Part shown: positions 1 to 42,515 of the stretch, piece by piece | How the letters are laid out: each line of letters starts with the position of its first letter | Position numbering within the stretch: the first letter of the stretch is position 1 | From: a candidate division FCPU426 bacterium | GTDB taxonomy: Bacteria; Oederibacteriota; PGYV01; Palsa-1178 | Assembly (NCBI GenBank): GCA_003167475.1 | Contig: PMTB01000098.1 | Span: forward strand, 1 to 42,515 | DNA: 42,515 bases | Direction of reading: 5' to 3' | Made by a program: the position numbers and the translations under genes | The notes under the pieces: generated by a model | What the model was told of the DNA's origin: nothing | Database searches by the model: none | What the model saw: only the letters and a program-made list of their open reading frames with translations

Positions 1-1
1 A

Positions 2-694
2 AGGAGCTTTAAGAAAACCATTAACCACCCCGCTATCAATAAAAAGAAACTTAAGACCTACATAAACAAACTTGAAAAAGCTGGAAAGATCTTTGAGCAC
101 AAAGGCCTGCTTTTCGACACCAAGGCCCTGCTCGAGACCGGCTATACCTGTGACCCGCGCATCTGCCTTAAGAAGAAAAAGGACGTTTACCACGGCTCCT
201 GCTGCACCGATTACAGCGTGGACCTTACCAAGGCCGAGGAAAAGAAGATAGCCGAGATATTGAAAATTGGTGAAAAGGAATGCCTTAAGAACTATCCGTG
301 GGTGCTCAAAGAAAAACTCTACCATAATAACAAGGACAAGAGCCATTACCTGCGGCACAGGAAGGATAATAGCTACGTTTTATCTGTTGTCAAAGGCGGC
401 ATAATCCTTTGCGTCCTGGACCTGCTTGCGAAAAAACACAAATTAAAAAGGACGGATTATAAACCATCCATATGTTTTTCCTGGCCTTTTGACTGCATGC
501 ATCACGGCAAAAAAACTTTTGTCACCACAATAAACGGCCATAATGCCAAATATTTGTCTCAGGGTACTTCCGGGCTGCGCTGCGTTTCAGGAAAAGAAGG
601 CAGCGCAGCGCATGAGTCGTTGACGGAGCAGATAAAGCATTACACGGGCGAGAAAGCCCATAAAGAACTGATGAAAAGAAACTTGTCTAAATAA
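2..694 (+). CDS. Hypothetical Cys-rich protein, 5' partial (open from the window edge)
   Basis: Frame 2 is open from position 2 to the TAA at 692-694. The listed ORF (GTG at 218) is only its tail. The upstream part contains GYTCDPRICLKKKKDVYHGSCCTDYS. I cannot name a family with confidence. Confidence 0.6.
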   Translation, partial: RSFKKTINHPAINKKKLKTYINKLEKAGKIFEHKGLLFDTKALLETGYTCDPRICLKKKKDVYHGSCCTDYSVDLTKAEEKKIAEILKIGEKECLKNYPWVLKEKLYHNNKDKSHYLRHRKDNSYVLSVVKGGIILCVLDLLAKKHKLKRTDYKPSICFSWPFDCMHHGKKTFVTTINGHNAKYLSQGTSGLRCVSGKEGSAAHESLTEQIKHYTGEKAHKELMKRNLSK

Positions 695-697
695 AAC

Positions 698-814
698 TGT
701 AGAGAGGGGGCTCGCCCCCTCTCGCCGATGGAACTGCCCTGCGTTTTAAGCCTGCTGTGAGAGGGAGCATCCGCTTTCGCTGAAGCTCCAGCGGACAAGA
801 GCCCCCTCTCTACA
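698..814. repeat. About 117-bp element with 16-bp perfect terminal inverted repeats (TGTAGAGAGGGGGCTC / GAGCCCCCTCTCTACA), copy 1
   Basis: The TIRs lie at 698-713 and 799-814. There is an internal GC hairpin GAGAGGGGG-CTCG-CCCCCTCTC at 702-723. The blocks TAGAGAGG, GTTTTAAG, GTGAGAGGGAGCA and AGCCCCCTCTCTA are shared with 12190-12296. The element starts 4 nt after a stop codon. Confidence 0.6.
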
Positions 815-828
815 ATGACCAACCGGAA

Positions 829-866
829 TTAACCCCCAAAAAATCCAAAATTAACCGAAAATTAAG
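829..866. promoter_or_regulatory. Phased TTAAY repeats (candidate Pho box) upstream of a small ORF and the CBS-GGDEF gene
   Basis: TTAAC at 829, TTAAC at 851 and TTAAG at 862 give spacings of 22 and 11 bp. The motif and phasing match those upstream of phoB, the porin and pstC. Confidence 0.3.
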
Positions 867-917
867 CCTTATTGTATACACTTATGCCGTAAGAAAAATA
901 ATATCAGGAGGCGGCAT

Positions 918-1070
918 ATGTACGCAAATGACTTTCCATTGAGCCTATATGAGGAAGACTCGGTGTTTATTGTGGAGGATTTTGACGATCCGACCAGGTT
1001 TTCCACACCGGAAGAGGCAAAGGCAAAATCGTATTTGAAAAGGTTTCTTGTTTTGATCGGAAAAGAATAG
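918..1070 (+). CDS. Small hypothetical protein (50 aa), below the ORF-track cutoff
   Basis: The ATG at 918 is preceded by AGGAGG (906-911) with a 6-nt spacer, and the TAG lies at 1068-1070. Translation: MYANDFPLSLYEEDSVFIVEDFDDPTRFSTPEEAKAKSYLKRFLVLIGKE. No recognisable family. Confidence 0.35.
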   Translation: MYANDFPLSLYEEDSVFIVEDFDDPTRFSTPEEAKAKSYLKRFLVLIGKE

Positions 1071-1149
1071 ACCGTTATAAGGTTATATAGTTTCTTGAAA
1101 TCGCGCCGGAAAAATTTTCATTTCAAAGAAGACGGCGGAAGAGGAAAAA

Positions 1150-2124
1150 ATGATAGGATTAAAAGTAAAGGATATTATGTCAAAGGACGCTGTTACGGCC
1201 GACAGGCGGGAACCCGTACTGAATGTTATAAACCTGCTTTTAAGGTATGACATAGGGGCTGTCCTTATCACGGATGGAAATGCCGCGCCGTTTGGCATAG
1301 TTACGCAAAGGGATATAATGGAATGCGTGTCGTTGAATCCGGTGAATTACAGGGTCCTGACGGCCGGTGATATCGCGCGGACAGGTTTGATAACCGTCGA
1401 ACCGGAACTCGACGCCATACTGGCCTTTGCCATCATGAAAATGAACCTTATCAACAGGCTCCCGGTCGTAAGCGACGGGCAGATACGCGGCATGATAACC
1501 TACAGGGATATTACAAATGTGCTTAAGGAAAGTTTCGAGGCCCTTGCAGTGAGCCACAAGGACCTGAAGGAAAAAATGAAAGTGGATTTTCTGACGGGAG
1601 TCTACAACAAAGGTTATATGGACGAGGAACTTTCATATTATATAGAACGGTCCATCCTGACCGGGGTTTCATTCACTTTGCTTCTGGTAGATATTGATAA
1701 TTTTAAGAAAATCAACGACACCTACGGGCACGTATGCGGGGATGTGATATTGAAAGGCGCGGCCCAGACGCTTGTGGAAAAGTCCAGGAATGTCAGCATC
1801 GTCGGCAGGTTTGGCGGGGATGAATTCATGATCATCGTGCCGTATTCCGATTACAATTCGTCGGCTTACATGGCCGAAAGGCTCAGGATGGCGCTTGAGG
1901 AGAGGGCGTTCAGTTACGATGGCCGGGAAGTGCGTGTCACCGCGAGCATAGGACTTGTGGAGTGGACTATTGGCATAAAAAACTGCGAGGAAATACTCAG
2001 GCTAACCGATAACTGCCTTTATGAGGCAAAAAGGGCCGGTAAAAACAGGGTCAGCGTGTGCGGCCTGGACATTATCAAGGATAAAGCCGTTTTTGGAGAG
2101 ACTTTAAAGGCAAACACACTGTAG
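1150..2124 (+). CDS. CBS-pair / GGDEF diguanylate cyclase
   Basis: The N-terminus has tandem CBS-like repeats (IMSKDAVTA..., LINRLPVV). The C-terminal GGDEF domain has an intact active-site motif, RFGGDEFMIIV. I see no RxxD I-site just upstream of the GGDEF. Confidence 0.9.
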   Translation: MIGLKVKDIMSKDAVTADRREPVLNVINLLLRYDIGAVLITDGNAAPFGIVTQRDIMECVSLNPVNYRVLTAGDIARTGLITVEPELDAILAFAIMKMNLINRLPVVSDGQIRGMITYRDITNVLKESFEALAVSHKDLKEKMKVDFLTGVYNKGYMDEELSYYIERSILTGVSFTLLLVDIDNFKKINDTYGHVCGDVILKGAAQTLVEKSRNVSIVGRFGGDEFMIIVPYSDYNSSAYMAERLRMALEERAFSYDGREVRVTASIGLVEWTIGIKNCEEILRLTDNCLYEAKRAGKNRVSVCGLDIIKDKAVFGETLKANTL

Positions 2125-2136
2125 CGGCTTTAAACC

Positions 2137-2508
2137 CTACCTGATACCCGCAAGGATTCCCTTTATGCTCGCGTTAAAATTCTTGAAACCATGGGGTTTG
2201 TTAAGGTAACCTTTGGCTCCCAGGCTGAGAGCTTCATTTATAACTTCCTCTTTTTTTACCGAAGAGCACATCAGCACGTCAATCCCCGAGATAACCGGAT
2301 TGCTTTTAAGCAGTTTTAAAGTCTCGATGCCGTCCATTTCCGGCATTTCCACGTCCAGGATTATCAGGTCCGGCTGTTCCGACACGGCCATTTCAAGGCC
2401 TTCTCTGCCAGTGCTTGCGTTGATTACGGTGTAATTTTCCTTTGAAAGGTAGATACCGGCCAGTTTCTGCTGCAGCGGCGAATCGTCGATGATCAGGATC
2501 TTGTTCAT
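2137..2508 (-). CDS. cheY: CheY-like single-domain response regulator
   Basis: The 123-aa receiver domain has ILIIDDS, the acceptor context [13 protein letters not shown] and a conserved K in YLNKP. Its start overlaps the stop of the upstream MCP gene (2505-2508). Confidence 0.85.
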
Positions 2509-4493
2509 TTGTTCCTCCCTTTGGATTTAAAAATCCCTTTGAATATATCCGAGGCTACTTCAAAAAAGCTGGCGGCTTTTTCCGCCGACAATATGTTTCC
2601 CGCAGAAAGTGTGTTTTGCCGGTCCGTGACTGAAACTTTTTCTCCGACCACGGTCGAAAGGGTCTTAACCATTTCACGCAGGTGTTTTGACTGCGCAAGC
2701 AGGCCCGAACTCTCGGTTAGGTTTTCGTTCGTGTTTGCCGCGATTGAATTCACAACTTGCTGCATCTGTTCCACGCTTACGTGTATTTCCTCGACTTCGT
2801 TGGCCTGTTCTTCCGACGCGCTGGCGACCATGCTTATGATGGAAGAAAGCGAGGAAAACGATTTGCCTATCTCATCGAGGTTCTTTACCACTTCGTCGCT
2901 TATTTCCACGCCGCTTGTGACGTTTTTCTGCACGTCGAGTATGCGCTTGCTGGTCATCTTGGCGGCTTCCGAGGATTTTTCCGCCAGCCTTCTAATCTCT
3001 TCCGCTACCGCGGCAAAGCCCCTGCCTGCCTCGCCTGCCCGGGAGGCCTCTATGGAGGCATTGACGGATAGCAGGTTTGTCTGGAATGATATCTCCTCTA
3101 TGTTGTTTATAATCTCGGCTGTTTCGTCCGAGGCTTTTTTTATGTAATGTATCGAATTGATCGCTTTTTCCATATTGTTGATCCCGGCGGAGGTTATTTT
3201 ATGCGTCTGCTCGGTCATGGTATTGGCCTTTGCCGTATTGTCCGCGTTTGTGGCTATCATAGCCGAAACATTTTCAAGGGAGGCGGAATTCTGTTCCAGT
3301 GAAGCGGCCTGCTCGGCCGCGCCGGAATCCAGGCTTTGGCTGGTCTTTTCAAAATTTTCAGCCGACTTGGAGAGCCTGTCGGATGATTCCTGGATGTCTT
3401 TTATTACCCGTAAAATCGGGGAACTGATCGAACCGGCGATAAGAAGGGAAATTACCGCTATCAATACTATGCTTACAAGAAGGATCAGAATTATTGACGA
3501 CCTCATGGAATCCAGGTAAGTGAACGCGCTTTTCTTGTTTGTTTCAGCTATAATGGCCCATTTCAGGAAGGGTATGCTCAAAGGGGAATAACTTGAAATA
3601 ACGCTTGAGCTGAGGTAATTTTTTGTGAGTTTTACCGATGTCCTGTTATAATCCACAGCTTCTCGCGCAACCTCGGTGTTCACCCCGTTTTTTTCCACAG
3701 TGCCGGCGAGGGAGGTTTTAACGGAGCGGTTTTCAGGGTCTATATAGGAATTTGACCGCATAAGTTTATCCGGGCCTATCAGGTAAATTTCGCCTATATA
3801 GGCGTTGTCGTCCGTATGGCCGGTTGAGTTTGTGGAGTCCCTGAAAACATCCGACTCCTGTATGGCCCCGTTTATGCTTGAAGCTGACAGCAGTCCCAAA
3901 AGCACCCCGAGGATCTGTTTGCCGCTTGTCAAAGGCGCGGATATAAACAGGACAGGCTGGCTTGCTTTATCCAGCAGCTGGTAATCCTGCATGTTAAGCC
4001 CGATAAGCCCGTTCCTGAATGCGGCCGCGATCTTTGTGTTCCTGTATGAAGCTGAATTTAAATTTGAACCCGGCAGGACGGACTTGGAGGTTGAGTAAAC
4101 CACAGAACCGTCTTTGCCGGCCAGGATCACATCGTCAAACTCAAATGAGTTCCTGAAATCGGTGTATAAAGGTTCAAATTGTTTAATGTTGTTCTTCCAT
4201 TCAGGCGAAAGCATACCGCCGGAAGACTTAAAAGAGCTGATCAGCTGCGAAGCGGAGTCCGCGAAAGCCGGGTTTTTTGCCGTGAACTGGACGCTGTAGG
4301 TTTTTGATATGAAGTATTTCTGGAGCTGGGCCTGCTTTATCTGCCTTATGGAGTCAATATTATTAAAGGAAAGCAGGTTCAGGGTGTATTCGGTCTTATT
4401 CAGGCTGTCAATCGTGATAAGCGACGCGGGTATGATCCCTACCGCCAAGAAAAAGATCATCAGTTTCGTGTTTAAATTAAGTTTTCTAAGCAT
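2505..4493 (-). CDS. Methyl-accepting chemotaxis protein with Cache-like periplasmic sensor
   Basis: An N-terminal TM segment is followed by a roughly 300-aa extracytoplasmic domain, a second TM segment and a HAMP region. The conserved MCP signalling hairpin is present: [41 protein letters not shown]. Confidence 0.9.
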
Positions 4494-4526
4494 TTTACCC
4501 TCCGTTAATTTCGCATCCAGTTTTAG

Positions 4527-5030
4527 TCAGTTGTTTATGCTTATAAAATCAAGTTTTTTTAAAAAATCAAAAGGGCGGAAGACCGCCGTTTCAATATTAT
4601 TTATTCTCAGGGAACCTGCAAAGCAGCCTTCGAAAAGGGGCGAGGCATGGATAAAGCCCCCGGCGATCCGGCCGGGCGGTATTTTTACGCTTCCGAAGAA
4701 TTGCTCGGCAATTAATCCGATCAGGATCCTGCTGTCTTCGGGCGGCTCGACCATCAAAATGCAGGTCTTTCCGGAAACCTCCTTTTCTATCGACCCATCC
4801 GCCGCGCTTATGGAAACCACAGGGCAGACCTGGCCGTTGTAATTGATCACACCGGTCAGATAGGCCGGAGTATGCGGGACAGGGACAGGCTGCTGATAGG
4901 GCACAACTTCCCTTACGAAAACGTATTCGACCGCCATGACTATCCCTGCCGATTCAAACTGGACAAAGAAATCACCGCGGCCCGGGTCATAGGCCTTATC
5001 GGCGCCTTGGGAAAGCGGCAATATGTTCAT
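4527..5030 (-). CDS. cheW: CheW-like coupling protein
   Basis: A single 167-aa CheW-like domain (YLTGVINYNGQVCPVVSI, ILIGLIAEQF). It is first in the cheW-mcp-cheY operon, divergent from cheA. Confidence 0.8.
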   Translation of the reverse strand: MNILPLSQGADKAYDPGRGDFFVQFESAGIVMAVEYVFVREVVPYQQPVPVPHTPAYLTGVINYNGQVCPVVSISAADGSIEKEVSGKTCILMVEPPEDSRILIGLIAEQFFGSVKIPPGRIAGGFIHASPLFEGCFAGSLRINNIETAVFRPFDFLKKLDFISINN

Positions 5031-5098
5031 AAGTTTTCTCCGTCATACATTTGTACATAAATTATTTTTTGTTACAACGGGATTGTACAGGGGAAATA

Positions 5099-5114
5099 TT
5101 AATTACAGGTTAAC
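5099..5114. promoter_or_regulatory. TTAAT-N6-TTAAC direct repeat in the divergent cheW/cheA promoter region
   Basis: TTAAT at 5099 and TTAAC at 5110 are 11 bp apart. There is only one pair in an AT-rich spacer, so a chance occurrence is plausible. Confidence 0.2.
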
Positions 5115-5206
5115 GTAAATGGTCTTTTCAGTAAAAATATGAGGTTTATTATTTTGTTTTTCTACCCCGGATGTTAATACAAAATTAATATGGCGCTGCT
5201 AAACTT

Positions 5207-6895
5207 ATGATAAAAATAAGACTTGGAGCGTATATGACGGAACCGTCCGCAAACGAACTTGAGATAACGGGTGAGATCATAGCTGAATTTATAAACGAAT
5301 CGGACGAACTCCTGGCAAAGGCGGAGTCGGCGCTGATATCCATGGAAAACAGGCCCGGAGATACAGAAGTGCTTAACAGCGCGCTGAGGGCATTTCATAC
5401 GATAAAGGGCACAGCTGATTACCTTGGTTTTAAGGCGCTCAAAGAGCTTACCCATTTCTGCGAGGAACTGCTTGATAAGGCGCGCGGAAGGGGGGAGTCC
5501 CCTGAAAAACACGTGCTCATATGGCTGATCAAGGCCGTGGATGAGACAAAACTCATAATCAGGAACGGCCTCGGCGGAAGGAAGCGTTATGACAGGGACG
5601 CTTTCGAAGCGGCTTCCGCGGAATTCCTGGAAAAAATAAGCGCCGGTATAATCAGCGGGATGAACCAGTCAAGGGCCGTGCAGGACAGCGGGCTGTCCGT
5701 TGATATGCCGGAAAACAGCGCGGCGGACTTAAGGCCGGTCCTTAAAATAGACGCGTACAAGCTCAACTCAATGATGAATTCGCTCAACGAACTTGCGGTA
5801 GCCGAGACAAACCTGCGAAGGACGCTCAAGGGCGTGATTTTTACCGACCCGGAAAGTTATGACGATTATAAAAAGAAATTATCCGCGCTGGGAAGAATAA
5901 CCGCGAAACTTAATTATGATTCCTACGCGATGAAGATGCTTCCTTTTCAGCACCTGTTTAACAAGATGACAAGGCTTATAAGGGACCTTTCGGTAAAGTC
6001 CGGAAAAAAACTGAAACTCCTGCTGAACGGCGGCGACACGGAAATAGACAGGGAAATAATAGAGAACCTGGCCGAGCCGCTTATCCATATCCTCAGGAAT
6101 TCGGTTGACCACGGCATAGAGGACGCCGATGTCCGGAAGAAAAGCGGCAAAGCCGAAGCCGGAACGGTGTCTTTATCGGCTTTTTGCAGGGATGGAAATA
6201 TTATTGTGACCGTGAGCGACGATGGACACGGCCTTGACAGGGAAAAAATCCTGGAAAAAGCGCGCCGCCTGGGAATTGCCGGAGCTGACGGGGAGATCAG
6301 CGATGAAAAGGTCAACGAACTCATCATGATGCCGGGATTTTCCACAGCGGACAAAGTATCGGAACTTTCCGGCCGGGGGGTCGGCATGGATGTCGTAAAA
6401 AAAACGGTCGAATCGCTCAGGGGATCGATGAAAATACGGTCCATAAAGGGCCAGGGCACCAAAATAACCATGGTATTTCCTGTGAACATGGCGGTCATAG
6501 AAGGCCTGACAGTATGCTGCCGAGGGGACGCTTATGTTATACCGTCATCAAACGTTATTTCTGTGGTCACCGCCGCAGGGCCGCATCACGGCGGGCCGGA
6601 GGAAGACGGTGAAATAATAAATACCGGATTGTTCGGGACGGCTCCCGCGCCGCCCGGGGACGGACAAGATCCGGATAAAACCGCGGACAAGCATGTAATA
6701 GTGAAACTTGAAAGGAACGGAATCAGAAAAAAACTCCTGGCGGAAAGGATCCTTTCACTGCATAAGGTGGCCGTTAAAAATATACCTGGCCTGGCCCTTG
6801 AAAAAACCCCTTTTTCCGGGGCGGCCATAATGCCCGACGGAAGGCCGGCAATGATCCTGTCGCCGGATAGGCTCATACTTAAAGGAGAAAAATAA
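5207..6895 (+). CDS. cheA: Chemotaxis histidine kinase CheA
   Basis: Hpt motif FHTIKGTADYLG. HATPase boxes NSVDHGIE, DDGHGLD and GRGVGMDVV. C-terminal CheW-like domain. An alternative and probably better start is the ATG at 5234, preceded by GGAG at 5225-5228. Confidence 0.9.
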   Translation: MIKIRLGAYMTEPSANELEITGEIIAEFINESDELLAKAESALISMENRPGDTEVLNSALRAFHTIKGTADYLGFKALKELTHFCEELLDKARGRGESPEKHVLIWLIKAVDETKLIIRNGLGGRKRYDRDAFEAASAEFLEKISAGIISGMNQSRAVQDSGLSVDMPENSAADLRPVLKIDAYKLNSMMNSLNELAVAETNLRRTLKGVIFTDPESYDDYKKKLSALGRITAKLNYDSYAMKMLPFQHLFNKMTRLIRDLSVKSGKKLKLLLNGGDTEIDREIIENLAEPLIHILRNSVDHGIEDADVRKKSGKAEAGTVSLSAFCRDGNIIVTVSDDGHGLDREKILEKARRLGIAGADGEISDEKVNELIMMPGFSTADKVSELSGRGVGMDVVKKTVESLRGSMKIRSIKGQGTKITMVFPVNMAVIEGLTVCCRGDAYVIPSSNVISVVTAAGPHHGGPEEDGEIINTGLFGTAPAPPGDGQDPDKTADKHVIVKLERNGIRKKLLAERILSLHKVAVKNIPGLALEKTPFSGAAIMPDGRPAMILSPDRLILKGEK

Positions 6896-7699
6896 GTGAA
6901 AAAAGAGAATGAGAACGGACTGTTGAGGCTTTACAAGGAAAGGCTGGAGTCAGCCAGGGAATATGAGAAAAACCTGCGGAGCATAGTCGAAGCCGCGCAC
7001 GATATGGCAGGCTCAAAGGATATAACCGATATTATGGAGTCCATGCTGGAGCTTGCGGCAAAAATAACCGGCTCTCAATTCGCCTGCGCCGCGCTTATGG
7101 GGCGCCAAAGCGAGGTGTTTTTCAGCAGCGGTACGCCGGCCAAAGACCCGTCCAAATTCCCGATAGACGCGGCATTTAAAAGGGATTCGGGGATTTCGGG
7201 ATTGCTCATGACGACCAAGCGGCACTATATATGCAATATTACGCAGGGCGACGGATATATTAACGACGATGTAAGGACGGATTACGGCATAAAAAACTAT
7301 ATATCAGTCCCCATACTTGCGAAAAACAAGAATTTTTTCGGGTTGCTTGAAGCCTATAACAAAGATGCTTTTGAGCCTTTTAACGACAATGACGCGGACA
7401 TATTAAATACCCTTGCGTCCTTTACGGCGGCCGCGGTGGAAAGGTTCAGGATATATGTGGAGTTCGGCAAATTCGGCGATGAAGTGCAGAAAATCGTCGA
7501 TGAAACGCTTGAAGCCGAAGGGGCGTTTTTAAAGGAATGCGGAAGGCTTAACCTGGCAAAAAAAGAAATTGAGAATTTGAAAAAAAACGTAAAAAAAGCA
7601 AAAACAATAGCGGTTGATATCGTGGGCTCAAATTTTGACGATGTTTTGCCGCTGAAAGAAAAGGCGGTCGAAATAATAAAAGTGCTTGAGAGCGAATAG
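6896..7699 (+). CDS. GAF-domain protein with K/E-rich coiled-coil tail
   Basis: The GTG start immediately follows the cheA TAA, with AAAGGAG at 8-9 nt upstream. The N-terminal ~170 aa are GAF-like (ISVPILAKNKNFFGLLEAYNK). The C-terminus is predicted coiled coil. Confidence 0.75.
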   Translation: MKKENENGLLRLYKERLESAREYEKNLRSIVEAAHDMAGSKDITDIMESMLELAAKITGSQFACAALMGRQSEVFFSSGTPAKDPSKFPIDAAFKRDSGISGLLMTTKRHYICNITQGDGYINDDVRTDYGIKNYISVPILAKNKNFFGLLEAYNKDAFEPFNDNDADILNTLASFTAAAVERFRIYVEFGKFGDEVQKIVDETLEAEGAFLKECGRLNLAKKEIENLKKNVKKAKTIAVDIVGSNFDDVLPLKEKAVEIIKVLESE

Positions 7700-7740
7700 G
7701 GCATCCTATGCCGCTGTTAATAACTTAAGGAGGATAAGCA

Positions 7741-7932
7741 ATGGAGAGCATAAGGAACAGGGGAAAGGCCGGGAATCAGGAGATAAAGGCGGAACTTATC
7801 AAAAGGTCGCTGGATATTTTCAGCGGGATCCTGTCTGAAGAGGACAGGAAAAAACTCCTGACTCTTGACAGGAAAACAATGGAAAAGTACCTGTACAGGG
7901 CCATGGCGGAAGGGTTCACGCCAAAAAAGTAA
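7741..7932 (+). CDS. Small hypothetical protein (63 aa)
   Basis: Strong RBS (TAAGGAGGATAAGCA-ATG). It shares a SxxDRxxLL...EKYL...G pattern with the next ORF. Confidence 0.55.
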   Translation: MESIRNRGKAGNQEIKAELIKRSLDIFSGILSEEDRKKLLTLDRKTMEKYLYRAMAEGFTPKK

Positions 7933-7946
7933 AGGGGGTAAGGGCT

Positions 7947-8147
7947 ATGATGCTGAAGCAGGCGATTTACGAGGATGAAAAGGTTCTGAATTCCTCCTCG
8001 AGGACTGATTTTTACGCCGCGGTAAAACTGGCGCTGCTGCCGCTGCTTGACCCGGCTGAGAGGGAAAGGTTCCTTTCAATGGCTGAAGAGGCGCAGGAAG
8101 ATTATATGTCGGGTATTTTATCCGGAGTCAAGGTGATAAAAGCCTGA
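7947..8147 (+). CDS. Small hypothetical protein (66 aa), apparent paralog of 7741-7932
   Basis: RBS AAGGGGGTAAGGGCT-ATG. The segment LDPAERERFLSMAEEAQEDYMSGILSG aligns with LSEEDRKKLLTLDRKTMEKYLYRAMAEG in the preceding ORF. Confidence 0.55.
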   Translation: MMLKQAIYEDEKVLNSSSRTDFYAAVKLALLPLLDPAERERFLSMAEEAQEDYMSGILSGVKVIKA

Positions 8148-8148
8148 T

Positions 8149-9063
8149 ATGAACCTGATAAAATTAAGCAGCGGTATCGTAAGCTACAGGTATTATGACA
8201 CCCGCAAGCGCAATTGTCTTGTGATACTGCCGGCATTGGCCGCCTCCTGCGCCGAGTGGGAACACCTCGCGGAACTGTGGAGCAGGGATTATTCAGTGCT
8301 TTTGTATGACAGGCACGGTTACGGGGAAAGCGGCAGGTCGGAAAATGACCGCAGCCCCGGAAATATCGCGGAGGAACTGCACGAACTCACACAGCTCCTG
8401 GGCATAGAAAAGTTCATACCGGTTGGCCACTCATTCGGCGGTATATGCGCGTATATGTACGCTTACCTGCACCCTGATCATGTGAAGGGGCTGGTGCTTT
8501 TGGACCCGGTGTCGCCTTTGAACTACAAAGGCAGGGATGTATTTACAAGGAAAGAATATAAAAAGGCCGGATTTGACAAGGCCTCAAATCTTATTATAGG
8601 AAGGCTTTTGTGCACGCTTAGGCTGGGATGGACACTGTTGCCCATGTTGAAGCAGGCGCCGCCGTTTTATTATTATAAGGATTTTTCAAAACAGGCGGAG
8701 CGGATGATACTCAGGAATTCAGTGAGCCCGACCACATATGAAACGGCGATGCGGGAATACAGATATATTGAGGATAAAAAGTACCAGAAGGGTCTGCTGC
8801 GCAAAAAATTACGGCCCGGGATAAAGCTCCAACTTGTCCTTCACACCCCCCAGGTAATGATAAACGAGATAAGGCATTACGCGAAAGTGGATACGGTTTT
8901 TGCCGGAAGGATAGAAAAAACATGGTCCGGCATAATGAACTGGTATCTCAAATCCGCGAAAAGAACAAAGTTGTGGACCGCTGTCAAGAGCGCCCATGCC
9001 ATACACCTCTCGGACCCGAAGACCGTGCGGGCCGCGGTGGACGCCGTGGGAATGCTGAAATAA
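8149..9063 (+). CDS. Alpha/beta-fold hydrolase
   Basis: Nucleophile elbow GHSFGG, with the typical LVILPAL...YDRHGYGES N-terminal region. The start is 1 nt after the preceding stop. Confidence 0.8.
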   Translation: MNLIKLSSGIVSYRYYDTRKRNCLVILPALAASCAEWEHLAELWSRDYSVLLYDRHGYGESGRSENDRSPGNIAEELHELTQLLGIEKFIPVGHSFGGICAYMYAYLHPDHVKGLVLLDPVSPLNYKGRDVFTRKEYKKAGFDKASNLIIGRLLCTLRLGWTLLPMLKQAPPFYYYKDFSKQAERMILRNSVSPTTYETAMREYRYIEDKKYQKGLLRKKLRPGIKLQLVLHTPQVMINEIRHYAKVDTVFAGRIEKTWSGIMNWYLKSAKRTKLWTAVKSAHAIHLSDPKTVRAAVDAVGMLK

Positions 9064-9144
9064 CACACAAATCGGATTGTCTGCAGCCTTAAAAAAAGTT
9101 ATAATAATCAATAAACTTAACGTTATGTCCGTGGAGGGTATTAA

Positions 9145-9762
9145 ATGAAAGAAAATATTATTGTTCTGGCTGTTATTTTTGCCGTTATTGCCGGCGGCTG
9201 TTCGGAAAATAAAAAAACCGGGGTTGAGGCCTCGTTTGGGGAGGGAAATATGATGGCGAAAAAAATACTTGTTGCTTACGGTTCGGTTTCCGGGTCAACG
9301 GCCGAGACCGCTGTTTTTATCGGCAAAAGGCTTTCGGAGAAAGGCCTGCAGGCTGACGTAAAGCCGGTGGAAAAGATAAAGAGCATCGAAGGATATGACG
9401 GCGTTATAATCGGCAGTTCCATCATGATGGGCAAGATGAAGCAGTCTGTCGTAAAGTTTGTCGAAGCGAAAAAGGACGCGCTTCTGAAAAAGCCGGTGGC
9501 TTTTTTTCTTGTCTGCCTTACCATGAAAGACGACACCCCTGAAAACAGGAAGATAGCGTCCGGTTACCTTGACCCGGCCAAGGCTGTTGTCAAACCCGTG
9601 GGAGAAGGGCTTTTCCCGGGCAGGGTTAATTATAAAACCATCCCATTCCCGTTTAATATTCTGACCCTGTTGCCGGCCTTCAAAAAAGCGGTGCCAGAGG
9701 GTGATTACAGGGACTGGAAAAAAGTTGAAAAATGGGTGGATGAGATAACAACCAAATTTTAG
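9145..9762 (+). CDS. Flavodoxin-like domain protein with lipoprotein-type signal peptide
   Basis: The N-terminus MKENIIVLAVIFAVIAGGCS is a hydrophobic h-region followed by a lipobox-like AGGC. A flavodoxin fold signature follows: KILVAYGSVSGSTAETAVFIGKRL. RBS GGAGGG upstream. The internal MMAKK (about 9250) is a possible alternative cytoplasmic start. Confidence 0.7.
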   Translation: MKENIIVLAVIFAVIAGGCSENKKTGVEASFGEGNMMAKKILVAYGSVSGSTAETAVFIGKRLSEKGLQADVKPVEKIKSIEGYDGVIIGSSIMMGKMKQSVVKFVEAKKDALLKKPVAFFLVCLTMKDDTPENRKIASGYLDPAKAVVKPVGEGLFPGRVNYKTIPFPFNILTLLPAFKKAVPEGDYRDWKKVEKWVDEITTKF

Positions 9763-9809
9763 ATTGTTAAAATTTTAAATTGTTACAGATTGCTGACGAT
9801 AGAACAAAG

Positions 9810-9831
9810 GCCGCAACCTAAAGGTTGCGGC
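9810..9831. repeat. Perfect palindrome GCCGCAACCT-AA-AGGTTGCGGC (REP-like hairpin)
   Basis: The arms are 10 bp. The same CGCAACC/GGTTGCG core recurs as an imperfect hairpin at 9907-9945, followed by ATTTTGT. Confidence 0.5.
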
Positions 9832-9986
9832 TACACAAGCAAGACTGTGCAGCACTGCAAAGAATCGAACTCGAATCGTTTATTGATTTGTATTTGATTA
9901 TGTAGGCGCAACCTTTATCCATATTCTATGGACAATAGGGTTGCGGATTTTGTATGTAACGAGTTTTATTAAAAAAGGGGTAACGA

Positions 9987-10898
9987 GTGGCTATAAAAAC
10001 AGGTAAGTACACAGTCCCAATTACCATTCTTTCAATATTTTTCGGTTCATCCCTGATCCTGTGGTTTTTTACCCGCAGGGTGTTCTTTCTTTTTGACCTT
10101 CCCTACATAGGTTTCGCTGTTGCCGCGGGCATTGTCATCAATATTGCGTCGGGCCGTAAATCAAGCGGCCTTGGAAGGCGAGTGACGCAGCTTATGGTGG
10201 GGCTGTATTTCCTGTTTTTCCTGAACTTGGTGATAAAGGTAAATATGCAGATAGAGGGCCTGTTGTTCCAGGTGCTGACCGGATTTTTCACCGGGGCCTT
10301 CATCCACTACGCCATAGCAAAACTTTTCGGGCCGATTATTTTCAGCAGGGGATTCTGCGGATATGCCTGCTGGACAGCAATGGTGCTTGATTTTCTGCCA
10401 TGGAAAAGGCCCAAAGGCAGGGTAAAAGGCGCCGGAAAATTCAGGTATATACACCTTTATCTTTCGCTTGCCGTGGTTGCGGCGTTTTTATTCGTTTACA
10501 AATATAATCTTAAGACAGGATCCATGGAATCAATATACTGGTTTACGGCTGGAAACGTCATATACTACGCTGCCGGGATCACAATGGCGTACGTTCTAAA
10601 GGACAACAGGGCATTCTGCAAATATCTCTGCCCTGTCGCGGCACTGATGAAGGTCCCGGCAAGGTTCTCATATTTCAAACTTGAGGCTGAAGCCGGCAAA
10701 TGCACAATGTGCGGCGCATGCGAAAAAATATGCCCCATGGATATAAATATCATGAAATATACGTTTCAAAATAAACGGATACTCTCGACAGAATGCATAC
10801 TCTGCAGTGAGTGTTCATCGGTATGCCCTGAAAAGGCCATTTCAATCACGAAAGGTTTTGACATCGGAACGGACGGGTATATCAATTACCGGGAATAG
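9987..10898 (+). CDS. NapH/MauN-like membrane-bound 4Fe-4S ferredoxin-type protein
   Basis: Multiple TM helices carry the CGYACW and CKYLCP motifs. The C-terminus has two CxxCxxCxxxCP clusters (CTMCGACEKICP, CILCSECSSVCP). GTG start. Confidence 0.8.
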   Translation: MAIKTGKYTVPITILSIFFGSSLILWFFTRRVFFLFDLPYIGFAVAAGIVINIASGRKSSGLGRRVTQLMVGLYFLFFLNLVIKVNMQIEGLLFQVLTGFFTGAFIHYAIAKLFGPIIFSRGFCGYACWTAMVLDFLPWKRPKGRVKGAGKFRYIHLYLSLAVVAAFLFVYKYNLKTGSMESIYWFTAGNVIYYAAGITMAYVLKDNRAFCKYLCPVAALMKVPARFSYFKLEAEAGKCTMCGACEKICPMDINIMKYTFQNKRILSTECILCSECSSVCPEKAISITKGFDIGTDGYINYRE

Positions 10899-10909
10899 AT
10901 CAATATAAA

Positions 10910-11545
10910 TTGACGATGGAGGCACGGGTCTTGAACAACTGCACAAAGTTACTTGTAGTCATCATTGGTATTATTACCGGTTCGACAGGTTTTTTACACG
11001 GACTGGCTGAGGCCATGCGGGGAAACAAACCGACCAATGGTATTATGATGGCTGACATTGGAGCCATATCCTTAATCCCGAACTACCTACTCACGGGTAT
11101 TGCCGCGATGTTCTTCGGCGTATCTATGATCGTTTGGTCAGCCTCATCCATCCATAAAAAAAACGGGCCAGTTGCGTTTATGGTCATTTCGATCCTTCTG
11201 TTCCTCAGCGGCGGCGGCATTATGATGGTCCTTCCGGTGATTATTGTCTGGGCTTTGGCGGCCAGGCTGGATAAGCCGCTAAACTGGTGGAGAAAGATCC
11301 TGCCGGAAAGATCCAGAAAAACATTATCCGGCCTGTGGAAGCTCTCATTCATTTCATGTTTTTTCTCATTATTAACAGCCATACTTATCTGGATATTCCT
11401 GACCCCGCCGGGTCCTTCCTATAAATCCCCGGTGTATGTATACACTTGCTGGTCATTTCTTTTACTCGCCATTGTGTTCCTGATAATGACAATTATAACT
11501 GGTTTTGCGAGGGATATAGTTGTCAGGGATGAAGTAATCATATGA
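10910..11545 (+). CDS. Hypothetical polytopic membrane protein
   Basis: About six hydrophobic segments and no recognisable motif. TTG start at 10910, or ATG at 10916. The stop overlaps the next start (ATGA at 11542-11545). Confidence 0.6.
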   Translation: MTMEARVLNNCTKLLVVIIGIITGSTGFLHGLAEAMRGNKPTNGIMMADIGAISLIPNYLLTGIAAMFFGVSMIVWSASSIHKKNGPVAFMVISILLFLSGGGIMMVLPVIIVWALAARLDKPLNWWRKILPERSRKTLSGLWKLSFISCFFSLLTAILIWIFLTPPGPSYKSPVYVYTCWSFLLLAIVFLIMTIITGFARDIVVRDEVII

Positions 11546-12174
11546 AAATCACAGTTTTTGGGGCCACTGGAAAAGCCGGCCAGGAAATATTGCGGCAGGC
11601 TCTTGGCAGGGGACATGCTGTTGTCGCCTTTGCGCGCAATCCGGAAAAAATAAAATTTACGCATAATTCGCTTTCCATTGCCCGGGGTGGGCTTGATGAT
11701 ATTAAAGCGCTTGAAAAGGCTATCGCGGGAACTGGCTGTATAATAAGTGTGCTTGGGCCCATAGTCAGCACCAGTGGGAATTCGCTGAGTAATGGCGTAA
11801 AAAATATTGTTGATATTGCCGAAAAAAGCGGGGTCAGGCGGTTTTTGCAGATTGCCACCCCGAGCGTGGCTGACCCTAATGACGGGAAAAAATTGATCTT
11901 TCGGCTTATGGTATGGCTGATAAAAATGCTGCTGCCGGGCAGTTATTCCGAGATCGTCCGCATAGGCGGGATTGTCCGTGATTCAAAACTCGATTGGACG
12001 CTTGTACGGGTTCCGCTGCTCAATGAGAAACCACGCTCCGGAAAGATCATTTCGGGATACATAGGCAAAGACCCGCTGGGCATTTCGATTTCACGCGCAG
12101 ACCTTGCGTGGTTCATGCTGGAGCAGGCGGAAAAGGGCGGGTATATAAGACAGGCGCCTGTGATATCGAATTAA
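11542..12174 (+). CDS. NAD(P)H-binding (NmrA/atypical SDR-like) oxidoreductase
   Basis: N-terminal Rossmann motif KITVFGATGKAGQEIL. The length (210 aa) and layout are typical of the NAD(P)H-binding domain family. Confidence 0.8.
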   Translation: MKITVFGATGKAGQEILRQALGRGHAVVAFARNPEKIKFTHNSLSIARGGLDDIKALEKAIAGTGCIISVLGPIVSTSGNSLSNGVKNIVDIAEKSGVRRFLQIATPSVADPNDGKKLIFRLMVWLIKMLLPGSYSEIVRIGGIVRDSKLDWTLVRVPLLNEKPRSGKIISGYIGKDPLGISISRADLAWFMLEQAEKGGYIRQAPVISN

Positions 12175-12189
12175 AAGCATTTGATTGCG

Positions 12190-12296
12190 TAGAGAGGCTG
12201 CTGGAACCTGAGCTTGTCGAAGGTTGCTGCCTCTCCCGGCTGGGTTTTAAGACTTGTTTTAAAGCCGGCAGTGAGAGGGAGCAAGCCCCCTCTCTA
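12190..12296. repeat. Second copy of the TAGAGAGG...CCTCTCTA TIR element
   Basis: TAGAGAGG at 12190-12197 and CCTCTCTA at 12289-12296. It shares the internal blocks GTTTTAAG and GTGAGAGGGAGCA and the terminus AGCCCCCTCTCTA with 698-814. It starts 16 nt after a stop codon. Confidence 0.55.
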
Positions 12297-12423
12297 TATG
12301 TTTTATTATTTTTTCGATTGCCTCCATTGGCGGTTTATCCGGTTTAAAGCGCCTGTCGGTCCGCCGGGACATCAGGAATTTTCTCATCTGCTCCGCGGTA
12401 ACAGGGTTGGCACTTTCGATCAT
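12259..12423 (-). pseudogene. Nitroreductase-like 5' gene remnant truncated at the repeat element
   Basis: The 54-codon minus-strand ORF begins MIESANPVTAEQMRKFLMSRRTDRRFKPDKPPMEAIEKIIKH. This matches the typical nitroreductase N-terminus (RRSxRxF...IexIi). The remaining 12 codons and the stop are encoded by the repeat element. No nitroreductase body follows. Confidence 0.3.
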
Positions 12424-12551
12424 CTCCGGCTTATTGTTATCCCATTGAAGAACTTGCTCCGGGGATATGGCTATGCATTGCCCGCGTGTGCTGCAAAAAT
12501 CATATGTTTAATGCCGAAGTCGCTTTATAAATGGCGCTATCGTTATTGCGG

Positions 12552-14999
12552 TTAAACGGCTATACTTCCGACAAGGAACGGTTTTGACCCCTGCAGGAAG
12601 TCATTTTTGTCCGCGTCCGGGGCGCCGGAGAGTCCCGTCAGCTCATCCAGGACCGCGTTCCAGTTGTACTCATTGAGCACCATCTGCCGGGCCTGTTTTT
12701 GCATTTCATACAGCGCCGGGTTATGTGTTTGGCTCATGAAAATAAGTTTGTTGATCTTTTCCGCCCAGTCATTTATGTCGTTTGCCCGCGCCACGAAACC
12801 GGTGACCGAGTCCTTCACGATTTCCTTTGGGCCTCCGGCGTTGGACACCACCGCCGGAACAGCGCAGGACTGGGCCTCGAGCACCGACATGCCAAAGGTA
12901 TCGGTGTTGCTCGGGAAGACAAAGATATCCGCGCCGGAAATAATGGCCGGCATGACCTGCTGTGCGTGTTTTCCTGTAAAGAAGACCCTTTTTAATGCGC
13001 GGTATTTTTCCTTCAATGCCGCAAGCGACGGGCCGTCGCCGGTTATTATAAGGTTCAAAGAACTGTTCTGCTGGGAAAGTTTCTTGTATACCGACAACAG
13101 GAAATCAAGGTTCTTGTCCTCTGAAACCCTGCCTGTATACAAAAGCGTAACGCCTTCGGGCAGTCCTATCAATTCCCTTAAAAATGTCCTTCCGCCCTCG
13201 CGCGGCGAAAACAAGGCCGCGTCTATGCCGCGCTTGAACAGCGTCATTTTTGAGGGGTTAAAACCGCGGCTTTCCAGTATATCGATGTATTCGGCGGACG
13301 GGACCTTTATCTCGTCCATTGAAGAGTAAAACCAGCGCGTGTAGGACTCTATGATCCCGGTCGCGGATTCGTCATTTATCAGGTTCACGGACTGGGAAGT
13401 GAAGTCGGTGTGATACACGCCCGTGCATTTGGTGCCGGTGAGCTTCGCCGCGAGGTACCCAAGAAGTCCCACAGGGCCGGGGGTCGAGATTATTATCTCA
13501 TCCGGCTCAAAGGCGTATATTTGCCTTATGGATTCCAGCACCGACGGTATCTTGACGCTATATTTGTCGTAATAAGGTATCTTAAAAGTGTGTATGAACG
13601 GGAAGTTTATGGTTCCCGGAGGTATGGAGGCGTTCATCTCATCCTTTGGAATGCTGGTCGCTATCGTGATGTTCCTTTTGTGCAGGTGCGAGTTCCATCC
13701 CAGCGTCTTGAGCGTGACAGACACGCCGTTCAAGTCGTTCAGTGTGTCGGTGAACCAGAGTATTTTTTTACCGCCCTTTTTCCTCAAAGCCTCAAATGAT
13801 TCTGCGTATTTATTGACGACGGAGCGGCCCTTGTAAATGTGCTTGATAGTCGTGAAAAAGGGCGCTGAAAGGAAAAGCGTCATTATGGAAGAAGATACAT
13901 TTTTGATAAGTGAAGCCATGTCGCCTTTGGCAAAGTCGGTTTCCGCGGAAATAAGCAGGTTTTTAAGGAAAGTATCCGCAATGCCGGTTATCTTGGAATA
14001 CACAATATCAAGTTTATCCTCGGCCGGGAGCTCGTTAGAGTCCTTCAGTGAGTCTACAAGGTCGACTATAAGCGACTGTATATCAGGCGCGTTCTTGCCG
14101 CCGAAATATTTCGCTTTGCTTACTTTCAGGTTGTTTTTTATCCCGAGTTTTTTCTTTTCGAATATATACTCCGTGAGCTGGCTTATGATCGAGCCGGACA
14201 TACCGGAGCCTTTTCTTTTTGAAAAATCATAGGCTATCTTGTAGATAGCGAAAGCCAGGCCCTTGAAATCATTATTGCGGCCGCCCGCAAAAGTGGTCTT
14301 GTCCCTGAGCGCTTCCAGGTATTGGGCCGGGGTTACGGCGTTTTCGGCGCAGGTGAATGTCCTGCCGATGAATATGCCCGCATGGTCATCCGAGCCGCCG
14401 GTAAAACCCTTGACCCACGGGTCGCAGCTCATCGGTTCTATCTTATATTTGTCATAAAGCGTTTCCACGTATGCCTGGTCCAGGTTCTTCAGTATCGAAG
14501 TCCAGGTCGAGTTGCTTGAAGAGTCCCTGCTGCCGTTTATACTTTCAAAAACGTCGAAAAGGAGGATGAGCTTTTCCAGGTGGCTGACATCGAGTTTTCC
14601 GTTGACCGAATATGATGCATGCGCCACGGAGTAGGCTATAGAGTGTTCTTTTATGAAATTCCGGAGTTTATATATATCGGTCCTGAGTTTCTGCACCCTC
14701 ATAAACTCCTCTTCGGTAATTCCGTAAAGAAGTATATGCACCTTGCATCCGTCCTCGGGAAAGTAAGCTGTCACTTCAACTCCTGTAAAAGTGTCGGACG
14801 GGTGCTTCGCGTGCAAAAGAAAGGATCCTTCTATGGTGTTATGGTCGGTGATCGTGACGAAATCCATGCCCTTTTCTTTGGCTTCCTTATAGATGAATTC
14901 CGGCTCGGTGTAACTCTCCGACGCGCCTATCCTTTGCAGGAACCATTCCGAAGGGTGTTCCGAGTATCTTGAGTGGACGTGAAGGTCTGTTTTTGCCAT
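12552..14999 (-). CDS. PHP-domain phosphoesterase fused to a GT4 (group 1) glycosyltransferase
   Basis: N-terminal PHP motifs: DLHVHSRYSEHP, TITDHN, GVEVTAY, KVHILLYG, FTGGSDDHAG. The C-terminal ~380 aa form a GT-B/GT4 domain (ILWFTDT..., LLYTGRVSEDKNLDFL, FVFPSNTDTFGMSVLEAQSCAVPAVVSNAGGPKEIV). RBS AGGAGA upstream. Confidence 0.85.
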   Translation of the reverse strand: MAKTDLHVHSRYSEHPSEWFLQRIGASESYTEPEFIYKEAKEKGMDFVTITDHNTIEGSFLLHAKHPSDTFTGVEVTAYFPEDGCKVHILLYGITEEEFMRVQKLRTDIYKLRNFIKEHSIAYSVAHASYSVNGKLDVSHLEKLILLFDVFESINGSRDSSSNSTWTSILKNLDQAYVETLYDKYKIEPMSCDPWVKGFTGGSDDHAGIFIGRTFTCAENAVTPAQYLEALRDKTTFAGGRNNDFKGLAFAIYKIAYDFSKRKGSGMSGSIISQLTEYIFEKKKLGIKNNLKVSKAKYFGGKNAPDIQSLIVDLVDSLKDSNELPAEDKLDIVYSKITGIADTFLKNLLISAETDFAKGDMASLIKNVSSSIMTLFLSAPFFTTIKHIYKGRSVVNKYAESFEALRKKGGKKILWFTDTLNDLNGVSVTLKTLGWNSHLHKRNITIATSIPKDEMNASIPPGTINFPFIHTFKIPYYDKYSVKIPSVLESIRQIYAFEPDEIIISTPGPVGLLGYLAAKLTGTKCTGVYHTDFTSQSVNLINDESATGIIESYTRWFYSSMDEIKVPSAEYIDILESRGFNPSKMTLFKRGIDAALFSPREGGRTFLRELIGLPEGVTLLYTGRVSEDKNLDFLLSVYKKLSQQNSSLNLIITGDGPSLAALKEKYRALKRVFFTGKHAQQVMPAIISGADIFVFPSNTDTFGMSVLEAQSCAVPAVVSNAGGPKEIVKDSVTGFVARANDINDWAEKINKLIFMSQTHNPALYEMQKQARQMVLNEYNWNAVLDELTGLSGAPDADKNDFLQGSKPFLVGSIAV

Positions 15000-15057
15000 G
15001 TGTTTTCTCCTTTGTTTGTCTTGCCCGAAGTATAGCTTTAGCCAGGGGTGTTTTCGT

Positions 15058-15116
15058 TTAATCCAATGTTAATTTCCGGTTAATTCCACGAGAGGCCATA
15101 TTAACGATAAATTAAA
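15058..15116. promoter_or_regulatory. Five phased TTAAY repeats (candidate Pho boxes) in the divergent PHP-GT4 / GAK-cluster promoter region
   Basis: TTAAT at 15058, 15069 and 15080 have exact 11-bp spacing. TTAAC at 15101 and TTAAA at 15112 are also 11 bp apart. Confidence 0.45.
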
Positions 15117-15160
15117 AATTAATTTACCGGCTGTTAATTGGCGGTGTGTATAAGTGTGGC

Positions 15161-16360
15161 ATGACAAAAAAACTAAAAGTGTTTGAGACAGGCGTAAGCG
15201 CCAAGGCGTCAAAAGGGCTTGAGTATGAGTTTATTGACACCCGCGAAATAAGCGGGGATATTGAAGAGTGGGAACTTAAGGCTTTTTTACGGGTTGTGTC
15301 GGCTGAATTAAGCCCGGAGCAGGAAGACGCCATAGTCAATCCCGGGAATTCTTTTCACCTTCAGCAGGATGTCCTGGCGGTTCACTGGCATCCCGAACAC
15401 ATTCCCTTTACCATGTTAAAGCAGAGGATAGCGAAGCTTTATCCGGACGCTACAAACACGCTTATAATTCCGACCCAGCACAATACGCTGCTGGAATTCG
15501 ACGGCTATGCGGGTCTTGAGATAGATTGCTACTCCCCGGAATTTGACAGGAAGGTGCAGTTGCTGCTCCACTTTACTTCGGAAAAGGCCCTTGCGGCGGA
15601 TAAGATCAGGGTTATGGCGGAGCACACATTCAAATACAGGTCAAAACAGCTTTTTGAAATACTTCACACCCTTACAGAGCCGGCTTTGGACGGCCCGCTT
15701 TATAAAGCCATGGAATCCACGGAAGCCGGGGAAAATATCGTCGGGTTTGTAAAAATATACGCGGGTAAACTTATCAAACTGATAGAAGAAAACGAGGGCT
15801 CCATAAAGCCCGATTTCATAAAAAACAAGATCATACGGGATTTTTTTGATGAATTAAGGGAAGTGTACGACGGGCATGTCATCAACCTGTCGCAGATATT
15901 CATCAAGGCCGTCAAGGAAAATGTCAAGGCTGTGTTTTCGCCGAAATATTTCTATAAGACCCAGGATGTAATTTCCGAAGCAAGGCTCTGCGGAGGCGGG
16001 ATCGTGGTTCCGCATCCGGAGCAGTTCTGGCCCATACTGCTCGCCGATTATGACGTGGATGGTTTCGAGGTCTGGAACCCGCAGTCCAGGCAGTATACGG
16101 AGTTCCTCACAGGCGTTGTGGCAAGGAACAATAAGGGCAGGAAAAATCAGGACAGGCCGCTGCTTGTTTTTATGGGGGATGACACTCATATGGGGGAAAA
16201 GATAAAGAAACCGTCGCTGCGGGACCCTGATAAAGCCTCGCGCGAAATAGGAATGCAGCCTGCCTGGGACGACCTTGATATACGGCAGGCTCTTAAGGAT
16301 TCGCGCGTTTCAAGGGCGCAGACTATAAATGAATACAGGCAAAGGCTCGACCAGGCCTGA
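15161..16360 (+). CDS. Divergent PHP-like phosphoesterase-family protein (first gene of the GAK-type cluster)
   Basis: PHP-like motifs AVHWHPEH, VVPHPEQFW, DGFEVWNPQS and FMGDDTHMG resemble the HxH, HP, EvxN and GxDxH motifs of the neighbouring PHP-GT4 protein. I prefer the ATG at 15161 to the listed GTG at 15146. Confidence 0.65.
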   Translation: MTKKLKVFETGVSAKASKGLEYEFIDTREISGDIEEWELKAFLRVVSAELSPEQEDAIVNPGNSFHLQQDVLAVHWHPEHIPFTMLKQRIAKLYPDATNTLIIPTQHNTLLEFDGYAGLEIDCYSPEFDRKVQLLLHFTSEKALAADKIRVMAEHTFKYRSKQLFEILHTLTEPALDGPLYKAMESTEAGENIVGFVKIYAGKLIKLIEENEGSIKPDFIKNKIIRDFFDELREVYDGHVINLSQIFIKAVKENVKAVFSPKYFYKTQDVISEARLCGGGIVVPHPEQFWPILLADYDVDGFEVWNPQSRQYTEFLTGVVARNNKGRKNQDRPLLVFMGDDTHMGEKIKKPSLRDPDKASREIGMQPAWDDLDIRQALKDSRVSRAQTINEYRQRLDQA

Positions 16361-16377
16361 TAACGGGAGGTGTATGA

Positions 16378-16665
16378 ATGTCGGGTTCAAACGAGGATTT
16401 TAAGTATGAGTCCCTTCAGGACAGGAACTCCATCGCCAAGTACCTGGACGCTTTAAAGGACGGTTTCTCCAGCGGGAAACTTATTTTGGGAAGCAAGGAA
16501 AAGCAGATTGTTTTCGAGCCGTCGGGGCTTTTAAGGCTTGAGGTAAAAGCCAAACGGAAGGGCGACAAGGTGAAGATCAGCCTGAAATGCAGCTGGCGGG
16601 AGCAATCACAGACAAAAGAACAAAAAGGCGAGTCTCTTGTAATAGAGTCAAAAAAGCAGGGGTGA
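16378..16665 (+). CDS. Amphi-Trp domain small protein, paralog 1
   Basis: The 95-aa protein aligns without gaps to the three ORFs at 20340-21413, with invariant G, P, A, K and W (SWRE). RBS GGGAGGTG upstream. Confidence 0.75.
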   Translation: MSGSNEDFKYESLQDRNSIAKYLDALKDGFSSGKLILGSKEKQIVFEPSGLLRLEVKAKRKGDKVKISLKCSWREQSQTKEQKGESLVIESKKQG

Positions 16666-16668
16666 TGA

Positions 16669-18312
16669 ATGGAATTCATCAAGGCAATAGAACAGAACTT
16701 CAAGTTCATGACGCTTGAGGTAACAAAACAGCTTGAAGATACAATGAAACTGCTGGAGTCCCCGTCAAAGGCCCTTGCGGATAAAATAAGGTCCAGGGAT
16801 GACTATATAGATAACATGAAAAGTATTATCGAGAACAAGAATTCCTCATATGTCGCGGCATGCCAGAATCTTGACAAAAAGACGCTCAATAATGTCTGGG
16901 CGCTCAACACCATAGCGCATAACCTCGAGCACATAGCCGATCTGGCGGTGAATATCACGGATCAGACACAGTATTTTTCCGACCCGGGGAGCATGAAGCG
17001 GTATGACTATCACTCTTTCTTTAAAAAAATATTTGACGCACTGGCAATCACACCCAGGGCTTTTTTAACCGGCTCGATAAGCCACGCGCTTAAAATATGC
17101 AATGCCGAACACGAGATGGATTTGTTATACGCAATCGAACTGAAAAACGTCATAAACGAACTGAAATTCTCCCGCGACGCGGGCAACCTTATAACGGTTA
17201 TTTTTATATTCCAGTTCGCAGAGCGCATAGGAGACTCGCTTTTGAACATAGGCGAGGCGGTCATATCATCTGTAATGGGCGAAAAAATGAAGATACACCA
17301 GTACCAGGCGCTTGAAGAGACCATAACGGACGAGGATGAAAAGAGCAGGGTATCCGAGTTTTCCCTTGAGTCGGTGGGCGAAACGCGTTCCGGCAGCCTT
17401 ATACGGAAAGTGTATGAACCCGGCAATGAGGCCTCGGCTTCGAAATGGGTGGTATTTAAGGAAGGCAACAAGGTCAAATTGGAGAAGGAAAAGGAAAATG
17501 TGGAGGCTTGGGAGAAAATATTCCCGGGCCTCCCCCCTAAAATATTCGGTTACCAGGCGAACGGAAAGAGCGCGTCGATTATTTTCGAGTACTTGAACGG
17601 CAGCAATATGAAGGACGTGGTTATCAATGAAAAGAACCCTGCCGTCAGGGAGGCCCTCGGCCTGACAGCGGCCACGCTTGACATGGCATGGACCCGGACA
17701 ATGAAAAAACAGCCTGTGCACGCAGGCTACCTTGACCAGCTCGCGTCGCGCATCGGGGATGTTTTCACGGCCCATCCGGATTTCATGATGCACGAGAACA
17801 AGATCGGCGGGCTGGAGCTTCCTTCGTTCGACCAGATGATAAAAAAGGCCGGCGCCATAGAGAAAAAAATGGAAGCGCCGTTCACGGTTTTTATACACGG
17901 CGATTTTAACGTGGACAATATCATTTTCAACAGGGAGGAGAGGCGCATCAACTTCATAGACCTTTACCGCTCTTCCTATAACGATTATGTACAGGATGTG
18001 TCGGTCTTTATAGTTTCAAATTTCAGGATGCCGTTCTTTGAGCCTGCCATACGCAGGCGTTTGAATTCCGTTATACATGATTTCCTTGGTTTTGCCTCTG
18101 ACTTCGCAAAAAGAAACGGAGACGTAACTTTTGAGGCAAGGCTCGCCATGGGGCTCATAAGATCGTTCATCACATCGACCAGATTTGAATTCAACCAGGA
18201 ATTCGCGAAACTGATGTATTTAAGGGCGCTTTACCTGATAGAAAAGGTCATCTCTCACGATGGAAAACCCTGGGAAGATTTCGAGGTTCACAGGGATGTT
18301 TTGATATATTAA
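16669..18312 (+). CDS. PhoU-like domain fused to an APH/choline-kinase-like phosphotransferase domain
   Basis: The N-terminal ~200 aa carry two PhoU repeats (RDDYIDNMK...LEHIADLAVNITDQ and AEHEMDLLYA...AERIGDSLLNIGEAV). These parallel the bona fide PhoU at 29367-30026 (NAIDMVE...LERIGDLAANIG; RDHEVDELY...LERMADHVTNIAEDI). The C-terminal domain has the kinase-like catalytic loop FIHGDFNVDNIIF and the metal-binding motif INFIDL. Confidence 0.8.
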   Translation: MEFIKAIEQNFKFMTLEVTKQLEDTMKLLESPSKALADKIRSRDDYIDNMKSIIENKNSSYVAACQNLDKKTLNNVWALNTIAHNLEHIADLAVNITDQTQYFSDPGSMKRYDYHSFFKKIFDALAITPRAFLTGSISHALKICNAEHEMDLLYAIELKNVINELKFSRDAGNLITVIFIFQFAERIGDSLLNIGEAVISSVMGEKMKIHQYQALEETITDEDEKSRVSEFSLESVGETRSGSLIRKVYEPGNEASASKWVVFKEGNKVKLEKEKENVEAWEKIFPGLPPKIFGYQANGKSASIIFEYLNGSNMKDVVINEKNPAVREALGLTAATLDMAWTRTMKKQPVHAGYLDQLASRIGDVFTAHPDFMMHENKIGGLELPSFDQMIKKAGAIEKKMEAPFTVFIHGDFNVDNIIFNREERRINFIDLYRSSYNDYVQDVSVFIVSNFRMPFFEPAIRRRLNSVIHDFLGFASDFAKRNGDVTFEARLAMGLIRSFITSTRFEFNQEFAKLMYLRALYLIEKVISHDGKPWEDFEVHRDVLIY

Positions 18313-18323
18313 AGGAGAAAAAA

Positions 18324-19211
18324 ATGAAAAACAAAAAGATCGGCGTTGTGGGCATAAAGGACGCGTGGTCGACCGAGATGCTGGCATCCGCCATAGAAAA
18401 ACGCACGGGTTTCTGCAGGATCATCGACGTTGAACAGTTGTCTGTCGACCTGGATTCAGGAAGGGCAATGCACGGCGGCGAGGATATTACGGATTATGAC
18501 GCGCTTATCATTAAAAAGATTGGCAGGGATTACAGCCCTGATATGCTCGACAGGCTTGAAATGCTCAGGTTTTTAAACCGGCGGGGCTTGAAAATATTCT
18601 CGAAACCCGAGAACATCATAAGGGTGCTGGACCGGATGTCGTGTACCGTGTCGCTAAAGCTCGGCGGGATACCGGTTCCGCCGACGGTGATAACGGAAGA
18701 TATAAATGAAGCGCTTGTGGCCGTAAAAAAGTTCAAGAAAGCGGTCTTCAAGCCTTTGTATTCCACCAAGGCAAGGGGAATGGAGATCATTTCCGATACG
18801 CCGCGGGCGCATGATGAAATTGAGAAGTTTAAGGAATCCGGAAATACGGTGATGTACGTGCAGAAAGCGATCGAGATAAAGGATATGGACCTCGGCCTTG
18901 TTTTTGTGGGAGGGGAATACCTTTCGACTTATGCCAGGGTAAAGCAGACTGACTCATGGAATACCACGACGCAAAGCGGCGGAAAATACAATATATTCAA
19001 CCCTTCAAAAGCCGTGATAAAACTCGCGGAAAAAGCACAGGCGATATTCGGCCTTGATTTTACATGCGTGGACGTGGTGGAAACCGATGACGGGCCGTAT
19101 GTCTTTGAGGTTTCCGCGTTCGGGGGTTTCAGGGGCGTTTACGAGTCAAGCGGAATAGAGGCCGCGGAAGTGTATTTAAACCATGTCCTAAAGGAGATCA
19201 AACATGCTTGA
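18324..19211 (+). CDS. RimK-like ATP-grasp ligase (GAK-system type)
   Basis: ATP-grasp layout: GIPVPPTVIT, AVFKPLYSTKARGM and VMYVQKAIE, with C-terminal DFTCVDVVETDDGPYVFEVSAFGGFRG. The stop overlaps the next gene by 8 nt. Confidence 0.85.
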   Translation: MKNKKIGVVGIKDAWSTEMLASAIEKRTGFCRIIDVEQLSVDLDSGRAMHGGEDITDYDALIIKKIGRDYSPDMLDRLEMLRFLNRRGLKIFSKPENIIRVLDRMSCTVSLKLGGIPVPPTVITEDINEALVAVKKFKKAVFKPLYSTKARGMEIISDTPRAHDEIEKFKESGNTVMYVQKAIEIKDMDLGLVFVGGEYLSTYARVKQTDSWNTTTQSGGKYNIFNPSKAVIKLAEKAQAIFGLDFTCVDVVETDDGPYVFEVSAFGGFRGVYESSGIEAAEVYLNHVLKEIKHA

Positions 19212-20322
19212 AAAAGTCAGCACTGTCACGGAAATCGCGGAAGCCCTGTCAACCGGACATGCGCCGGATCAGTCACTGAGGCTTGAGTTCGGGGAATGCA
19301 CCATCGAGGTAAAATCAGACTCAAAAGCCCTGATAGACAGGCTGAAGGAATATTATAAGGAATTTTTGGGGAAAAAATTGCCCGACATACAGGTGCTGGC
19401 TTTTGAGATCGCGGAACCCAAATTTGACTTTATTTTCATGAAAAAACCGCCCGAGCCGGGAAAATCAAAGATCAAAGAGGAGTTTTTTGATTTGCGCGAC
19501 GGAAGGGTGGTAAGAAAAATACTCACGGGGATGTATTTCATTTTCGGCCGCGGCATTAACATCGCGGCCGGCAACTGCCTGCAAAATTACAACCAGGTGG
19601 TCAACTTTATAAACAACAGGTATATAGAGAGGATGATAAAAAGGGAGTGCATGCTCATGCACGCGGCGGGGGTGGTGCTCAAGGGCAAAGGCATCGCGAT
19701 CGCCGGGTTCGCGGGAAGGGGCAAATCAACGCTCGCGCTTACCCTGCTCAACCGCGGGTTGAAATTTCTAAGCAACGACAGGGTGATGGTGAAAAAATAC
19801 GACGGCGGCACCCGCATGTACGGCATACCAAAACTTCCCAGAGTGAACCCGGGCACCATACTCTCCAACCCGGTACTGGGGAAAATACTCACCGAAGAAG
19901 AACGGCATGAATTTGAAAAATACACCCCGGAAAAGCTCTGGGAACTTGAGCATAAGTTTGACGTCGACATAAGCGAGATATACGGCTCCGACAGGTTCTC
20001 TCTTCAGGCGGAGATGAAAGCGCTGGTCATAATCAACTGGGACCGCAACGGGGACGAACCATTCGCCATAACCGAGGTTGACCTGGTCGGACGGCCTGAC
20101 CTTGTGCACGCGTATATGAAACTGCCGGGTTTGTTCTTCGAAATGTCGGAAGATACCAAACCCCCGGATTTTTCCGAAGCCGCCTATATAAACTGCATGA
20201 AAAGCTGCAGGGTTTTTGAGATAACGGGTTCGGTGAATTTTGAGGAAGCGGCCGAACACTGCATAAGCCTGCTTGAGGACGTAAAAACAGCCGGTATTAC
20301 CGGCCTGAACGCAAGTAAATAA
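19204..20322 (+). CDS. HPr-kinase-related P-loop kinase (HprK-related kinase B type)
   Basis: The Walker A segment GIAIAGFAGRGKSTLALTLLNRG followed by LSNDRV matches the HprK/P core GxSGxGKS...DD. It is translationally coupled to the ATP-grasp gene. Confidence 0.8.
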   Translation: MLEKVSTVTEIAEALSTGHAPDQSLRLEFGECTIEVKSDSKALIDRLKEYYKEFLGKKLPDIQVLAFEIAEPKFDFIFMKKPPEPGKSKIKEEFFDLRDGRVVRKILTGMYFIFGRGINIAAGNCLQNYNQVVNFINNRYIERMIKRECMLMHAAGVVLKGKGIAIAGFAGRGKSTLALTLLNRGLKFLSNDRVMVKKYDGGTRMYGIPKLPRVNPGTILSNPVLGKILTEEERHEFEKYTPEKLWELEHKFDVDISEIYGSDRFSLQAEMKALVIINWDRNGDEPFAITEVDLVGRPDLVHAYMKLPGLFFEMSEDTKPPDFSEAAYINCMKSCRVFEITGSVNFEEAAEHCISLLEDVKTAGITGLNASK

Positions 20323-20339
20323 TATGGGGAGGTTTTGAA

Positions 20340-20627
20340 ATGGGAAAAAAGGAGATCAAGCTTAAAGGCAATCTGGAGACCGTGAAAACCGCCGAGTACC
20401 TGATCGACCTGGCGACAAGCCTGAAAGCCGGGGACGTGTACATCCAGAAAGGCGGGGAATTCGTTTCGTTAAAACCGGGCGCAGTTGTGGATTTTGAGAT
20501 CGAAGCGGTGAAGAAAAAACACAAGGAAAAGCTGGTCATCGAGATAAGCTGGCACACCGACGGCAAGGATGAATTCGGAGGTGATGAAATGAAAATTTCC
20601 TCGCCTGATTTAAAAGAGGCGAAATAA
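20340..20627 (+). CDS. Amphi-Trp domain small protein, paralog 2
   Basis: 95 aa, RBS GGGGAGG. Conserved core AEYLIDLATSLKAGDVYIQKGGEFVSLKPGAVVDFEIEAVKKKHKEKLVIEISWH. Confidence 0.75.
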   Translation: MGKKEIKLKGNLETVKTAEYLIDLATSLKAGDVYIQKGGEFVSLKPGAVVDFEIEAVKKKHKEKLVIEISWHTDGKDEFGGDEMKISSPDLKEAK

Positions 20628-20693
20628 GCGTATCCGAAAAAAGACGGTATGAATATCCCGGCTTTTAAGCCGAGGAAAAACAAGGAGGATGAC

Positions 20694-21023
20694 ATGGGAA
20701 AAAAAGAAGTCGAAATGAAGTCGAAGATGGAGATCGAAAAGGCAATCGAGGTAATTGAAAGCCTTCTTGCCGGCCTTAAAAAAGGCAAGGTTTTTGTGCA
20801 GCACGGCGATAAGGTAATAGAGATCACGCCTGAGAAAATGGTAAAACTGGAAGTTGAAGCCGAGCAGAAAAAGGACAAGGAAAAGATATACGTCAAGATG
20901 ACGTGGCATAAAAAGGACCTCACAAAAGAGATCGAAAAAACCATCAAACACAAGGAAAAAGAGGACGAAAAAGTTTTCAAGATAACCCAGACCGCTCCGG
21001 TCATTGAAAACGGCAAGAAATAG
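20694..21023 (+). CDS. Amphi-Trp domain small protein, paralog 3
   Basis: The start is set at the internal ATG 20694, preceded by AGGAGG (20683-20688). This gives MGKKEVEMK, parallel to MGKKEIKLK of paralog 2. The listed ORF start (20649) lacks an RBS. Core ...GLKKGKVFVQHGDKVIEITPEKMVKLEVEAEQKKDKEKIYVKMTWH. Confidence 0.7.
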   Translation: MGKKEVEMKSKMEIEKAIEVIESLLAGLKKGKVFVQHGDKVIEITPEKMVKLEVEAEQKKDKEKIYVKMTWHKKDLTKEIEKTIKHKEKEDEKVFKITQTAPVIENGKK

Positions 21024-21056
21024 GAAAATGGCGTTTTACGGCCGAAAGGATGCAAA

Positions 21057-21413
21057 ATGGGATCGGACAAAAAGACCGTAAATTATGAAGGCCTGATCAG
21101 GACTTCCAAGGCCTGCGAATACCTTGAAGGCGTGCTATCCGGGCTTAAAGCCGGGGCTATTTACATTAAAAAATCCGACGGTTGTACGGTCTTAAAACCG
21201 TCCGGGGGATTGAAACTTAAGGTAACGGCCTCGGAAGGCAGTGAAAAAAAGAAACTGAAGATCGCAATGAAGTGGCGCAGGGATGAGGACAGTTCGGACG
21301 GCGGAGAGCTTTTAATAACGCCGACTGAAATTGTCGAAGCGCTCGGGCTTTTTATGAAGAAAAAATCCGCCGCACGGGCAATCAGCAAAAGGCGGGCCAA
21401 GAATAAACAATAA
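21057..21413 (+). CDS. Amphi-Trp domain small protein, paralog 4 (basic C-terminal tail)
   Basis: Core CEYLEGVLSGLKAGAIYIKKSDGCTVLKPSGGLKLKVTASEGSEKKKLKIAMKWR. It has an extra C-terminal tail, KKKSAARAISKRRAKNKQ. Confidence 0.7.
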   Translation: MGSDKKTVNYEGLIRTSKACEYLEGVLSGLKAGAIYIKKSDGCTVLKPSGGLKLKVTASEGSEKKKLKIAMKWRRDEDSSDGGELLITPTEIVEALGLFMKKKSAARAISKRRAKNKQ

Positions 21414-21522
21414 GGATGCTTTTGCGGATTTGAGGCCGCTGAAAACCGCAGCTTGCCATAAAAACCGTTCACGGTGCGGGGGGGTATGGCAAGTTTGCGG
21501 ATTTTAGCCGTCACAGCCCGAA

Positions 21523-21539
21523 TTAACGGAATCTTAACA
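21523..21539. promoter_or_regulatory. Candidate Pho box TTAACG-N5-TTAACA upstream of phoB
   Basis: The TTAAC copies at 21523 and 21534 are 11 bp apart. The second repeat, TTAACA, is -35-like, and CATAAT lies 18 bp downstream (21558-21563). Autoregulation of phoBR is expected from other systems. Confidence 0.45.
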
Positions 21540-21608
21540 ATTATTATGTGTAAAACTCATAATAATTTATGTATAATTGATTAAAAGGAACAAAGGCGGA
21601 TAAAATAA

Positions 21609-22289
21609 ATGGAAAAACTTATAGCGGTTGTGGATGACGAGGATGATATAAGAGAGCTTGTTTCCATTAACCTGAAAAAAGCCGGGTTTAAGGTAAAGGA
21701 ATTTTCCGACGCGGACGCCATGATAAAGTCCCTCGCAAAGGCGACCCCGGACCTGATAATCCTCGACTTGATGATGCCGGGCACTGACGGCCTGGAAGCC
21801 TGCAAAATACTCAAAAAAGACGCGAGATACAGTTCTATTCCTATTATAATGCTGACAGCCAAGGCTGACGAAGCTGATAAAGTTGTGGGCCTTGAGCTTG
21901 GCGCGGATGATTATGTGACAAAACCGTTCTCTCCCAGGGAACTCACCGCGCGGGTAAAAGCAGTGCTCAGGCGGAAAGCGACTGTTGCGGAAGAAAATGA
22001 ACTTTTGGAAATAGGCAGTATCACCATAGACCTCCAGAAACATGAGGTCCTGGTCAAAGGAAAAAAAACAGAGCTTACCGCCACGGAATTCAGGATATTG
22101 CAGCTGCTTACGGAAAAAAGGGAGCATGTGCTTTCACGCGAGCAGCTTCTGGACAACCTGTGGGGGAATGAAAAAGTGGTTGTCGACAGGACTATAGACG
22201 TGCATATCAAGCACCTTAGGGAAAAATTGGGGCCGGCCGGCAAGATGATAATAAATGTCCGCGGCGTCGGTTATAAGATAGAAAAATGA
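21609..22289 (+). CDS. phoB: Phosphate regulon response regulator PhoB (OmpR family)
   Basis: Receiver domain (VVDDEDDI, LIILDLMMPGTDG, LTAK) plus a winged-helix output domain (LTATEFRILQLL, RTIDVHIKHLREKL, VRGVGYK). It overlaps phoR by 4 nt and lies next to pst. Confidence 0.9.
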   Translation: MEKLIAVVDDEDDIRELVSINLKKAGFKVKEFSDADAMIKSLAKATPDLIILDLMMPGTDGLEACKILKKDARYSSIPIIMLTAKADEADKVVGLELGADDYVTKPFSPRELTARVKAVLRRKATVAEENELLEIGSITIDLQKHEVLVKGKKTELTATEFRILQLLTEKREHVLSREQLLDNLWGNEKVVVDRTIDVHIKHLREKLGPAGKMIINVRGVGYKIEK

Positions 22290-24016
22290 AAAGAACCCTA
22301 TTTTCACGGATACTCTCCGGGTACGCCGCGGTAATAGCGGCATTCTCCATCATATTATTCTTCCTATTTTCAAACACCGTAAGGACCCAGGTCATGAACA
22401 ATTCCGAATCCGCGCTCAGGGGATATACCGTCATATTAAAAAGCGTTGTTGAGCCTTTCATCAAATCGGAAAATTACAGCGGGCTTGAAAAAGCCGTAAT
22501 AGGCCTGAAGCCGGGCACAGACGTGAGGTTCACGGTCATAAATAAATTCGGGAAAGTCCTGGCCGATTCCGATAACAATCCGCAGACAATGGACAACCAT
22601 GTGAACAGGCCCGAAGTCAGGGCCGCCCTTGAAGGCAGGGAGGGAAAAGCGGTGCGTTACAGCAACACAATGAGCGAGGACATGCTGTATGTGGCGGCGC
22701 CTTATAAATCCGAAGGCGGAGCCGTATCCGTGGTAATGAGGGCAAGTATGCCGCTTAGCGACATAAAAATATTCATAAGCGGGTTTAACCGCGACCTGTT
22801 AAAGGCGCTTTTGGCCGCTTTGGCCGCGGCTTTTGCCGCCGCCTACTTTTTTTCGAAATACCTGTATAACCCCGTAAAAGAGCTCGCCGAGGCCTCTAAA
22901 AAGGTGGCTAACAAGCAGTTTGACACAAGGGTATCGCTCCGCGGCCGTGATGAGATGAGGGAACTTGCGGAGAATTTCAACTTTATGACCTCCCAGATAA
23001 AGGAACTTTTTGAAGAGGTCTCCGAGAAACAAAAACAACTGGACTCGATCATAGACTCCGTCGCGGAAGGCCTCATAGTGACCGATGACAAGGGGAAGAT
23101 AATACTCATCAATAAAAGTTTCCGTAAAATCTCGGGCACGGAATGCTCGGCCGGCAATTATTACTGGGAGTGTTTTATGCCGGTCAGGTTCAATCAATTT
23201 GTGGAAAACGGCCTAAAAACAAAAAAATACTTCGTAGAGCAGATCGATATAAATGAAAGGGTGTTCCTGTGCAATGTGAATTTCCTGGAGGAAAAGAAAC
23301 AGGCCGCTTTTGTCCTTTATGATATCACCGAATTCAAGGACCTTGAGAGGATCAAAAAGGATTTTGTCGCGAATGTTTCCCATGAATTAAGGACGCCGCT
23401 CACGGCGATCAAGGGTTTTGCCGAAACGCTGGAACTTGGCACAAAGGACCCGGAATCAAGGCACTACCTGGAGATCATCAAAAAGAACACGGAACGCCTC
23501 ATTAACATAGTTGCGGACCTGCTCACCCTGTCACAGCTTGAACAGATGGAAAAACTGCTGGAAAACGAGAAGGTTGATGTGGCCGCCCTTATAACGAACG
23601 CGGTCAAAATATCGGAACAACTTATAAAAGCAAAGGGCCTTGCGCTAAGCGTTGAGATTGCGCCCGGCTTGCCAATGATAAAGGGCGATGTGTTCAGGCT
23701 GGAACAGGTTTTCATCAACCTTATCGATAACGCGGTCAAATATACTGAAAAAGGCAATATCACCATAAGCGCCTCGATTGAGGAAAAAAACATAAAAGTG
23801 GTCATATCCGACACGGGCATTGGCATCCCCGCCGAGCAGTTGCCCAGGATATTCGAGCGCTTCTATGTAGTCGACAAATCCCGTTCAAGAAAACTCGGGG
23901 GCACGGGACTGGGACTTTCAATTGTAAAGCATATTGTCATGTTGCACCAGGGCAAGATCTCGGTTGAAAGTTCGACAGGCTCCGGCACCACAATCACTGT
24001 ATTACTCCCTGTTTAA
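22286..24016 (+). CDS. phoR: Phosphate regulon sensor histidine kinase PhoR-like
   Basis: Two TM segments, HAMP and PAS regions, the H-box FVANVSHELRTPLTAIKGF, and HATPase N/G boxes (NLIDNAVKYT, DTGIGIP, GGTGLGLSIV). The phoR call rests on its pairing with phoB and its pst context. Confidence 0.85.
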   Translation: MKRTLFSRILSGYAAVIAAFSIILFFLFSNTVRTQVMNNSESALRGYTVILKSVVEPFIKSENYSGLEKAVIGLKPGTDVRFTVINKFGKVLADSDNNPQTMDNHVNRPEVRAALEGREGKAVRYSNTMSEDMLYVAAPYKSEGGAVSVVMRASMPLSDIKIFISGFNRDLLKALLAALAAAFAAAYFFSKYLYNPVKELAEASKKVANKQFDTRVSLRGRDEMRELAENFNFMTSQIKELFEEVSEKQKQLDSIIDSVAEGLIVTDDKGKIILINKSFRKISGTECSAGNYYWECFMPVRFNQFVENGLKTKKYFVEQIDINERVFLCNVNFLEEKKQAAFVLYDITEFKDLERIKKDFVANVSHELRTPLTAIKGFAETLELGTKDPESRHYLEIIKKNTERLINIVADLLTLSQLEQMEKLLENEKVDVAALITNAVKISEQLIKAKGLALSVEIAPGLPMIKGDVFRLEQVFINLIDNAVKYTEKGNITISASIEEKNIKVVISDTGIGIPAEQLPRIFERFYVVDKSRSRKLGGTGLGLSIVKHIVMLHQGKISVESSTGSGTTITVLLPV

Positions 24017-24039
24017 AGCTGTTTCCCGTCACAAAAACC

Positions 24040-24078
24040 TTAATTAAAAATTAACATTCAAATCATTTGAAATTAACC
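24040..24078. promoter_or_regulatory. Candidate Pho boxes upstream of the porin gene
   Basis: TTAAT at 24040, TTAACA at 24051 and TTAACC at 24073 give spacings of 11 and 22 bp. TATACT lies 9 bp downstream, at 24088-24093. Confidence 0.45.
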
Positions 24079-24240
24079 CTCATATTCTATACTTCTGCAT
24101 GTAAAAAATAATTGTTCCTAAAAAGGTAACAGAGCGTTTGGGACGGGCTGGAAATGGAAATGGACAAAGCCCGGCGGCTCTTGAAATATAAACTACAAAT
24201 TTGAACGTTGAAGGCTAAAAAAATCTCAAGGAGGAAGTAA

Positions 24241-25350
24241 ATGAAAAAGGCAATTAGTTTTGGACTGGCTTTGGCTTTTGTTCTTTCGTTCTTCGTTGTC
24301 GCTTCTGCAGAACCAGTATCTTTGTTTTATGGACAGCAGTGGGACAGATACGATTATCAGGTTTTTGGCGGATCCTATGTTGCTGTACCTGCAAAAAGCA
24401 ACAACACATTCACCATACCCAGGACTTACCTCAGGTACAAGCTGACAGACGACGCGCTCGGCTATGAGGGAAACATCACTCTCGACATCAACAACGTAAA
24501 CGACGGCGAGAATTCCAAAATCACAATTACTGGTGGAAATGTCACCGCGGCCGGCGGAATTGACTGGGCAATATGGGTCAAAAAAGCATCTGTGGATTTC
24601 AAGAAGATACCCATCCTTTCTGATATAGACGCAATCATCAGGGTCGGACAGCAGGATGTATACTTCGGAGCCATAGACACATGGCAGTATCCTGTTATAG
24701 AGAAAGCAATGGAAGACAAGAACAGCATCGTAAGCAGCGCGGACCAGGGAATAGCGCTTCTCGGAAAGATACCCCAGGGTTACGGAGCGTATGAGCTTGC
24801 GGTTTACAACGGCTCGGGATACAAAACAACGGATAATGACGCGACAAACGGCGACATAACGGATAAGGCGTATGACGCCAGCTTGCTTTTGACGCCTATA
24901 GCGGGTATATATGCAAGGGCTTCTTACCTGCACAAATTGACAAATTCGCTTGGAACGAAGACAGCGGCGTATAACGCATCGGCATTTGTAGTAGGCGGAG
25001 CTTCCGGCCCGATAGAAGCTTTTGTGGAATACGTAACGGATAACGCGGCAAAGAATCATGTGGCGGGTACCAAATCAGGTGTTGCTGTCGGAGTATCGGG
25101 ATACATTGGCGTAAAACTTGCCGATGCATTATCAGTGCATTTCAGGGCGGATACATACAACCCGGACACACTGGTCAAGCTTGACGAAATGAACACGTTC
25201 ATCGTGGGCATGAACCTGAAGCTCACAAGCATGACAGTGTTACAGCTTAACTATCAGCTGGATAAATTCGTGCACACCATGCACGGCGCAAGCGACAACA
25301 ACCTGACGAACAACAACCAGTTCCTGGCCCAGTTGGTATGGTCCTGGTAA
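24241..25350 (+). CDS. Outer-membrane beta-barrel porin, possibly phosphate-selective (OprO/P-like by context)
   Basis: Signal peptide MKKAISFGLALAFVLSFFVVASA. The sequence alternates with a Y/G/T-rich pattern and has an aromatic C-terminus, LVWSW. It lies between phoR and pstS behind Pho-box-like repeats. Family assignment is by context only. Confidence 0.65.
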   Translation: MKKAISFGLALAFVLSFFVVASAEPVSLFYGQQWDRYDYQVFGGSYVAVPAKSNNTFTIPRTYLRYKLTDDALGYEGNITLDINNVNDGENSKITITGGNVTAAGGIDWAIWVKKASVDFKKIPILSDIDAIIRVGQQDVYFGAIDTWQYPVIEKAMEDKNSIVSSADQGIALLGKIPQGYGAYELAVYNGSGYKTTDNDATNGDITDKAYDASLLLTPIAGIYARASYLHKLTNSLGTKTAAYNASAFVVGGASGPIEAFVEYVTDNAAKNHVAGTKSGVAVGVSGYIGVKLADALSVHFRADTYNPDTLVKLDEMNTFIVGMNLKLTSMTVLQLNYQLDKFVHTMHGASDNNLTNNNQFLAQLVWSW

Positions 25351-25399
25351 GCAGATTAAGAAATAAAACAAGAATCTAAAATATAAAAAGGAGAAAAAA

Positions 25400-26242
25400 A
25401 TGAAAAACATCAACAAGTTAATCGGCGCGGCGGCAGTTGTTATGATGCTCGCAGCACCGGCTTTCGCCTGGAATTTTCCGTGGGCGCAGAAAGCGGCTAA
25501 TAAACTTAACATGACAGGTTCCACGACAGTCCTTCCGATAGCCCAGGCAGAGGCCGAGGCTTTCATGAAGTCCAATAAAGAAGCGGACGTATCGGTTTCA
25601 GGCGGCGGCTCGGGAGTGGGGATCGCGGCTGTAATTGACGGGTCAACGGATATCGGAAACTCTTCAAGGCCGATCAAGTCAAAAGAGATCGTAACGGCGA
25701 AACAGAAAGGCGTTAACCCTGTAGGCACCATAATCGCCAATGACGGTATAGCCGTTGTTGTCAACAAAGGCAATAAACTGGAAGCTCTCAGCCTCGACCA
25801 GCTCAAGGCGATCTATTCCGGGGAAATCACAAAATGGAGCCAGCTGGGCGTCGAAGGCGACACGATAGTCATCGTATCCAGGGACACAGCTTCAGGCACA
25901 TTTGAAGTATTTAACGAACTCGTGTTAAAGGGCGCGAAACTGCGTACTGATTCGCTCATGCTCGCGTCAAACAAAGAAGTGGCTGAGACCGTGATGAAGA
26001 CTCCGGGAGCCATCGGCTATGTGGGACTGGGATACCTCTCGTCAGACCTGAAAGCTGTCACAGTGAACGGCGTTATGCCTTCCGACAGCACGGTTCTTGA
26101 CGGAACCTACAAGCTCGCAAGGCCGCTGTTTATGTACACCAACGGCGAACCTTCCGGGCTCGCAAAAACCTTCATTGATTTCATACTCAGCGATGAAGGC
26201 CAGAAAATAGTGAAAGAATCGGGTTTTGTTAAAATAAAGTAG
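25400..26242 (+). CDS. pstS: Phosphate ABC transporter substrate-binding protein PstS
   Basis: Signal peptide, then GSTTVLPIAQ...VSVSGGGSGVGI...GNSSRPIK...IVSRDTASGT, which is typical of the PstS family. Confidence 0.9.
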   Translation: MKNINKLIGAAAVVMMLAAPAFAWNFPWAQKAANKLNMTGSTTVLPIAQAEAEAFMKSNKEADVSVSGGGSGVGIAAVIDGSTDIGNSSRPIKSKEIVTAKQKGVNPVGTIIANDGIAVVVNKGNKLEALSLDQLKAIYSGEITKWSQLGVEGDTIVIVSRDTASGTFEVFNELVLKGAKLRTDSLMLASNKEVAETVMKTPGAIGYVGLGYLSSDLKAVTVNGVMPSDSTVLDGTYKLARPLFMYTNGEPSGLAKTFIDFILSDEGQKIVKESGFVKIK

Positions 26243-26270
26243 CCCTCCAAAGGCGAAATACCGCTCTTTG

Positions 26271-26304
26271 CCACAGGCCCGCTTCATGCGGGCCTGTGGC
26301 TTTT
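26271..26304 (+). terminator. Rho-independent terminator after pstS
   Basis: A 12-bp perfect GC-rich stem CCACAGGCCCGC / GCGGGCCTGTGG with a 5-nt loop (TTCAT), followed by CTTTTCC. Confidence 0.8.
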
Positions 26305-26414
26305 CCATAAGATCAAAAACGTTCAGATTAGGAGATAGGTGAGAGTAGAAAAACGAGGTGTAGGGGCGGATATTATGCGCAACTCGCAGGACTGCGTTTT
26401 GGCTGGAAAATTAA

Positions 26415-26453
26415 TTAACACAACCTTAACAATTCCCAAACATTGCATTAATA
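26415..26453. promoter_or_regulatory. Candidate Pho boxes and internal promoter upstream of pstC
   Basis: TTAACA at 26415 and TTAACA at 26426 are 11 bp apart, and TTAATA at 26448 is a further 22 bp. TATAAT is at 26461-26466. Confidence 0.45.
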
Positions 26454-26519
26454 ACTAAAATATAATATATATATAGCAGCAGGCCGGATCAAACAAATTA
26501 AAGAGGAAAAGGATATATA

Positions 26520-27398
26520 ATGGCAACCCATAAAGGAATGAGAAAGAACTTTATAGAGTGGATCCTACCCCTGACAGCATCCGTATCGCTGGTTTTTTTG
26601 CTTGGGATTGCGTGCACCCTTGTAGCCGCCTCACTGCCGGTGTTTAAGTCGGTTACTCTTCAGGGATTTTTATTCGGTAAAGAATGGATACCGACCGCTG
26701 AAACCCCGTCATTGGGGATATGGTCGCTTATGATTGCCTCACTTTATGTGACACTGGGCGCCATTATATTTGCCCTGCCACTTGGTTTGGGAAGCGCTGT
26801 TTATATAGCCGAACTCGCGTCGCCCACCGTAAAAGAGGTCCTTAAACCTGTGATGGAAATACTGGCCGGTATACCTTCGGTGGTTTTTGGTTTCTTTGGC
26901 ATAGTATTTGTGGCCCCGATAGTCCAGCGTCTTTTTCACCTAGACACAGGCTTGTGCGGATTTACGGCCGCGATTATCCTCGGCATAATTGTGATCCCGA
27001 CCGTGGCGAGCATCTCTGAAGACGCTGTGTCGGCCATATCCAAGGACTTAAGGAACGCTTCATACGCCCTCGGCGCGAACAGATGGGAAACCATAATAAA
27101 AGCCGTGCTGCCCGCGGCAAAATCCGGGATATTCACGTCGATAATACTTGGGATAAGCAGGGCGCTTGGCGAGACGATGACGGTATTAATGGTGGCCGGC
27201 GGGGCAGTGAAGATACCGACAGGGCTTTTTGTGCCCATGAGGCCGATAACCGCGACCATAGCGGGGGAAATGGGAGAGACAGTGGTGGGCAGCCCGCATT
27301 ATCACGCCCTGTTTGCCATGGGACTTGTTCTTTTTATAATAAATATTATTTTCAACCTTGTGGCTGACAGGTTCCAGAAGGGAAAAAGAAATGTTTAA
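26520..27398 (+). CDS. pstC: Phosphate ABC transporter permease PstC
   Basis: Polytopic permease with the EAA-type loop (ASYALGANRWETIIKAVLPAAKSGI) in the pst gene order. Confidence 0.9.
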   Translation: MATHKGMRKNFIEWILPLTASVSLVFLLGIACTLVAASLPVFKSVTLQGFLFGKEWIPTAETPSLGIWSLMIASLYVTLGAIIFALPLGLGSAVYIAELASPTVKEVLKPVMEILAGIPSVVFGFFGIVFVAPIVQRLFHLDTGLCGFTAAIILGIIVIPTVASISEDAVSAISKDLRNASYALGANRWETIIKAVLPAAKSGIFTSIILGISRALGETMTVLMVAGGAVKIPTGLFVPMRPITATIAGEMGETVVGSPHYHALFAMGLVLFIINIIFNLVADRFQKGKRNV

Positions 27399-28275
27399 AA
27401 AGGCCATGGATAAATTTAAAAAAATGGACCGAAGGACCGCTGCGCAGGATGCCGGGTTCCTGCTGCTTAAACTTTGTGTCCTGACAGTAATTCTCGCGCT
27501 CGGCACTTTGATCCTTTTTATAACGCTGAAAGGATTTAAAGTCGTTAATTTTGAGTTCATTACCCAGTCGCCGACCGATGGAATGGTTCATGGAGGTATA
27601 TTTCCGGCGATACTGGGAACTTTTTTATTGTCCATCGGGGCGCTGATCTTTGCCCTGCCCACAGGCGTGCTTACCGCGGTTTGGCTCACGGAATATGCGG
27701 ACAACCAGAGATTTGTGCGGCTTGTCAGGATAGGCATAAACAGCCTGGCCGGGGTGCCTTCCATAGTGTTCGGGCTTTTCGGTATGATGTTCTTTGTAAA
27801 ATTTATGCAGTTCGGCGTGTGTCTCTTATCAGGGGCTCTTGTTCTGGGCATTTTAATACTCCCTACAATAATAGGCGCTTCTGAAGAAGCGCTCTTAACG
27901 GTGCCGAAAGCTTTTAAGGAAGCTTCGCTTGCCCTCGGCGCGACAAGGTGGGAGACAATGTATAAAGTAATACTTCCCAACTCGGTTTCTGGCATAATAA
28001 CGGGTATAATACTGAGCGTTGGCCGCGCTGCGGGTGAGACAGCCCCCATACTTATGACAGCCGCGACGTTTTACACGGCAAGGCTGCCGAACTCGGTGTT
28101 CTCGAAAGTAATGGCGCTGCCATACCATATATACGCATTAATGACGGAAGGCTCGAGGAAGGGCCAGACAGAGATAGCTTACGGCACCGCTTTGGTGCTT
28201 TTGCTGCTGGTGCTGGCTATAAACAGCGTTGCCATATTCATCAGGATAAGGGCAAGAAGGGAAAGAAAATGGTAG
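27391..28275 (+). CDS. pstA: Phosphate ABC transporter permease PstA
   Basis: The start is set at ATG 27391 (ATGTTTAA overlap with the pstC stop) rather than the listed TTG at 27358. Loop motif ASLALGATRWETMYKVILPNSVSGI. Confidence 0.9.
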   Translation: MFKKAMDKFKKMDRRTAAQDAGFLLLKLCVLTVILALGTLILFITLKGFKVVNFEFITQSPTDGMVHGGIFPAILGTFLLSIGALIFALPTGVLTAVWLTEYADNQRFVRLVRIGINSLAGVPSIVFGLFGMMFFVKFMQFGVCLLSGALVLGILILPTIIGASEEALLTVPKAFKEASLALGATRWETMYKVILPNSVSGIITGIILSVGRAAGETAPILMTAATFYTARLPNSVFSKVMALPYHIYALMTEGSRKGQTEIAYGTALVLLLLVLAINSVAIFIRIRARRERKW

Positions 28276-28444
28276 AATCAACACATGAGACAAAGCATGC
28301 GGAGCATGCAAGGACAAAAGCGGAAAATCCGAAAGCCGGGAACAGGAAAAAAGCGGCCCGGCCCGTACAGGACAGTTTTTCAACCTGGCTGGCATTAAGG
28401 GAATGTTTCACCTGCATGGAGTAAATCTATAATAGGAGCTTAAT

Positions 28445-29209
28445 ATGAGTGATGAGATCAGGATTGTTGTAAAGAATTTCAACGCTTATTACGGCGAAAA
28501 ACACGCGTTGAAGAACGTCAATATTGACATTCCGGCGAATAAGATTATGGCGATGATCGGGCCTTCCGGATGCGGGAAATCCACTTTCCTGCGTTCCATA
28601 AACCGCATGAACGACCTGATAGAAAACTTCAAGGTTGACGGGCAGATGATGATAGACGGGAATGATGTCTATGACAAAACCATCGATGTTACCAGCCTGC
28701 GCAGGCGCGTGGGCATGGTTTTTCAGAAACCCAACCCGTTCCCCAAGACCATATATGAAAATGTTGCGTACGGCCTCAGGGTGAACAGGCTTTTTAAGGA
28801 CAATAAGGAACTCGAACATAAAATTGAAAAAAGCCTGGTTGAAGCCGGCCTGTGGGAAGAGGTAAAAGACGACCTGGATAAAAGCGCTTTTGAACTTTCC
28901 GGCGGCCAGCAACAGCGGCTCTGTATTGCGCGCGCGCTGGTAATACAGCCGGAGGTCATCCTAATGGACGAGCCGACCGCGTCGCTCGACCCGATCTCAA
29001 CCGCTAAAATAGAGGAATTGATTCAGGTCCTGAAAAAGGATTACACCATAGTCATAGTGACGCATAACATGCAGCAGGCGGCCCGCGTTGCCGACAACAC
29101 TTCGTTCTTCATGCTGGGAGAACTCATAGAGTATGACGTAACGTCAAGGATGTTCACGAAACCGGTGAAAAAGATAACGGAAGATTATATAACGGGAAGG
29201 TTCGGGTGA
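28445..29209 (+). CDS. pstB: Phosphate ABC transporter ATPase PstB
   Basis: Walker [10 protein letters not shown], signature LSGGQQQRL, Walker [12 protein letters not shown], and the PstB-typical segment [19 protein letters not shown]. Confidence 0.95.
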
Positions 29210-29222
29210 GGCAGGCAAGTTG

Positions 29223-29345
29223 TTAAGCCAAAAGCCAAGAGCCAAAAGTAAAGGAAAGGCAAAGTTGGAAGTGAAGATTTTTTTAAAAACTTAAGTTTTA
29301 GTTTTACTTGAAAACTTTACTTTTGTCTCTTGGCTTTTGGCTTAA
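29223..29345. repeat. Long inverted repeat (31-bp arms, 30/31 matched, 61-nt spacer) between pstB and phoU
   Basis: The left arm TTAAGCCAAAAGCCAAGAGCCAAAAGTAAAG (29223-29253) is the reverse complement of 29315-29345 apart from one base. Both ends sit in TTAA. AAAACTTAAG occurs in the spacer (29286-29295) and again just after the right arm (29345-29354). Confidence 0.75.
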
Positions 29346-29366
29346 AAACTTAAGGAGGTTTTTGAT

Positions 29367-30026
29367 ATGGAACGGCACTTCGACGAGGAACTGAACAATT
29401 TAAAAAAGAATATCCTGAAGATGGCTTCTTTGGTGGACGAGTCCATTGCCAAGGCCATAAAATCGCTTTTGGAACGCAAAGAAGACCTGGCTATTGAGGT
29501 TGAGAATGAGGACAACGCCATAGACATGGTCGAGATCGAGGTGGATATGCTGTGCCTTGATCTGCTCGCGCGCAGGCAGCCTATCGCCATAGACCTGAGG
29601 TTTATCACCTCTGTCATGAAGATCAACAGCGACCTTGAAAGGATAGGAGACCTGGCGGCCAACATAGGCCATAAAGTGCAGATCCTGCTCAAATATCCGC
29701 AGTTAAAACCGCTGATCGACATACCGCGCATGGCCGAACTTGTAAGGGCCATGCTTAAAGACAGCATTACCGCGCTTGTGGACAAGAACACGGAGCTTGC
29801 CAGGAATATAACCGCCAGGGACCACGAAGTGGACGAGCTTTATGTCCAGGTCTTCAGGGAAGTGCTTACGCATATGATGGACGACAATGAGAACATAAAG
29901 AACGGCATTGAACTTATATTGATAGCCAAGCACCTGGAGCGTATGGCCGATCACGTCACCAATATAGCCGAAGACATTGTGTATATGGTCGAGGGAAAGA
30001 CGATAAAACACCAGTTTGAACCGTAA
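29367..30026 (+). CDS. phoU: Phosphate signalling complex protein PhoU
   Basis: The 219-aa protein has two PhoU repeats with the motifs LERIGDLAANIG and LERMADHVTNIAEDI. It lies immediately downstream of pstB. Confidence 0.9.
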   Translation: MERHFDEELNNLKKNILKMASLVDESIAKAIKSLLERKEDLAIEVENEDNAIDMVEIEVDMLCLDLLARRQPIAIDLRFITSVMKINSDLERIGDLAANIGHKVQILLKYPQLKPLIDIPRMAELVRAMLKDSITALVDKNTELARNITARDHEVDELYVQVFREVLTHMMDDNENIKNGIELILIAKHLERMADHVTNIAEDIVYMVEGKTIKHQFEP

Positions 30027-30086
30027 TATATTGCAATAACATGAGGCTGTCGAAAAATCCTGTTATTGTTGTGCTTATTCACCAGT

Positions 30087-30245
30087 TTGTCATTGCGAGG
30101 AGCGAGTTCCTCAGCGACGAAGCAATCTCTGTACTTTTGCTGAACGCTGCGTATTTAAAGGCTTATCGATAGAACTGAGATTTCCATGTTCCATGGACTA
30201 TAGGCTTCGTCGCCATGAATCAAGAACGGCTCCTCGCAATGACAA
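30087..30245. repeat. 159-bp nested palindromic element (TIR TTGTCATTGCGAGGAGC / GCTCCTCGCAATGACAA)
   Basis: 17-bp perfect terminal arms (30087-30103 and 30229-30245) enclose a second 9-bp inverted pair, CGACGAAGC (30115-30123) and GCTTCGTCG (30204-30212). It has no coding potential. Confidence 0.7.
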
Positions 30246-30278
30246 GTTACACAATATCAACATATCAATAAGGAGGGA

Positions 30279-30713
30279 ATGCACATGGAAGACAAGAAAA
30301 GGGTTTTGTTCGTCTGCATACACAACTCGGGCCGGTCCCAGATAGCCGAAGCATTCTTGAACAAACTGGCCGGCGACAGGTTTATAGCCGAAAGCGCCGG
30401 TATTGAAGCCGGGGTACTTAATCCTTTTGTCGTTGAATCCATGAAGGAATCCGGAATTGACATTTCCGGCAATAAGACAAAATCGGTTTTTGATTTCTAC
30501 AAGCAGGGCAGGATGTTCTCATATGTGATTACCGTGTGTGAAAAAGAGGCCGCCGACCGCTGCCCTATATTCCTCGGAGTGACAAAGCGCATACAGTGGT
30601 TTTTCAACGACCCGGCAAAGGCCATGGGCACCCGCGAGGAAAAGCTGAAATATACCTCGGTGATAAGGGACGAGATAAAAGCGGCGGTTGAGAAGTTTAT
30701 TTTGGAAGTCTAA
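30279..30713 (+). CDS. arsC: Arsenate reductase, LMW-PTPase/thioredoxin-coupled type
   Basis: P-loop VLFVCIHNSGRSQIAEAF (CX5R), plus the downstream Cys pair in VITVCEKEAADRCP that characterises the Trx-coupled ArsC clade. Confidence 0.8.
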   Translation: MHMEDKKRVLFVCIHNSGRSQIAEAFLNKLAGDRFIAESAGIEAGVLNPFVVESMKESGIDISGNKTKSVFDFYKQGRMFSYVITVCEKEAADRCPIFLGVTKRIQWFFNDPAKAMGTREEKLKYTSVIRDEIKAAVEKFILEV

Positions 30714-30790
30714 GGCTGTTGTTTCCGGATTTCCGCGGAGTTGTGGGTAATAAATCCCCGTTAATAATATATTTAAACCGAGGTGAAAGC

Positions 30791-31153
30791 ATGTGGTTGG
30801 CGGCGGCATTTGTTTTTGTGGGATTAATAGCGGGGGCATTCAGCGGTTTGATAGGCATAGGCGGCGGGATAATTATTATTCCCATCCTTACGTATTTCTT
30901 CGGCATGACCCAGAAACTGGCGCAGGGAACGACGCTTGCGCTGATGCTTCCGCCCATAGGGATCATGGCCGCGTATGTGTATTATAAAGGCGGTTTTGTC
31001 GATATAAAGGCCGCACTTTTAATTTCTGCCGGGTTTATTGCCGGCGGATGGTTTGGTTCAAAATTTGCCGTAAACATACCCCAGGGCATACTCACCAAAG
31101 TATTTGCCATTTTTCTTCTGGCAATATCTGTAAAAATGCTGCTGGAAAAATAG
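30791..31153 (+). CDS. Half-size TauE/SafE-family anion exporter-like membrane protein
   Basis: The start is set at ATG 30791 (MWLAAAFVFVG...). The 120-aa protein has four TM helices and the Gly-rich motif GLIGIGGGIIIIP, typical of TauE/SafE. The listed 30719 start adds a non-hydrophobic, RBS-less extension. Confidence 0.65.
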   Translation: MWLAAAFVFVGLIAGAFSGLIGIGGGIIIIPILTYFFGMTQKLAQGTTLALMLPPIGIMAAYVYYKGGFVDIKAALLISAGFIAGGWFGSKFAVNIPQGILTKVFAIFLLAISVKMLLEK

Positions 31154-31198
31154 ACAACCGGGAAGTTTTGTTTTAACGCCGAATCGACGGATTATTTT

Positions 31199-31375
31199 TT
31201 AATTTTTGTATAAATCAGTTTGCAGCGCCATCATGAGATGCCTTTCTTTGACCTTTCCATCCGGTTTGCCTCCCAAAAGTCCGGGCATCCGCAAGCATCG
31301 CTTAAATTCCTTACGGCCATATTTTTCCGCGGCCGGAACATACCATACAACAGCAAACTGCCGGGAATTTTCCAT
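31199..31375 (-). CDS. Possible small protein (58 aa), below the ORF-track cutoff
   Basis: Minus-strand ORF MENSRQFAVVWYVPAAEKYGRKEFKRCLRMPGLLGGKPDGKVKERHLMMALQTDLYKN. Its composition is protein-like, unlike the overlapping plus-strand ORF. I see no clear RBS and cannot name a family. Confidence 0.25.
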   Translation of the reverse strand: MENSRQFAVVWYVPAAEKYGRKEFKRCLRMPGLLGGKPDGKVKERHLMMALQTDLYKN

Positions 31376-31426
31376 ATATTATTAATGCGCGGCAACCATA
31401 TTCAATGAAATTTTACTTGCACAAAA

Positions 31427-31442
31427 TTAATTTTTTATTAAG
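31427..31442. promoter_or_regulatory. TTAAT-N6-TTAAG repeat upstream of phnF (candidate Pho box)
   Basis: TTAAT at 31427 and TTAAG at 31438 are 11 bp apart. This is a single pair in an AT-rich region. Confidence 0.25.
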
Positions 31443-31487
31443 CGTATTAAAATACGGAAATTGTATAAGTTGTGTGTAAGAAAGGAT

Positions 31488-31505
31488 TGTACGGATGTCC
31501 GTACA
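31488..31505. promoter_or_regulatory. Perfect 8-2-8 palindrome TGTACGGA-TG-TCCGTACA, candidate PhnF (GntR/HutC) operator
   Basis: It lies 39 nt upstream of the phnF ATG. The GT..AC-type dyad is typical of GntR-family operators. Confidence 0.4.
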
Positions 31506-31543
31506 GGTTGATCCGGAGAATTTAAAAACGAAAGGATGGATTT

Positions 31544-32269
31544 ATGATCACGAAGGAAAAGCCGTTGTTTGAACAGGTGTCGGGCTCGATACTCAGCCAG
31601 ATCGAGAAGAGGGAATATAATGTCGGCTTTAAACTCCCCAGCGAGGAACAATACAAGAATAAGTACAAGGTCAGCCGGCACACGGTCAGGGAGGCACTAA
31701 GAAAGCTCGAAGGCGAAGGATATATATACAAGATACAGGGTAAAGGCGCTTTTCTGGCCAAAAAAAAAGTATCGTACAATGTTTCTAATAAAACCCAGTT
31801 TTCAACTTCCGTGCTGGATACCAGCCTCGCCACCAGCTCAAGGCTGCTGGGGATAACGTCAATATACGCGGATGAAAACAGCGAATTGAGGGAAAAACTG
31901 GAAATAAATATAAAGCAAAAGGTTTGGGCCCTGGAAATCATCAGGTTTATAAATGAGACCCCGTTCATCTATTCGACTTCCTACCTGCCGGAGCGCAGGT
32001 TCAAGGGGCTTAACAAACATATCAATGGAAAGTCGTTTTCCCTGTACAAGCTGCTGCGCGAAGAATATTCCGTATCAAATATAACGAGGACATCTTCCGT
32101 GTTCGAGGTCGGAATACCGGCAAGAGAGGACATATCCGCGCTTCAAATATCAAAATCCATCCCGCTGATGATAGTAAAAAGCAGGGCAAAGGACGACATG
32201 GAAACCATGGTTGAATATTGCGTTTCACGGTTCAGGGGCGACATGGCCAGCCTCAAAGTCACATTCTAA
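31544..32269 (+). CDS. phnF: GntR/HutC-family transcriptional regulator (PhnF-like)
   Basis: N-terminal winged HTH (LPSEEQYKNKYKVSRHTVREALRKLEGEGYIYKIQGKGAF) and a C-terminal UTRA-like domain. It is first in the phn cluster. Confidence 0.8.
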   Translation: MITKEKPLFEQVSGSILSQIEKREYNVGFKLPSEEQYKNKYKVSRHTVREALRKLEGEGYIYKIQGKGAFLAKKKVSYNVSNKTQFSTSVLDTSLATSSRLLGITSIYADENSELREKLEINIKQKVWALEIIRFINETPFIYSTSYLPERRFKGLNKHINGKSFSLYKLLREEYSVSNITRTSSVFEVGIPAREDISALQISKSIPLMIVKSRAKDDMETMVEYCVSRFRGDMASLKVTF

Positions 32270-32326
32270 GGAGGTGGAAAAAGCAGGTTGTAAGGTATTT
32301 AAAACAAAAAAAACGGAGGAACAAAA

Positions 32327-33229
32327 ATGAAACTGTTGATGAAGATCATGTTGGTTGTTTTGGCTTTTGCGTTGTCGGTAACCGCGTGTTTCGCGGATGA
32401 TGAGCTTATCATGGGCATCATACCGGCTGAAAACCCGGATATGATGGTCAAGCAGTACACCCCCATGGTGAACTGGCTCTCCCTGAAAATGGGCAGAAAG
32501 ATAAAGATAATAACGGCGACGGATTACACCGGAGTCGTCGAGGCCATGAGGGCCAAGAAAGTCGACATCGCATGGTTCGGGCCTTTTTCGTACGTAATGG
32601 CCAATGAAAGGGCCGGCGCCGAGGCGGTTGCGGTCGGCATAGACAAGAACGGGATATCCACCTATAAATCATACCTTGTGACAACGCCGGAAATGGCAAA
32701 ACAGCTCGGCATAACCAAGCCGGAAAAAGGCGAAGCCGGAATGAAGGCGATATTTGAAAAACTTGAGCCGTTCAAAAAAAAGGTCAGCTTCACATTTACC
32801 GACCCGGCTTCGACATCGGGTTACGCGATCCCCAGGTATTACATGAACCTTGTTGGTATTGACCCGAAAGATTATTTTAAATCAGTGGGTTTTGTGGGCA
32901 CGCATGATGCCGCGGAACTTGTGGTAAAGAACAAGATCATCCAGATGGCATCGGATAACAATATCAATTACGCGAAGATGGAAAAAACGAACCTGATATC
33001 CAAGGCAACCAACGTGATAATCTGGGAATCCCCTGAACTGCCCGGTTCACCGCTGGCCATAAGGTCCGACCTGCCCCAGAGCGTTAAGGATGACTTTAAA
33101 AAGTATATCCAGGAAATCCCCAAGGACATAGTGACCGGTTACGGCGAGGTCACAGGGTACCAGATAGTGACGGATGACGATTTCAAGGTCATTAAAGACG
33201 TAAAAAAAGTAATAGATTCGCTGAAGTAA
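32327..33229 (+). CDS. phnD: Phosphonate ABC transporter substrate-binding protein PhnD
   Basis: Signal peptide, then LIMGIIPAENP...DIAWFGPFSYV...FTDPASTSGY, the PhnD/PtxB family signature. Confidence 0.9.
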   Translation: MKLLMKIMLVVLAFALSVTACFADDELIMGIIPAENPDMMVKQYTPMVNWLSLKMGRKIKIITATDYTGVVEAMRAKKVDIAWFGPFSYVMANERAGAEAVAVGIDKNGISTYKSYLVTTPEMAKQLGITKPEKGEAGMKAIFEKLEPFKKKVSFTFTDPASTSGYAIPRYYMNLVGIDPKDYFKSVGFVGTHDAAELVVKNKIIQMASDNNINYAKMEKTNLISKATNVIIWESPELPGSPLAIRSDLPQSVKDDFKKYIQEIPKDIVTGYGEVTGYQIVTDDDFKVIKDVKKVIDSLK

Positions 33230-33240
33230 GGAAAAAACAT

Positions 33241-33996
33241 ATGATAAAGATCAGGTCCTATTCAAAAAATTTCAAGGAGCACGCGGTACTGACCGACATT
33301 AACATCGATATCAGGGAAGGCGAGAACACGGTGCTTATCGGCGCCAGCGGGTCGGGAAAGACCACGCTGGTAAGGAGCATCAACGGTATGGTCGTCCCTG
33401 ATTCGGGGGAGGTCTATGTCGGCAATGAACGCATCCAGTTCAAGAATAAAAAGGCGCTCAGGAACAAAAGGAAGCACATAGGGATGATATACCAGCATTT
33501 TAATCTCGTGGAGAGGACAACCGCGCTCCACAATGTGCTTACAGGGGCCCTTGGCCGGCTTGACACCGGGATGGACCTGTTCAGGTCATCGCTCGGATTT
33601 TTTGAAAAAAAGGACAAAGAAAAAGCCTGCGAAATGCTGAGTTTTGTGAAGATAGAGGACAAACAGGACAAAAGGGTCGACAAACTCAGCGGAGGCGAGA
33701 AACAGAGGGTGGCCATAGCAAGGGCTTTGATGCAGGAGCCCAAAGTGATGCTTGCGGACGAACCGACCGCGAACCTCGACCCGGAAACATCAAAGAACAT
33801 CATCAAACTGCTCATGAAAATAAACAGGGAAAAAGGCGTAACCCTTGTGGCGGTGCTTCACGACGTGGAAACGGCAAGGAATTATTTTGACAGGGTCATA
33901 GCTTTGCGCGGCGGAAAAGTATATTTTGACGGCAAGACACGCGACCTGAAAGACAGCTGCGTGCGCGAAATATATGGCATGGAAAAGGCAAACTGA
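33241..33996 (+). CDS. phnC: Phosphonate ABC transporter ATPase PhnC
   Basis: Walker A GASGSGKTT, signature LSGGEKQRVAIARAL and Walker B MLADEPTANLD, with IGMIYQHFNLV typical of PhnC. Confidence 0.9.
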   Translation: MIKIRSYSKNFKEHAVLTDINIDIREGENTVLIGASGSGKTTLVRSINGMVVPDSGEVYVGNERIQFKNKKALRNKRKHIGMIYQHFNLVERTTALHNVLTGALGRLDTGMDLFRSSLGFFEKKDKEKACEMLSFVKIEDKQDKRVDKLSGGEKQRVAIARALMQEPKVMLADEPTANLDPETSKNIIKLLMKINREKGVTLVAVLHDVETARNYFDRVIALRGGKVYFDGKTRDLKDSCVREIYGMEKAN

Positions 33997-33999
33997 ACC

Positions 34000-35550
34000 A
34001 TGGACAAGACTAAAATTGCGGGGCCCATGGCTGTGAATATCGCAGCCTGGGCCCTGTTTTTACTGGTCTTAACCGCCTGTTTTATAAGGACGGAATGCAA
34101 CCCCGCGCACCTTATCGGCGGCATTCCATGGATATTGTCACTGGTCAGGGAAATGTTCCCCCCTGATTTTTCAAGGTGGAGGGAATATTTGCGCCTTACA
34201 ATGGAAACCGTCGCGATGGGATTATGGGGTACTCTTTTTGCCCTTATAATATCATTTCCAATGTCTTTCCTGGGCGCGGTGAATACTTCGCCGAATAAGG
34301 TATTGCAGGCTGTTGTAAAGTCCTTTTTCACTTTCCTGCGGGCGATACCCGAGCTTGTTTACGCACTGATCTTCGTATTTTCCATCGGCTTCGGGGTGCT
34401 GCCGGGCATACTGACACTCACATTGGCCTCCACCGGAATGCTGGGAAAATTCTTTGTGGAAGCCATAGAAAGCGTGGACCCAAAAACCATCGAGGCGGTA
34501 CAGGCAACCGGAGGTCATCACGCGGGCATTTTAAGGCACGCGGTTTTCCCCCAGGTTTTCCCGCTTTTTATCGGATATGTCCTTTATACCTTTGACCATA
34601 ACGTAAGGACGGCCATGGCCATCGGCATAATCGGCGCGGGCGGGCTCGGGCTGGAACTTTTCCGCACAATGCAGACCTTCAAGTACCCGCAGGTATTTGC
34701 CATCCTGATCATCATGTTCGTGATTGTAACTCTGGTTGACAGGGTCTCGCTGTATATGAGGAACAAAATAATATCGGGCGAGGTGCTTGAAAAAGGCAAT
34801 AAGGCCCTCTTCATTTCGGTTTCATGGATTGTCGTTGCGGCGTGCGCCGGGCTTTTGATATGCGTGCCACTGGACTTTGGACAGTTGATAAAAGGTATGC
34901 CGTTCTTATTTGATTTTGTGTCAAAAACATTCCCCCCGGACTTTTCGGATATGCCTAAGTACCTGGGGCTCATCGTGGACACGCTTGCCATAGGCGTCAG
35001 TGGCACCGCAATAGCGATAATAATTTCAATACCGCTCGGGATACTGGCGTCAAAAAACTTTGCGCGTTATCCGGTAGTGTTCAACATAGCGAAAGAAATA
35101 ATAAATTTTTGCAGGGCCATAGGTGATGTGGTTTTTGCACTCATATTTGTAGTCGCGGTCGGGTTGGGGCCATTTGCCGGGGTGCTGGCCCTGGGGGTGC
35201 ATTCGGCGGGCTTGCTTGCGAAATTTTACGCCGAAGCAATAGAGAACATCGACAATAAACCCAAAGAAGCCGTTGAAGCGACCGGGGCCAGGACGATACA
35301 GGTGATAAGGCACGCCGTCTTTCCGCAGATCATGCCGCTTTTTAACAGCTACAACCTTTACATCCTGGACAGGAACATAAGGACATCGACGGTACTCGGG
35401 CTTGTAGGCGCGGGCGGGATAGGCTTTGAGCTTACAATGGGAATAAGGCTGTTCCAGTACAACAAGGTGCTGGCGCTGCTGATAATAGTTATGACCACGA
35501 TATTCATCGTGGACAAGATATCGGAACATATAAGAAAAAAAATCGTTTAA
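34000..35550 (+). CDS. phnE: Phosphonate ABC transporter permease, tandem-fused PhnE-PhnE
   Basis: The 516-aa protein has two internally homologous halves. Each carries PPDFS..., TLAIG/TVAMG, EAIE(S/N)(V/I)D...EA(V)(Q/E)ATG and RHAVFPQ(V/I). Confidence 0.85.
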   Translation: MDKTKIAGPMAVNIAAWALFLLVLTACFIRTECNPAHLIGGIPWILSLVREMFPPDFSRWREYLRLTMETVAMGLWGTLFALIISFPMSFLGAVNTSPNKVLQAVVKSFFTFLRAIPELVYALIFVFSIGFGVLPGILTLTLASTGMLGKFFVEAIESVDPKTIEAVQATGGHHAGILRHAVFPQVFPLFIGYVLYTFDHNVRTAMAIGIIGAGGLGLELFRTMQTFKYPQVFAILIIMFVIVTLVDRVSLYMRNKIISGEVLEKGNKALFISVSWIVVAACAGLLICVPLDFGQLIKGMPFLFDFVSKTFPPDFSDMPKYLGLIVDTLAIGVSGTAIAIIISIPLGILASKNFARYPVVFNIAKEIINFCRAIGDVVFALIFVVAVGLGPFAGVLALGVHSAGLLAKFYAEAIENIDNKPKEAVEATGARTIQVIRHAVFPQIMPLFNSYNLYILDRNIRTSTVLGLVGAGGIGFELTMGIRLFQYNKVLALLIIVMTTIFIVDKISEHIRKKIV

Positions 35551-35561
35551 AGGAGCCGGAC

Positions 35562-36002
35562 ATGGAGGAAAATAATTTGAGCGAGCGGATGCGGGAAATT
35601 GCCGGGAGCCTTGATGACGGCTCATTCATTGGGCTGCATGACGCGGTTATGAAAACAGGCGCGGAATTTATCAGGCGGCCTGAAACAGGCTTATTAATGA
35701 TGGAATTTAAAGACACCTTTGACACGGGTTTTTATCTCGGCGAAGTTTTGATAACCGAGGCAATGGCTGAACTCAACGGCCACAAGGGGTATGCCATGGT
35801 CCTTGGGGACTGCCCGGTAAAGACAGAGGTATTGGCGGTAATGGAAGCGGTGGGAAAAAATATGGATAAGCACGCCGGAATAATTGAGGAAATAAAAAAA
35901 GAACTTGGGATTCTTGAAGGCAGGGCGGGAATATCAGTCAAAACGGAAAATGCTTTTATTTCGAGCACAAAAGTGAATTTTGAAAGCATGAGGAAGGGAT
36001 AA
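35562..36002 (+). CDS. phnG: C-P lyase core complex subunit PhnG
   Basis: RPETGLLMMEFKDTFDTGFYLGEVLITEA matches the PhnG core (PexGLvM...FnLGE.tvT). Position in the phnGHIJ order agrees. Confidence 0.85.
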   Translation: MEENNLSERMREIAGSLDDGSFIGLHDAVMKTGAEFIRRPETGLLMMEFKDTFDTGFYLGEVLITEAMAELNGHKGYAMVLGDCPVKTEVLAVMEAVGKNMDKHAGIIEEIKKELGILEGRAGISVKTENAFISSTKVNFESMRKG

Positions 36003-36005
36003 AAA

Positions 36006-36569
36006 ATGGGAACCGACATTAAAATTGCAAGGAATCAGGGGACTTTCCGGGAATTGATGAACGCTTTTGCGAGGCCGGGCTCATTGGCGGCAATAACACC
36101 GTCAAGCGAGGGGTTGTTAATGGACGTCCTGGATGTTTTGCTGGACCATGAGGTTTCTTTCTGCGTCCTGGGGAAAAACAAAGAGTCGATGGAACCTGAG
36201 ATAACCGCCGTAACAGGCTCAAGGACTGCCGATACAGGCAGCGCGGATTTTGTCATTTTTGCGGCCGGGGACACGGGGGACGAACTTTACAAGGTGAAGA
36301 GGGGCTCGCTGGAGTATCCGGACAAAGGAGCCACGGTCATATATTACGGAGCCGTACTGGATGAAAACAAAAAAATCGCGGACCACTCATTCAAAGGCCC
36401 GGGTATAGCGGCCGGGACCGGCTTCACCGCTCCGGGGATACCCGAGGGAGAATTGAAAAAACTCTCGGAAATTAATTCCGAATATCCGCTCGGCGTGGAT
36501 ACGGTTATTATATCCGAAAATAATATTCTGTGCATTCCAAGGTCGTCTAAGATCGGGGTGGTGAAATAA
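36006..36569 (+). CDS. phnH: C-P lyase core complex subunit PhnH
   Basis: The N-terminal FRELMNAFARPGS motif is typical of PhnH. Its stop abuts the phnI start. Confidence 0.85.
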   Translation: MGTDIKIARNQGTFRELMNAFARPGSLAAITPSSEGLLMDVLDVLLDHEVSFCVLGKNKESMEPEITAVTGSRTADTGSADFVIFAAGDTGDELYKVKRGSLEYPDKGATVIYYGAVLDENKKIADHSFKGPGIAAGTGFTAPGIPEGELKKLSEINSEYPLGVDTVIISENNILCIPRSSKIGVVK

Positions 36570-37654
36570 TGGGGTACATAGCGGTAAAAGGCGGCAAAGA
36601 CGCAATAGAAAATGCGGAGAAATACCTCGAATTCCAAAGGCTGAAGGGCGCCTCCGACGACCTGTCCATAGGGCAGATAAAGGACCAACTGTACCTCGCG
36701 GTGGACAGGATAATGAGCGAAGGGTCTTTATACGCGCCCGAGCTTGCGGCGCTGGCATTTAAACAGGCGGCCGGGGATACGCTTGAGGCGTCATTCATAT
36801 TAAGGGCGTACAGGACGACAAAACCCAGGGTGGGATATTCACTGCCGTGCGACACTAAAAAAATGAAGGTTATCCGCAGGATATCCGCCGCTTTCAAGGA
36901 CATACCGGGCGGGCAGATACTGGGCCCGACATCCGATTATACTTTGAAGCTGCTGGATTTCGGGCTTGAAGAGGCGGACAATGCAAAAAGAAAAGCCGAA
37001 CTTGAAAAACTATTGGGCGATATCGTCAATTATAAGGATTACGAAGACATAGGCGAGCTTCCCAGGGTCATTGATATGTTAAGGAAGGAAGGCCTCGTCA
37101 TTGAGAACAAGAGGACAAAGCAAGAAGATATATTTGATATTACCAGGGAATCAAATGTTTTTCCGGCCTCAAGGAGCGCCTCATTACAGACCATGGCCAG
37201 GGGCGAAACTGGCGGCCTGCTTCTTTTGGCGTATTCGAATGTCCGCGGTTACGGCGACATACACCCGGCTCTCGGGGAACTTCGGGTTGGCTATGTGCCG
37301 GTCATGATAACTCATCCTTTGACGAAAGAACCCTATGAAATAGGAAAGGTGAAAATTACGGAGGCCGAGATAATCGCCCGCTTTAATGTAGAGGGGGAAA
37401 AACCAAAATTCTCCCTCGGGTACGGGGTTTGTTTCGGGCACAACGAGGTAAAAGCCATATCAATGGCCATACTGGACAGGGCCATGGCGACAAGCGGGGC
37501 AAAACACGCGTCGAATGACCAGGAATTTGTGCTGTCGCATGTCGACGGTATAGAATCCATGGGCTTTACAATTCACTGGAAACTTCCTCATTATGTAACT
37601 TTTCTGTCGGACCTCGATCGCCTGAGGAAGGCACAGGAGGTATCGGGAAAATGA
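36569..37654 (+). CDS. phnI: C-P lyase subunit PhnI (nucleosidase component)
   Basis: N-terminus MGYIAVKGGKDAIENAEKYL (family: MYVAVKGGExAI). It has the expected ~360-aa length and overlaps phnJ by 4 nt. Confidence 0.9.
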   Translation: MGYIAVKGGKDAIENAEKYLEFQRLKGASDDLSIGQIKDQLYLAVDRIMSEGSLYAPELAALAFKQAAGDTLEASFILRAYRTTKPRVGYSLPCDTKKMKVIRRISAAFKDIPGGQILGPTSDYTLKLLDFGLEEADNAKRKAELEKLLGDIVNYKDYEDIGELPRVIDMLRKEGLVIENKRTKQEDIFDITRESNVFPASRSASLQTMARGETGGLLLLAYSNVRGYGDIHPALGELRVGYVPVMITHPLTKEPYEIGKVKITEAEIIARFNVEGEKPKFSLGYGVCFGHNEVKAISMAILDRAMATSGAKHASNDQEFVLSHVDGIESMGFTIHWKLPHYVTFLSDLDRLRKAQEVSGK

Positions 37655-38523
37655 ACTCAGCTGCTGAAAAAATCGATGGAAAGAACGGCTACAATTTCGC
37701 GTTCCTCGATGAGAACGCGAAGAAAGAGATACGCCGGAGAATACTTAAGGCTATTTCAATACCGGGATACCAGGTGCCGTTTGGCTCGCGTGAGCTGCCG
37801 ATAGCGCGCGGATGGGGCACTGGAGGCCTGCAGATTACCCTCTCTATAATAGGGAAAAGCGATATTTTAAAGGTCATTGACCAGGGGTGCGACGACAGCG
37901 TGAACGCGGTCAATATCAGGCGGTTCATCAAAAGCGTGACAGGCGTTGAAATGACAACCGACACGGAAAGGGCCACTCTGGTGCAGACCAGGCACAGGAT
38001 ACCGGAAAAACCGCTCACAAAGGACCAGGTGATCATTTTCCAGGTCCCGTTCCCGGAGCCATTAAGGACAGTGGAACCGTCCGAGGCGGAAACCAGGAGG
38101 ATGCACGCAGAGGCCGATTACAGCCGGATGTGGCTTTATCTTTATGAGGACATCGTGAAATGCGGGGAAATAAGCATAGGCGCCAGGTACCCGGTTTTTG
38201 TCAATAACCGCTATATCATGGACCCGAGCCCCATTCCCAGGTGGGATATTGAAAAACTTAATAATTCCGAATGCCTCAACCTTTTTTGCGCAGGCAGGGA
38301 AAAAAGGATATATGCCATACCCCCGCGCACGTCCGTAAAGCCGCTTGAGTTCGAGGACTTCAGGTTCAGGATCGAGGATTTTAAGGGGAACAAATGCGAA
38401 AAATGCGGCAGCGCAAATTCATACCTGGATGAAACGATCGACGAAGCCGCCGGCACAAGGCATTATTATTGTTCGGACGCGGATTACTGTGAAAAAAACC
38501 TGAATAACGCGGTGAGAAAATGA
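37651..38523 (+). CDS. phnJ: Radical SAM C-P lyase PhnJ
   Basis: YNFAFLDE...IPGYQVPFGSRELPIARGWGTGGLQ, plus the C-terminal Cys cluster CEKCGS...YYCSDADYC. Confidence 0.9.
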   Translation: MNSAAEKIDGKNGYNFAFLDENAKKEIRRRILKAISIPGYQVPFGSRELPIARGWGTGGLQITLSIIGKSDILKVIDQGCDDSVNAVNIRRFIKSVTGVEMTTDTERATLVQTRHRIPEKPLTKDQVIIFQVPFPEPLRTVEPSEAETRRMHAEADYSRMWLYLYEDIVKCGEISIGARYPVFVNNRYIMDPSPIPRWDIEKLNNSECLNLFCAGREKRIYAIPPRTSVKPLEFEDFRFRIEDFKGNKCEKCGSANSYLDETIDEAAGTRHYYCSDADYCEKNLNNAVRK

Positions 38524-39395
38524 TTAAAAAACCGGTTTTAAAAGCCAGGAATATCACAAAAATATTCGGGAAAGGATGCCCGACCTGCCTTGATGATGAT
38601 TCGGATTTTGAGGGCAACATTTGTCCGGACTGTAAATCCGTGGTCGGGTGCAAAAATATTTCTTTTGACCTGTATCCCAACGAAGTGCTGGGTATAGTGG
38701 GCGAAAGCGGCTCGGGAAAGTCAACCCTGGTCAGGATGCTTTACCTTGACATCGAGCCGACCAAGGGGGAAATGTTCCTTGAGTTTGACGGGGACTTAGG
38801 AGATGACGGATTCTCGGGCCTGCCTGCCCAGGCAATAGGCGCGAATATTTTCAGCGCGAAATCATTTGTCAAAAGGCATATAAAGAACTTTTTTTTCGGG
38901 ATGGTTTACCAGTCCGCCCAACTGGGCCTGAAGCTTGACGTGACAGCCGGCGGCAATATTGTGGAGCGCATGCTTATGGCCAACAACAGGGACATCAAAA
39001 AGATGAGGGCCAGGGCCTCGTACCTCCTGGGTAAAACGGAAATTCCAGTTGAGAGGATGGACGAACCGCCGAAGAATTTCAGCGGCGGCATGCAGCAGAG
39101 GGTACAGATAGCAAAAGCCATTTCCAATGAACCCGCGATCCTGCTCCTGGACGAGGTGACCACAGGGCTTGATGTGTCCGTGCAGGCAAAGGTCCTTGAC
39201 CTTATCCGGACGCTGCAGAACGAGATCAAGGTGTCCATGCTTGTAGTCTCGCATGACCTGGGGGTCATAAGGCTGCTGACGAACAGGACCATAGTGATGA
39301 AGAACGGAAGGATAATCGAGTCGGGATTGACGGACCAGATACTGGAAGACCCGCAGGAAGAATACACGCAGATACTCGTCAACTCGGCGTTATAA
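38520..39395 (+). CDS. phnK: C-P lyase system ATPase PhnK (with an N-terminal Cys4 insertion)
   Basis: VLGIVGESGSGKST, FSGGMQQRVQIAKA, LLLDEVTTGLDVSVQA and the C-terminal PQEEYTQILVNS. The extra segment GCPTCLDDDSDFEGNICPDCKSVVGC precedes Walker A. Confidence 0.9.
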   Translation: MIKKPVLKARNITKIFGKGCPTCLDDDSDFEGNICPDCKSVVGCKNISFDLYPNEVLGIVGESGSGKSTLVRMLYLDIEPTKGEMFLEFDGDLGDDGFSGLPAQAIGANIFSAKSFVKRHIKNFFFGMVYQSAQLGLKLDVTAGGNIVERMLMANNRDIKKMRARASYLLGKTEIPVERMDEPPKNFSGGMQQRVQIAKAISNEPAILLLDEVTTGLDVSVQAKVLDLIRTLQNEIKVSMLVVSHDLGVIRLLTNRTIVMKNGRIIESGLTDQILEDPQEEYTQILVNSAL

Positions 39396-39410
39396 ATATA
39401 GGAGGAAGAA

Positions 39411-40094
39411 ATGGTCAGGATAAACGGATTGTCAAAGGTCTTTAAAATGCACATTCTTAAGGGAAAGACCATCGAGGGTTTTAAGGACGTGACCTGCTCG
39501 GTAAAGCCGGGGCAGGCCCTTGGCATAAAGGGCAAAAGCGGCAAAGGCAAAAGTTCGGTGTTAAAATGCATATACAGGACATACATGCCCAGCAGGGGAG
39601 CCATAGAGTATGATTCGAAAAGTTACGGCGTAATAGACCTTGCCCGCGCCAATGAACATGAAATTATCAATATCAGAAAATCGGAAATAAGCTTTATTAC
39701 ACAATTCCTGCATATAATCCCGAGGGTAACCGCCATTGATGTGGTTGCGGAGCCGCTGCTGGGTTCAGGGGTTGGCGTTGATGAGGCCAGGGAAAGAGCC
39801 GCCGGCGTTCTAACGGAACTGGGGATACCAAAGGCGCTATTCGACGCTTTTCCGTCCACTTTCAGCGGCGGCGAAAAACAAAGGATAAACATTGCCCGGT
39901 CCGTCATCAAAGCGCCGAGGCTGCTTTTAATGGACGAGCCCACGGCTTCGCTGGATAAAAAATCCACGATGACGGTGGTCGAACTGCTTAAGGGTTTAAA
40001 GGCAAAAGGCACGACCATGATCGGAGCTTTCCACGACATGTGGGTGATGGAGCAGATATCGGATTCAATATATGAAATGGACGGTGGGTTATGA
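39411..40094 (+). CDS. phnL: C-P lyase system ATPase PhnL
   Basis: Walker A GKSGKGKSS, FSGGEKQRINIARS and [11 protein letters not shown]. It lies between phnK and phnM. Confidence 0.9.
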   Translation: MVRINGLSKVFKMHILKGKTIEGFKDVTCSVKPGQALGIKGKSGKGKSSVLKCIYRTYMPSRGAIEYDSKSYGVIDLARANEHEIINIRKSEISFITQFLHIIPRVTAIDVVAEPLLGSGVGVDEARERAAGVLTELGIPKALFDAFPSTFSGGEKQRINIARSVIKAPRLLLMDEPTASLDKKSTMTVVELLKGLKAKGTTMIGAFHDMWVMEQISDSIYEMDGGL

Positions 40095-41251
40095 AGAAAA
40101 ATATAATGATAAAGAACGCGCGCGTGGTTACCCCGCGCGGGATAATCGAGAACGGATGCGTGCTGGTGGAGAACGGCAGGATAAAAGCCGTTGGGCAGCA
40201 TATGGCGGAGAACGGAGGGGCGGTTTTTGACGCTTCAAACCGGTATCTTCTCCCTGGGTTTGTCGACCTGCATTGCGACTGCATAGAAAAAGAGATCGAA
40301 CAGAGGCCGGAGAGCTATTTCCCGCCGAATATCTCAATACTTGAAACAGACAAAAAAGCCGTGTCCTCGGGGATCACAACCACTTTTTATTCCCTTTCTT
40401 TTTCCGGGTCCGAGATAGGCTTAAGGTCGAACGGGAAGGCAAAGGAGATAGTGAATGAAATAATGCGCCTGAAAAGCCGCCTTATCGCGGATTCAAGGAT
40501 ACACGCGCGTTTTGAGATAACGGCAACCGAAGCCGTGCCACTGCTCACAGAGCTCATCACGGAAGGCTCGATTGACCTGTTTTCCATCATGGACCACACC
40601 CCGGGGCAGGGCCAGTTCAAGGATGAAAGGTCCTATAAAAATTATTACGGCAAGACATATAAAAAAGACGACAGTTCCATGGAGCAGACCATAAAGGAAA
40701 AAAGGGAGCGGAAAAAGACCGAGGCGCCCGGGAACATAGAGAAGATGATCGGATTGTGCAGGAAACAAAACATCACCATAGCGTCGCATGACGACGATTC
40801 CGCGGAAAGAATAATGTACCTGAAGGAAAAGAACATACCCATATGCGAGTTCCCCGTGAACCTTGATACGGCAAAAAAGGCGCACGAAGAGGGCTTGAGC
40901 GTCATCCTGGGCGCGCCGAACATAATAAAAGGCGGGTCCCACTCGAATAATTTGAGCGCCATAGACGCCATAAAGGACGGCTTCGCGGGCATCATATGCT
41001 CGGATTATATGGCGACTTCCATGCTGTACGCGGTTTTCAAGCTGGCTTCCATGAAAATACTCGGCCTCCACAGCGCCGTGAACATGATCAGCTTGAACCC
41101 GGCAAACGCGGTGAACCTCGGGGAAAGCAAGGGTTCGCTCGAGCCCGGAAAAGACGCGGACATGATACTGGTGGACGACAGTTTCGAGGTGCCTGTCATA
41201 GAGAAAGTTTTTATAAAGGGAGCCGAGGTTTATCACAGGTGCCGGTCATGA
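40091..41251 (+). CDS. phnM: Alpha-D-ribose 1-methylphosphonate 5-triphosphate diphosphatase PhnM (amidohydrolase superfamily)
   Basis: LPGFVDLHCDCIEKE, SIMDHTPGQGQF, ASHDDD and ICSDY match PhnM motifs. ATGA overlaps occur at both ends. Confidence 0.9.
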   Translation: MKKNIMIKNARVVTPRGIIENGCVLVENGRIKAVGQHMAENGGAVFDASNRYLLPGFVDLHCDCIEKEIEQRPESYFPPNISILETDKKAVSSGITTTFYSLSFSGSEIGLRSNGKAKEIVNEIMRLKSRLIADSRIHARFEITATEAVPLLTELITEGSIDLFSIMDHTPGQGQFKDERSYKNYYGKTYKKDDSSMEQTIKEKRERKKTEAPGNIEKMIGLCRKQNITIASHDDDSAERIMYLKEKNIPICEFPVNLDTAKKAHEEGLSVILGAPNIIKGGSHSNNLSAIDAIKDGFAGIICSDYMATSMLYAVFKLASMKILGLHSAVNMISLNPANAVNLGESKGSLEPGKDADMILVDDSFEVPVIEKVFIKGAEVYHRCRS

Positions 41252-41967
41252 AAATAGGGCTGATATCGGACATACACGGAAATTACGCGGCTTTAGGGCA
41301 GGTGATCCGGGAATTAAAGACGGAAGGCGTTGATATCATAGTAAACGCGGGGGACAACGCCGGGTATTCTTCAGGTCATGAAGACTGCGTAAAACTGCTT
41401 ATGGATGAGAACATTCCCGGATGCATGGGGAACTATGACGAAGCCGTTGGCTTTGACAGGCCAATCTGCGGGTGCGGGGAGAGCGATGATGAGGCCCTTA
41501 TGAAAATGCGCGCCGCGTCGCTGAAATGGGCCCGTGAGAACGCCTCGCCAAAGACCAAAAAATACCTGTCGCTGCTGCCGCAAAAACTGGAAATAGCAGC
41601 TGGAAATACCATGATATTGGCGGTCCATGGCGGGCTTGACACCCTCAATGAAATGATCATGAAGGACGAAGTCGGCAAAATGGAAGGTATCGCTGTGAAA
41701 ACCAGCGCGGAAATAGTGGTGATGGGGCATACGCATACGCCGTTTTTTAAAAAAATCAGCGGCAAGATCTTTGTGAATCCGGGTTCTGTGGGGAGGCCCA
41801 TTGATGGTGACCCGAGGGCGTCGTATGGTTTACTGAGGATAGACGGGGACATTCAAGTGGAACTCAGAAGGACCGTTTATGACGTTGAGGGCAATATCAG
41901 GGACTTAACAGCGGCAGGTCTGCCCGCGGAGATAGGCGAAGCGCTGAGGAACGGGCGGGAGATCTGA
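41248..41967 (+). CDS. Calcineurin-like metallophosphoesterase (YfcE/MJ0936-like)
   Basis: The start is set at ATG 41248 (ATGA overlap with the phnM stop). Motifs DIHGN, NAGDNAG, GNYDE, AVHGG and GHTHTP. The listed 40996 start is an out-of-frame overlap of phnM with Arg/Gly-rich nonsense. Confidence 0.8.
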   Translation: MKIGLISDIHGNYAALGQVIRELKTEGVDIIVNAGDNAGYSSGHEDCVKLLMDENIPGCMGNYDEAVGFDRPICGCGESDDEALMKMRAASLKWARENASPKTKKYLSLLPQKLEIAAGNTMILAVHGGLDTLNEMIMKDEVGKMEGIAVKTSAEIVVMGHTHTPFFKKISGKIFVNPGSVGRPIDGDPRASYGLLRIDGDIQVELRRTVYDVEGNIRDLTAAGLPAEIGEALRNGREI

Positions 41968-42515
41968 TGATGAAAATCGGCTACAGGGTTGACGACCAGA
42001 AAATCGACGGAAGCCTGCGTAATCTGAGCGCGGAGCTTGATTCCCTGAAAGATATTGGTTTGCAATGCGTGGAACTGCCCGCGCACGGTATGGATGTGAT
42101 CAGGAACTGCGAAATAGACGCGCCGGTACTGAACAAGGTTAAGGACATTCTTGGCGGGTATGATCTTGAATATACGGTGCATTGCGCGGACTCCATGAAC
42201 CTCATGGATGAAGATAATATCCGGGACAACCTGGGTGTTTTTGCGTCATCTCTTGAGTTCTGCAGGCAGATCAGGTCAAAGGTATTTGTTTATCATCCCG
42301 GGAGGTACATACCCGAGGAGGAATTTAATTTTAATTACGGCAAAAAAGCCGATGAATCGCAGCGTAAAGAATTGCTGGCGGCAGAAAGAATATATATAAA
42401 AGAAAAGGCGGCGGCATATCCGGAAATTAGAATATGCATGGAAAATGCCAGGCCATATAAAAATATGGCGCATTACTGTTACGCGGAGGAAATGGAGTTA
42501 ATATTAAATGTTGTG
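41967..42515 (+). CDS. Xylose-isomerase-like TIM-barrel (sugar phosphate isomerase/epimerase family) protein, 3' partial
   Basis: The ATG at 41967 overlaps the preceding TGA, and the frame is open for 183 codons to the window edge. MMKIGYRVDD...CVELPAHG...VFVYHPG...ICMENA is typical of AP-endonuclease-2/TIM-barrel proteins. It is absent from the ORF track because no stop lies in the window. Confidence 0.65.
   Translation, partial: MMKIGYRVDDQKIDGSLRNLSAELDSLKDIGLQCVELPAHGMDVIRNCEIDAPVLNKVKDILGGYDLEYTVHCADSMNLMDEDNIRDNLGVFASSLEFCRQIRSKVFVYHPGRYIPEEEFNFNYGKKADESQRKELLAAERIYIKEKAAAYPEIRICMENARPYKNMAHYCYAEEMELILNVV

Follow-up and report, generated by a model that had tools for sequence, protein, structure and literature searches.

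A GAK gene cassette in a Pho-regulon setting in a candidate division FCPU426 bacterium, with a proposed role in modifying amphi-Trp proteins

A 42,515-nucleotide stretch of DNA from a candidate division FCPU426 bacterium (contig PMTB01000098.1; hereafter the window) carries a GAK gene cassette at positions 15161-21413. The locus is assigned to this cassette type because all three families that define the GAK system exceed their curated profile-HMM cut-offs, namely grasp_GAK (TIGR04356; g4, 446 bits against a cut-off of 300), HprK_rel_B (TIGR04355; g5, 452 against 200) and amphi-Trp (TIGR04354; g2, g6, g7 and g8, with 74, 57, 58 and 41 bits against 31). The cassette is a catalogued system defined by gene context, and its Pho-regulon setting is new and testable. 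An earlier, sequence-only reading of this DNA knew of no published function for the GAK system, and our literature searches likewise returned no publication on the system or its function. With moderate confidence we favor an explanation in which the cassette is Pho-regulated and forms a writer/eraser set around the amphi-Trp proteins.

An eight-gene cassette and its conservation

An ORF check places eight genes, all on the + strand, at 15161-21413. The cassette opens with g1 (15161-16360), which encodes a 399-residue protein of divergent PHP fold, and continues with g2 (16378-16665), an amphi-Trp protein of the upstream type; g3 (16669-18312), which joins a PhoU module to a kinase of the APH/choline-kinase type; g4 (18324-19211), a RimK/MptN-type ATP-grasp ligase of the GAK system; and g5 (19204-20322), an HprK-related kinase B. 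Three further amphi-Trp genes close it, of which g6 (20340-20627) and g7 (20694-21023) are of the downstream type and g8 (21057-21413) is a divergent paralog. From g1 to g8 the genes are spaced by 17, 3, 11, -8 (an overlap), 17, 66 and 33 nt. The positions, one-strand layout, spacing and 8-nt g4/g5 overlap given by the sequence-only reading agree with these ORFs, and its total of seven genes was a miscount, as its own list names eight. Of its further domain calls, Pfam profiles confirm PhoU and APH, both matched by g3, and give no match for PHP in g1. Divergent from g1 on the - strand lies an accessory neighbor (12552-14999), an 815-residue PHP-like/GT4 glycosyltransferase fusion with a C-terminal Glycos_transf_1 match of 119 bits and an N-terminal PHP match of 17 bits that falls below the cut-off.

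To place the cassette among its relatives, we took the 411 species genomes that contain an HprK-B relative, surveyed the best 80 by similarity to the query kinase, and counted architectures wherever at least 5.6 kb of upstream sequence was available (56 loci). Gene order was unchanged, and the ATP-grasp ligase was present in 56/56 of these loci, the PhoU-kinase fusion and the upstream amphi-Trp gene each in 54/56 and g1 in 53/56. The three loci without g1 and the PhoU-kinase fusion are also missing the upstream amphi-Trp gene, which otherwise always lies immediately 5' of the fusion gene. The fusion and the PHP protein had been read as extensions of a GAK cluster; both are instead near-universal in the surveyed cassettes, a description that may fail in the other 331 genomes since the survey was drawn from the 80 loci closest to the query kinase. 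Elsewhere in this sample, matches to TIGR04357 and TIGR04358 identified a CofD-like gene in 52/70 loci and an XXXCH gene in 29/55, and no homolog of either was found anywhere in the window, as the sequence-only reading had observed. PHP-GT4 homologs adjoin the cassette in 9/79 loci, mostly divergent from g1. The full form of the cassette is [XXXCH] - PHP-fold phosphoesterase - amphi-Trp - PhoU::APH-type kinase - ATP-grasp ligase - HprK-related kinase B - [CofD-like] - amphi-Trp(s), and this gene set is conserved over many bacterial phyla.

Pho genes and TTAA-core repeats

Downstream of the cassette, also on the + strand, lie phoB (21609-22289; Pfam Response_reg and Trans_reg_C) and phoR (22286-24016; HAMP, HisKA and HATPase_c), followed by unk369, pstS, pstC, pstA, pstB and phoU (24241-30026) and, within 31426-41251, by a GntR-type regulator and a phnDCE-HIJKLM phosphonate (C-P lyase) operon. 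This is the order described previously, except that the putative porin (unk369, 24241-25350) has no family match. Among the surveyed loci, pst, phoU or phoBR genes lie within 10 kb of the cassette in 12/79 and are absent from that distance in 67/79, so the linkage to Pho genes that the earlier reading anticipated recurs in several unrelated lineages but is not general. Six loci share the single-strand arrangement pstSCAB-phoU-(phoB)-XXXCH-g1, and in another pstCA is divergent from g1.

The promoter region shared by g1 and the GT4 gene (15058-15138) contains TTAAY repeats starting at 15058, 15069, 15080, 15101, 15112 and 15134; their orientation is ambiguous because TTAA is palindromic. Five repeats in 11-bp phase had been claimed. 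The first three are in exact phase, a pattern for which chance predicts 0.03 occurrences in the window, whereas the next two, 11 bp apart, are shifted from them by one base, and the sixth lies at 15134. The paired motif TTAAY-N6-TTAAY matches 13 times in the window against 0.72 expected. Every match is intergenic: the 5.5 kb between genes contain all 13, the 37 kb of coding DNA none, and composition-matched shuffles yield a mean of 0.13 with a maximum of 4. The sites fall in the promoters of g1, phoB, unk369-pstS and pstC, as well as in the intergenic stretch that precedes the phn operon. They include TTAAC-N6-TTAAC at 21523-21538 (+ strand), which overlaps the phoB promoter at its -35 region; TTAAY at 24040, 24051 and 24073 (24040-24077, + strand) upstream of the unk369-pstS unit; TTAAC-N6-TTAAC at 26415-26430 before pstC; and TTAAT-N6-TTAAT at 31426-31441 (- strand) before the phn operon. 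The phoB and unk369 sites have equivalents in four related loci (L005, L008, L009 and L017). In the first three the motif also occurs at the promoters of g1, where the TTAA cores are conserved and the spacers variable, and of pstC; the sequence of L017 ends short of g1. Each of the four has otherwise just one or two more intergenic clusters and zero matches inside the listed genes. Cyanobacterial Pho boxes likewise consist of three tandem repeats with a TTAA core (PMC11126600). That the same repeats stand before g1, phoB, pstS, pstC and the phn operon here, and similarly in the relatives, makes the proposed phosphate-starvation control of the cassette plausible and supports its membership in the Pho regulon of the present organism.

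An incidental phosphate link would explain these observations differently: the Pho genes would be chance neighbors in this lineage, the repeats could serve the divergent GT4 gene alone or a regulator other than PhoB, and the cassette would have an unrelated stress or signaling function. The 67 loci without pst, phoU or phoBR nearby fit this account, as do EAL/GGDEF genes that recur near the cassette and the occurrence of TTAAY-N6-TTAAY 5' of cheA-like and GGDEF genes. Against it, linkage appears across lineages in varied layouts (Pho genes on the same strand upstream, in divergent orientation, or downstream) and amounts to 9/34 fully flanked loci, about 26%, compared with roughly 1% for a random gene near pst, a rough estimate for a 4-Mb genome assumed to have one or two pst loci. 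Moreover, two loci retain the repeats 5' of g1 with no pho gene within 10 kb, and the core kinase g3 itself contains a full PhoU module. We consider an incidental link quite unlikely.

Cassette enzymes, amphi-Trp proteins and proposed chemistry

Sequence searches with g1 gave no match in Pfam, NCBIfam or the PDB. Its AF2 model (pLDDT 90.8), however, has the PHP phosphoesterases 3e0f, 9etk and 2yb1 as top Foldseek matches, and the residues H75, H77, H107, E120, H137, H285, D341 and H343 are invariant in an alignment of homologs. The family is large, with more than 1500 homologs of ~50% identity across phyla. The label PHP-like is therefore borne out by fold and motifs and not by profiles, and we predict that g1 is a metal-dependent phosphoesterase with a divergent PHP fold and a helical insertion. 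The g3 product combines a complete PhoU module (roughly residues 1-210; two Pfam PhoU repeats, 69 bits) with a kinase domain (about 240-547; APH, 41 bits). The former can be aligned along its entire length with the PhoU structures 1t72 and 4q25, and in 42 homologs from a family of at least 1038 members (E<=1e-10) all four (D/E)xxxD motifs, K264, H410-G-D-x-N-x-x-N417 and D431 are invariant, in agreement with the fusion proposed earlier. After grasp_GAK, the best models for g4 are MptN (158 bits), rimK_fam (113) and LysX (84). In g5 the P-loop GFAGRGKST noted previously is present, and the residues invariant among homologs include G168, G171, G173-K174-S175-T176 and N191-D192-R193. This invariance of kinase, PhoU and PHP motifs suggests that the cassette is catalytically competent.

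The amphi-Trp proteins fall into upstream and downstream types with fixed positions and distinct motifs. The g2 protein has a conserved N-terminal FKYESLQD motif, and ESx[QE]D occurs in 56/71 upstream-type homologs versus 0/56 of the downstream type. Homologs of g7 begin with MGKKEV, which agrees with a start at 20694 (the ATG at 20649 is an alternative), and g8, with a net charge of +12 and a basic C-terminal tail, scores 21 bits in Pfam, under the cut-off of 27. The predicted amphi-Trp structure comprises one helix and four strands, and comparison of the model with the PDB, HPr structures included, gave no significant match.

We hypothesize that, when Pi is limiting, the two transcription units flanking the phased TTAA-core repeats, one starting at g1 and the other being the divergent PHP-GT4 gene, would both be turned on by PhoB bound to these repeats. 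The resulting writer/eraser set would center on the small amphi-Trp proteins as putative substrates. First, the PhoU-gated kinase g3 would partner the upstream-type protein, whose disordered, conserved N-terminal ESxQD is a candidate acceptor or docking site. Second, the HprK-related kinase B would partner the downstream-type paralogs and phosphorylate Ser/Thr from ATP or PPi. Pi-driven phosphorolysis is established for HPr kinase/phosphorylase; by analogy g5 could reverse its phosphorylation with Pi, and the modification state would thereby depend directly on Pi. Finally, the RimK/MptN-type ligase g4 would extend a carboxylate by an amino acid (probably glutamate), and the PHP-fold enzyme g1 would remove phosphate. 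Phosphorylation of a ribosomally made peptide by an HprK-family kinase provides a precedent (PMC6993621).

Some observations point away from amphi-Trp substrates: MptN and CofF, the closest characterized relatives of g4, act on small molecules, a CofD-like gene accompanies most loci, and the amphi-Trp proteins have no terminal Glu like that of RimK and LysX substrates. The cassette may instead make or recycle a small phosphorylated metabolite or cofactor-like compound, with amphi-Trp proteins as carriers, scaffolds or regulators. Both kinases would then have a small molecule as their target, a carboxylate would receive glutamate from the MptN/CofF-like ligase, the PHP enzyme would cleave off phosphate and, in loci that have it, the CofD-like protein would create a phosphodiester in the manner of CofD in the F420 pathway. 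MptN is indeed the best characterized match of g4 (LysX and CofF are weaker), the families matched by the kinase domain of g3 (APH, EcKL and choline kinase) are small-molecule kinases, and the structural neighbors of g1 are nucleotide or oligonucleotide phosphoesterases. However, the window and 17 other loci retain the rest of the cassette without a CofD-like gene, no nucleotidyltransferase or obvious precursor-supplying gene recurs in the surveyed neighborhoods, and known substrates of HprK-family kinases are proteins or peptides. A bystander role would also be hard to reconcile with dedicated small proteins that number from one to four in each locus and keep fixed positions. A metabolite pathway is unlikely in our assessment, if the strongest of the competing accounts.

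The tandem amphi-Trp paralogs, with conserved N-domains and hypervariable tails, could also be taken for RiPP-like precursors in which the 67-residue domain is a leader and the C-terminal tail a core that would be modified with graspetide-like cross-links by the ATP-grasp enzyme and by the HprK-like kinase as in phosphorylated lasso peptides. Lasso-peptide clusters employ HprK-like kinases (PMC6993621), g5 homologs match the ScmC family, and g4 weakly matches two models for RiPP maturases of the ATP-grasp type (E 1.9e-10 and 1.3e-7), although with scores far under the cut-offs (40 versus 350 and 31 versus 425). Yet the 80 neighborhoods show no recurrent gene for a protease, an exporter or an RRE/PqqD protein, the tails are often long, low-complexity Ala/Pro/Lys sequence, and the post-Trp strand hxI[ST], which the model leaves unresolved, is by its conservation best taken as part of the fold. 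The pst/pho linkage favors an intracellular housekeeping role, and in Dissulfuribacter an amphi-Trp protein is among the top 20 cellular proteins by abundance (PMC13490349). We regard a RiPP pathway as highly improbable and retain the Pho-regulated writer/eraser set as the preferred explanation.

Relation to known systems

With TIGR04354, TIGR04355 and TIGR04356 families adjacent and co-directional, the locus resembles the GAK system as catalogued. It differs in missing CofD_rel_GAK (TIGR04357) and XXXCH (TIGR04358) and in having three downstream amphi-Trp paralogs, compared with 0 to 2 in the surveyed GAK loci, and the database definition contains no model for the PhoU::APH kinase or the PHP-fold protein.

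The individual enzymes each have a characterized counterpart. In structure, the g1 model is best matched by TrpH/YciV-type PHP phosphoesterases (RNase AM, the Cv1693 pAp phosphatase and BAD_1165; E 4e-6 to 1.4e-3, probability 1.0), which share its invariant His, Glu and Asp pattern; TM-scores reach just 0.36-0.55, because these structures do not have the ~120-residue helical insertion of g1, and g1 has no Pfam PHP match. PhoU, the accessory protein of PstSCAB-PhoR, is alignable over its full length with the g3 N-terminus, in which its four (D/E)xxxD motifs are kept, but g3 is fused to a kinase and scores 70 bits, below the 130-bit equivalog cut-off, and a canonical phoU is present separately at 29367-30026. 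The alpha-L-glutamate ligases RimK (which modifies ribosomal protein S6), LysX/LysW, MptN and CofF belong to the same ATP-grasp subfamily as g4, which is under the cut-off of each model. RimK and LysX extend the C-terminal Glu of their substrates, a residue that the amphi-Trp proteins of the window do not have at that position.

The lasso-peptide HprK-like kinases (PsmK and the paeninodin kinase) act on a co-encoded ribosomal product whose phosphate is decorated further (PMC6993621), whereas the present cluster is without a lasso cyclase, B-protein or exporter and its small proteins are folded domains. HPr kinase/phosphorylase shares its P-loop kinase domain with g5 (TIGR00679, E 5.8e-8; Pfam Hpr_kinase_C, 32 bits), which scores under the HprK cut-offs; as that enzyme acts on HPr and Crh, so the g5 gene adjoins genes of small candidate substrates.

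Gene content of the cassette

Eight co-directional open reading frames (ORFs; here g1 to g8) occupy positions 15161-21413 of the + strand with spacings of 17, 3, 11, -8, 17, 66, and 33 nt, and a promoter and terminator scan of these gaps found no convincing internal terminator. A sequence-only reading of this DNA had counted seven genes; the count was wrong, as its own list names eight, but the genes in that list match the ORFs. Its assignment to a GAK-type cluster is borne out, since all three defining NCBIfam models score above their curated cut-offs. The ATP-grasp g4 (18324-19211, +; TIGR04356, 446.4 bits, E = 3.4e-134, cut-off 300) and the HprK-related kinase B (HprK-B) g5 (19204-20322, +; TIGR04355, 452.4 bits, E = 1e-135, cut-off 200) are both full-length matches, and g2, g6, g7, and g8, within the same co-directional cluster, are amphi-Trp proteins (TIGR04354; 74, 57, 58, and 41 bits, cut-off 31). 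The locus belongs to the GAK cassette, and the predicted catalytic motifs of its enzymes are intact. CofD-like and XXXCH-domain proteins are frequent but non-obligatory GAK partners, and the window was rightly said to contain neither: phmmer searches of its six-frame ORFs with two TIGR04357-positive CofD-like queries gave no match, and no XXXCH-domain (TIGR04358) match was found either. The GAK system, to which this locus belongs, is catalogued by gene context only. A literature search on amphi-Trp, GAK, and the TIGR families returned one incidental proteomics mention and nothing on function, substrate, chemistry, or phenotype. PADLOC gave 0 hits to known anti-phage defense systems for seven proteins, and Rfam found no RNA element anywhere in the window.

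In the protein g3 (16669-18312, +), an APH/EcKL/choline-kinase-type domain comes after two Pfam PhoU repeats, and matches to both the PhoU and APH models confirm the PhoU::kinase fusion previously read from the sequence. The first 210 residues of g3 match solved PhoU structures over their entire length, PF01895 scores 69 bits over two stretches, and four (D/E)xxxD motifs (D44/D48, E87/D91, E147/D151, and E185/D189) are invariant in 42 homologs. The kinase part scores 40.7 bits against APH (PF01636, cut-off 23.2), and the ATP-binding K264, the catalytic loop H410-G-D412-x-N414-x-x-N417, and the metal-binding D431 are likewise invariant in 42 homologs. The PhoU equivalog model TIGR02135, which describes a stand-alone protein of about 220-240 aa, is covered from position 7 to 211 of 212 at 70 bits, below its cut-off of 130. 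Because of this score and the kinase fusion, we regard g3 as having a PhoU domain architecture rather than as a PhoU ortholog.

The first gene, g1 (15161-16360, +), had been called PHP-like. No Pfam model, including the PHP model PF02811, and no NCBIfam model matches it at E ≤ 0.01, and a profile of 65 homologs found no related sequence in the PDB. A Foldseek search of the PDB with the AlphaFold2 (AF2) model of g1 (pLDDT 90.8, pTM 0.87) returned PHP phosphoesterases as all four top matches (probability 1.0, E = 4e-6 to 1.4e-3), namely BAD_1165 (3e0f, 3o0f), Vibrio RNase AM (9etk), and Chromobacterium pAp phosphatase (2yb1). TM-scores against PHP structures are 0.36-0.55, low because g1 carries a helical insertion of about 120 residues. 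A weak hhalign alignment (9.8% probability) with the PHP domain of PHP-GT4, the product of the gene divergent from g1, places the g1 segments TQHN, GxE, and KVxLLxH on the PHP motifs TxHN, GxE, and hHhL. The PHP-like label is therefore correct at the level of fold, as predicted by the model, although the Pfam PHP profile does not detect it. Residues H75-x-H77, H107-N108, E120, D122, H137, H285, and D340-D341-x-H343 are among those invariant in the 65-member alignment, and H75/H77, H107, E120, H137, H285, and D341/H343 are candidates for the PHP metal-ligand set (HxH, H, E, H, H, DxH). The family has more than 1500 matches, about 50% identical across phyla and all annotated as hypothetical.

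Conservation across genomes and two types of amphi-Trp protein

Gene order is the same around PhoU::kinase homologs in Desulfolutivibrio, Nitrospinota, Desulfocarbo, and two close relatives. A wider survey, queried with an alignment of HprK-B proteins and so neutral as to g1 and g3, found a relative in at least 411 of about 185,000 species-representative genomes, from Thermodesulfobacteriota, Nitrospinota, Planctomycetota, Acidobacteriota, and candidate phyla. Candidate carriers that can be cultivated are Desulfolutivibrio sulfoxidireducens, Desulfocurvibacter africanus, and species of Desulfonatronum or Fundidesulfovibrio. The best 80 of the 411 loci were taken with 10-kb flanks, and their six-frame ORFs were searched with the proteins of the window. 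In the 56 loci whose upstream sequence is 5.6 kb or longer, an ATP-grasp gene is present in 56, the PhoU::kinase and the upstream amphi-Trp gene in 54 each, and g1 in 53, frequencies that may fail for the other 331 genomes because the 80 loci are those closest to the query kinase. The PhoU::kinase and PHP modules had been taken as an extension of the GAK cluster. Their near-constancy in the 56 loci shows instead that both are standard parts of the cassette. The conserved unit newly defined here thus includes two enzymes without a family model, a predicted PHP-fold phosphoesterase and the PhoU::kinase fusion. In 52 of 70 loci the kinase gene is followed by one for a CofD-like protein (identity confirmed by TIGR04357, 510-546 bits), and an XXXCH gene precedes g1 in 29 of 55 (confirmed by TIGR04358). 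Could the cassette instead be a RiPP or graspetide cluster? This is less likely, as the maturase models fall below cut-off (TIGR04187, 40 versus 350 bits; TIGR04185, 31 versus 425), and protease, exporter, and RRE genes do not recur in the 80 neighborhoods.

Three minimal loci (L022, L071, and L083) retain the ATP-grasp and HprK-B genes and lack g1, the upstream amphi-Trp gene, and the PhoU::kinase, while the Desulfolutivibrio locus lacks the ATP-grasp gene. Together these loci suggest that the cassette may consist of two sub-modules, each of which has a separate type of amphi-Trp protein. The kinase gene of L083 is separated from the CofD-like gene by pta-ackA. In two Desulfatiglandales loci (L033 and L037) the order is rearranged to g1, amphi-Trp, PhoU::kinase, CofD-like, amphi-Trp, ATP-grasp, HprK-B.

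Two types of amphi-Trp protein can be told apart by position and motif. The upstream type is always encoded immediately 5' of the PhoU::kinase gene and has an apparently disordered N-terminus with a conserved F-x-[YH]-E-S-x-Q-D, whose ESx[QE]D core occurs in 56 of 71 upstream-type and 0 of 56 downstream-type proteins. The downstream type starts with MGKKE and, in 40 of 56 proteins, has an hxI[ST] strand after the invariant Trp, and then a variable tail. For the upstream-type g2, AF2 predicts a helix plus a four-stranded sheet (pLDDT 79, above 85 for residues 11-70). The model has no significant structural neighbor in the PDB (best E-value 0.55), and a possible resemblance to the Sm/Hfq topology found no support. 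Searching 1.84 billion representative proteins with the amphi-Trp profile gave 1894 clusters, nearly all of stand-alone proteins of 85-150 aa and hence without informative domain fusions. One amphi-Trp protein ranks in the top 20 by abundance in a Dissulfuribacter proteome (PMC13490349). Binding of polyphosphate or nucleic acid through basic tails was rejected as a general feature, since the median net charge of downstream-type tails is -3 and strong basicity is seen in only 3 of 14 long tails. A C-terminal Glu, the acceptor of RimK/LysX-type ligases, was not found, the commonest last residue of the upstream type being Ser (20 of 71). The XXXCH protein preceding g1 in L001 (7806-8426) has a degenerate amphi-Trp-like N-terminal segment (TIGR04354, 18.7 bits, below cut-off); that of L023 (5095-5712) has no such match. 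If real, the L001 segment would be a third flavor of small-protein domain placed before the PHP-fold enzyme.

Association with phosphate genes

On the 3' side of the cassette follow phoB (21609-22289), phoR, a gene for a 369-aa protein (unk369), pstSCAB, phoU, a gene for an LMW-phosphatase/ArsC-like protein, a truncated TauE gene, and the phn C-P lyase operon. The unk369 gene (24241-25350, +), whose product was earlier called a porin, has no Pfam match and occupies the same position in four surveyed loci (L005, L006, L008, and L017). Between phoU and the LMW-phosphatase/ArsC-like gene (30279-30713) lies a perfect 17-nt inverted repeat, TTGTCATTGCGAGGAGC (30087-30103 and 30229-30245), with 125 nt between its arms. 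The 120-aa TauE/SafE-family ORF (30791-31153, +) covers only the C-terminal half of its model (positions 127-237) and is probably a truncated gene.

Linkage to Pho genes recurs elsewhere. In six loci of Desulfococcus, Desulfobacteraceae, Desulfovibrionaceae, and Desulfurivibrio type (L011, L023, L036, L040, L062, and L069), the cassette lies immediately 3' of pst(S)CAB-phoU on the same strand, with phoB after phoU in L062 and L069 and a gap of only 13 nt in L040. The arrangement is different in L033, where a pstCA pair is divergent, and in L037, where the pst-phoU set is convergent. Of the 34 fully flanked loci, 9 have Pho genes no more than 10 kb away, as do 12 of all 79 loci, against a chance linkage put at about 1% by rough estimate rather than by a computed control. 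The phoBR/pst linkage is thus recurrent in several lineages but confined to a minority of loci. PIN-PhoH (PhoH2-type) genes occur within 10 kb of the cassette in nine further loci. Other recurrent neighbors are EAL/GGDEF genes (about eight loci, immediately 5' of g1 in L003 and L020), MgtE (five), and phosphatidylserine decarboxylase (five); the loci listed for PIN-PhoH and these other neighbors are L007, L013, L021, L025, L043, L050, L058, L067, L080, and L087.

A second line of evidence comes from promoters. The window contains 13 copies of the motif TTAAY-N6-TTAAY where 0.72 would be expected. Every copy is in the intergenic DNA, which totals 5.5 kb, and the 37 kb of coding sequence has none; composition-matched shuffles of the intergenic segments averaged 0.13 matches and never exceeded 4. 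The densest site is upstream of g1, and others lie upstream of phoB, where the motif overlaps a -35-like hexamer, upstream of the unk369-pstS unit and of pstC, and in the gap before the GntR-phn operon. The phased repeats previously noticed at g1 are therefore the same as those of the phoB and pst promoters. Repeats also precede g1, phoB, unk369, and pstC in L005, L008, and L009, and phoB and unk369 in L017, where the sequence stops short of g1; L008, L009, and L017 have one or two further match clusters each, and in none of these four loci does a match fall inside any listed gene. Comparison of the g1 promoters from the window and from L005, L008, and L009 shows conserved TTAA cores and differing spacers, and L018 and L052 retain the repeats at g1 with no pho gene within 10 kb. 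The experimentally supported Pho box of Synechocystis PhoB consists of tandem TTAA-core repeats (PMC11126600). A literature search found no published data on PhoB binding to the cassette or its induction by Pi limitation, and a phosphate-limitation fitness paper on Desulfovibrio alaskensis G20 gave no information on it. We consider it likely that the cassette is under Pho control in this lineage; PhoB-dependent induction is supported, not demonstrated. That the cassette is merely an incidental neighbor of Pho genes, as its distance from them at most loci might imply, is less likely given the promoter motifs and the repeated, independent pst/phoU/phoB linkage, and this phosphate link provides a condition in which to seek its function.

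Two more repeat sites (5098-5189 and 850-865) lie 5' of a cheA-like gene (5207-6895) and a CBS-GGDEF gene (1150-2124), respectively. By synteny, the clusters near 1450-1550 in L008 and L009 are probably counterparts of the cheA-like site. These repeats hint that chemotaxis and c-di-GMP genes may share the regulator. The gene divergent from g1 (12552-14999, -) encodes PHP-GT4, an 815-aa fusion of a PHP-like domain with a GT4 glycosyltransferase, and has a TTAA-repeat region in common with g1. Homologs of PHP-GT4 adjoin the cassette in 9 of 79 loci, which represent several lineages. By analogy with PlcP-Agt, a phospholipase/glycosyltransferase pair, PHP-GT4 may be a lipid-remodeling enzyme of phosphate starvation.

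Candidate mechanism and comparison with other GAK loci

HPr kinase/phosphorylase phosphorylates its substrate with ATP or PPi and reverses the reaction by phosphorolysis with Pi. We hypothesize that the cassette enzymes could form a writer and eraser set acting on the amphi-Trp proteins, with each kinase paired with the amphi-Trp type encoded beside it, the RimK/MptN-type ligase attaching an amino acid, and the PHP-fold enzyme taking phosphate off. Ser11, within ESLQD of g2, would be the first candidate for modification. The PhoU module and the HprK-type chemistry would together make the modification sensitive to Pi. There is precedent in an HprK-family kinase whose substrate is a ribosomal peptide encoded alongside it (PMC6993621). 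The main rival is that the cassette serves a small-molecule pathway, as the CofD-like partner, the relationship of g4 to MptN/CofF, and that of the g3 kinase to small-molecule kinases would suggest; this reading is weakened by the many loci without a CofD-like gene and by small proteins that are dedicated and fixed in position. That the amphi-Trp proteins are substrates of the cassette enzymes is, in our judgment, possible but somewhat doubtful. We consider it rather unlikely that the complete cassette, read as PHP-fold eraser, PhoU-gated kinase, HprK-type kinase/phosphorylase, glutamate-type ligase, and dedicated amphi-Trp proteins, is an unrecognized and widespread branch of the bacterial phosphate-starvation response. 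It would then be a Pi-sensing protein-modification switch: by way of the PhoU module and Pi-dependent phosphorolysis, cellular Pi would directly set the modification state of an abundant small-protein family without a detectable structural relative in the PDB. If true, this mechanism would represent a new Pi-responsive protein-modification system in anaerobes important for sulfur and nitrogen cycling.

What is new is the corrected conserved unit, its two putative sub-modules, and a well-supported, testable connection to phosphate starvation. Among the surveyed loci, 28 have no downstream amphi-Trp gene, 31 have one, and 11 have two. Compared with these GAK loci, the locus described here dispenses with the CofD-like and XXXCH partners and carries three downstream amphi-Trp paralogs.

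Follow-up and report, generated by a model that had tools for sequence, protein, structure and literature searches.

The window, that is, the whole 42,515-nucleotide stretch of DNA analysed in this study, carries on its forward strand a gene cassette with the order PHP-fold phosphoesterase, AT1, PhoU::APH kinase, GAK ATP-grasp ligase, HprK-B and AT2-4, where AT1 to AT4 are amphi-Trp proteins. The cassette is joined directly to phoBR-porin-pstSCAB-phoU. The lead gene (positions 15146 to 16360) encodes a cryptic protein of 404 aa without a Pfam or NCBIfam match. Its AlphaFold2 model (pLDDT 88) has a PHP fold with a large helical insertion, and the protein is predicted to be a metal phosphoesterase; the best Foldseek matches were RNase AM (9etk) and BAD_1165 (3e0f), with an E-value of 1.5e-5 and a probability of 1.0. 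The motifs HWHPE, PTQHN, PHPEQFWP and MGDDTH are invariant in 29 orthologues.

The ORF following AT1 (16669 to 18312) encodes a fusion of a PhoU domain and an APH/choline-kinase-like kinase (Pfam PhoU, 3.4e-19; APH, 3e-10), which was found in essentially all cassettes examined. The next ORF (18324 to 19211) encodes a GAK-system ATP-grasp ligase of the RimK/LysX/MptN superfamily, which scores 446 bits with TIGR04356 against a cut-off of 300 and whose closest sequences in the PDB are LysX, RimK, ArgX and LysX-LysW. HprK-related kinase B (HprK-B; 19204 to 20322) has the P-loop GFAGRGKST and a downstream SNDRV, and scores 452 bits with TIGR04355 (cut-off 200). Its P-loop segment can be aligned to the HPr kinase/phosphorylase of L. 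casei over about 70 residues around the P-loop only.

A divergent gene on the reverse strand (12552 to 14999) encodes an 815-aa fusion of a PHP domain and a GT4 glycosyltransferase (Pfam Glycos_transf_1, 2.4e-34; the PHP match is weak). It is kept in 7/7 related loci, where it adjoins the cassette in the same order as in the window. The divergent promoter region contains a candidate Pho-box-like operator (15058 to 15115) composed of 11-bp-phased TTAAY-N6-TTAAY repeats. This pattern has 13 matches in the window, while 0.72 would be expected, with sites at 15058, 15069, 15100, 21523, 24040 and 26415. The boxes are common to the cassette promoter and the upstream regions of phoB, the porin gene and pstC. 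The GAK operon thus placed seems to belong to the local phosphate-starvation regulon. Sampled sequence words of the window were missing from three metatranscriptome runs of the source study.

The GAK system is a computational definition of TIGRFAMs/NCBIfam, consisting of amphi-Trp (TIGR04354; Pfam PF20068), HprK-B (TIGR04355), ATP-grasp (TIGR04356), CofD-like (TIGR04357) and XXXCH (TIGR04358) proteins. The window resembles it in that the ATP-grasp and HprK-B genes (18324 to 20322) lie between AT1 and AT2. It differs in having no CofD-like gene in the cassette and no XXXCH match among nine cassette proteins in an NCBIfam scan, in its link to the phosphate genes and in its number of amphi-Trp genes. 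With the GAK-type CofD-like model (cut-off 340), the assembly (87% complete) reaches 79 bits at best, on another contig, and the CofD-like gene is also missing from the cassette in six related loci that extend beyond HprK-B. The PADLOC defence-system models gave one chance-level match only (AT3 with DruG, E-value 0.0068).

Is this cassette common? Related loci were gathered through an alignment of the ATP-grasp ligase, and the gene order was found to be conserved in 80 loci of about 10 phyla. In the phylum of the window, amphi-Trp proteins occur in exactly the 8 of 99 genomes that have a GAK ATP-grasp; in Desulfovibrionia, all 58 ATP-grasp-positive genomes are also amphi-Trp-positive. The loci include some of culturable sulfate reducers, namely Nitratidesulfovibrio or Maridesulfovibrio strains. 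In one genome collection, more than 570 species had a match to the GAK ligase; matches to the amphi-Trp profile fell into 1,853 clusters at 50% identity. A word-indexed protein search with the 103-sequence profile returned close relatives only and no archaeal members. In the searchable literature on amphi-Trp and the GAK system, I found no functional study or modification, and one entry in a proteomics table.

Four paralogues and two classes

AT1 (16378 to 16665; 95 aa), AT2 (20340 to 20627; 95 aa), AT3 (20694 to 21023; 109 aa) and AT4 (21057 to 21413; 118 aa) all lie on the forward strand, at the coordinates given in an earlier note on this DNA. Their TIGR04354 scores are 74.3, 56.6, 58.1 and 40.8 bits, respectively, and all pass the curated cut-off of 31 bits. 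With PF20068 (cut-off 27), AT1 and AT2 lie above (40.9 and 38.7 bits) and AT3 and AT4 below (21.6 and 21.1 bits). No domain besides Amphi-Trp was found in a Pfam scan of the four proteins. The Shine-Dalgarno sequence is clear for AT1 (GGAGG, 8 nt before 16378), AT2 (GGGGAGG before 20340) and AT3 (AAGGAGG, 7 nt before the ATG at 20694), and weaker for AT4 (AAAGGA before 21057).

The pairwise identity of the four proteins is merely 20-33%. The earlier note had described a gapless alignment with invariant G, P, A, K and W residues and a strongly basic end of the fourth protein, all of which was reproduced: columns 5 to 75 of a MAFFT alignment of the four sequences contain no internal gap, the full invariant set being G33, P48, A58, K64, K66, W73 and E85 in AT1 numbering, and AT4 has 9 Lys/Arg among its last 18 residues. 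AT1 to AT4 are the only amphi-Trp matches in the 2.7-Mb assembly. In comparison with a related metagenome contig, pN is 0.10-0.29 for the four genes, against a saturated pS of 0.74-0.84. Since they are the sole four matches of the assembly and pN is far below pS, AT1 to AT4 are not chance ORFs; judged from these substitution patterns, purifying selection is acting on all four. AT4 evolves fastest (pN 0.29), with a dN/dS of about 0.1. An antisense ORF (20297 to 21070; 257 aa) was taken as spurious, because the family matches all lie on the forward strand, where the frames have ribosome-binding sites and are under purifying selection.

AT2 and AT3 have orthologues in three related loci (L015-L017), with a one-to-one relationship for AT2. 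The only orthologue of AT4 is P0012, which was found on two metagenome contigs (L109 and L110), and L109 has the four-paralogue layout of the window. AT4 was not found in seven related genomes. The four proteins are real, selected paralogues of a catalogued but uncharacterised family, and the window is an ordinary member of that family, though unusually rich in paralogues.

AT1 belongs to an upstream class (U-type clade) and AT2 to AT4 to a downstream class (D-type). In the window the stop codon of AT1 lies 3 nt before the start of the PhoU::APH gene, and across 68 loci the upstream amphi-Trp gene and PhoU::APH lie a median of 5 nt apart; AT1 represents an ancient class whose translation is coupled to that of this kinase. 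The downstream class sits after HprK-B or CofD, and its copy number and tails, acidic or basic, vary by lineage. While an upstream-class protein usually stops at a short motif behind the family Trp (see below), the downstream class runs on into a variable tail. It was found that 41/70 upstream-class proteins end no more than three residues past the motif Ile, and many end in hydrophobic-x-I-x-Ser/Thr. Their last residues include Ser in 20, Gly in 10, Glu in 8 and Asn in 8 of the 70, and Ser or Thr is C-terminal in 26. The long tails are hypervariable, consisting of low-complexity E/P/A or K/A/P sequence.

The earlier note had read the four copies as a partner family rather than a single regulator. 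The conservation of both classes across phyla speaks for this, but four is the extreme of a variable number, since 45 other full cassettes have 0-2 copies.

The motif behind the tryptophan

Each of AT1 to AT4 has a hydrophobic-x-Ile-(Ser/Thr) motif 11-23 residues past the Trp. In AT1 it is LVIES (residues 87-91; 16636 to 16650), which is followed by KKQG and the stop codon, Trp73 being encoded at 16594 to 16596. AT2 has MKISS (residues 84-88; 20589 to 20603) after Trp71 (20550 to 20552). In AT3, FKITQ (residues 95-99; 20976 to 20990) is separated from Trp71 (20904 to 20906) by a K/E-rich linker of 23 residues. AT4 has LLITP (residues 85-89; 21309 to 21323) after Trp73 (21273 to 21275), followed by a conserved TEIVEALGLF segment and the basic tail. 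The linker between Trp and the motif is acidic in AT2 and AT4, and K/E/Q-rich in AT1 and AT3. When AT4 is compared with its orthologue P0012, the motif and the TEIV-ALGL segment are the best conserved stretch.

The earlier note had named the absence of this motif from homologues in other genomes as a finding that would refute its proposal; the motif proved to be family-wide. A strict hydrophobic-x-I-[ST] is present in 99/154 family representatives, while shuffling gave an expectation of 4.8. Among 103 aligned representatives, the Trp is invariant, as it is in the four paralogues, the motif Ile is retained in 99, a hydrophobic residue occupies position -2 in 96, and Ser or Thr is found at +1 or +2 in 93, against a background of 12.5% per position. 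The best conserved residues of the motif are the hydrophobic ones rather than Ser/Thr, a pattern that equally fits a docking or a strand-addition role. The classes differ here: the tail Ser/Thr is kept in 43/47 motif-bearing copies of the downstream class, and at +1 or +2 in just 49/70 of the upstream class.

AT2 was modelled as a monomer by AlphaFold2 with the 103-sequence alignment (pLDDT 85). The model has a helix (residues 14-30) and four strands, the last of which (62-70) ends just before Trp71. The domain exceeds a pLDDT of 90; the tail with the motif has a pLDDT of 46-71 and no assigned strand. The motif is probably placed on a flexible tail behind the helix-plus-four-strand domain. Each AT protein can be described as a domain of about 70 residues, with a helix packed on a four-stranded amphipathic sheet and ending at the invariant Trp, followed by a probably flexible linker of 11-23 residues, a short linear motif of the form hydrophobic-x-Ile-(Ser/Thr)-(Ser/Thr) and a variable tail. 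A Foldseek search of the model against the PDB gave no match with E below 1, and a PDB sequence search with the paralogue profile gave chance matches only.

Does the motif depend on the GAK enzymes? A proper motif was found in 0/4 downstream-like copies from GAK-less genomes and in 43/56 cassette copies, the former being few (n=4) and phylogenetically non-independent. Among cassettes without HprK-B, 3/4 loci have no upstream-class Ser/Thr. However, the loci come from related taxa and HprK-B is encoded elsewhere in two or more of the genomes, and I do not count this pattern as evidence. An ORF in which HprK-B is fused to an amphi-Trp domain was found in a Nitrospina MAG. It is a singleton among 5.8 billion proteins and may result from a missed stop codon, and is weak evidence for these reasons.

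Acceptors or scaffolds

The best explanation as a whole, to which I assign a probability of roughly 45%, is that the amphi-Trp proteins may be the small-protein acceptor components of a CofD-less GAK operon, serving as dedicated acceptors or carriers for the cassette enzymes. It builds on the membership of family and cassette, the conserved motif, the low-confidence tail, purifying selection and the co-occurrence with the enzymes; I infer every chemical step of the mechanism. The exposed tail would be anchored in a groove of an enzyme by its hydrophobic-x-Ile residues. HprK-B, the APH-like kinase or both would phosphorylate the neighbouring hydroxyl, possibly repeatedly, and either the installed group or a carboxylate close by would receive an amino acid from the ATP-grasp ligase. 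Removal of the mark would fall to the PHP phosphoesterase, while the PhoU domain would make the cycle responsive to phosphate status. A fuller version, in which this would be a hitherto undescribed type of protein modification, is rather doubtful: in a phosphate-gated manner, the HprK-like and PhoU-fused kinases would equip the tail Ser/Thr with a single phosphate, an oligophosphate or a group attached through a phosphodiester, with RimK/LysX-like extension, erasure by the PHP enzyme and variable acidic or basic tails that steer the mark of each paralogue to a different partner.

The acceptor reading is partly supported. Small proteins or peptides are the substrates of all the closest characterised relatives of the enzymes (RimK, LysX/ArgX, HPr kinase and lasso-peptide kinases). 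Among solved structures, the nearest to the ligase all belong to enzymes that extend a small protein at its acidic C-terminal tail, as in the LysW-LysX/ArgX and S6-RimK systems, where this tail is flexible. However, the modified residue of LysW and S6 is a C-terminal Glu, whereas AT1 to AT4 end in Gly, Lys, Lys and Gln, respectively, and the last residue of upstream-class proteins is usually Ser, Thr, Gly or Asn; neither LysW nor S6 has sequence or fold similarity to the AT proteins. HprK-B is a P-loop kinase of the HprK lineage, and HPr kinase phosphorylates a Ser of a small protein. On the other hand, no PTS-HPr domain is present in the cassette, and the AT2 model matched neither HPr nor any other PDB fold with E below 1. 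In kinase-type lasso peptides (PadeK, ThcoK, SyanK and PsmK), an HPr-kinase-like enzyme attaches one or several phosphates to the Ser at the C-terminus of the precursor (PMC9266682). Such C-terminal targets recall the Ser/Thr-ended upstream-class proteins, but the cassette has no lasso B or C protein and the proteins of the window are not Ser-ended; Ser91 of AT1 is four residues from the C-terminus.

The specific proposal of the earlier note, that the I-(S/T) motif and the acidic residues beside it are candidate acceptor sites for the kinases and the ligase, stands only in part. Its family-wide presence, its position on the low-confidence tail and the enzyme relatives acting on small proteins or peptide tails are in its favour, but the hydrophobic residues are the best conserved, a Ser motif at the N-terminus of AT1-type proteins, which the earlier note had overlooked, is conserved better, and orphan amphi-Trp copies keep a C-terminal hydrophobic-x-I-Gly without adjacent GAK enzymes, some of them in genomes without the ATP-grasp altogether. 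The tail motif is a good candidate for a putative docking and modification site, the candidate residues being Ser91 of AT1, Ser87/88 of AT2, Thr98 of AT3 and Thr88/90 of AT4.

These orphans speak for the strongest rival, which is possible and credited with about a one-in-three chance in my estimate. Here the motif would be a fifth beta-strand joining the exposed sheet edge of its own or an adjacent amphi-Trp domain, the paralogues would form homo- or hetero-oligomeric scaffolds or regulatory subunits, and the kinases, the ligase and the CofD-like enzyme would build a phosphorylated, glutamylated small molecule instead of modifying the proteins. The alternating hydrophobic residues, which are the most conserved part of the motif, are consistent with a strand. 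Natural tandem fusions of two or three amphi-Trp domains exist, and both domains of a two-domain fusion (P0032) have a motif of their own behind them. In Dissulfuribacter thermophilus an amphi-Trp protein ranks within the top 20 by abundance (PMC13490349), as expected of a structural protein. Outside the GAK models, the ligase scores best with MptN (158 bits), which ligates glutamate to a small molecule, and CofD-like enzymes occur in 35/45 full cassettes; both are linked to cofactor-tail chemistry, and both are compatible with small-molecule chemistry. In comparison with F420 and methanopterin tail biosynthesis (CofD, CofF and MptN), the scores fall far short of the family cut-offs, the neighbourhood has no genes for cofactor biosynthesis, and CofD is missing from the cassette of the window. 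The monomeric AlphaFold2 model leaves the motif undocked; since it is monomer-only, docking in trans is still allowed. The enrichment of Ser/Thr beside the Ile is not explained by a pure strand, nor do the protein-tail substrates of the solved ligase relatives favour this rival.

An acceptor at another site of the amphi-Trp proteins is unlikely. The post-Trp motif would then be a docking handle only, and the modified residue would be Ser12 of AT1 or a Glu/Asp of the linker. Ser12 lies in the N-terminal motif F-K-Y-E-S-L-Q-D, whose ESLQD is residues 11-15 (16408 to 16422). The general form F-x-hydrophobic-E-S-hydrophobic-Q-D is conserved even better than the tail motif: E-S-hydrophobic-Q-D was found in 51/74 upstream-class and 3/57 downstream-class proteins, and when close variants are counted, almost the entire upstream class retains the Ser. 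The modest retention of the tail Ser/Thr in this class and its tight coupling to the PhoU::APH kinase point the same way. In contrast, the N-terminal motif lies immediately before the predicted helix, which it may cap structurally (pLDDT is 87 for the corresponding segment of AT2), and the downstream class, without this motif, nevertheless keeps its tail Ser/Thr.

It is very improbable that the amphi-Trp proteins are RiPP-like precursors, with the domain as a long leader and the tail as a core peptide that is modified, cleaved and released. Several paralogous small genes beside an ATP-grasp and an HprK-like kinase are reminiscent of graspetide and kinase-type lasso clusters, and the tails are hypervariable. 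However, annotation of the cassettes, which covered their own components and the Pho genes, revealed neither a protease nor a cyclase or an exporter. The graspetide ligase models (microviridin-type, MdnC/MvdC; TIGR04185 and TIGR04187) match the ligase only weakly, with E-values of 1e-7 to 1e-10 and scores that do not come near their cut-offs, while the GAK model gives 3.4e-134. An upstream-class core would be about five residues long, and the long tails are of low complexity.

Least probable of all, AT3 and AT4 would be redundant or decaying duplicates without a distinct role: AT4 is missing from the related genomes, is the fastest-evolving and the lowest-scoring with the family models, and fewer copies suffice in other cassettes, but all four frames are intact, with ribosome-binding sites and pN far below pS, and the motif segment of AT4 is its best conserved stretch.

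The GAK cassette is widespread, and as a system it is defined by computation only. The present analysis yields concrete candidate sites and features, namely the family-wide hydrophobic-x-Ile-(Ser/Thr) handle, the split into upstream and downstream classes, and a second, N-terminal Ser motif. Modified tails would reveal that the phosphate response of bacteria has a new, post-translational branch. With unmodified tails, the amphi-Trp proteins would be scaffolds of an unknown small-molecule pathway.

Four amphi-Trp genes in a Pho-embedded GAK cassette

It was confirmed that four paralogous small ORFs of the window, picked out by the earlier note, encode amphi-Trp proteins: AT1 (16378-16665, 95 aa), AT2 (20340-20627, 95 aa), AT3 (20694-21023, 109 aa) and AT4 (21057-21413, 118 aa), all on the plus strand. 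In a MAFFT alignment they have no internal gaps across about 70 columns and share invariant G33, P48, A58, K64, K66, W73 and E85 (AT1 numbering), at a pairwise identity of just 20-33%. All exceed the curated cut-off (31 bits) of the NCBIfam model TIGR04354 'amphi-Trp', with 74.3, 56.6, 58.1 and 40.8 bits, respectively, while AT1 and AT2 lie above and AT3 and AT4 below the Pfam PF20068 cut-off. No other amphi-Trp match was found in the 2.7-Mb assembly. The motifs LVIES, MKISS, FKITQ and LLITP follow the Trp by 11-23 residues in AT1 to AT4, where the note had placed them. The four are members of a catalogued family, whose homologues are already publicly named 'amphi-Trp domain-containing protein'.

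The Shine-Dalgarno sequence is clear for AT1, AT2 and AT3 and weaker for AT4 (AAAGGA). Since AAGGAGG lies 7 nt upstream of the ATG at 20694, this start of AT3, also the earlier choice, is favoured over an alternative ATG at 20649. The same four-paralogue layout, with the same phoBR-pst continuation, was found in a metagenome contig of a close relative. Between the two, synonymous sites of AT1-AT4 are saturated (pS 0.74-0.84) and nonsynonymous differences are few (pN 0.10, 0.10, 0.13 and 0.29 for AT1 to AT4), a pattern expected of real and constrained genes. AT4 evolves fastest, and its best conserved stretch is the motif with the following TEIV-ALGL segment. An antisense ORF over AT2 and AT3 (20297-21070, minus strand, 257 aa) has no family match and no comparable selection support, and is probably spurious, a by-product of the purine richness of the coding strand.

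The surrounding cassette belongs to the 'GAK system', a neighbourhood defined solely by computation in TIGRFAMs/NCBIfam. Around AT1 lie a lead gene (15146-16360, 404 aa) and a fusion of a PhoU domain with an APH-like kinase (PhoU::APH, 16669-18312); the GAK ATP-grasp ligase (18324-19211; TIGR04356, 446 bits, cut-off 300) and the HprK-related kinase B (HprK-B, 19204-20322; TIGR04355, 452 bits, cut-off 200) precede AT2. The P-loop segment of HprK-B aligns with L. casei HPr kinase/phosphorylase. The lead gene matches no family model, and its AlphaFold2 model (pLDDT 88) has the fold of a PHP-family phosphoesterase, the closest PDB structures being RNase AM (9etk) and BAD_1165 (3e0f) (E = 1.5e-5, probability 1.0). 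About 120 residues (145-262) of the protein form a helical insertion, and the motifs HWHPE, PTQHN, PHPEQFWP and MGDDTH are invariant.

Downstream of the cassette are phoB, phoR, a porin-like gene, pstS, pstC, pstA, an ABC-ATPase-sized ORF (pstB by its position) and phoU. A TTAAY-N6-TTAAY repeat with an 11-bp phase occurs 13 times in the window versus 0.72 expected (850, 5098, 5173, 15058-15115, 21523, 24040, 26415, 31426). Its sites include positions ahead of the GAK operon, phoB, the porin gene and pstC. It may be a Pho box and is proposed as operator of the local Pho regulon. A GAK-type CofD is absent from the cassette and from the assembly. In the window, the GAK system takes a CofD-less form that is rich in paralogues and embedded among Pho genes.

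Seven related genomes keep the order PHP::GT4 (divergent), lead gene, amphi-Trp, PhoU::APH, ATP-grasp, HprK-B and two amphi-Trp genes; AT4 is in none of the seven. When each species was represented by a single genome, the ligase was found in at least 573 species of Desulfobacterota, FCPU426, Nitrospirota, Nitrospinota, Planctomycetota, Ignavibacteria, Acidobacteriota, SAR324, Rhodobacteraceae and Halomonas, and the commonest order is lead gene, amphi-Trp, PhoU::APH, ATP-grasp, HprK-B, CofD-like and then an optional amphi-Trp gene. Four copies are the maximum seen, because the 45 full-flank loci outside the window's clade have none (2 loci), one (18) or two (25). In the window's phylum, 8 of 99 genomes encode the GAK ATP-grasp, and amphi-Trp genes occur in exactly these 8. 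Among 121 sampled Desulfovibrionia genomes, each of the 58 with the ligase also has amphi-Trp, and 12 others have amphi-Trp without the ligase. The co-occurrence is strict in one direction. Within the phylum the cassette is distributed patchily, and two genomes of the same genus as the window lack it, which points to its gain or loss as one block. Close relatives have conflicting public taxon labels (Spirochaetia, Goldbacteria, FCPU426).

In locus L063, a gene after the second amphi-Trp gene (7224-7817, plus strand, 197 aa) encodes a weakly amphi-Trp-like N-terminal half, with Tyr replacing Trp, and a helical C-terminal half that ends in KKSCHSDHK and has a weak cytochrome c'-like Pfam match; it is probably the GAK 'XXXCH' protein, absent from the window. 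In L048, from a Nitrospina MAG, HprK-B and an amphi-Trp domain read as one 477-aa ORF (1013-2446, plus strand), the sole such sequence in a collection of 5.8 billion proteins; it could be a genuine but rare fusion, or a stop codon may have been missed.

The post-Trp motif across the family

A profile of the four paralogues matched 1,853 clusters (50% identity) at E <= 1e-3. Among 154 sequences from the best 150 of these clusters, 99 have a strict phi-x-I-[ST] (phi, hydrophobic residue) 9-17 residues after the Trp, versus 4.8 in shuffled tails. In an alignment of 103 sequences, the motif Ile is kept in 99, on a par with G (101), P (102) and W (103) of the scaffold, and a hydrophobic residue stands at -2 in 96. 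Ser or Thr is found at +1 in 66, at +2 in 67 and at one or both in 93, against a tail background of 12.5% per position; the consensus is [DE]-L-K-I-S-S-x-E-P-E. Thus, the motif, first noticed in the four paralogues, is conserved family-wide. It is already part of the Pfam model (93 positions); the TIGRFAMs model (67 positions) ends at the Trp.

The AlphaFold2 model of AT2 from this alignment (pLDDT 85) comprises one helix (14-30) plus four strands (33-37, 40-44, 51-59 and 62-70), ending at Trp71. Residues 72-95 lack secondary structure, and their pLDDT declines from 71 to 46. Neither a Foldseek search of the PDB with the model (nothing below E = 1) nor a PDB search with the sequence profile gave a match. 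In the monomer model, this conserved short linear motif thus sits on an arm of low confidence that is probably flexible; a prediction for the monomer is compatible with the motif adding as a strand within an oligomer. Amphi-Trp domains also occur naturally fused in twos or threes.

Upstream, downstream and orphan classes

The genes between the lead gene and PhoU::APH (U-class, about 90 aa) mostly form one clade of the core-domain tree (support 0.77), into which 69 of the 74 upstream genes fall, along with 6 of the 57 downstream genes. In 70 of the 74, phi-x-[IV] lies 14-17 residues after the Trp; 41 of these 70 end within three residues past the Ile/Val, and 26 finish in Ser or Thr (TLNIDT, TINISS, LSIGS and VKISS, for example). 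An N-terminal F-x-phi-E-S-phi-Q-D is strict in 51 of 74, with the Ser retained in most of the rest as close variants, and is present in just 3 of 57 downstream genes; it is a second candidate functional site. AT1 has it at residues 8-15 (16399-16422), and its tail motif is followed by KKQG. A conserved [ST]-I lies six residues past this N-terminal motif in U-class proteins (window, L027-L104). The median gap of 5 nt between the upstream amphi-Trp stop codon and the PhoU::APH start (68 loci) suggests coupled synthesis.

AT2, AT3 and AT4 belong to the D-class, located after HprK-B or CofD. The motif with Ser/Thr is present in 43 of 56 D-class proteins, and the tails past it are of low complexity, up to more than 100 residues long, and acidic (E/P/A-rich) or basic (K/A/P-rich). 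AT4, with its basic tail, is thus no exception in its class. Many tails are long Lys/Ala/Pro-rich repeats with a net charge of up to +17, resembling histone-H1-like or polyanion-binding tails, while others are strongly acidic (L024 10001-10531, L116 4785-5258, L036 11293-11871).

Orphan copies (O-class; FKSEE...ELEW...G-V-S-I-G-stop) lie distant from any cassette beside unrelated genes such as clpB/feoB or mlaD/LytTR regulator genes (L105 7983-8264, minus strand; L106 7684-7968, plus strand; L112, L115, L117), also in Desulfovibrionia genomes without the GAK ATP-grasp gene. Four GAK-less genomes have long-tailed, downstream-like copies without a proper motif (AIRILP, none, shifted, none).

Possible role of the motif

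The earlier note had proposed the motif as an acceptor site for the kinases and the ligase, an interpretation that is partly supported. Amphi-Trp proteins may be acceptors with the tail motif as both handle and site, to which I give a probability of about 0.45. Besides the family-wide motif, the closest solved relatives of the ligase (LysX, RimK, ArgX and the LysX-LysW complex) argue for this, as all of them use the acidic C-terminal tail of a small protein as ligation site. Kinases of the HprK lineage have Ser46 of HPr as substrate site. HprK-like kinases from lasso-peptide clusters add one or several phosphates to the precursor peptide at its C-terminal Ser (PMC9266682). The predicted phosphoesterase of the cassette could undo a phosphate mark on amphi-Trp. 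I infer all chemistry considered here.

On the other hand, the best conserved residues of the motif are the hydrophobic ones, O-class copies retain these without the enzymes, and no amphi-Trp protein of the window has a C-terminal Glu. The best non-GAK model for the ligase is MptN, a small-molecule ligase, and most cassettes have a CofD-like transferase. A structural or oligomerisation strand, with the enzymes acting on a small molecule, is a possible, somewhat less likely alternative. It is improbable that amphi-Trp is a substrate with its acceptor elsewhere, for example at Ser12.

In the searchable literature, I found no functional study of amphi-Trp or GAK; the sole mention is a proteomics table that ranks an amphi-Trp protein in the top 20 by abundance in Dissulfuribacter thermophilus (PMC13490349). 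To this known but uncharacterised family, the analysis adds the quantified family-wide motif, the split into U-, D- and O-classes and a contrast of cassette-linked with GAK-less copies. In my reading of the sequences, phi-x-Ile is a family-wide feature and the adjacent Ser/Thr goes with the cassette-linked copies, the GAK-less side of this comparison being four non-independent cases.
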